Positions 1 through 64,000 are shown, counted from the stretch's first letter. The stretch is 64,000 nucleotides of DNA from Balanoglossus misakiensis (GCA_040954595.2 CM082588.2:11669398-11733397); one strand, 5' to 3'. The notes: a model not told the origin generated them from the sequence alone. Made by a program: numbers and translations.

Positions 1-3000
1 TTCGGAAATCTGATGGAGTATAGAATGCTCTTCGTATGTATATATCGATACAAATTCCACAAAATACAGTCTAATTTGGCTCACTGCAGACAAAATTGCG
101 TTTTACCAAATTTTCCTTGAAAATGTCATTTTTAGAAAAAAATAAAAAACCTTTGTTCTTCGAATTTGGTGCCCTGATCATATATGACATGTTGATTGTA
201 TGTTAAAACTTTCGACCTCTCCAAAAATGCAGAGATATTGACGGAATTCAAGAAAAAATAGCCATTTTGGCCATATTTTGACAAAAATGGTAATTTTTTA
301 AAAAATCATAAAAAATTAACTCTTTTCTTCATTTTCGGAAATATTATGGAGCATGAAGTGTCGTTCTCTTGTAAAAAGTGCTGCAAATTCCAGAAAAGGT
401 GGTATAATTTGAATCACCCAAGACAAAATTACCATTTTCGACTTTTTTTCGAAAAATTGTCTTTTTTACAAAATAAATAAGAATAAATTCTTTTCTTAGT
501 TTCAAACGGGTAGAGACACTTTCCACACGGGTTTTCTAACACTGAATTCCCGTTCATCAACTCAGATTTCCTACAGCATAAGTCGGCTAAAACCCAGACA
601 CTCTAGAGCAGAAACAGTTGCACACTGGTAACGTTGAACAAGTCGATTTTTCTAAGGCCTGGCTCGGCTAAATCTCCGTCACAATATGACAGACACTAGC
701 GTACGTTAGCAACGGTGATCAAGTCAGATTTCCTACGGCCTGGTTGAGCTGAAGCCCCGGCACTTTAGAGCGGAAACACGCGTACATTGACCACGATGAT
801 CAAGTCAGATCTCCTACGGCCTGGCTCGACTAAAACCCCGGCACACCATGACAGACACTAGCGTTCGTTAGCAACGTTGATCAAGTCAGATTTCCTACGG
901 CATGGCTTGGCTAAAGCCCTGGCACTCTAGAGCAGAAACACGCGTACAGAGACCACGTTGATCTACTCACATTTCCTTCGGCCTGGCACGGCTGATGCCC
1001 CGTTACTATATATAGGACACAGACTGGCGTAAGTTAACAACGGTAATCACGTTGGGTTTCCTACGGCCTGGCTCAGCTGAAGCCCCGGCACTCTAGAGCA
1101 GAAACAGGCGTACATTGACCACGTTGATCAAGTCACATTTCCTACGGCGTGACTCGGCTGGTGCACCGGCTCTATATGAGACAGACTGGCGTAAGTTATC
1201 AACGGTGATTACGTCGGATTTCCTACGGCCTGGTTTAGCTGAAGCCCCGGCACTTTAGAGCGGAAACACGCGTACATTGACCACGATGATCAAGTCAGAT
1301 CTCCTACGGCCTGGCTCGACTAAAACCCCGGCACACCATGACAGACACTAGCGTTCGTTAGCAACGGTGATCAAGTCGGATTTCCTTCGGCCTGGCTCTG
1401 CAAAAGACCCGACACTCTAGTACAAAGACGTTGGCTAAGTCGGGCAAACCGAAGAGGGAAAGTCACAGCTGGTCAATACTCGACATTTGTTCGGGTAGGA
1501 CTGCATTATTGCCTGTCAATTTATTGAGAAAACCCGAATTAAACCCGGGCGTTTCAAACACCGACGTTAGTTGGGGGCACGGCCTGCAGTACTGCCGGGT
1601 AAGCTGACATCGGCGTACCGCATATAATGTAGGGGGGGGGGGGGAACAGAACGGTTCAATACTACATTTATTAGATATCAGCTAATTTTCGACAATCATC
1701 TAAAATCTAAATCATTTTTTCATATTTGGATATCTGATGATGTATGAAATTTCCATTATATGTAAAAATGGTGCTGATTATAAAAAATGCACTCTGAATG
1801 AGCTGATTTTTAGTCAAAACATTCTTTATTTTTTAATTCGGTGACCTGATCATATATAAACAATTGCTTGTATGTTAAAAGTTTTTATGACTTTTAAAAG
1901 CAGTGACACTGGCGGCATTCATCAAGAAAATAACAATTTTAGCCACAATTTGGTCAAAATGGTAATTTTTGGAAAGTTACAAAATATACCTGTTTTCTAC
2001 AATTTCGGAAATCTGATGGAGTATAGAATGCTCTTCGTATGTATATATCGATACAAATTCCACAAAAGACCGTCTAATTTGGCTCACTGCAGACAAAATT
2101 GCGTTTTACCAAATTTTCCTTGAAAATGTCATTTTTAGAAAAAAAAATAAAAAAACCTTTGTTCTTCGAATTTGGTGCCCTGATCATATATGACATGTTG
2201 ATTGTATGTTAAAACTCTCGACCACTCCAAAAATGCAGAGATATTGACGGAATTCAAGAAAAATAGCCATTTTGGCCATATTTTGACAAAAATGGTAAAT
2301 TTTTGAAAAATCATAAAAAATTAACTCTTTTCTTCATTTTCGGAAATATTATGGAGCATGAAGTGTCGTTCTCTTGTAAAAAGTGCTGCAAATTCCAGAA
2401 AAGGCGGTATAATTTGAATCACCCAAGACAAAATTGCAATTTTTCGACTTTTTTTCTAAAAATTGTCTTTTTTACAAAATAAATAAGAATAAATTCTTTT
2501 CTTAGTTTCAAACGGGTAGAGATACTTTCCACAAGGGTTTTCTAACATTGAATTCCCGTTCATCAACTCAGATTTCCTACAGCATAAGTCGGCTAAAACC
2601 CTGACACTCTAGAGCAGAAACAGTTGCACACTGGTAACGTTGAACAAGTCGATTTTTCTACGGCCTGGCTCGGCTAAATCTCCGTCACAATATGACAGAC
2701 ACTAGCGTACGTTAGCAACGGTGATCAAGTCAGATTTTCTACGGCATGGCTTGGATAAAGCCCCGGCACTCTAGAGCAGAAACACGCGTACAGAGACCAC
2801 GTTGATCAAGTCTGATCTCCTACGGCTTGGCTCGACTAAAACCCCGGCACACTATGACAGACACTAGCGTTCGTTAGCAACGTTGATCAAGTCAGATTTC
2901 CTACGGCATGGCTTGGCTAAAGCCCTGGCACTCTAGAGCAGAAACACGCGTACAGAGACCACGTTGATCTACTCACATTTCCTTCGGCCTGGCACGGCTG

Positions 3001-6000
3001 ATGCCCCGTTACTATATATAGGACACAGACTGGCGTAAGTTAACAACGGTAATCACGTCGGGTTTCCTACGGCCTGGCTCAGCTGAAGCCCCGGCACTCT
3101 AGAGCAGAAACAGGCGTACATTGACCACGTTGATCAAGTCAGATTTCCTACGGCGTGACTCGGCTGGTGCACCGGCTCTATATGACACAGACAGGCGTAA
3201 GTTATCAACGGTGATTACGTCGGATTTCCTACGGCCTGGTTTAGCTGAAGCCCCGGCACTTTAGAGCGGAAACACGCGTACATTGACCACGATGATCAAG
3301 TCAGATCTCCTACGGCCTGGCTCGACTAAAACCCCGGCACTCCATGACAGACACTAGCGTTCGTTAGCAACGGTGGTCAAGTCGGATTTCCTTCGGCCTG
3401 GCTCTGCAAAAGACCCGACACTCTAGTACAAAGACGTTGGCTAAGTCGGGCAAACCGAAGAGGGGAAGTCACAGCGGGTCAACACTCGACATTTGTTCGG
3501 GTAGGACTGCATTATTGCCTGTCAATTTATAGAGGAAGCCCGAATTTAACCAGGGCGTTTCCAACACCGATGTTAGTTGGGCGCACGGCCTGCAGTACTG
3601 CCGGGTAAGCTGACATCGGCGTACCGCATATAATGTAAGGGGGGGGGGGGAACGGAACGGTTCAATACTACATTTATTAGATATCATCTAATTTTGGACA
3701 ATCATCTAAAATCTAAATCATTTTTTCATATTTGGATATCTGATGATGTAGGAAATTTCCATTATATGTAAAAATGGTGCTGATTATAAAAAATGCACTC
3801 TGAATGAGCTGATTTAATACAAAATTGCGTTTTATTCGTTTTTGCACCAAAAAGATCATTTTTAGGCAAAACATTCTTTATTTTTTTAATTCGGTGACCT
3901 GATCATATATAAACAATTGCTTGTATGTTAAAAGTTTTTCTGACTTTTAAAAGCAGTGACACTGGCGGCATTCAACACGAAAATAACAATTTTAGCCACA
4001 ATTTGGTCAAAATGGTAAATTTTTGAAAATTATAAAAAATACCTGTTTTCTACATTTTCGGAAATCTGATGGAGTATAGAATGCTCTTCGTATGTATATA
4101 TCGATACAAATTCCACAAAAGACCGTCTAATTTGGCTCACTGCAGACAAAATTGCGTTTTACCAAATTTTCCTTGAAAATGTCATTTTTAGAAAAACAAA
4201 TAAAAAAACCTTTGTTCTTCGAATTTGGTGCCCTGATCATATATGACATGTTGATTGTATGTTAAAACTTTCGACCACTCCAAAAATGCAGAGATATTGA
4301 CGGAATTCAAGAAAAAATAGCCATTTTGGCCATATTTTGACAAAAATGGTAAATTTTTAAAAAATCATAAAAAATTAACTCTTTTCTTCATTTTCGGAAA
4401 TATTATGGAGCATGAAGTGTCGTTCTCTTGTAAAAAGTGCTGCAAATTCCAGAAAAGGCGGTATAATTTGAATCACCCAAGACAAAATTACCATTTTCGA
4501 CTTTTTTTCGAAAAATTGTCTTTTTTACAAAATAAATAAGAATAAATTCTTTTCTTAGTTTCAAACGGGTAGAGATACTTTCCACACGGGTTTCCTAACA
4601 TTGACTTCCCGTTCATCAACTCAGATTTCCTACAGCATAAGTCGGCTAAAACCCTGACACTCTAGAGCAGAAACAGTTGCACACTGGAAACGTTGAACAA
4701 GTCGATTTTTCTACGGCCTGGCTCGGCTAAATCTCCGTCACAATATGACAGACACTAGCGTACGTTAGCAATGGTGATCAAGTGAGATTTCCTACGGCAT
4801 GGCTTGGCTAAAGCCCTGGCACTCTAGAGCAGAAACACGCGTACAGAGACCACGTTGATCTACTCACATTTCCTTCGGCCTGGCACGGCTGATGCCCCGG
4901 CACTATATATAGGACACAGACTGGCGTAAGTTAACAACGGTAATCACGTCGGGTTTCCTACGGCCTGGCTCAGCTGAAGCCCCGGCACTCTAGAGCAGAA
5001 ACACGCGTACAGAGACCACGTTGATCAAGTCTGATCTCCTACGGCTTGGCTCGACTAAAACCCCGGCACACTATGACAGACACTAGCGTTCGTTAGCAAC
5101 GTTGATCAAGTCAGATTTCCTACGGCTTGGCTTGGCTAAAACCCTGGCACTCTAGAGCAGAAACACGCGTACAGAGACCACGTTGATCTACTCACATTTC
5201 CTTCGGCCTGGCACGGCTGATGCCCCGGCACTATATATAGGACACAGACTGGCGTAAGTTAACAACGGTAATCACGTCGGGTTTCCTACGGCCTGGCTCA
5301 GCTGAAGCCCCGGCACTCTAGAGCAGAAACACGCGTACAGAGACCACGTTGATCAAGTCTGATCTCCTACGGCTTGGCTCGACTAAAACCCCGGCACACT
5401 ATGACAGACACTAGCGTTCGTTAGCAACGTTGATCAAGTCAGATTTCCTACGGCTTGGCTTGGCTAAAACCCTGGCACTCTAGAGCAGAAACACGCGTAC
5501 AGAGACCACGTTAATCTACTCACATTTCTTTCGGCCTGGCACGGCTGATGCCCCGGCACTATATATATGACACAGACTGGCGTAAGTTAACAACGGTAAT
5601 CACGTCGGGTTTCCTACGGCATGGCTCAGCTGAAGCCCCGGCACTCTAGAGCAGAAACAGGCGTACATTGACCACGTTGATCAAGTCAGATTTCCTACGG
5701 CCTGGCTCGACTAAAACCCCGGCACACCATGACAGACACTAGCGTTCGTTAGCAACGGTGATCAAGTCAGATTTTCTACGGCATGGCTTGGATAAAGCCC
5801 CGGCACTCTAGAGCAGAAACACGCGTACAGAGACCACGTTGATCTACTCACATTTCCTTCGGCCTGACACGGCTGATGCCCCGGCACTATATATAGGACA
5901 CAGACTGGCGTAAGTTAACAACGGTAATCACGTCGGGTTTCCTACGGCCTGGCTCAGCTGAAGCCCCGGCGCTCTAGAGCAGAAACAGGCGTACATTGAC

Positions 6001-6227
6001 CACGTTGATCAAGTCAGATTTCCTACGGCGTGACTCGGCTGGTGCACCGGCTCTATATGACACAGACTGGCGTAAGTTATCAACGGTGAATACGTCGGAT
6101 TTCCTACGGCCTGGTTTAGCTGAAGCCCCGGCACTTTAGAGCGGAAACACGCGTACATTGACCACGATGATCAAGTCAGATCTTCTACGGCCTGGCTCGA
6201 CTAAAACCCCGGCACACCATGACAGAC
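1..6227. repeat. Macrosatellite array, left part (~2.0-2.05 kb unit: AT-rich block + ~81-bp GC-rich subrepeats)
   Basis: Anchor ttcggaaatctgatggagtatagaatgc recurs at ~1, ~2004, ~4057. Subrepeat core (tcaagtcagatttcctacggc...ccccggcac) recurs every ~80-83 bp in 560-1440, 2570-3440 and 4620-6227. Confidence 0.97.
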
Positions 6228-6817
6228 TATGGAAAGCCGTTGGGGACCCCCGACAACTTCTCTCAATACATGGGTAAAGTCCATAGACAAATGATAGGAA
6301 CGCATATGCTGAAAATATGACGCACATTGGGTGCCGACGCCGTAATCTAAAATGCCGGTAACAACCAAATTTTTGCCGACACCTTTACTCAATCTACCGG
6401 CGCCGACAAAATCACAACCAGTGATTTGATGAGTTCTCGCATCGGCGTTTCTACAGAGTTGTCGCATCGGCGTTTCAGCTAGAGTTTTCTCGCATCGGCG
6501 TTTCTGGAGAGTTTTCTCGCACCGGCATTCTACACATGCGCATTGGCGTTTCAGCTAAAGAGTTTTCTCGCATCGGCGTTTCTGGAGAGTTTTGTCGCAC
6601 CGGCATTCTACACATGCGCATTGGCGTTTCAGCTAAAGAGTTTTCTCGCATCGGCGTTTCTGGAGAGTTTTGTCGCGCCGGCATTCTACACATGCGCATT
6701 GGCGTTTCAGCTAAAGAGTTTTCTCGCATCGGCGTTTCTGGAGAGTTTTGTCGCGCCGGCATTCTACACATGCGCATTGGCGTTTCAGCTAAAGAGTTTT
6801 CTCGCATCGGCGTTTTC
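6228..6817 (+). repeat. Left TIR including ~4 copies of a 78-bp subterminal repeat
   Basis: First ~200 bp are near-identical to the reverse complement of 32810-33010. They are followed by cgcatcggcgtttc-based units with a 78-bp period (the 26-aa period seen in ORF 6475..6834). Confidence 0.93.
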
Positions 6818-6840
6818 TCTGATTTTCTGAGCATGCGCAG

Positions 6841-8896
6841 TCACCACTGCAAACAGAACTTGTGGAGCGAAGTTGTAGTGAAGGTAAGAAAAGTTATGTT
6901 CGTTTGTCAAGTCTTTTCCGCTAGTTTCCTGCGAATTCACTGTCTCGTCTGTGTTATCTTTTTTTAAATAACTGTTTCCTAAACTCTTTTCGTGAAAAAT
7001 TATCTGGTTAGTTTACGTATTTCAGCCGATCATCCACAGAGAAAGTTCTCAACTTGAAATGATTGCTATTGATATGCTAATATGGCGCTCGCACGAAGTT
7101 AACTGAATGTCCATTTTGGGTGAGGGTCAGAGTTCGCTGGCTGGCTGTGTGGAAATCTTACTGGTACTCCTTGGAAAAGTGGCTGCAATTTGTAAACGGA
7201 CAAAAAATTTTGTTCAGGAATTTAGTTTGGGAACAGAAAATAGTCAGTTCAGGGAGGTATAGGTCATTTTTTACTGTTCAAATGTTAACCCAAGTTGGGT
7301 TCCTGTTGGGAGTCCATAGCTGTTTGTTTTATGAGCCTACAGATAGTGAAACTGATAGTGACACAGCTGAAAAAACATGGGTTGATCACATTATTGGTTG
7401 GTTTCTATGGACACCTGCATTTCAATTAGATGTGATGTTCTTGTTTTCATGTATAATGTTTGCCCCAATTTCGACTATGATATTTCACACTTGAATAAGG
7501 TATGATAAAATAAACAAATTTTGACAGTTAAGTTTACTACAGAAATTAAATTAAAAGAAACTTCATCAAGTCATAGAAGTCGCCAGATTTCATAACCGTT
7601 CATAGATTCCTGTCTGGGACAAATATAACCCAATTTGTTTCCATGTTTTTTGTTTTTCTAGTATTGATGCGATAAGCCTGTTGTATATGTAATACTTGTC
7701 TGTGCAATTTTTGAGAACAATTCACCACTGCAAACAGAACTTGTGGAGCGAAGTTGTAGTGAAGGTAAGAACAGTTATGTTCGTTTGCTAGTCTTTTCCG
7801 CTAGTTTCCTGCGAATCCACTGTCTCGTCTGTGTTATCTTTTTTAATTTACTGTTTCCTAAACTCTTTTCGTGAACAAATTCTCTGGTTAGTTTACGTAT
7901 TTCAGCCGATCATCCACAGAGAAAGTTCTCAACTTGAAATGATTGCTATTGATATGCTAATATGGCGCTCGCACGAAGTTAACTGAATGTCCATTTTGGG
8001 TGAGGGTCAGAGTTCGCTGGCTGGCTGTGTGGAAATCTAACTGGTACTCCTTGGAAAAGTGGCTGCAATTTGTAAACGGACAAGAAATTTTGTTCAGGAA
8101 TTTAGTTTGGGAACAGAAAATAGTCAGTTCAGGGAGGTATAGGTCATTTTTTACTGTTCAAATGTTAACCCAAGTTGGGTTCCTGTTGGGAGTCCATAGC
8201 TGTTTGTTTTATGAGCCTACAGATAGTGAAACTGATAGTGACACAGCTGAAAAAACATGGGTTGATTACATTATTGGTTGGTTTCTATGGACACCTGCAT
8301 TTCAATTAGATGTGGTGTTCTTGTTTTCATGTATAATGTTTGCACCTAAAGTGGTAAATTTAGGAACAAGTCTGCAGACCTTTTTCAGCAACAGTCAAAA
8401 CGCAACTGTGTCATAATAATGCACTGGAATATGTTGAAAAGCTGAAAAAAAGAGAGTTCAACATAATTTAGAAAAGAACAAAAAGAAATGTAACAGATGA
8501 TATACACTGTCATGGAATCTCCATGAATTTGATTGAACTCTTTATTTGAACTTTGACTTTTCTTTCTAATGACATTCATGTAAATTTACATGATTTATTC
8601 CGATTTACCAACCAATTTATAAACTGTAATTTTTTTCACTATAATGCCCCAATTTCGACTATGATATTTCACATTTGAATAAGGTATGATAAAATAAACA
8701 ACTTTTGACAGTTAAGTTTACTACAGAAATTAAAAGAAACTTCATCAAGAAGTCGCCAGATTTCATAACCGTTCATAGATTTCTGTCTGGGACAAATATA
8801 ACCCAATTTGTTTCCATGTTTATTTGTTTTTCTAGTTTTGATGCAATAAGCCTGTTGTATATGTAATACTTGTCTGTGCAATTTTTGAGAACAATT
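6841..8896 (+). repeat. Tandem duplication (6841-7721 / 7722-8896); first copy lacks ~300 bp
   Basis: tcaccactgcaaacagaac at 6841 and 7722; both copies end gagaacaatt; ~8347-8645 is absent from copy 1. Confidence 0.9.
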
Positions 8897-9066
8897 AGAA
8901 TTTCCTACCAAAATGGTAATAAACTGATAAAATGAACAATCTAACAATTCAGATATTTTCCAATATAATTAGGATACAGTTAGGCCCTGAGCTATTCAGT
9001 TTGTGTCGATATACAACTAAACTGATACAATACTGGTGTTATACCTTTGTTACACTTGCAGACATC

Positions 9067-10353
9067 ATGTTACTGGCCCAAAAATTGCAAACTTGATATA
9101 GAAACCAAGACACTGTAGCAAATGATGTCATCCTTCGCTTCAGAGATGGTCAGACGAGAAGGGCCCATTCATTGGTGTTGTGTCTTTTTTCGGATGTGTT
9201 TGCCGCCCGTTTGCATTCGGAATGGGCCAACGACAAAACCATTGATTGTTCTGACTTTGATCCCTTACTCATGCAAAATGTCATTGATGATTTTTATTTT
9301 GAAAAGTTAAATATTACAAGTGAAAATGTTGAAGATTATGTGGAGATATGTAACTTTTACATGATAAATTCTTTAAAAGAGAAATGTGAATCATTTTTAA
9401 TTTCCAACATTGTAACTTCCCGCAGTATTAGAGACCTTGTATTTTGTCAGAAATACCAGTTAGATAGTACTTTTGAACACTGTCTGTCAATAATTGATCA
9501 GAATGGTGTTAAACTGTTTAATTCTGAGCAAGTTTTGGAAGATTTTCTTCAACTTCCTGAAAGCATAGTTGTAAAAATAATTCAGCGTCAGACGCTTTCG
9601 GTAAAGGAAGACACACTTTTGAATGCATTGTTTTTATGGGTGGAAAGGAAACTTCAGGGTGTCAATGGCAATGATATGGATGCCCCCTTTTGTTTTGAGC
9701 CATTTCTTCCCCACATCCGTTTCTTGTCGTTAAGTGAAGAAAGTATTCATCGACTAATTTCTGAACAAATTTTGTGTTATGAAGATGTCTTCCAGATATT
9801 AAAAGCAGTTCGACATCCTGGATGCAATTTTCCTGTTCCTGGTTATGTGGATGTAATCACAAGAAATGTGGTTCCAAATAATGCCATTGTGGCGCGGCGT
9901 TTCATCAATGAAAAAAATCCAAACACATGGAAAGGAAACCAATTTGAGGGTGACAGGATTTCCTTTTCAGTGGATGTTCCTGTCTCACTGCTAGGTGTTT
10001 ATGTGTTTGGAAATACAGATGAAAGTGTCCATGCTCATGTCACAATATTAAATCATCAACAAGCTGTTGTGTACAATACAGAAGCCTCAAACACTTCCCC
10101 CCAGATTACCTTTCCTGTTGTCTTCAGTAAGCTGATTAAAATCCAACCCAATGTAGATTATTCAGTTGTCTGTCAAATCAGAGGAAATAAAGAAACATCA
10201 TTCGGGTCATGTGGGATCTCTCGCCGAAGAATCACAACATTAAAAAGTACTGATTTCTGGGTGACATTTAAAAATTTCAGTATGCAAGGTCTGAGCAATG
10301 GCACAGATGTCAGTCAGGGGCAAATCTCATCACTAATATTCTTTGATATATAA
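9067..10353 (+). pseudogene. BTB-BACK-PHR protein (BTBD1/2/3/6-like), single coding exon, in-frame TGA at codon 10
   Basis: ATG 9067 follows a ttgcag acceptor and is in frame with ORF 9172..10353: MLLAQKLQT*YRNQ..NDVILRF..RAHSLVLCLFSDVFAA (BTB). FLQLP..EDTLLNALFLW..LPHIRF (BACK). DRISFSVDVPVSLLGVYVFG..SNGTDVSQGQISSLIF (PHR). Confidence 0.85.
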
Positions 10354-12170
10354 ATAAAGGTGTTGTTTGGCAGGACATGGTGTATTGGTTTCTGGCACCC
10401 ATCTTGACTGAAAGAATTTTGATGAAATCAATTTGTAATTCTTGAGGGATGATATGTGTTTTACCAGGTCCCATTTGGTATATGCATATATACCATTGGA
10501 ACCTTATGGGATTGGTTGCGTCTGTAATAGTATTTATCAGAAATTTCATTTGAGGGTGTGCATCAGATGTAGTTTCCTTGATTTTGTTTTTCAAATCAAG
10601 GGGAAGAAATCAATTGTATATTTTTGGGATGATTTAGGACATTCTTGGTCAAAAAATATTTCTCAAAAGCCTCTACCCTGATTGCTTTGAAATTTGCAGA
10701 CCCTTTAATGAAAGTGTAGATTTCGTATTCTTGTGGCTGTTTTTTCCATTGTTGGTACAAAAATCAATTTCTCTGAAACGGGTTGTCCATCCAATTGCTT
10801 TGCAATTTACTAAATGTAGTTTCCTTTGGGGATTGTTATTATGATATATCAAAATTATAGTGAAAATGAAAATCTTGTATTTTTGTATTATGTTTTCTAG
10901 GTTTCCATGTATTAGTTGATATCAGAAAGTTTTCAATTGATTTCTGTAAAATTTGAGTTGTGAGTCAACGGGATGTGCTCCTTTATAATTATAATGGGAT
11001 CAAATCAAAGTAAAATTTGAATTGTTGTATTTTATGACATTTTGTCTTATACATTTACCACAATTTTTTTTATCTCAAGCAGAAAAATATCCTGAACATT
11101 GTTCTTTGCAAGTTAGATGAAATCCCCTAATGAGTTTTTTTACACAGAAAATGTATACATGTTTATATAACTTAGCCCATCTGTCAAGAGACAGTTCTAT
11201 TTGCTGTTCTATTTGGTGTGTGCACAGTACACATGCCATTGGCAGCTCACGAGTCAGTCAATGGCCAGTCAGTGTTTGCCTGTTGATCTGTGTGTGTGTA
11301 TTCTGGTGAAAACCTTTCCTTCCGTAATCCTTAAACGGGACCACACTGTCCTTGACGGTATTTTTCTCTTTGATTCTGAAATTGTCATGATAATTCCAGG
11401 CCCTTACACTATAGGCACTTTGCAAATGTTAGCAGCTGAGTTATCGAACCCTATCAAAATACCTAAACTGTTTCTTTTGCTACTTACAACATATGTCTGT
11501 GACAAATACTGCTTCATCATTTTATTATATAAATGCTCAATTGCAACACTGATTTGAGAGAAATGTATCTTGGCTTATTTTATAGTTCTGTAAATAATTT
11601 CCAAGTACATGTAGTACTGTTGACAAAATTTGATTAACTACTGCTTTATACTGTCATGGGCACCAACTCCGTCAATTATATGTGATTGAACTGCCAGTAT
11701 GAACTCTCATAAACCGCCACATTTCCACTCCACTATGACCAATTGATCTGAGTGAAACGGCGTCGCAATGAAATTTGGACTGTCATAAGCCATATATCAC
11801 ATGTAAGCAATATGGATGATTTCAATGCTTCTTTATGCTTTGTATTGTGTAAAGCTCTGTTGTGTCAGCTAGTTTCTGGTTTGAGTCTAGTCATGGATTT
11901 CATTGTCAATACATGATGCGATTGCTGTTATCATAGAAAATAGAGTTCAAGTCAACAACAGCCTTTAAACATATGCATACTGTGTCTTCTACCAGAATAC
12001 TTGGTGTATAAAAGCACTTTTGACAACTTGTATGGCATTTATATTCTACTGGGTGTATCAACTAATAGTTTGTTCTATTGGCGGCAGCATGTAGAAATGT
12101 TCAGTGTTGCCAGTAGGAGATGAGGTACAACAGATAGTTATTTTATGTTATGCTTTTAATATCATTTCAG

Positions 12171-15100
12171 ATGTATAAGAGAAAAGAAGACCTGACCAAA
12201 GGTAAATGTGAAATGTACTGTAAATGTAGGAAGATACTTTTTCCCTTGGAAATTTTGCACTCGTCAATTTGGATAATTCACAAAAATTGTTTTCTAGAAT
12301 TCGTATTTTTCAGCACAGTTGCTTTCTCACTTGATGCCTATGGAATATCCAACTCATTGAAAAAAGTGCAACTGTTCAAACAATTTAAGTAACACTTAAT
12401 GTTTTTTATCCCTTGAAAGAGAGTCAAGAAGCATTGGGGCGACTAGCCGAACAGTTTCAGATGAAAGAGGCTGAAGTAAAATCAAAGAGACTGAAGCGAT
12501 CTGTTCCAAAGCCACCAGAACAACAGGTAGGAATTGCAATCCAAATGATACATACATGAAGAAAGATAAGAACTGCCTTTCTTGAAGTATTTTGGGAAGT
12601 TTTTAGTCCCCCCCCCACCACTAACCTTTTTGTATTTTGTCTACACTTTTGTTTTCTTTCCATTCTACACCCAATAGCATGATGAATTGCCCAGTACATG
12701 TATTTAATTTCTCATCATCTAATTTACAGACAAGGTAAACATTCTAGACACTGGTAATTTCATCATGCTTTAGGGAATAGAATAGAAGTGTAGAGTATAC
12801 ATACACAGGAAAGTATAGACCAAGGTTATGTACAGTTCAGCCTTTAAGCATTATACGTAATTGCTAGGAGTTATAACACATGTTTTCTTCATATCCATGC
12901 AATGTACACGTCTTTTCCTTGTTAGTTATTTCCTGATTTTATGAAAATTTAAGTTTATATTCATGCCATTTTACATACATTTATTAAAATTTTGATGTTT
13001 ACCCTATTTTGTAACATTTTCATTCAGGTGTTAAATGTTACACCACTGATAAAAGACAGTAAAGGAGTTCTAAAGAAAATGGGGGCAGTACTACCATCAG
13101 CTGTCGGCAGAAAAAGTCAGGTGGCCATTACCGTGGACAGTGGCTCAAATGCCATGCACTGGGCCCAGAGTGTATCGGCACACTTCATCGACGTGGATTT
13201 TGTACCTTATGAGATGAATGACATAGGAGTGTTCATAAGGATGAAGGACCCAATGAATTTCCAATTAAAAGACCTGAAGGCAAAATACAAAAGTATGAAG
13301 GCGAAGACAGACAAGTTGCCAGTCTTCATGTTTGCAGTTGGGCAGAGTGAGTAAATCATGTCTATTTACATTGTCACAAGTTGTGTCAAGTATTTAACTG
13401 GATAAATTGAAAGGTTGTTTTTTTTCTTTGTGCCCGTTTTGTGTTGGATTATCCAGGTTAAAAAGTCATGGTAGTTTTTTATTATTCACTTGCTTCTTTT
13501 TAAACAAAAACAGACAAAAATAGAAGTGGCAGAACTTGTTTTGTTGGAAGAAAAGCGCCATTTCTGTCATTGTCACATGACTGGGCAGACCCCATTATCC
13601 AGTGGGTATCATTGGCATGGTGGACTTTATGGTTGGTATATTCATGCTATCATGCAATTATGCAAAGCCTGGCATGAACATAACAAATTCAACAAATGCC
13701 ATTTTAGACATGTATTTGCAAAATTGCAGGATAGTGGTACCTGTCTGGTCATGTGACAATGGCCCAAGTATGGGCACTTTTATTCCAACAATGCTACCTC
13801 CAAGTTCCACCACTTTGATTGTGTAAGTGCACAGGTGCATTATACTTGATTAACTTGATTATCTGACTCAAAGGTTGCACTAAAAAAGTTTCAGCCTTGT
13901 CTATCAGTGACCCCTTAAGGCAAAGTCTCTCTCTGCTTCTTGCTGCTTTTTTACATTAATTATGTTTGATACAAGATATTGTTTGTGTTATTAGGTCCCA
14001 TTGGTATAGGCCTATATACCATGGGACCTTATGGGATGGGTTGTGTCTGTATGGATGTATGTATGTATGTCTGTATGTCCGTCCACATCAAAAACTTGAA
14101 AACCGCTGCGCGTATCACCTTGATATTTGGTGTGCAGATGCAGGCAGGGCTGTAGATGGGAGTTTGTCCAAACGAAGTTGCCAGGCCCAAAAATATGCAA
14201 ATGAGCCAGTAAAATGTGAAATTTATCAAAACTCTGAAAGTCAACAACTACTGCTCAGATTGCTTTAAAAATTGGTATGCATGTACCTTATGTCAACCTC
14301 ACATCGACCTGTAAGTGTTAAGTTAATATCATGGATGTTTTATTTTTTATGAATTTTTTAGTCTTTTTATTAAATTTATACCTTTACTTATACCTCTATG
14401 GTTAAGCTATGTCCACGTCTTATTGTGGAGTTCTGGTCTGTGCAATAGTCCTGTACAGTGACTGTCTATTGGTCAGTGAGCACAATGGGGCCAAAATAAA
14501 AGGCAAATTTTTGGGCTCACCTGTAACACCTGCTTAACACATTAATTATGTGCATACCTAATTCCAGGCTAACCAATAAGGCTATAGGTTTGGTTTTTAT
14601 TGAACATGGACCAGTATAAGGTCAAAATTTCTTGCCCAAATTTTGCATGACCTCAGGTGACCTTTGACCTACTTTATCATATCTTGGCATCCAGAGCAGG
14701 TAGAGACTTCGCGTTTGGAGGGTTGGGACTAAAATTGAAAAGCCAAAATTGGGGGTCACCTGTGACACTTGCATATCTCATTAATTATGTGCATACCTAA
14801 TTCCAGGCTAACCAATAGGGCTATAGGTTTGGTTTTTGTTGAACATGGACCAGTATAGGGTCAAAATTTTATGCCCAAATTTTGCATGACCTCAGGTGAC
14901 CTTTGACCTACTTTGCCATATCTTGGCATCCAGAGCAGATGTGCTTATTGCTATGTTGCTATGTTTTTACATGTAGACATACAGCGAATCAACATTCGAC
15001 CACACACAACTTCCATTTCACTTGTATGATGATATGAGAATAAAAACTCACCCCAAATGAAAAAATGGTAGAGGAATATTATTCATTTTGGCGATTTTTT

Positions 15101-17781
15101 TTCACTCATGTCTTCAAGCCGAATGGAAGGTGTGTGTGGTTGAACGTTGATTCACTATATATCCACACATATAATAACATAAACGGTGTCTTGTATCAAA
15201 CATAATTAATGGAAAAGGGGCAGCAAGAGAGAGACATTGTCCCTTTAATGACCTATTTTCCAGAGTAAATCTGTCCTTTTGTTATGTGTAGTCCCAGGTT
15301 AGAACTATGGTTTGTAGTTTCATTGCCAAAGGTTTAAGGATCCTCCTACGAGAACATCTGGTCTTTGTATAGTCAACATTGAGAAATGATTTTAGTATGG
15401 ACTAAAACTCAGTAGTAAATAATTAACAGTTTCTTTATGCATATTTGAGCTATGCTGATGTGCTTATCAATTTTCAGGGCATTTCTGTATTCTGTATTTT
15501 TTTTTTGTATTCCACAGCAAAACATTCTTTGAAAGCATCCTTTGTTCAAAAGAAGCTGCAACTGCAAGACAAAGAGTTCGAGCAGCAAGAGGAACCTGAA
15601 CAAGAACAAGAAATGGTCAAGGTATAATGGCATGAATATTTTAACATGTGAAATTTAGTCTGCCAGTGATGTCATGGTTTGTAATACAGTGTGGCATACA
15701 GTATCTACTGGCGATGAATTGAAATCTTGACATTTCAACAAAATTTATGGGGAACAAAAAATATAGTTTAAGCACAAAACAGCAACATTTTACAAAATCA
15801 TAATTACAGCCAGATAGATATTTCATTTTTTTATTTTCTGTTATAGGGTACTGACAATGAAAAGTTAGTGTCCTGTGATCCTGTGTCCTGTGATCCTGTG
15901 TCCTGTGATCCTGTGTCCTGTGATGGTGTCAATGAAGATGTAGAAGTGATTGCGGTTGAAAATTCTGTTGACATAACAGTGGTGGAGGAGGTGGCAGCTT
16001 CATGTGAGGAATCCATGAAAGAATGTACTGCTGAACAGGCATTGAATTCAGAACAGGTTAGACATGATTAATTAACTACTATAAATGATGGAGCAGGTTC
16101 TCCGAATAAATATTCGAATGATCAGGCACTTCTAGTCAATACCAATTGTTTTTATTGGCAAACTGTCTATTCTGCTACAGTAAAACCTGTCGAAACTGAA
16201 CACCAAAGTGACTGAAGAAATTATTCCATTTGCAAAGGTGTCTGGTTTATAGGGGTTCTTTTAACATGTGGTTCCATGTCAAAGGGACAGGAACATGTGT
16301 TCAATATAGATAGGTTTCCAAATTAGACAGGTTTTACTGCTGCATGAGGAAATATGGGGACAGTCAGAGCAGATATGATGGAAAATAACTCTGACTGGTA
16401 TTTGCAAAGGTGTTGAAAGATTATGGAATGACTCTTAAACAAATGGGGCTTTCACATGTGATGTTTAGGCCTCCGATATTGATTAGTCTAAGGTATTAAA
16501 TGGTATCAATATTAACGTTACAGGAAAGAGAGAAACAAGCTCAAAGGAAATTGCAGAGGAAAGATGTAAGTTTAGTCGAATTTTGATTCTGAGTCATACA
16601 TTTGACTGGATTGGTTATACTCCTACACCAAAGTGACAGTTTGGGCAATGATGTTAATACTGGATTGAAACGTGTTGATTGTCTTTGTAGTTTTTGATAA
16701 ATTCTTCATTTTTACATTTATAGGATAGTTTTTGATAAATTGTTAATTTTTAGGTCCAATGTCTAAAAATTTAAAGCTCAGAGGTGCATTCTACTAAATG
16801 TTTGTTTTGTACTTTCTCATCCACATACCTATTTCACGTTAGGCAAGGCAATCTCTTCCCTAGGAACCGGTTAGTCAGTGAATTGTCTGCTCAGGTTATG
16901 ACACTCAATGTGTTTATTTCTTTACAGGCAGCACAGGCCAGAGCCGAAAATATAAGATTTCCCTTGATTAACGAAAGGAAAAGACAAATCTGCATCATGG
17001 TGAACGATGAGGTCCTGGAAAGGCCATTCAGAGACTTAGATACACTCAAAGTAAGTCAAGATATGGGCCATCAAGTGTAAATTGTGTGTTTCATGTTCAC
17101 TGTTCAAATACAGTCCGTTGCAGCCTTACAATGTAAGGCATTTCTGAGTGTAACTGCAGTCATACCAAAATAAAGAAACCAAGGTTTGGATTAATCATCA
17201 TATTCTAGCATTATAATTGTAAACATAAAAGAATCTATTTGCTTTGCAGGATGTCTTTGATTGGATTTGCGGTACAGTTGATTCAGAAGATCTTCCTTGC
17301 AGATTTTTTCTGCAATGTTTCGATCCTCCCAACTGTGTTGATTTTCAGTGTCAGCATGAATACCATGCCACAGCTGAGGCTGACTTCCTTTTAGTATAAT
17401 ATCTACCAGAAATGATGCTAGTGAAAGAGGTAATTTAATAATTTTAAATTTTTTTGATGATATTTGCATATTTCGGTGTTTGCCAATTTTGAGAGATTGA
17501 TCAACTGTCTTTTTTAGCAGTTTTATACTGAAAATCGAGTTGTCCAAAAATGCACAACATTCTTCAGTCTCGTGAAACAGAATCCAAATGTTCACATAGT
17601 ACAGCTATTCTGATTACCAAGTTTTATTTCGCATCACAAAATGTCAGTACATACACATGAATATGATAAACAATGTTTTTTAATGCATGAAATCACTTTT
17701 TTATTTGTTCAACAGATTAGTGGTGACCTGGATGACACCCTAACAAACTATGATGATGTTCTTCTGTGTGGGCTGTTTTGA
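12171..17781 (+). CDS. 9-exon gene: unknown N-terminal domain, acidic/coiled-coil linker, C-terminal UBX-like domain; in-frame TAA at 17397-17399
   Basis: GT-AG exons in consistent phase: 12171-12201, 12420-12526, 13028-13346, 15518-15621, 15847-16056, 16524-16565, 16928-17050, 17250-17429, 17716-17781. C-terminus RQICIMVNDEVLERPFRDLDTLKDVFDWI..RFFLQCFDPP..LV*YLPEMMLVKE resembles UBX. The exon chain is better supported than the domain call. Confidence 0.65.
13991..15258 (+). mobile_element. Helentron-associated (HINE/DINE-1-like) non-autonomous element with 239-bp tandem core repeats
   Basis: 5' hairpin aggtcccattggtata-ggcc-tataccatgggacct followed by a (GTAT/GTCT)n microsatellite; tandem unit ~14505-14700 / ~14745-14938. 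A related 5' hairpin occurs at ~10466-10510. The 3' boundary is uncertain. Confidence 0.55.
14970..15172. mobile_element. MITE-like foldback
   Basis: gcgaatcaacattcgaccacacacaacttccatt pairs imperfectly with aatggaaggtgtgtgtggttgaacgttgattcac. Confidence 0.6.
16178..16339. mobile_element. Tc1/mariner/pogo-type MITE (CAGT...ACTG)
   Basis: TIR cagtaaaacctgtc / gacaggttttactg, preceded by TA. A related right-hand part lies at ~30098-30262. Confidence 0.65.
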
Positions 17782-17808
17782 ACTGTACTTGTGAACATTT
17801 TTTTTTAC

Positions 17809-18010
17809 TAGGGGACCATTCAGTTTTTACGGCGGGAGGTAGGTAGGGGGAGTCGGCAAAATCAAGGGGGTGTCACTTAAATTTGGAAATTCAAAAGGGG
17901 GGTCATCATTTTTGGTCCCGTGTAAAGGGAATGGGGGGGGGGGGGTCTGCCTGTTTTTGAAAACAGATGACACAAACTTGCCCCAAGCCATGAAAACTGA
18001 ACGGCCTCTA
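17809..18010. mobile_element. MITE between the two convergent stop codons
   Basis: Imperfect TIR taggggaccattcagtttttacggc / gccatgaaaactgaacggcctcta. Confidence 0.55.
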
Positions 18011-18049
18011 AAGTATTAGCTGTTGTATTGTTCTCTTTAGTTGTGTAGT

Positions 18050-32242
<14,193 letters not shown>

Positions 32243-32544
32243 AATTCTCATCAGCAACAGTTGCCTTGGAGTAGCATGTTGATCTTATGCGCATGCTCTG
32301 TACGAACATCGGTTGACCATATGATAACAAACGTAAAAATTATAATTTGCTAATAACAATAATTTATTTAAAATATCTAAGCCTATAACGTTGAAAGACT
32401 TTTAGCTCAGTGTTCTAACAAATGCATGGGAGACCTAGCAGCAGTTCAGCATCTCGAGATGTTGCCTTGTGATTTACTCTTTGACTACAAAACCTTAACT
32501 AAAGAGGAGACCGGGAAGAAAAAGCCGCTGTCCAAAATCGCCGA

Positions 32545-33010
32545 CAACTCTTTAGCTGAAACGCCAATGCGCATGTGTAGAATGCCGGTGCGACAAAACT
32601 CTCCAGAAACGCCGATGCGGGAAAACTCTTTAGCTGAAACGCCAATGCGCATGTGTAGAATGCCGGTGCGACAAAACTCTCCAGAAACGCCGATGCGAGA
32701 AAACTCTAGCTGAAACGCCGATGCGACAACTCTCCAGAAACGCCGATGCGACAACTCTGTAGAAACGCCGATGCGACAACTCTGTAGAAACGCCGATGCG
32801 ACAACTCATCAAATCACCGGTTGTGATTTTGTCGGCGCCGGTAGATTGAGTAAAGGTGTCGGCAAAAATTTGGTTGTTACCGGCATTTTAGATTACGGCG
32901 TCGGCACCCAATGTGCGTCATATTTTCAGCATATGCGTTCCTATCGTTTGTCTATGGACTTTACCCATGTATTGAGAGAAGTTGTCGGGGGTCCCCAACG
33001 GCTTTCCATA
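32545..33010 (-). repeat. Right TIR including 2 copies of the 78-bp repeat and extra 22-bp units
   Basis: Reverse complement of the left TIR; gaaacgccgatgcgacaactc units at ~32710-32808. Confidence 0.93.
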
Positions 33011-35642
33011 ACAGACACTGGCGTTCGTTAGCAACGGTAATCAAGTCGGATTTCCTTCGGCCTGGCTCTGCAAAAGACCCGACACTCTAGTACAAAGACG
33101 TTGGCTAAGTCGGGCAAACCGAACAGGGAAAGTCACAGCGGGTCAACACTCGACATTTGTTCCGGTAGGACTGCATTATTGCCTGTCAATTTATAGAGAA
33201 AGCCCGAATTTAACCAGGGCGTTTCAAACACCGACGTTAGTTGGGGCACGGCCTGCAGTACTGCCGGGTAAGCTGACATCAGCGTACCGCATATAATGTA
33301 GGGGGGGGGAACAGAACGGTTAAATACTACATTTATCAGATATCAGCTAATTTTGGACAATCATCTAAAATGTAAATCATCTTTTCATATTTGGATATCT
33401 GATGATGTATGACATTTCCATTATATGTAAAAATGGTGCTGATTATAAAAATGCACTCTGAATGAGCTGATTTAATGCAAAATTGCGTTTTATTCGTTTT
33501 TGCACCAAAAAGGTCATTTTTAGGCAAAATATTCTTTATTTTTTTAATTCGGTGACCTGATCATATATAAACAATTGCTTGTATGTTAAAAGTTTTTATG
33601 ACTTTTAAAAGCAGTGACACTGGCGGCATTCAACACGAAAATAACAATTTTAGCCACAATTTGGTCAAAATGGTAAATTTTTGAAAATTACAAAAAATAC
33701 CTGTTTTCTACATTTTCGGAAATCTGATGGAGTATAGAATGCTCTTCGTATGTATATATCGATACAAATTCCACAAAAGACCGTCTAATTTGGCTCACTG
33801 CAGACAAAATTGCGTTTTACAAAATTTTCCTTGAAAATGTCATTTTTAGAAGAAAAAAAAATTAAAAAACCTTTTATCTTCGAATTTGGTGCCCTGATCA
33901 TATATGACATGTTGATTGTATGTTAAAACTTTCGACCACTCCAAAAATGCAGGGATATTGACGGAATTCAAGAAAAAATAGCCATTTTGGCCATATTTTG
34001 ACAAAAATGGTAAATTTTTAAAAAATCATAAAAAATTAACTCTTTTCTTCATTTTCGGAAATATTATGGAGCATGAAGTGTCGTTCTCTTCTAAAAAGTG
34101 CTGCAAATTCCAGAAAAGGCGGTATAATTTGAATCACCCAAGACAAAATTACCATTTTCGACTTTTTTTCGAAATATTGTTTTTTTACAAAATAAATAAG
34201 AATAAATTCTTTTCTTAGTTTCAAACAGGTAGAGATACTTTCCACACGGGTTTTCTAACATTGAATTCCCGTTCATCAACTCAGATTTCCTACAGCATAA
34301 GTCGGCTAAAACCCTGAGACTTTAGAGCAGAAACAGTTGCACACTGGTAACGTTGAACAAGTCGATTTTTCTACGGCCTGGCTCGGCTAAATCTCCGTCA
34401 CAATATGACAGACACTATCGTACGTTAGCAACGGTGATCAAGTCAGATTTTCTACGGCATGGCTTGGATAAAGCCCCGGCACTAGAGCAGAAACACGCGT
34501 ACAGAGACCACGTTGATCTACTCACATTTCCTTCGGCCTGGCACGGCTGATGCCCCGGCACTATATATAGGACACAGACTGGCGTAAGTTAACAACGGTA
34601 ATCACGTCGGGTTTCCTACGGCCTGGCTCAGCTGAAGCCCCGGCGCTCTAGAGCAGAAACAGGCGTACATTGACCACGTTGATCAAGTCAGATTTCCTAC
34701 GGCGTGACTCGGCTGGTGCACCGGCTCTATATGACACAGACTGGCGTAAGTTATCAACAGTGATTACGTCGGATTTCCTACGGCCTGGTTTAGCTGAAGC
34801 CCCGGCACTTTAGAGCGGAAACTCGCGTACATTGACCACGATGATCAAGTCAGATCTCCTACGGCCTGGCTCGACTAAAACCCCGGCACACCATGACAGA
34901 CACTAGCGTTCGTTAGCAACGGTGATCAAGTCGGATTTCCTTCGGCCTGGCTCTGCAAAAGACCCGACACTCTAGTACAAAGACGTTGGCTAAGTCGGGC
35001 AAACCGAACAGGGAAAGTCACAGCGGGTCAACACTCGACATTTGTTCCGGTAGGACTGCATTATTGCCTGTCAATTTATAGAGAAAGCCCGAATTTAACC
35101 AGGGCGTTTCAAACACCGACGTTAGTTGGGGCACGGCCTGCAGTACTGCCGGGTAAGCTGACATCAGCGTACAGCATATAATGTAGGGGGGGGGGGACAG
35201 AACGGTTAAATACTACATTTATCAGATATCAGCTAATTTTGGACAATCATCTAAAATGTAAATCATCTTTTCATATTTGGATATCTGATGATGTATGACA
35301 TTTCCATTATATGTAAAAATGGTGCTGATTATAAAAATGCACTCTGAATGAGCTGATTTAATGCAAAATTGCCTTTTATTCGTTTTTGCACCAAAAAGGT
35401 CATTTTTAGGCAAAACATTCTTTATTTTTTTAATTCGGTGACCTGATCATATATAAACAATTGCTTGTATGTTAAAAGTTTTTATGACTTTTAAAAGCAG
35501 TGACACTGGCGGCATTCAACACGAAAATAACAATTTTAGCCACAATTTGGTCAAAATGGTAAATTTTTGAAAATTACAAAAAATACCTGTTTTCTACATT
35601 TTCGGAAATCTGATGGAGTATAGAATGCTCTTTGTATGTATA
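33011..35642. repeat. Macrosatellite array, middle part
   Basis: Same unit; anchor at ~33715 and ~35601. Confidence 0.97.
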
Positions 35643-35903
35643 TGTAGTAAATACCGGTTACTAACCTGGTAGGTACTACGGGTTGTCTTATTCCGGGCCA
35701 CAGAGTTTTGCTTGGTACTGGTCGTCAGTCCTGGTAGCGTGTTGCTCTGATGCTGGTCCGGGTCGTTCTGGTTCTGATAGTTGAGAAACGTGGGTAAAAA
35801 CCAGTAGCACAGGTGCAGGGCATTCCGTAGTGCAATTACGTCAGAGGCGTCCCACCTGTACAGCAGGGCGCCACCAACGGCCAGAAGCCCACAAATTACT
35901 ACA
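35643..35903 (-). repeat. 3' LTR
   Basis: No difference seen from 46730-46990. PPT aagaaaagtgggaagag lies directly upstream on the minus strand (35904-35920). Confidence 0.97.
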
Positions 35904-36025
35904 CTCTTCCCACTTTTCTTTTTTGGCAGGATGGTCAACCTAGGGATCTCAAAAGGCTAGAGAAGTTAACGTATTTTTCCCACCCCTGCAATCTGCCAAC
36001 CTCATGGTCTTGGCGAGATTGATCC

Positions 36026-38800
36026 CTAGTGATATAGACGTCTGGTGTTACGGACAGTTGCTTCAAGAAGGTGCACTAGATCAGTCCCCCTTGAGTTAGC
36101 AACAGCCACGGCCACATCCCCTATAAGAGCTGGAGTACTGGTTACATCACGAGGGCCCCCAAGATACGGCGAATCTGTTTCGATTAACAGACGCTCGATG
36201 GGCACCTCCTTCAAAGCTCGAATCTGGCAACGGTCAAATTTGGTGGTCGTGATGGAGAAACCGAAGTAACAATTCTTGAAGCGCTTCGACCACCTTTGAA
36301 CAGTGTTGACCGTACCAGTAAAATTGTGGATATGTATTTTCTGCCGTGGCGAACACCATTCCTGTACTAATTGCAATGCTTGGCAATGCACATCTGACCC
36401 ATACTGGTCCCCATATGGCCCTCTAATGTGCAGGACTAAGGGTTTCTCAGGCACACACATGGCAAGTGCTCGAGAGAGAACCCTGTCTTGGGCGCTCCCG
36501 TATTTACTTGGCTCTGTGCGGTCGAGACCCACCTCCCCAAGGGCGGCTACCTGTGTGCTCGTGACAAGCCGCTTGAGGGCTTTAAAGGTCCTTTCGTCGG
36601 CTCTTGGAGCTTTCCTTGGATGGATCCCGATGGCGATACTCCAACCTTTGGGCCGGTTCAAATCCATGGGGTAGTACTCCGGATCGCAAAAGACCTCGAC
36701 GCCCCCAATGATGTTGACAGGAAAATTCGCCCTTGGGCCATTATGCCAGTTAACCAAAGCTACTGATGTTGCAGGGCAGTCCCTACCGCGAAATCGAGCC
36801 AGTGTTCGGTCAAGATGAAAGTGGGAATCCATGGCTTCCAATAGACTGTCTGATTGTAGATAATCCTGTGCTGTCCCCTGTAACTCTTGCTCAATAGGTT
36901 GGTCAGCTTGGGATTCTATTGTAATTGAGTCCAGTATCACGTATTCAACCGGGAGCTCAATTTCTGATGGTGGGATCGGGACTGAGTCCTGTATCACGTG
37001 ATCAACAGGTTGCTCAGCCTGTGGGATCCTTTCAGTACAGTCTAATGGAATTTCTTTCTCTACTTGATCACCCCATGAGATTCCCTGGGACGTGGAGTCC
37101 TGTATCACGGATTCAACAGGTTGTTCCATTTCTCCCATACCTATAATCATTGCCAAGTCTTGGTGTGCGTCCTCCACATGGATCGGACTATTTCCTGAGG
37201 CTACAGGTGAATATGTGATCTCCCTCGCATGAGTTGGAGATTGGAACTCACCTTCATTTTCGGAAACCATTTCCTGGTCGACACAGGAGCCAGTCTCCCC
37301 CCTAGGGGTAGGTGACCGCGGCTCGCCGTGATCTGCCTCAGGATTCTCTGTTACCATTTCCTGGTCTGCACTTGGCGAGCAGGAGACAGTCTCCCCCGTA
37401 AGGGTAGGTGACTGAGGATCTCCGTGCTCTGCCTCGGGGCCTTCCAGTTCCGGCATCGGATGACATGGTGAATGCGAGGTGATCTCCGCCACTGGGGTGG
37501 GAGACCGGGACTCACCATGCTCCCTTGGGGGTACCACGGGTTGGAAGGCTTCCCGCTGCTCCTCAGTCAGGTGCGAAAGGAGGATGACGAGAATCCTCCA
37601 ATGCAGCAGGACGGCTGGTGAATTCGGTGGGTGCAGCGAGAATCGTCGTGGTACGGCCCATCCGCTGGTCTGGCACAGTCGCTTCATCATCAGACAGTTG
37701 GCTTCGGTGAGCGCAGAGGATGCTGGGACTTCTTCCAAGTGATGTTGCAGGAAGTACTCCAGCAGCTTGGTGACAGTTCCTCTGGGGCCCAAAACCCAGC
37801 CCGCCAGCTTCAGCAGGGCATGAGTAACATCAGCTGTCTGCATGATAAGGGGGTTTTCCTGTAGACGGGGGTCGATATGGTAGAAGAAGCAGTGCCGTTT
37901 GAGACGTTTGGAGGTCTGCCCACATCCTGGAATAGGGCAGGTACATGAGCGGCTGTTGGTAGATTTTCTGCTTCTTCTACCCCTACAGGAATTGGTCGCC
38001 GCAGTCGTGGTGGTCTTTGACTTCGGCACCCCCTTCGGCTCCTGTGCCATCCATACAACGGAGCGTCGCCGCCGCTTCCCGTCACGCTGTATGGTCACCT
38101 CCAAACGAGATTCCTCACCCCGCTCTCGCTTCTTTGGTTTAGTGGCCGCCATCTTCTGCGTTCCTCTCCGTGGCTGGCTTGATGTCTTTCGTGGTGGCTC
38201 ACGGGGGGTACTTTTCCGTGGCTCTGCCAGGGGTCGCCGCGCAGCTACTGCTGAGTACAATTCACGGGGCGCTGCAGAAGATGGTTGTGTCGATGTTCTT
38301 CGGGGTGAGGATGCCCGCGATGTTGAGGCGATGGAGGTGACTGGGTCCCTGCCTTGCATGGTGTCTTCTACTACAACCGTCTCCCCCGACTTCTTCAGCA
38401 GGTGCTTGACAGTCGGGAGATCGGGCTGCGTCTGTAGGCGAACATCACGGCAGGGTCCAGACGTGACGGTACTGCTGGGACGGGACTTCCGTTGCGGGAT
38501 CCTGTTCTTATGCGGATCCCGATGGAGAAGATGCTTGTACAGCCATTCCTCGGAGAAGATCACATCGGCTTCGCGGCGTGTAGTCTCCACCCAATGCCAA
38601 TGGCCTCTCCGAGATGCTAGTTGATACTGGCGTAACAGCATCCTCTCCTTTTCAGGGAGCGTGACCTTGGCCAGCCCGATGCCGTAGGTGAGGTCGAGTG
38701 GTGGAAGCAGAATCCGTTTCCGGTCTGCCTCCACCACTTCTTGCCAGGTCATATGCTGCTTCTTAGGGCGAGGTCCCCCGCGATACCGCTGGGAGTCCAT
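36026..38800 (-). CDS. ORF3, 924 aa: basic disordered region, C2H2-like motif, acidic repeats, C-terminal TatD-family nuclease
   Basis: MDSHFHLD, IGIHP, VAALGEVGLD, KPLVLHIR, IHIHNFTG, LLIETDSPYL match the TatD metal-binding motifs. The first ATG is at 38800, after an acceptor-like tract. Confidence 0.9.
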   Translation of the reverse strand: MDSQRYRGGPRPKKQHMTWQEVVEADRKRILLPPLDLTYGIGLAKVTLPEKERMLLRQYQLASRRGHWHWVETTRREADVIFSEEWLYKHLLHRDPHKNRIPQRKSRPSSTVTSGPCRDVRLQTQPDLPTVKHLLKKSGETVVVEDTMQGRDPVTSIASTSRASSPRRTSTQPSSAAPRELYSAVAARRPLAEPRKSTPREPPRKTSSQPRRGTQKMAATKPKKRERGEESRLEVTIQRDGKRRRRSVVWMAQEPKGVPKSKTTTTAATNSCRGRRSRKSTNSRSCTCPIPGCGQTSKRLKRHCFFYHIDPRLQENPLIMQTADVTHALLKLAGWVLGPRGTVTKLLEYFLQHHLEEVPASSALTEANCLMMKRLCQTSGWAVPRRFSLHPPNSPAVLLHWRILVILLSHLTEEQREAFQPVVPPREHGESRSPTPVAEITSHSPCHPMPELEGPEAEHGDPQSPTLTGETVSCSPSADQEMVTENPEADHGEPRSPTPRGETGSCVDQEMVSENEGEFQSPTHAREITYSPVASGNSPIHVEDAHQDLAMIIGMGEMEQPVESVIQDSTSQGISWGDQVEKEIPLDCTERIPQAEQPVDHVIQDSVPIPPSEIELPVEYVILDSITIESQADQPIEQELQGTAQDYLQSDSLLEAMDSHFHLDRTLARFRGRDCPATSVALVNWHNGPRANFPVNIIGGVEVFCDPEYYPMDLNRPKGWSIAIGIHPRKAPRADERTFKALKRLVTSTQVAALGEVGLDRTEPSKYGSAQDRVLSRALAMCVPEKPLVLHIRGPYGDQYGSDVHCQALQLVQEWCSPRQKIHIHNFTGTVNTVQRWSKRFKNCYFGFSITTTKFDRCQIRALKEVPIERLLIETDSPYLGGPRDVTSTPALIGDVAVAVANSRGTDLVHLLEATVRNTRRLYH

Positions 38801-38835
38801 GATCTGTACAAGAAAGAATAAGAGACATGATGAGG

Positions 38836-41800
38836 TTACACTGAAACTGCGCTTATTTCGCTTGGTTTGCAGTTGGGACAAGAAAACAGTGCTTTTTTCT
38901 TAATTTCGGTTGGTGTAACATTCACACACGCTCCATGAAACCATTCATAGCAATAATCACACTGGATCATAAGTTTCCCATCATCAGGTTTCCTGCAAAG
39001 GCAATATACTTCACCCATTCCTGCGCTGTCCTTAAGTAAGGTCTTCCTAAAGGTTACTATCCAGCGAGGAAGCTCTTTATCCTGGCAAGGCTTTAGCCGA
39101 TCGTGATGGGCGGTCCAAACCTCTCTTCGCAATTTGATGCGGAAGAGATAGGGTGTGATTTTGGTGATGATGACCCCTGGTCCTTTCCAAGGTGGGCACA
39201 GTTTACGGCATTTGCCTTTCGTGGATCCGGTATCCAACAGATATACTGGATCCCCGACCTTGAAGGACTGCTTGTTCACTCGGAGGTCGTAATCACGTTT
39301 CATTCTTTCTTGTGTGGTCTTCAGTATTTCCCGCGCTGTCTCATGAGAATTCATTATGGCCTCCTCCAATTCGTACACATACCCCTCATGAGATTGGTCA
39401 GTGTTTGTCCTGGGAGGCCGGAATACAAGATCAGCGGGCTGGTTTATTTCCCTACCTAACATCATCCGGTTGGGCGTAAAACCAGTGCTGCGGTTGACTG
39501 AAGAGCGGAGAGCTCCGGCGATCTGTGAGAGAAATTTATCCCATTCTTTCTGTGACTTGATGTAGCATCTGATTGCGTTCATCAAAGTGCGATTCTGCCG
39601 TTCCGCCTGGCCATTAGCAGATGGTCTGTAAGAAGTGGTTCTTGTTTTATGGATATGAAGAATCTCACAAATCACTGAAAATAACTGACTTTCAAAGTTT
39701 CTTCCCTGGTCAGTGTGAATTTCAAATGGATACCCGAACCTGGTAAAGAATTCAGCTACTGCGGCGTGTGCTGTTTCCTCAGCATTTTGGGTTGGCAGCG
39801 GTATACATTCTACCCACTTGGTGAATTGATCTACCATTACCAGGATATACTCATTACCCCGAGGTGTCTTGGGTAACGGCCCTAGGAAATCCAAGTGAAC
39901 TCGTTCCATCGCTGCCCCCGCATGAAATAGGGTCAGCTGATGTCGGTGGTGTCTGTGTGCTTTCTTGTCGTGATTGCAAATTGCACACATTGTGACATAC
40001 TTGCGGATGTCGTGGGACATCCTATACCAATGGTATTTGGTCCTGATTCTGGCTTGAGTGCGCTGTATTCCCTGGTGCCCACAAGATGGAATATCATGAT
40101 TCAACCGTATAACTTCATCTTTCATGGTATTAGGGATGACTAGTTGTTTGGTGTTTTCATCTGTGGCCGACTTTCTCCACAGTACTCCCTCCTCAATGAA
40201 GTATAGGTCACGGTTGATCCAATAATTCTTTGCTGCAGGGCTGGAGAGTCTCAGCTCTCCTTCCTCAGGAACTTTCCCAGTTTCAAGCCATGTGATGAGA
40301 ATCCCCAGTGTTTTATCAGTCTGCTGTGCCTGTTGGTATTCTTTGTGAGAATATCCTAGGATGGCTGTTCCCAGTTTAGTGGAATCCTCTCTGGATAGTA
40401 TGCAGACTTGTACAGGATCCGGAAAGTGGGAAATTTCGAGGTTCGAATGAGGCACGTCGATTAGTTCGTCCTGGACTGTGTCACGGGTGATTCCGCAGCA
40501 AGTTAATAGACCCAAGTTACCTCCAGGGTCCCATGGCCAGGTCTCTTCATCTTGAATTGCTGGTTGTATTTGTGGGTCCATGCTACCGGTACATTGGTTC
40601 ACCACATATGGCCCTTCTTTTTGGTGGAGTTGGCTGTTCCTGTGTTTGTCTCTGGGTTCAGCCATGGTAAGGGGAATTACATCATCCACCTCATTGATGA
40701 ACGGGCTCCAGTTTCGATGTGCTCTGCTGCAATAGTTGCATCCCCCGCAAGGTAAGGATTCCAATTTTGTTCCATGCTCAAAATTGGTGCAGGCACTTTG
40801 CTCGGGTAATCTTGACAGGGAGTCGGCGTTGATGTGTTGTTTTCCTGGTCGGTGTTGCACAGTAAAGTTGTACTGGCTTAGTTCTTCTAGCCAGCGAGCT
40901 AATTGGCCTTGTGGTTCTTTGAATCGTATTAGCCATAGCAAACTGTGATGATCTGTCCGTACCAGAAATTTATTACCAAGCAAGTAGTATCGAAACTGCC
41001 GGGTGAACCTTACGACTGCCAGCAATTCTTTTCTTGTGGTGCAGTACCGTCTCTGTTCAGGTGTCAGGGCATAACTTCCATAAGAAATTGTTCTCTCCTT
41101 GCCGTTCTGTATCTGGGATAACTCAGCTCCGATGGCAAAGTCTGAGGCATCCGTGTCTAGAATGAAGTTATAATAATAATAATAGTTTATTCAGATACAA
41201 TATAGGCCACCGGCCTCTGTGTATACAAACTAGTACGTCACCTGAAATCTCCGGAGGACGCAAAAATGTAAAATAATTGTCGAATTACATCATGGCCATG
41301 AAAAAGGAAAGAAACGAATCACACTTCAGATCGTTTTTTCGTGGCAAAAAATACAAATTTTGACAGATTACGCAAGATACTTGGGTTACATGATTGCATG
41401 AGGAGGTAAAATTTATCGTAGGTTGGCATAAAATAGTAATATCTAGGAATATACTTGACTCGTAAATCCGCATAGAATGGACACACAATACAAAAGTGAA
41501 ATTCATCCTCTATCTCATTACCATTACAATAGATACATGTTCTATCTTCACGATTATTGCGTAATCGCCTGTCAGCTTCGATACGTAAAGCGTGCGCTGA
41601 TATTCTAAATCTACAAAGTGCCTCTCGAAAGTGCGACTTTTCAATCATGTTGAAATACAATTCTCGTCGAAAAATATGTTTGAACTTTCTGTAAGAGTCT
41701 AGTTTAGGAAACAAACGTAGACTAGTATGCCAGTTTTAAACATCTAGATCATGACAACGCTGTTTGAATAAGGAAATAAAATTGACATTGTTACCAACCC

Positions 41801-43915
41801 CCTGATTAACCCATGCCTCACCCATTCCATAGGAAAAAAGTAACATTTTCACATCGTGAGAATGAAGTTATCCTCTGTATTGGGCAAGGTCAGAACAGGG
41901 GCAGCGGTGAGTGCTTTCTTGATGTCCTCAAAAGCTTGATGTTGCTCATACCCCCAGGCGAATGGTTTCTTCCCGGTTACACTGTACAGAGGTACCGCTA
42001 ACTTGGCATAATCCTTGATGAAGGCGCGATGGTAGTTCGCAAATCCTGCAAATTTTTCCACGTCCTTCGTGTTGATAGGGATTGGCCATTCTTGGATCAT
42101 CCGAATAGATTGATCTTCAAGAGATATTCTGTTTCTACCAACTTTCCTACCCAGGAAACTTACTTCCTGTTGGAATAACTCACACTTTCTTGGCTTGAGT
42201 TTCAGTTGGTACTTCCGTAGTCGTTTGAAGACTTCCCGGAGATTTTTAAGGTGTTCTTCGAAGCTTGATCCGAGCACCATTATATCATCCAGAAATGCCA
42301 GTACGATGTCCCAAATTAGGCCCCTTAGTACTAGGTTCATCACTCTGGAGAAAGTAGCAGGTGCGTTGCACAGACCAAACGGCATTCGGGTAAATTCGTA
42401 CAAACCGTATTTGGTGGTGAAAGCCGTTTTCTTGCAGTCGGGTGGATTAATACTTATCTGCCAGTATGCCGAGTTGGCGTCCAACTTGGAGGACCATAGA
42501 CATCCTGACATCCAATGGCAGCGGAAAAACGTCCTTTACGGTGATGTTGTTTAGGGCTCGATAATCCACACACCAACGCACGCTTGCATCTCGTTTTCGC
42601 ACTAGAACTGGTGCCGAAGCCCATTCGGAGATTGATGGCCTTATAACTCCGGCATTCAGCATTTTCTTTAAGTGGGCTTCTTCTTCCCCTGCAAAACACA
42701 TTGGAGTGCGCCGTAGACGTTGCTTTATTGGTGGATTGTCTTTTGTGTCGACGCTATGTGTGATTGCAGTGAAATTTCCCAGATCAAATTCGTCCTTGGC
42801 GAAAACATCTTCGTAATCGAACAGAAGTTTATGTAGTTGGGTTTGTTCATCTGCTTGAAGATGACTGCAGGATCTTTCAAACAGATTTCCTAAATGTGAA
42901 GGTAGCCCGCCTACCGGCTGAGGGCGTACTTCAGTCTTCTGTTGGGCGTCAGGTGATGGGACGGTGATCACCTCCACTTCTGTAGCTGATGCGATAGGAT
43001 CCTTGCTCTTCAGAGTTATATAATTCTCCGTCGGGTTGACTAAACAAACCTTAGGTGATTGTTCCCCCGAGTGAAGTGTCCTGGGCATCATTACTTTCAA
43101 TCCCTGGGTTGGTTCTACCAAATAGTCGGTTAGATCCGTATCGAGTAAACAGGATATTCTGACCACACTATTCGGTGGGATGATTGTCCGTCGCTTCAAA
43201 GTTACCTTTGCCACTTTCGGCGAATGATCCCTCTGTCCAAGGGTCATAGGTATGTTTTCCTCCCCCAAATGGAGCCAGTTGTTACTCATGTTGATGGTTG
43301 CTCCATTTGCTTGTAGGAAATCAACTCCCAGTAGCATTTCGTCGCCTATTGGGGCTACGTATATATCGGCATTGAAGACGGCACGTCCTAGCTGGATGTC
43401 AACGGGTCCGACCAGGTTGGCTTTCATGGTTAACTGTCTTCCAGCTGTTTGCATGGTAACTTCCCGCAATATTGGAGGTTTTACTCGCAGACTGTTGTAC
43501 AGTTGGTCAGAGATAATAGTGACTTCTGCGGCGGTATCGATGATAGCGGTAGCGGACTGGTCTCCAATTTTTGCTGGGATGCTATACATTGAACTGGACA
43601 CAAGTTGGTTAATGACAACCATAGGCATGTCATTAGCTTCGGATGTTGCCATACTGGTCTTTGACGATTTTGTCTCTTCCACTGTTGAGTTGGTCACATC
43701 TGCGCAATGTGTACCATCATCAGTTGGAGTTGGTATAGTCGTTGTATACACATCTGCACAATGTGTATTGACATCAAGTGTTACCGATTCAGCTGATGGC
43801 GATGGCACGTCAATATTACAGTTGCGATCGCCCTCCGTGGAAGCGTTGAGGCCATAGGTTATGGGTTGTTGGGTCAAACTTTGGCCTCTGGGCTTGACCC
43901 TTTGGTGTTTAATGG
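38836..43915 (-). pseudogene. pol: pol (protease-RT-RNase H-integrase-PHD), disrupted by a frameshift at ~42510 and a LINE insertion at 41172-41858
   Basis: IIDTAAEVT (PR); [21 protein letters not shown] (RT); LDTDASD, RKELLAVV, TDHHSL (RH); HDIPSCGH..CAIC, HLDFLGP, TDQGRNF, NGQAER, WKGP (IN); YCLCRKPDD..MIQCDYCYEWFHGAC..CPNC (PHD). Confidence 0.95.
41172..41858 (-). mobile_element. 5'-truncated non-LTR retrotransposon (RTEX-like C-terminus) inserted in pol
   Basis: 13-bp TSD agaatgaagttat (41159-41171 / 41859-41871); (ATT)n tail; FRISAH.L.IE..CIYC..EDEFHF..CPFY.DLR motif. Confidence 0.9.
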
Positions 43916-45547
43916 ACTGGCCGGCGCTGTTTCCTTCTTTTCTGATGTTCCATGGGGACATTCCCTCTTAAAATGGCCTATCTCGCCGCACCCATAGCAA
44001 CCACGGCTTCTCGGAGATGGGGATCAGTACCTTGATGTCTGCTGCGTTGTCACCACTTTGGTTAATTCGGCCAGTTGGGTGGTGACAGTCTGCAAAGTTG
44101 CGCTGATTGCCGACATCTGCGTCTCCAGCCTCGACATCCTCCCCTGCATCTCAGTTCCTCCGTCTTTGCTTCTCGGGCGGATGGGAGCTCTTTCAGGAGA
44201 GGGTGATTGTTTTCGCTCATACCTGGAGACAGATCGTGCTTCGATGTTGGTTTTCAGGTATTCCGGATCAGGACTTACAAATCGTACTTCCCGCCTCTGC
44301 GATCGGATGCCATAGATTGCTTGATGATTATACTGGAATCTTTTGACAGTATCGATCGCTGCTTCGATGGAAGTTGGACGCTGATTTGCTGCCCATTGGC
44401 CTGCTTCTCGATCACAACATCCTTGGCAAAAGCGCATCACAGCTTGAAGCTCTATGGTGGCATCGCTGCTTTCTTGAAATGCCTGCATCGCAAGTGAATA
44501 AACCCTGTCCGCCCATTCTTCTAATTTCTCCTCGGTGTTTTGTCGGATCTGGGCGAACTGAAGCTGACTGGATTCTGGAATCTCTTTCAAGCCGAATCGT
44601 TTCTCCAGTTTTTTTAGCAGCTCGTGATAGCTGACGTCTGCGTTTTTCTGGAGGATCCTGGTATAAACTTCACTTGCTTTCCCCTCTAAACACCAGCACA
44701 GATAATTTTTGCATTCATTGAATGACATGTCCTGCATCTCGGCAAATTTCGTGAAATTTACCTGATATGCCTGCCAGTTTCCGGAGCCATCGTAGATTAG
44801 CGTCCTGGGAACTGACATTGGGATGTGACGATGACTTGATCTGTCCATCCGGTTATCATGCTGGTAGTAGGGTTGAGTTCTGGGAGGAGCGAATTCTGTT
44901 GGATAATGGCCATCATAATAATCCGGTGATGCACCCGCTCGTGGTCTGGACACATTCACCCGTGATGGACGATAATTCTGCTCATCTTCAGGCCAGGTCG
45001 CATATCGCTGTTCATCGCGAACACTTCGTGGATATGGTCTACCATACGCAGGAGCATCTGGCCTGTACGCAGGATGGAATGAACTATCATACCCCCGAGA
45101 GTCGGTATGATGTTGACTTACCCTATCCTGCGTATAGTCTGGTTCGTCAAATCGCCTCGATCGAATAGGTGCTTTGGGTTGTTGATGTCGTGAAGGTCGT
45201 TGAACATGTCTGCTTTCGCGTTCTTTCGTGACCTTGTCAATCCTTTCCATCCATTCCTTCATGCTATCTTCATCACTATCCTTCCCGCTGTCTTCCTCAT
45301 CTTCCCAGAACGGGGCGAGATGGGTAGTTGTGTTCATGGATGGTTTGGCTGAAGCACCTGGTGGGTCGAAGTCGGCCATCTCCGTGAATTCTTCGGATGG
45401 TTTGAACCTAGGAATACTGCATACCATCTCATATGTTACATAGCCATGTCGTTCACGTAATCGCAGAATCGCCTTTGCTATTTTCCGTCCCACTCCAGGT
45501 AGACATTGAAGAGTTCCTAGAGTACTGGTGTTGACGTTGATTTTCAT
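43874..45547 (-). CDS. gag: gag with N-terminal helix-hairpin-helix and C-terminal CCHC knuckle; in-frame TGA at 44024-44026
   Basis: [33 protein letters not shown] (HhH); [31 protein letters not shown] (capsid). Beyond the TGA the frame continues [29 protein letters not shown] to a TGA at 43874. Confidence 0.9.
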
Positions 45548-46715
45548 GATGGCGCGTTAGAAATTATTGAGATGGAAGTTGCAGATACCGTTGTCGGAAA
45601 ATATTACCCACACAAGGACAGAGTAATATTTAACAAAGTGATATTACTCGTAATATTTACTGAGCAATACCCAAATTGATCAGTTTGTCACAAGAATAAT
45701 CAACGACAATGACCAATCAATTATATCACAACAATAATAGAACCCGCAATTATACAGAGTAATATAATGTGATAATAAGACTAGTACGACTGATATCAAT
45801 AATACAATAATTGGAATGGCTCACAATAATAAAACTCGCAATAATACTGAGTAATACAATGCGACACCAAATATTATTGATATAGCGAATAATTGAACAG
45901 TTTCAACACTTACCAATTGCTGAGGAATTACAGTTCTGTACTGATACTGTGTGGTACAACTAGTAAAAATGCGAAACAAAGCGGAATTTGTTAAAGCGAA
46001 ACTTTTCAGAAGTAAAACAACAGATAAAAGACAAGTCCGAAAGCTGGAACTTGTCCGCACAAAAAGTACGTAAAATTATGACGAAAGGTGCGGTGTACAG
46101 AACTGCCACAAAAAATGGCTTCTTTGACGAAATGGCTTCCTCGTCAATGCAATGGTGGCACCAATACTAGCAGAAAGTTACTTTCCAAGCTATCCGTACA
46201 CACACAACGGCAGTATAACGGGCTAGGAAGTATAACTGCAAATCTTACCTTGCCGTGTTCGGAAGTTCGCCGTACACACAAAAAATACGGTAAGACAAAG
46301 TACACGTAAAACAACACAGAAATAAGTTGTGAAACTTTTCCTTGAAACGTGCACAGAAAAAAAACGGCACAGTGTAGCGGAAAATTCCTCTCACTGAATT
46401 TCTTGAACTTGGCCCCAGCTGTCCGAACTTCAATAAATATTACAAGCTTTACCGGAACAACTGGAGATTCGTTCCCAGTTTTCTCTCGACTTCACCTAGT
46501 TCTCTGTCTCCCACCAGAAAAACTAATGAAGACGGTTTCTTGGTGCAAGTGTTGAAAACTGAAAGCACTTGGGCGTCCGCACTACTCCTATAAGTTTCAA
46601 GCGGAAAGCCGCGACGCAACTTTAACGATAGCGAGTACTCCGACTACTTATCCTCAAAAATCGGCAAAAAGTTACCAACGGAGTTTTTTCACTTTTTCCC
46701 CACTAGGGTTGAAAA

Positions 46716-46728
46716 GTCGCAGCGCCAA
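46716..46728 (-). promoter_or_regulatory. Primer binding site (TGGCGCTGCGAC; possibly tRNA-Ser)
   Basis: TGG start 1 nt after the 5' LTR. The complement ..CGCAGCGCCA resembles animal tRNA-Ser 3' ends (from memory). Confidence 0.75.
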
Positions 46729-46729
46729 T

Positions 46730-46990
46730 TGTAGTAAATACCGGTTACTAACCTGGTAGGTACTACGGGTTGTCTTATTCCGGGCCACAGAGTTTTGCTT
46801 GGTACTGGTCGTCAGTCCTGGTAGCGTGTTGCTCTGATGCTGGTCCGGGTCGTTCTGGTTCTGATAGTTGAGAAACGTGGGTAAAAACCAGTAGCACAGG
46901 TGCAGGGCATTCCGTAGTGCAATTACGTCAGAGGCGTCCCACCTGTACAGCAGGGCGCCACCAACGGCCAGAAGCCCACAAATTACTACA
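46730..46990 (-). repeat. 5' LTR
   Basis: TG..CA ends with an 8-bp inverted repeat; followed on the minus strand by the PBS. Confidence 0.97.
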
Positions 46991-49900
46991 TATATATCGA
47001 TACAAATTCCACAAAAGACCGTCTAATTTGGCTCACTGCAGACAAAATTGCGTTTTACCAAATTTTCCTTGAAAATGTCATTTTTAGAAAAAAAAAAAAA
47101 AAACCTTTGTTCTTCGAATTTGGTGCCCTGATCATATATGACATGTTGATTGTATGTTAAAACTTTCGACCACTCCAAAAATGCAGAGATATTGACGGAA
47201 TTCAAGAAAAATAGCCATTTTGGCCATATTTTGACAAAAATGGTAAATTTTTAAAAAATCATAAAAAATTAACTCTTTTCTTCATTTTCGGAAATATTAT
47301 GGAGCATGAAGTGTCGTTCTCTTGTAAAAAGTGCTGCAAATTCCAGAAAAGGCGGTATAATTTGAATCACCCAAGACAAAATTGCAATTTTTCGACTTTT
47401 TTTCGAAAAATTGTCTTTTTTACAAAATAAATAAGAATAAATTCTTTTCTTAGTTTCAAACGGGTAGAGATACTTTCCACACGGGTTTTCTAACATTGAA
47501 TTCCCGTTCATCAACTCAGATTTCCTACAGCATAAGTCGGCTAAAACCCTGAGACTTTAGAGCAGAAACAGTTGCACACTGGTAACGTTGAACAAGTCGA
47601 TTTTTTACGGCCTGGCTCGGCTAAATCTCCGTCACAATATGACAGACACTAGCGTACGTTAGCAACGGTGATCAAGTCAGATTTTCTACGGCATGGCTTG
47701 GATAAAGCCCCGGCACTCTAGAGCAGAAACACGCGTACAGAGACCACGTTGATCAAGTCTGATCTCCTACGGCTTTGCTCGACTAAAACCCCGGCACACT
47801 ATGACAGACATTAGCGTTCGTTAGCAACGTTGATCAAGTCAGAATTCCTACGGCATGGCTTGGCTAAAGCCCTGGCACTCTAGAGCAGAAACACGCGTAC
47901 AGAGACCACGTTGATCTACTCACATTTCCTTCGGCCTGGCACGGCTGATGCCCCGGCACTATATATAGGACACAAACTGGCGTAAGTTAACAACGGTAAT
48001 CACGTCGGGTTTCCCACGGCCTGGCTCAGCTGAAGCCCCGGCACTCTAGAGCAGAAACATGCGTACATTGACCACGTTGATCAAGTAAGATTTCCTACGG
48101 CGTGACTCGGCTGGTGCATCGGCTCTATATGACACAGACTGGCGTAAGTTATCAACGGTGATTACGTCGGATTTCCTACGGCCTGGTTTAGCTGAAGCCC
48201 CGGCCCTTTAGAGCGGAAACACGCGTACATTGACCACGATGATCAAGTCAGATCTCCTACGGCCTGGCTCGACTAAAACCCCGGCACACCATGACAGACA
48301 CTAGCGTTCGTTAGCAACGGTGATCAAGTCGGATTTCCTTCGGCCTGGCTCTGCAAAAGACCCGACACTCTAGTACAAAGACGTTGGCTAAGTCGGGCAA
48401 ACCGAACAGGGAAAGTCACAGCGGGTCAACACTCGACATTTGTTCCGGTAGGACTGCATTATTGCCTGTCAATTTATAGAGAAAGCCCGAATTTAACCAG
48501 GGCGTTTCAAACACCGACGTTAGTTGTGGGCACGGCCTGCAGTACTGACGGGTAAGCTGACATCGGCGTACCGCATGTAATGTAGGGGGGGGGAACAGAA
48601 CGGTTCAATACTATATTTATTAGATATCAGCTACTTTTGGACAATCATCTAAAATCTAAATCATTTTTTCATATTTGGATATCTGATGATGTATGAAATT
48701 TCCATTATATGTAAAAATGGTGCTGATTATAAAAAATGCACTCTGAATGAGCTGATTTAATACAAAATTGCGTTTTATTCGTTTTTGCACCAAAAAGGTC
48801 ATTTTTAGGGAAAACATTCTTTATTCTTTAAATTCGGTGACCTGATCATATATAAACAATTGCTTGTATGTTAAAAGTTTTAATGACTTTTAAAAGCAGT
48901 GACACTGGCGGCATTCAACACGAAAATAACAATTTTAGCCACAATTCGGTCAAAATGGTAAATTTTTGAAAATTACAAAAAATACCTGTTTTCTACATTT
49001 TCGGAAATCTGATGGAGTATAGAATGCTCTTCGTATACATATATCGATACAAATTCCACAAAAAAACGGCCAATTTGGCTCACTGCAGACAAAATTGCGT
49101 TTTACCAAATTTTCCTTGAAAATGTCATTTTTAGAAAAAAAATAAAAAAAACCTTTGTTCTTCGAATTTGGTGCCCTGATCATATATGACTTGTTGATTG
49201 TATGTTAAAACTTTCGACCACTCCAAAAATGCAGAGATATTGACGGAATTCAAGAAAAAATAGCCATTTTGGCCATATTTTGACAAAAATGGTAAATTTT
49301 TAAAAAATCATAAAAAATTAACTCTTTTCTTCATTTTCGGAAATATTATGGAGCATGAAGTGTCGTTCTCTTGTAAAAAGTGCTGCAAATTCCAGAAAAG
49401 GCGGTATAATTTGAATCACCCATGACAAAATTACCATTTTCGACTTTTTTTCGAAAAATTGTGATTTTTACAAAATAAATAAGAATAAATTATTTTCTTA
49501 GTTTCAAAAGGGTAGAGACACTTTCCACACAGGTTTTTTAACATTGAATTCCCATTCATCAACTCAGATTTCCTACAGCATAAGTCGGCTAAAACCCTGA
49601 CACTCTAGAGCAGAAACAGTTGCACACTGGTAACGTTGAACAAGTCGATTTTTCTACGGCCTGGCTCGGCTAAATCTCCGTCACAATATGACAGACACTA
49701 GCGCACGTTAGCAACGGTGATCAAGTCAGATTTTCTACGGCATGGCTGGGATAAAGCCCCGGCACTCTAGAGCTGAAACACGCGTACAGAGACCACGTTG
49801 ATCAAGTCTGATCTCCTACGGCTTGGTTCGACTAAAACCCCGGCACACTATGACAGACACTAGCGTTCGTTAGCAACGTTGATCAAGTCAGATTTCCTAC

Positions 49901-52900
49901 GGCATGGCTTGGCTAAAGCCCTGGCACTCTAGAGCAGAAACACGCGTACAGAGACCACGTTGATCTACTCCCATTTCCTTCGGCCTGGCACAGCTGATGC
50001 CCCGGCACTATATATAGGACACAGACTGGCGTAAGTTAACAACGGTAATCACGTCGGGTTTCCTACGGCCTGGCTCAGCTGAAGCCCCGGCACTCTAGAG
50101 CAGAAACAGGCGTACATTGACCACGTTGATCAAGTCAGATGTCCTACGGCGTGACTCCGCTGGTGCACCGGCTCTATATGACACAGACTGGCGTAAGTTA
50201 TCAACGGTGATTACGTCGGATTTCCTACGGCCTGGTTTAGCTCAAGCCCCGGCACTTTAGAGCGGAAACACGCGTACATTGACCACGATGATCAAGTCAG
50301 ATCTCCTACGGCTTGGCTCGACTAAAACCCCGGCACACTATGACAGACACTAGCGTTCGTTAGCAACGTTGATCAAGTCAGATTTCCTACGGCATGGCTT
50401 GGCTAAAGCCCTGGCATTCTAGAGCAGAAACACGCGTACAGAGACCACATTGATCTACTCACATTTCCTTAGGCCTGGCACGGCTGATGCCCCGCACTAT
50501 ATATAGGACACAGACTGGCGTAAGTTAACAACGGTAATCACGTCGGGTTTCCTACGGCCTGGATCAGCTGAAGCCCCGGCACTCTAGAGCAGAAACAGGC
50601 GTACATTGACCACGTTGATCAAGTCAGATTTCCTACGGCCTGGTTCGACTAAAACCCCGGCACACCATGACAGACACTAGCGTTCGTTAGCAACGGTGAT
50701 CAAGTCGGATTTCCTTCGGCCTGGCTCGGCAAAAGACCCGACCCTCTAGTACAAAGACGTTGGCTAAGTCGGGCAAACCGAAGAGGGAAAGTCACAGCGG
50801 GTCAACACTCGACATTTGTTCGGGTAGGACTGCATTATTGCCTGTTAATTTATAGAGAAAGCCCGAATTTAACCAGGGCGCTTCAAACACCGACGTTAGT
50901 TGGGGGCACGGCCTGCAGTACTGCCGGGTAAGGTGACATCGGCGTACCGCATATAATGTAGGGGGGGGGGGAGAAACAGAACGGTTCAATACTACATTTA
51001 TCAGATATCAGCTAATTTTGGACAATCATCTAAAATCTAAATCATCTTTTCATATTTGGATATCTGATGATGTATGAAATTTCCATTATATGTAAAAATG
51101 GTGCTGATTATAAAAATGCACTCTGAATGAGCTGATTTAATACAAAATTGCGTTTTATTCGTTTTTGCACCAAAAAGGTCATTTTTAGGCAAAACATTCT
51201 TTATTTTTTTAATTCGGTGACCTGATCATATATAAACAATTGCTTGTATGTTAAAAGTTTTTATGACTTTTAAAAGCAGTGACACTGGCGGCATTCAACA
51301 CGAAAATAACAATTTTAGCCACAATTTGGTCAAAATGGTAAATTTTTGAAAATTACAAAAAATACCTGTTTTCTACATTTTTGGAAATCTGATGGAGTAT
51401 AGAATGCTCTTCGTATGTATATATCGATACAAATTCCACAAAAGACCGTCTAATTTGGCTCACTGCAGACAAAATTGCGTTTTACCAAATTTTCCTTTAA
51501 AATGTCATTTTTAGAAAAAAAAATAAAAAAACCTTTGTTCTTCAAATGTGGTGCCCTGATCATATATGACATGTTGATTGTATGTTAAAACTTTCGACCA
51601 CTCCAAAAATGCAGAGATATTGACGGAATTCAAGAAAAAATAGCCATTTTGGCCATATTTTGACAAAAATGGTAAATTTTTAAAAAATCATAAAACATTA
51701 ACTATTTTCTTCATTTTCGGAAATATTATGGAGCATGAAGTGTCGTTCTCTTGTAAAAAGTGCTGCAAATTCCAGAAAAGGTGGTATAATTTGAATCACC
51801 CAAGACAAAATTACCATTTTCGACTTTTTTTCGAAAAATTGTCTTTTTAACAAAATAAATAAGAATAAATTATTTTCTTAGTTTCAAACGGGAAGAGATA
51901 CTTTCCACACGGGTTTTCTAACATTGAATTCCCGTTCATCAACTCAGATTTCCTACAGCATAAGTCAGCTAAAACCCTGACACTCTAGAGCAGAAACAGT
52001 TGCACACTGGTAACGTTGAACAAGTCGATTTTTCTACGGCCTGGCTCGGCTAAATCTCCGTCACAATATGACAGACACTAGCGTACGTTAGCAACGGTGA
52101 TCAAGTCAGATTTTCTACGGCATGGCTTGGATAAAGCCCCGGCACTCTAGAGCAGAAACACGCGTACAGAGACCACGTTGATGAAGTCTGATCTCCTACG
52201 GCTTGGCTCGACTAAACCCCGGCACACTATGACAGACACTAGCGTTATTATTATTATTATTATTAAGAATTGTTTAAAATGCGCTACACATACGTCTCAG
52301 CGCATTGTGCACAGCTAAAACAGTAGATTAAAAAATACAAGGCTGGTAAAAATAGTTAAAAGGACACAATCGAACACGTTACACATAAAACCGAGTAAAA
52401 AGGTATGTTTTCAAATTACGCTTAAAAATATTGAGCGTTCGTTAGCAACGTTGATCAAGTCAGATTTTCTACGGCATGGCTTGGATAAAGCCCCGGCACT
52501 CAAGAGCAGAAACACGCGTACAGAGACCACGTTGATCAAGTCTGATCTCCTACGGCTTGGCTCTACTAAAACCCCGGCACACTATGACAGACACTAGCGT
52601 TCGCTAGCAACGTTGATCAAGTCAGATTTCCTACGGCATGGCTTTGCTAAAGCCCTGACACTCTAGAGCAGAAACACGCGTACAGAGACCACGTTGATCT
52701 ACTCACATTTCCTTCGGCCTGGCACGGCTGATGCCCCGGCACTATATATAGGACACAGACTGGCGTAAGTTAACAACTGTAATCACGTCGGGTTTCCTAC
52801 GGCCTGGCTCAGCTGAAGCCCCGGCACTCTAGAGCAGAAACAGGCGTACATTGACCACGTTGATCAATTCAGATTTCCTACGGCGTGACTCGGCTGGTGC

Positions 52901-55900
52901 ACCGGCTCTATATGACACAGACTGGCGTAAGTTATCAACAGTGATTACGTCGGATTTCCTACGGCCTGGTTTAGCTGAAGCCCCGGCACTTTAGAGCGGA
53001 AACACGCGTACATTGACCACGATGATCAAGTCAGATCTCCTACGGCCTGGCTCGACTAAAACCCCGGCACACCATGACAGACACTAGCGTTCGTTAGCAA
53101 CGGTGATCAAGTCGGATTTCCTTCGGCCTGACTCTGCAAAAGACCCGACACTCTAGTACAAAGACGTCGGCTAAGTCGGGCAAACCGAAGAGGGAAAGTC
53201 ACAGCGTGTCAACACTCGACATTTGTTCGGGTAGGACTGCATTATTGCCTGTCAATTTATAGAGAAAGCCCGAATTTAACCAGGGCGTTTCAAACACCGA
53301 CGTTAGGTGGGGGCACGGCCTGCAGTACTGCCGGGTAAGCTGACATCGGCGTACCGCATATAATGTAGGGGAGGGGGGGGAACAGAACGGTTCAATACTA
53401 CATTTATTAGATATCAGCTAATTTTGGACAATCATCTAAAATCTAAATCATTTTTTCATATTTGGATATCTGGTGATGTATGAAATTTCCATTATATGTA
53501 AAAATGGTGCTGATTATAAAAAATGCACTCTGAATGAGCTGATTTAATACAAAATTGCGTTTTATTCGTTTTTGCACCAAAAAGGTCATTTTTAGGCAAA
53601 ACATTCTTTATTTTTTTAATTCGGTGACCTGATCATATATAAACAATTGCTTGTATGTTGAAAATTTTTATGACTTTTAAAAGCAGTGACACTGGCGGCA
53701 TTCAACACGAAAATAACAATTTTAGCCACAATTTGGTCAAAATGGTAAATTTTTGAAAATTACAAAAAATACATGTTTTCTACATTTTCGGAAATCTGAT
53801 GGAGTATAGAATGCTCTTCGTAAGTATATATCGATACAAATTCCACAAAAGACCGTCTAATTTGGCTCACTGCAGACAAAATTGCGTTTTACCAAATTTT
53901 CCTTGAAAATGTCATTTTTAGAAAAAAAATAAGAATAAATTCTTTTCTTAGTTTCAAACGGGTAGAGATACTTTCCACACGGGTTTTCTAACATTGAATT
54001 CCCGTTCATCAACTCAGATTTCCTACAGCATAAGTCGGCTAAAACCCTGAGACTTTAGAGCAGAAACAGTTGCACACTGGTAACGTTGAACAAGTCGATT
54101 TTTCTACGGCCTGGCTCGGCTAAATCTCCGTCACAATATGACAGACACTATCGTACGTTAGCAACGGTGATCAAGTCAGATTTCCTACGGCATGGCTTTG
54201 CTAAAGCCCTGACACTCTAGAGCAGAAACACGCGTACAGAGACCACGTTGATCGACTAACATTTCCTTCGGCCTGGCACGGCTGATGCCCCGGCACTATA
54301 TATAGGACACAGACTGGCGTAAGTTAACAACGGTAATCACGTCGGGTTTCCTACGGCCTGGCTCAGCTGAAGCCCGGGCACTCTAGAGCAGAAACAGGCG
54401 TACATTGACCACGTTGATCAAGTCAGATTTCCTACGGCGTGACTCGGCTGGTGAACCGGCTCTATATGACACAGACTGGCGTAAGTTATCAACGGTGATT
54501 ACGTCGGATTTCCTACGGCCTGGTTTAGCTGAAGCCCCGGCACTTTAGAGCGGAAACACGCGTACATTGACCACGATGATCAAGGCAGATCTCCTACGGC
54601 CTGGCTCGACTAAAACCCCGGCACACCATGACAGACACTAGCGTTCGTTAGCAACGGTGATCAAGTCGGATTTCCTTCGGCCTGGCTCTGCAAAAGACCC
54701 GACACATTAGTACAGAGGCGTTGGCTAAGTCGGGCAAACCGAAGAGGGAAAGTCACAGCGGGTCAACACTCGACATTTGTTCCGGTAGGACTGCATTATT
54801 GCCTGTCAATTTATAGAGAAAGCCCGAATTTAACCAGGGCGTTACAAACACCGACGTTAGTTGGGGGCACGGCCTGCAGTACTTCCGGGTAAGCTGACAT
54901 CGGCGTACCGCATATAATATAGGGGGGGGGGGGGGAACAGAACGGTTCAATACTACATTTATTAGATATCAGCTAATTTTGGACAATCATCTAAAATCTA
55001 AATCATTTTTTCATATTTGGATATCTGATGATGTATGAAATTTCCATTATATGTAAAAATGGTGCTGATTATAAAAAATGCACTCTGAATGAACTGATTT
55101 AATACAAAATTACGTTTTATTCGTTTTTGCACCTAAAAGGTCATTTTTAGGCAAAACATTCTTTATTTTTTAATTCGGTGGCCTGATCATATATAAGCAA
55201 TTGCTTGCATGTTAAAAGTTTTTATGACTTTTAAAAGCAGTGACACTGGCGGCATTCAACACGAAAATAACAATTTTAACCACAATTTGGTCAAAATGGT
55301 AAATTTTTGAAAATTACAAAAAATACCTGTTTTCTACATTTTCGGAAATTTGATGGAGTATAGAATGCTCTTCGTATATATATATATCGATACAAATTCC
55401 ACAAAAGACCGTCTAATTTGGCTTACTGCAGACAAAATTGCGTTTTACCAAATTTTCCTTGAAAATGTCATTTTTAGAAAAATAAAATAAAAAAACCTTC
55501 GTTCTTCGAATTTGGTGCCCTGATCATATATGACATGTTGATTGTATGTTAAAACTTTCTACCACTCCAAAAATGCAGAGATATTGACGGAATTCAAGAA
55601 AAAATAGCCATTTTGGTCATATTTTGACAAAATGGTACATTTTTAAAAAATCATAAAAAATAAACTCTTTTCTTCATTTTCGGAAATATTATGGAGCATG
55701 AAGTGTCGTTCTCTTGTAAAAAGTGCTGCAAATTCCAGAAAATGTGGTATAATTTGAATCACCCAAGACAAAATTACCATTTTCGACTTGTTTTCGAAAA
55801 ATTGTCTTTTTTAAAAAATAAATAAGAATAAATTCTTTTCTTAGTTTCAAACGGGTAGAGATACTTTCCACACGGGTTTTCTAACATTGAATTCCCGTTC

Positions 55901-58900
55901 ATCAACTCAGATTTCCTACAGCATAAGTCGGCTAAAACCCTGACACTCTAGAGCAGAAACAGTTGCACACTGATAACGTTGAACAAGTCGATTTTTCTAC
56001 GGCTTGGCTCGGCTAAATCTCGTCACAATATGACAGACACTAGCGTACGTTAGCAACGGTGATCAAGTCAGATTTCCTACGGCATGGCTTTGCTAAAGCC
56101 CTGACACTCTAGAGCAGAAACACGCGTACAGAGACCACGTTGATCTACTCACATTTCCTTCGGCCTGGCACGGCTGATGCCCCGGCACTATATATAGGAC
56201 ACAGACTGGCGTAAGTTAACAACGGTAATCACGTCGGGTTTCCTACGGCCTGGCTCAGCTGAAGCCCCGGCACTCTAGAGCAGAAACAGGCGTACATTGA
56301 CCACGTTGATCAAGTCAGATTTCCTACGGCGTGACTCGGCTGGTGCACCGGCTCTATATGACACAGACTGGCGTAAGTTATCAACGGTGATTATGTCGGA
56401 TTTCCTACGGCATGGTTTAGCTAAAGCCCCGGCACTTTAGAGCAGAAACAGGCGTACATTGACCACGTTGATCAAGTCAGATTTCCTACGGCGTGACTCG
56501 GCTGGTGCACCGGCTCTATATGACACAGACTGGCGTGAGTTATCAACGGTGATTACGCCGGATTTCCTACGGCATGGTTTAGCTGAAGCCCCGGCACTTT
56601 AGAGCGGAAACACGCGTACATTGACCACGATGATCAAGTCAGATCTCCTACGGCCTGGCTCGACTAAAACCCCGGCACACCATGACAGACACTAGCGTTC
56701 GTTAGCAACGGTGATCAAGTCGGATTTCCTTCGGCCTGGCTCTGCAAAAGACCCGACACATTAGTACAAAGACGTTGGCTAAGTCAGGCAAACCGAAGAG
56801 GGAAAGTCACAGCCGGTCAACACTCGACATTTGTTCGGGTAGGACTGCATTATTGCCTGTCAATTTATAGAGAAAGCCCGAATTTAACCAGGGCGTTTCA
56901 AACACCGACGTTATTTGGGGGCACGGCCTGCAGTACTGCCGGGTAAGCTGACATCGGCGTACCGCATATAATGTAGGGGGGGGACAGAACGGTTCAATAC
57001 TACATTTATTAGATATCAGCTAATTTTGGACAATCATCTAAAATCTAAATCATTTTTTTCATATTTGGATATCTGATGATGTATGAAATTTCCATTATAT
57101 GTAAAAATGGTGCTGATTATAAAAAATGCACTCTGAATGAGCTGATTTAATACAAAATTGCGTTTTATTCGTTTTTGCACCAAAAAGGTCATTTTTAGGC
57201 AAAACATTCTTTATTTTTTTATTCGGTGACCTGATCATATATAAGCAATTGCTTGCATGTTAAAAGTTTTTATGACTTTTAAAAGCAGTGACACTGGCGG
57301 CATTCAACACGAAAATAACAATTTTAACCACAATTTGGTCAAAATGGTAAATTTTTGAAAATTACAAAAAATACCTGTTTTCTACATTTTCGGAAATCTG
57401 ATGGAGTATAGAATGCTCTTCGTATATATATATCGATACCAATTCCACAAAAGACCGTCTAATTTGGCTCACTGCAGACAAAATTGCGTTTTACCAAATT
57501 TTCCTTGAAAATGTCATTTTTAGAAAAATAAAATAAAAAAACCTTCGTTCTTCGAATTTAGTGCCCTGATCATATATGACATGTTGATTGTATGTTAAAA
57601 CTTTCGACCACTCCAAAAATGCAGAGATATTGACGGAATTCAAGAAAAAATAGCCATTTTGGCCATATTTTGACAAAATGGTACATTTTTAAAAAATCAT
57701 AAAAAATAAAACTCTTTTCTTCATTTTCGGAAATATTATGGAGCATGAAGTGTCGTTCTCTTGTAAAAAGTGCTGCAAATTCCAGAAAATGTGGTATAAT
57801 TTGAATCACCCAAGACAAAATTACCATTTTCGACTTGTTTTCGAAAAATTGTCTTTTTTACAAAATAAATAAGAATAAATTCTTTTCTTAGTTTCAAACG
57901 GGTAGAGATACTTTCCACACGGGTTTTCTAACATTGAATTCCCGTTCATCAACTCAGATTTCCTACAGCATAAGTCGGCTAAAACCCTGACACTCTAGAG
58001 CAGAAACAGTTGCACACTGATAACGTTGAACAAGTCGATTTTTCTACGGCCTGGCTCGGCTAAATCTCGTCACAATATGACAGACACTAGCGTACGTTAG
58101 CAACGGTGATCAAGTCAGATTTTCAACGGCATGGGTTGGATAAAGCGCCGGCACTCTAGAGCAGAAACACGCGTACAGAGACCACGTTGATCAAGTCTGA
58201 TCTCCTACGGCTTGGCTCGACTAAAACCCCGGCACACTATGACAGACACTAGCGTTCGTTAGCAACGTTGATCAAGTCAGATTTCCTACGGCATGGCTTT
58301 GCTAAAGCCCTGACACTCTAGAGCAGAAACACGCGTACAGAGACCACGTTGATCTACTCACATTTCCATCGGCCTGGCACGGCTGATGCCCCGGCACTAT
58401 ATATAGGACACAGACTGGCGTAAGTTAACAACGGTGATTACGTCGGATTTCCTACGGCCTGGTTTAGCTGAAGCCCCGGCACTTTAGAGCGGAAACACGC
58501 GTACATTGACCACGTTGATCAAGTCAGATTTCCTTCGGCGTGACTCGGCTGGTGCACCGGCTCTATATGACACAGACTGGCGTAAGTTATCAACGGTGAT
58601 TACGTCGGATTTCCTACGGCCTGGTTTAGCTGAAGCCCCGGCACTTTAGAGCGGAAACACGCGTACATTGACCACGATGATCAAGTCAGATCTCCTACAG
58701 CCTGGCTCGACTAAAACCCCGGCACACCATGACAGACACTAGCGTTCGTTAGCAACGGTGATCAAGTCGGATTTCCTTCGGCCTGGCTCTGCAAAAGACC
58801 CGACACTCTAGTACAAAGACGTTGGCTAAGTCGGGCAAACCGAAGAGGGAAAGTCACAGCGGGTCAACACTCGACATTTGGTCGGGTAGGACTGCATTAT

Positions 58901-61900
58901 TGCCTGTCAATTTATAGAGAAAGCCCGAATTTAACCAGGGCGTTCCAAACACCGACGTTAGTTGGGGGCACGGCCTGCAGTACTGCCGGGTAAGCTGACA
59001 TCGGCGTACCGCATATAATGTAAGGGGGGGGGGGGGACAGAACGGTTCAATACTACATTTATTAGATATCAGCTAATTTTGGACAATCATCTAAAATCTA
59101 AATCATTTTTTCATATTTGGATATCTGATGATGTATGAAATTTCCATTATATGTAAAAATGGTGCTTATTATAAAACATGTACTCTGAATGAACTGATTT
59201 AATACAAGATTGCGTTTTATTCGTTTTTGCACCAAAAAGGTCATTTTTAGGCAAAACATTCTTTATATTTTTAATTCGGTGACCTGATCATATATAAACA
59301 ATTGCTTGTATGTTAAAAGTTTTTATGACTTTTAAAAGCAGTGACACTGGCGGCATTCATCACGAAAATAACAATTTTAGCCACAATTTGGTCAAAATGG
59401 TAAATTTTTGAAATTTACAAAAAATACCTGTTTTCTACATTTTCGGAAATCTGATGGAGTGTAGAATGCTCTTCGTATGTATATATCGATACAATTTCCA
59501 CAAAAGACCGTCTAATTTGGCTCACTGCAGACAAAATTGCGTTTTACCAAATTTTCCTTGAAAATGTCATTTTTAGAAAAAAAAAAGAAAAAACCTTTGT
59601 TCTTCGAATTTGGTGCCCTGATCATATATGACATGTTGATTGTATGTTAAAACTCTCGACTACTCCAAAAATGCAGAGATATTGACGGAATTCAAGAAAA
59701 ATAGCCATTTTGGCCATATTGTGACAAAAATGGTAAATTTTTGAAAAATCATAAAAAATTAACTCTTTTCTTCATTTTCGGAAATATTATGGAGCATGAA
59801 GTGTCGTTCTCTTGTAAAAAGTGCTGCAAATTCCAGAAAAGGCGGTATAATTTGAATCACGCAAGACAAAATTGCAATTTTTCGACTTTTTTTTCGAAAA
59901 ATTGTCTTTTTTACAAAATAAATAAGAATAAATTCTTTTCTTAGTTTCAAACGGGTAGAGATACTTTCCAAACGGGTTTTCTAACATTGAATTCCCGTTC
60001 ATCAACTCAGATTTCCTACAGCATAAGTCGGCTAAAACCCTGACACTCTAGAGCAGAAACAGTTGCACACTGGTAACGTTGAACAAGTCGATTTTTCTAC
60101 GGCCTGGCTCGGCTAAATCTCCGTCACAATATGACAGACACTAGCGTACGTTAGCAACGGTGATCAAGTCAGATTTTCTACGGCATGGGTTGGATAAAGC
60201 CCCGGCACTCTAGAGCAGAAACACGCGTACAGAGACCACGTTGATCAAGTCTGATCTCCTACGGCTTTGCTCGACTAAAACCCCGGCACACTATGACAGA
60301 CACTAGCGTTCGTTAGCAACGTTGATCAAGTCAGATTTCCTACGGCATGGCTTGGCTAAAGCCCTGGCACTCTAGAGCAGAAACACGCGTACAGAGACCA
60401 CGTTGATCTTCTCACATTTCCTTCGGCCTGGCACGGCTGATGCCCCGGCACTATATATAGGACACAAACTGGCGTAAGTTAACAACGGTAATCACGTCGG
60501 GTTTCCTACGGCCTGGCTCAGCTGAAGCCCCGGCACTCTAGAGCAGAAACAGGCGTACATTGACCACGTTGATCAAGTCAGATTTCCTACGGCGTGACTC
60601 GGCTGGTGCACCGGCTCTATATGACACAGACTGGCGTAAGTTATCAACGGTGATTACGTCGGATTTCCTACGGCCTGGTTTAGCTGAAGCCCCGGCACTT
60701 TAGAGCGGAAACACGCGTACATTGACCACGATGATCAAGTCAGATCTCCTACGGCCTGGCTCGACTAAAACCCCGGCACACCATGACAGACACTAGCGTT
60801 CGTTAGCAACGGTGATCAAGTCGGATTTCCTTCGGCCTGGCTCTGCAAAAGACCCGACACTCTAGTACAAAGACGTTGGCTAAGTTGGGCAAACCGAAGA
60901 GGGAAAGTCACAGCGGGTCAACACTCGACATTTGTTCCGGTAGGACTGCATTATTGCCTGTCAATTTATAGAGAAAGCCCGAATTTAACGAGGGCGTTTC
61001 AAACACCGACGTTAGTTGGGGGCACGGCCTGCAGTACTGCCGGGTAAGCTGACATCAGCGTACCGCATATAATGTAGGGGGGGGGGAAACAGAACGGTTC
61101 AATACTACATTTATCAGATATCAGCTAATTTTTGACAATCATCTAAAATGTAAATCATCTTTTCATATTTGGATATCTGATGATGTATGAAATTTCCATT
61201 ATATGTAAAAATGGTGCTGATTATAAAAATGCACTCTGAATGAGCTGATTTAATACAAAATTGCGTTTTATTCGTTTTTGCACCAAAAAGGTCATTTTTA
61301 GTCAAAACATTCTTTATTTTTTTAATTCGGTGACCTTATCATATATAAACAATTGCTTGTATGTTAAAATTTTTTATGACTTTTAAAAGCAATGACACTG
61401 GCGGCATTCAACACGAAAATAACAATTTTAGCCACAATTCGGTCAAAATGGTAAATTTTTGAAAATTACAAAAAATACCTGTTTTCTACATTTTCGGAAA
61501 TCTGATGGAGTATAGAATGCTCTTCGTATGTATATATCGATACAAATTCCACAAAAGACCGTCTAATTTGGCTCACTGCAGACAAAATTGAGTTTTACCA
61601 AATTTTCCTTGAAAATGTCATTTTTAGAAAAAATAATAAAAAACCTTTGTTCTTCGAATTTAGTGCCTGATCATATATGACATGTTGATTGTATGTTAAA
61701 ACTTTCGACCACTCCAAAAATGCTGAGATATTGACGGAATTCAAGAAAAAATAGCCATTTTGGCCATATTTTGACAAAAATGGTAAATTTTTAAAAAATC
61801 ATAAAAAATTAACTCTTTTCTTCATTTTCGGAAATATTATAGAGCATGAAGTGTCGTTCTCTTGTAAAAAGTGCTGCAAATTCCAGAAAAGGCGGCATAA

Positions 61901-64000
61901 TTTGAATCACCCAAGACAAAATTACCATTTTCGACTTTTTTTCGAAATATTGTTTTTTTTTACAAAATAAATAAGAATAAATTCTTTTCTTAGTTCCAAA
62001 CGGGTAGAGATACTTTCCACACGGATTTCTAACATTGAATTCCCGTTCATCAACTCAGATTTCCTACAAGTCGGCTAAAACCCTGACACTCTAGAACAGA
62101 AACAGTTGCACACTGGTAACGTTGAACAAGTCGATTTTTCTACGGCCTGGCTCGGCTAAATCTCCGTCACAATATGACAGACACTAGCGTAGGTTAGCAA
62201 CGGTGATCAAGTCAGATTTTCTACGGCATGGCTTGGATAAAGCCCCGGCACTCCAGAGCAGAAACACGCGTACAGAGACCACGCTGATCAAGTCTGATCT
62301 CCTACGGCTTGGTTCGACTAAAACCCCGGCACACTATGACAGACACTAGCGTTCGTTAGCAACGTTGATCAAGTCAGATTTCCTACGGCATGGCTTGGCT
62401 AAAGCCCTGGCACTCTAGAGCAGAAACACGCGTACAGAAACCACGTTGATCTACTCACATTTCCTTCGGCCTGGCACGGCTGATGCCCCGGCAGTATATA
62501 TAGGACACAGACTTGCGTAAGTTAACAACGGTAATCACGTCGGGTTTCCTACGGCCTGGCTCAGCTGAAGCCCCGGCACTCTAGAGCAGAAACAGGCGTA
62601 CATTGACCACGTTGATCAAATCAGATTCCTACGGCGTGACTCCGCTGGTGCACCGGCTCTATATGACACAGACTGGCGTAAGTTATCAACGGTGATTACG
62701 TCGGATTTCCTACGGCCTGGTTTAGCTCAAGCCCCGGCACTTTAGAGCGGAAACACGCGTACATTGACCACGATGATCAAGTCAGATCTCCTACGGCTTG
62801 GCTCGACTAAAACCCCGGCACACTATGACAGACACTAGCGTTCGTTAGCAACGTTGATCAATTCAGATTTCCTACGGCATGGCTTGGCTAAAGCCCTGGC
62901 ATTCTAGAGCAGAAACACGCGTACAGAGACCACATTGATCTACTCACATTTCCTTAGGCCTGGCACGGCTGATGCCCCGCACTATATATAGGACACAGAC
63001 TGGCGTAAGTTATCAACGGTGATTACGTCGGATTTCCTACGGCCTGGTTTAGCTGAAGCCCCGGCACTTTAGAGCGGAAACACGCGTACATTGACCACGA
63101 TGATCCAGTCAGATCTCCTACGGCCTGGCTCGACTAAAACCCCGGCACACCATGACAGACACTAGCGTTCGTTAGCAACGGTGATCAAGTCGGATTTCCT
63201 TCGGCCTGGCTCTGCAAAACACCCGACACTCTAGTACAAAGACGTTGGCTAAGTCGGGCAAACCGAAGAGGGAAAGTCACAGCGGGTCAACACTCGACAT
63301 TTGTTCCGGTAGGACTACATTATTGCCTGTCAATTTATAGAGAAAGCCCGAATTTAACCAGGGCGTTTCAAACACCGACGTTAGTTGGGGGCACGGCCTG
63401 CAGTACTGACGGGTAAGCTGACATCGGCGTACCGCATTTAATGTAGGGGGGGGGGGGGAACAGAACGGTTCAATACTATATTTATTAGATATCAGCTACT
63501 TTTGGACAATCATCTAAAATCTAAATCATTTTTTCATATTTGGATATCTGATGATGGATGAAATTTCCATTATATGTAAAAATGGTGCTGATTATAAAAA
63601 ATGCACTCTGAATGAGCTGATTTAATACAAAATTGCGTTTTATTCGTTTTTGCACCAAAAAGGTCATTTTTAGGGAAACATTCTTTATTCTTTAAATTCG
63701 GTGACCTGATCATATATAAACAATTGCTTGTATGTTAAAAGTTTTAATGACTTTTAAAAGCAGTGACACTGGCGGCATTCAACACGAAAATAACAATTTT
63801 AGCCACAATTCGGTCAAAATGGTAAATTTTTGAAAATTACAAAAAATACCTGTTTTCTACATTTTCGGAAATCTGATGGAGTAAAGAATGCTCTTCGTAT
63901 ACATATATCGATACAAATTCCACAAAAAACGGCCAATTTGGCTCACTGCAGACAAAATTGCGTTTTACCAAATTTTCCTTGAAAATGTCTTTTTTAGAAA
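46991..64000. repeat. Macrosatellite array, right part (~8 units)
   Basis: Anchor at ~49000, 51380, 53787, 55340, 57389, 59442, 61494 and 63864. Confidence 0.97.
52247..52433 (-). mobile_element. 187-bp 3' end of an L2-like LINE inserted in the satellite
   Basis: TSD agcgtt (52241-52246 / 52434-52439); (AAT)n tail; minus strand reads IFKRNLKTYLFTRFYV*; 3' stem-loop aatgcgct...agcgcatt. Confidence 0.85.

Follow-up and report, generated by a model that had tools for sequence, protein, structure and literature searches.

Among Gypsy elements, chromoviruses have a histone-reading chromodomain fused to the C terminus of the integrase. Enzymatic third genes are, to our knowledge, rare in LTR retrotransposons, and we know of none with a tested function. 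Juno and Vesta of bdelloid rotifers are Gypsy-type elements in which pol is followed by a non-env ORF3 encoding a DEDDy 3'-5' exonuclease or a GDSL esterase, with catalytic residues kept and without a membrane segment, and the sections cited describe these ORF3s as recent, family-specific gains (PMC5408684). In errantiviruses, the env-carrying Ty3/Gypsy elements, the third ORF lies between pol and the polypurine tract (PPT) (PMC13524379, sections cited).

Here we describe a Ty3/Gypsy element of 11,348 bp (35643..46990, minus strand) in a 64-kb window, the whole stretch of Balanoglossus misakiensis DNA analysed, whose ORF3 ends in a TatD nuclease domain. It resembles Juno and Vesta, as represented in the cited sections, in the position, enzymatic nature, kept catalytic residues and missing membrane segment of ORF3. 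In contrast to the bdelloid DEDDy exonuclease, however, the TatD domain has a TIM-barrel fold and marks a deep clade with relatives in two phyla, and additional zinc-finger/helical domains, a PHD-integrase and an HhH-Gag set the present element further apart. As in errantiviruses, ORF3 lies between pol and PPT, and a signal resembling a splice acceptor precedes it, as it does for env messages; unlike in errantivirus Env as described in part, however, a signal peptide, a membrane segment and any match to fusion proteins are missing. With chromoviruses the element shares a histone reader at the integrase C terminus, which here is an H3K4me3-type PHD finger instead of a chromodomain. The first-pass annotation of this DNA knew of no functional description and allowed for a repeat-library entry; we found no account of a TatD-carrying Gypsy family in the literature, to which the search was confined.

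Results

The element is bounded by two 261-bp LTRs with TG...CA ends that are 100% identical (5' LTR, 46730..46990; 3' LTR, 35643..35903; minus strand) and is flanked by a 4-bp target-site duplication, TATA (35639..35642 and 46991..46994); public contigs contain joints of the empty site that leave out 11,352 bases, the element plus 4. A PBS-like sequence with no matching tRNA identified (46714..46727, minus strand) lies 2 nt past the 5' LTR, and the motif recurs after an LTR end in two related loci, L090 and L183. The PPT (35904..35924, minus strand) directly adjoins the 3' LTR. A Pfam search gave the gene order HhH-Gag, then protease, reverse transcriptase (RT), RNase H, integrase and PHD finger, then ORF3; this gag-pol order, the LTRs with their duplication, the PBS and the PPT are those of Ty3/Gypsy elements (Metaviridae).

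The gag gene (44024..45547, minus strand) encodes an N-terminal helix-hairpin-helix (Pfam HHH_3, E 4.7e-8) with EEPD1/ComEA HhH matches, and also matches PNMA and Retrotrans_gag; an in-frame stop at 44024-44026 interrupts it before the CCHC zinc knuckle. On the same strand, pol comprises a 5' part with the aspartic protease and the start of RT (42447..43967), the RT remainder and the start of RNase H in a different frame after a break near 42510 (41859..42535), and a 3' part in which Pfam recognizes RNase H, integrase (H2C2 and core) and a C-terminal PHD finger (38836..41171). Within RNase H lies a 5'-truncated insertion of ~690 bp (41172..41858, minus strand) with an (ATT)n tail and a 13-bp duplication, foreign to the element family; it is called LINE-like by eye only, as Pfam gave no match, and its junctions are bridged by none of the contigs listed from public runs. 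In two public runs, the deepest contigs do not share the RT break, and the flanking DNA of the window shows similar indels relative to these runs; the break could thus be an error or an allele confined to the window. In one of the public runs, element contigs had a depth of 287-334, about half that of the flanks (605-764), depth being no copy number. An open ORF3 beside damaged gag and pol in this copy had been pointed out earlier. The damage stands, but as evidence of selection the contrast counts for little: with identical LTRs, this copy has had hardly any time in which selection could act, and an assembly error may account for one lesion. We therefore rejected the open frame as proof of selection.

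ORF3 (36026..38800, minus strand) begins 35 nt past the pol stop and is open for 924 aa from its ATG. Its N-terminal helical domain (residues 15-105; 38486..38758, minus strand; pLDDT >90) belongs to no known family, and its middle domain (residues 283-420; 37541..37954, minus strand) combines a C2H2-like zinc finger with a helical bundle and carries the motif P-x-N-S-P-A-x-L-x-H-W-R. Foldseek returned no match for the middle domain in PDB or viral libraries at E 0.001, and in the widest structural search the best Z was 4.0 and the Atlas gave unnamed clusters only, at 0.90; such empty searches do not make it a new fold. A basic disordered tract contains 42 K/R in 178 residues. The TatD domain (residues 655-924; 36029..36838, minus strand) matches TatD_DNase at E 7.8e-35, with 120.9 bits against a curated cut-off of 27 (Pfam), and scores under the NCBIfam bacterial cut-offs; its predicted model aligns with TatD/YcfH structures at TM up to 0.80. 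The class II active site is complete (HxH, Glu, His, His and Glu-x-Asp: H660, H662, E756, H791, H825, E874 and D876). Coordinates, Pfam and these seven residues agree with the initial description of a 924-aa third ORF between pol and PPT, inside the LTRs and ending in a complete TatD, and the profile search that it proposed is borne out by both profile and fold. No RNA dataset was listed as carrying ORF3.

Also in agreement with that description, ORF3 has no hydrophobic segment (the top 19-residue mean hydropathy is 1.38 and that of the first 30 residues 0.81), and hydropathy and Pfam, which gave TatD alone, revealed no signal peptide, membrane anchor or fusion-protein match. An env-like role was rejected on these grounds. 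Among 100 aligned ORF3s sharing only about 30% identity, 88 keep all seven catalytic and metal-binding residues, and we consider it likely that ORF3 encodes an active two-metal nuclease. The 12 with at least one ligand missing would suit a mainly non-catalytic scaffold for export, packaging or localization of element RNA, in which the nuclease fold would be a module for binding nucleic acid or protein, as would the two conserved non-nuclease folded domains and the long disordered tracts; the retention of the full active site at such low identity makes this improbable.

A predicted splice donor in the leader (46243..46251, minus strand), a consensus match only, would start an intron at 46248, and a second candidate donor lies near 45914. 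The predicted acceptor, a pyrimidine tract followed by CAG (38804..38825, minus strand), ends 3 nt ahead of the ORF3 ATG. Acceptor-like signals precede this ATG in 14/16 elements, compared with 120/2179 other ATGs, and in 7/8 elements not inspected before the rule was set. From these signals we consider likely a message in which the leader donor would be spliced to the pre-ATG acceptor, like env messages, with a predicted junction from 46249 to 38803.

The PHD finger (38857..39012, minus strand) follows the integrase with a Pfam E of 9.7e-9, and no chromodomain was matched there at E up to 0.1; the closest relatives are in PHF2, PHF8, CFP1 and DIDO. Its C4HC3 ligands are present, as is the Tyr/Met/Trp cage that has a role in reading in H3K4me3-reading PHD fingers; across 60 sequences, the cage positions hold Tyr in 55, Met in 58 and Trp in all 60. 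Both the PHD-finger integrase and the HhH-Gag of the first-pass annotation were thus recovered. From these residues, we lean slightly towards a PHD finger that would direct the integrase to H3K4me3 chromatin. The only insertion site at hand is an AT-rich tandem repeat with no evident active promoter; because scans of the window against Rfam and for tRNAs gave no match, this repeat has no known RNA gene array identity. A PHD finger has been reported on one Ginger1 transposase, from a DNA transposon (PMC2836005, sections cited).

Our linkage survey covered 62 Gypsy loci, eight of them with a PHD finger. The middle domain and TatD occur in the window's order in all 7 PHD loci having >3 kb past the integrase, and ORF3 in 0/12 more distant Gypsy loci. 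Conversely, PHD lies upstream in 15 of the 18 high-scoring TatD matches (two bins), the remaining three contigs stopping too early. A starfish gene model, P0359, unites integrase, PHD, middle domain and TatD; it is the sole pol-TatD fusion seen: neither the 120 long pol relatives listed nor 49 long relatives of ORF3 include one. On the RNase H plus integrase tree, which holds unnamed elements only, TatD presence is a single change: nine TatD rows fall in a clade of support 100, and 12 TatD-less rows lie outside. The recurring layout led us to reject a one-off capture, and the TatD ORF3 is a conserved trait of the whole clade, with relatives in molluscs and echinoderms. The first long frame stops short of TatD in 4/16 related elements. 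Linkage to TatD extends to a PHD-less sister branch. Capture of the nuclease therefore likely predates that of the PHD finger, unless PHD was lost in that branch; two loci of the branch (L101 and L104) had no ORF3 match in the 1.2 and 1.4 kb after the integrase, and elements of the branch may be able to do without ORF3. Scans of viral contigs, using alignments of ORF3 and of pol, returned no such element and at most bacterial-type TatDs; in one metagenome scan the matches were taken up by bacterial TatDs, which served as outgroups.

The TatD domain is under purifying selection: dN/dS is 0.13, 0.13, 0.15 and 0.16 in the four closest pairs and 0.14 in a fifth, and pN is below pS in 253/253 pairs, synonymous sites being saturated across the clade. 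The integrase and TatD trees have five subclades in common, and their distances correlate at 0.33, as high in 83/5000 permutations; the correlation is modest and the deep branches lack resolution. Of the comparisons that the first-pass annotation suggested, dN/dS among copies gave non-neutral values and that of phylogenies, made here with integrase instead of RT against TatD, gave matching subclades, and its lineage with an accessory nuclease of its own is upheld by linkage, tree and selection alike. Public annotations call ORF3-related proteins ordinary or uncharacterised genes, and some related ORF3 frames are broken, as might be expected of passive cargo or of a host gene merely beside Gypsy fragments. 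This is hardly credible, however, given an ORF3 inside a unit that has identical LTRs, a PPT and a target duplication, the same order in 15 related contigs, a PPT-LTR-like junction downstream of TatD in 13/18 related loci, a clam cluster with 13 near-identical members across many chromosomes, purifying selection and the common subclades.

Compared with integrase, TatD also changes faster (the closest sequence is 42% identical to the window, as against 65% for integrase), as in conflict genes. Such a rate would fit a counter-defence nuclease that acts on piRNAs, on nascent RNA involved in silencing, or on immunogenic cDNA or hybrids rather than on R-loops; so would the solubility of the protein and its novel conserved domain, which could bind a host factor. 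A silencing role has been raised for the bdelloid DEDDy ORF3s (PMC5408684, sections cited), and TatD orthologs are reported, in a partial account, to help parasites against host DNA traps. Yet the low dN/dS over the whole domain is purifying rather than diversifying and no host target has been identified, and we regard this role as unlikely.

Discussion

In the supplement rows shown, human TATDN2 carries an F-C-D-P motif and an F-P-N segment that TATDN1, TATDN3 and E. coli TatD do not (PMC10085689). These motifs were picked out visually in the machine-read text of a PDF. The pattern [FY][CS][DE]P occurs in 84/100 elements and 0/86 bacterial TatDs, and FP[NH] in 57/100 and 1/86; the window's ORF3 has F-C-D-P without F-P-N, and at position 826 it has Asn where 82/100 relatives have Cys. 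A second cysteine given as TATDN2-specific (PMC10711561, part cited) was rejected as diagnostic because E. coli TatD has it. NCBI names one clade member (P0371) 'putative deoxyribonuclease TATDN2'. In the TatD tree, built from elements and 33 bacterial TatDs rather than host TATDN1/2/3, elements and bacteria separate. Like ORF3, human TATDN2 is, in the parts cited, an HxH class II TatD at the C terminus of a long, largely disordered protein (PMC10711561, PMC10085689, PMC12709183), and it shares F-C-D-P with ORF3 and F-P-N with most ORF3 relatives. In contrast to TATDN2, ORF3 is an intronless mobile-element gene in many copies, and its N-terminal part contains two folded domains that the cited accounts of TATDN2 do not show; the likeness rests on motifs, and homology of the N-terminal regions is not claimed. 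On these motifs, ORF3 TatD probably originates from TATDN2.

Unlikely, in our assessment, is a DNA enzyme serving the element's own cDNA, as 3'-5' exonuclease or AP endonuclease in end trimming or integration-gap repair. Retention of all TatD ligands and the HhH DNA-binding-type motif of Gag would agree with such a task, but 12 related Gypsy loci are without the gene, so integration does not need it. Moreover, the Pol polyprotein, which is packaged together with cDNA, does not include ORF3, a gene apart with its own acceptor-like signal. Class II (HxH) enzymes such as TATDN3 do have 3'-exonuclease and AP-endonuclease activity on DNA (PMC10085689, part cited), whereas the motifs of ORF3 match TATDN2, reported in the part cited to break down R-loop RNA while sparing the DNA strands, with binding that depends on its long disordered N terminus (PMC10711561). 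DNA roles, which the first reading of this locus had named first, are therefore the poorer fit.

We propose, with a probability of about 0.5 for the account as a whole, that this Ty3/Gypsy clade captured a TatD nuclease once from a host TATDN2-type gene, and that the enzyme would be translated from its own spliced message and strip R-loops, or RNA-DNA structures like them, of their RNA strand to the benefit of the element. More tentatively, and at less than even odds, the protein could act in the nucleus where copies of the element are transcribed or where new ones insert, and removal of R-loop RNA there might ease transcription or integration and weaken RNA-guided silencing. We know of no retroelement for which such an R-loop-clearing replication or anti-silencing strategy has been described. 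The fullest version, in which an ancient marine-invertebrate Gypsy clade would combine a TATDN2-type R-loop RNase, a new zinc-finger/helical domain, an env-style spliced message and an H3K4me3-reading integrase to clear R-loops at active promoters or at its own copies, is speculative and rather doubtful.

Many 'TatD' or 'TATDN2-like' annotations in mollusc and echinoderm genomes, and in some symbiont genome bins, are likely transposon genes. Our results suggest that a germ-line genome-maintenance nuclease, TATDN2, was recruited for transposon use, and an integrase that possibly reads an active-chromatin mark would be the reverse of chromovirus targeting. If true, the element would aim for active promoters and bring its own enzyme against R-loops there or at its own transcribed copies. 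With an ORF3 fixed in a deep clade, under purifying selection and ending in a soluble catalytic domain, the function of a non-env ORF3 becomes testable.

Results

The window carries on its minus strand, at 35643-46990, an LTR retrotransposon whose two LTRs are identical, each 261 bp long, starting with TG and finishing with CA, with TATA on either side of the element. At empty sites in public contigs, 11,352 bases are skipped, corresponding to the element plus four. After the 5' LTR there is a PBS-like site, and the 3' LTR directly adjoins a polypurine tract (PPT). The Pfam domains comprise HHH_3, gag domains, protease, RT, RNase H, integrase and a PHD finger (E 9.7e-9), which bears out the first-pass annotation of a PHD-finger integrase and a helix-hairpin-helix (HhH) Gag. 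That annotation also had a TatD-like domain closing a third ORF (ORF3, 924 aa) that lacked a signal peptide or TM segment; TatD_DNase indeed lies in this separate ORF (E 7.8e-35, 120.9 bits against a cut-off of 27), and no hydrophobic segment is present in it.

In this copy, Gag is cut by an in-frame stop ahead of the zinc knuckle, the RT frame is broken, and RNase H holds a LINE-like fragment (41172-41858) with a 13-bp duplication. The earlier remark that ORF3 is open while gag and pol are damaged is correct as an observation but weak as evidence of selection, because with identical LTRs the open frame of this copy tells little on that point. The RT break may be an error or an allele, since the deepest contigs of two public sequencing runs (X1 and X2) are free of it and the flanking DNA of the window has similar private indels. 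The LINE-like insert and two other lesions coexist with LTRs that are identical, which points either to very recent copying of a damaged template in trans or to assembly errors behind some of the lesions.

The element has landed within a single ~2-kb unit of a tandem repeat, and this insertion site, the only one available, does not support promoter targeting. The repeat (window 1-6300 and 33100-64000) has internal 81-bp subrepeats, gives 12 matches to one part of its unit within the window, reaches a contig depth several hundred-fold above that of the flanking DNA, and had no Rfam or tRNA match in scans of the window. By eye, two long ORFs at 20497-24312 (283 and 983 aa) resemble ORF1 and the endonuclease-RT ORF2 of a CR1/L2-type LINE, the partly duplicated RT with GIY-YIG-like ORFs at 26181-29823 resembles a Penelope-type element, and an unbroken 418-aa frame at 9097-10353 resembles a BTB-BACK-PHR protein.

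The first-pass proposal of a lineage with its own nuclease, rather than a one-off capture, held up. A pol-alignment scan of prokaryote genome bins gave 62 Gypsy loci, likely animal-host DNA inside symbiont bins, and eight of them have the PHD. The middle domain of ORF3 (residues 283-420) and TatD follow in the window order in all seven PHD loci with more than 3 kb past the integrase, the contig of the eighth stopping 407 bases after it; six of the eight match an HhH profile built from two sequences. A TatD-alignment search of five bins returned 18 matches scoring above 300 bits, all free of internal stops; PHD lies upstream of 15, and the contigs of the other three end before that point. Of 18 related loci inspected, 13 have a PPT-LTR-like junction 3' of TatD. 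Among proteins, all of the best 54 pol matches carry PHD, as do 59 among the best 120 of 252; one pol match (P0197) joins HhH-Gag, pol and PHD, and a starfish model (P0359) has integrase, PHD, middle domain and TatD in a single chain.

In a bin titled Sedimenticola (G001) there are 22 element-type TatD matches along with many Gypsy contigs, likely repeats from an animal host, and some of its TatDs are listed at NCBI as bacterial 'TatD family hydrolase'. At one related locus (L182) an RT-like fragment breaks into the middle domain at 3276-3395; another (L185) has integrase-PHD twice, in tandem.

In an RNase H plus integrase tree of 55 rows (34 not scorable for TatD; loci without a full integrase or RNase H excluded), all nine TatD rows fall within a 25-row clade (support 100), outside which lie all 12 rows that lack TatD despite at least 3 kb of downstream sequence. 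PHD rows form a 17-row subclade. As one locus (L112) has TatD without PHD, TatD was likely acquired first. Two findings count against universality: L101 and L104, loci of the PHD-less branch, lack any ORF3 match over the 1.2 and 1.4 kb of sequence at hand, and the first long frame past pol stops short of TatD in 4 of 16 elements.

A word search found three ORF3 relatives, and profile searching across 1.84 billion representatives at least 150, mostly long proteins among the matches listed; cellular TatDs may be among the 916 representatives at E 1e-30, a figure that is not a count of elements. The TatD part was matched by 160 of 163 proteins examined and the middle domain by 126. Relatives occur in bivalves (Mya, Saccostrea, Argopecten, Ostrea, Pinctada, Crassostrea, Dreissena, Mytilus, Pecten and Ruditapes), gastropods (Haliotis and Elysia) and echinoderms (Acanthaster, Lytechinus and Strongylocentrotus). 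For these molluscs, where the relatives are known from proteins alone, we infer linkage to pol. The 13 members of a Mya cluster sit on contigs of many lengths, which is what one would expect if the gene is mobile. Five relatives (P0127, P0144, P0161, P0372 and P0370) have extra zinc knuckles or a PF13837 domain before TatD, so the N-terminal part of ORF3 is modular.

By Nei-Gojobori counting on 23 TatD domains, dN/dS is 0.13-0.16 in the four closest pairs and 0.14 in a nearly saturated fifth, the remaining five of the ten closest being saturated, and in every one of the 253 pairs pN is lower than pS. The neutral ratio that the first reading had set against its proposal was thus not found, and passive carriage of the TatD gene as cargo is highly improbable. 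For the middle domain, dN/dS could be measured in four of the ten closest pairs and is 0.19-0.30. Integrase and TatD trees of 14 elements have five subclades in common, with deep branches poorly supported, and their distances correlate modestly, at 0.33 (13 rows; 83 of 5000 permutations as high). In a tree that comprised only elements and bacteria, 46 element-type TatDs split from 33 bacterial ones with support 100.

The ORF3 model has three confident domains with disordered tracts between them, one basic and one acidic, and its C-terminal barrel matches TatD and YcfH structures. H660, H662, E756, H791, H825, E874 and D876 are all present in 88 of 100 aligned ORF3s; a non-catalytic scaffold is a very improbable role. 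The middle domain has a confidently predicted fold (mean pLDDT 94), and its C2H2-like finger is kept in 79 of 81 rows covering that part; structural searches with it gave no match, which does not prove a new fold.

In the accessible parts of PMC10085689, HxH is the defining mark of class II TatDs, and in its supplement, compared by eye from a machine-read PDF, human TATDN2 rows carry F-C-D-P and F-P-N segments; neither segment is in the rows displayed for TATDN1, TATDN3 and E. coli. Of 100 elements, 84 have the motif [FY][CS][DE]P and 57 have FP[NH], versus 0 and 1, respectively, of 86 bacterial TatDs; the window ORF3 has the first and lacks the second.

A pyrimidine tract plus YAG lies within 18 nt of the ORF3 ATG in 14 of 16 elements versus 120 of 2179 other ATGs; this rule was fixed after inspection of eight elements and passed by seven of the eight outside that group. 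With two donor-like sites in the leader of the window element, the pattern predicts that ORF3 is made from an env-style spliced message.

The PHD is nearest to those of PHF2, PHF8, CFP1 and DIDO and keeps Tyr (55/60 rows), Met (58/60) and Trp (60/60), which we take to form an H3K4me3 cage. The Gag HhH motif matches EEPD1 and ComEA. A related Gypsy pol without PHD (P0290) has PF07496 (zf-CW), presumably another H3K4-methyl reader, and a PHD-clade pol protein (P0208) has PF01885, by source name RNA 2'-phosphotransferase (Tpt1/KptA), possibly another captured enzyme.

Discussion

The nearest precedent, from the available part of PMC5408684, is the bdelloid Juno and Vesta elements, whose ORF3 is a DEDDy exonuclease or a GDSL esterase. 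The literature within reach on TatD/amidohydrolase with LTR/Gypsy elements, and on HhH Gypsy gag or a PHD finger with Ty3 integrase, held nothing describing the element; Repbase, Dfam and subscription journals lay outside it. PMC6962438, in its accessible part, concerns a host gene, and the main texts of PMC13524379, PMC2836005, PMC6238403, PMC8220671, PMC6431247 and PMC6338049, so far as accessible, contain no TatD-bearing element. The lineage may be one of the MolGy clades, which PMC6238403 defines by RT/RNase H in the part available. Gypsy elements with this enzymatic, non-env ORF3 are apparently undescribed in print.

The structure of the element, the linkage of ORF3 to pol and the selection on it are direct results; the activity, origin, splicing, substrate and targeting proposed here are inferences. 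Two other roles for an active ORF3 enzyme, cDNA processing and counter-defence, both seem unlikely to us, and to the same degree. The TatD-bearing Gypsy layout is real and lineage-wide, and we favour a reading in which ORF3 would be a soluble, TATDN2-derived nuclease, expressed separately and likely nuclear, that may take RNA out of R-loops at copies of the element itself or at its target sites.
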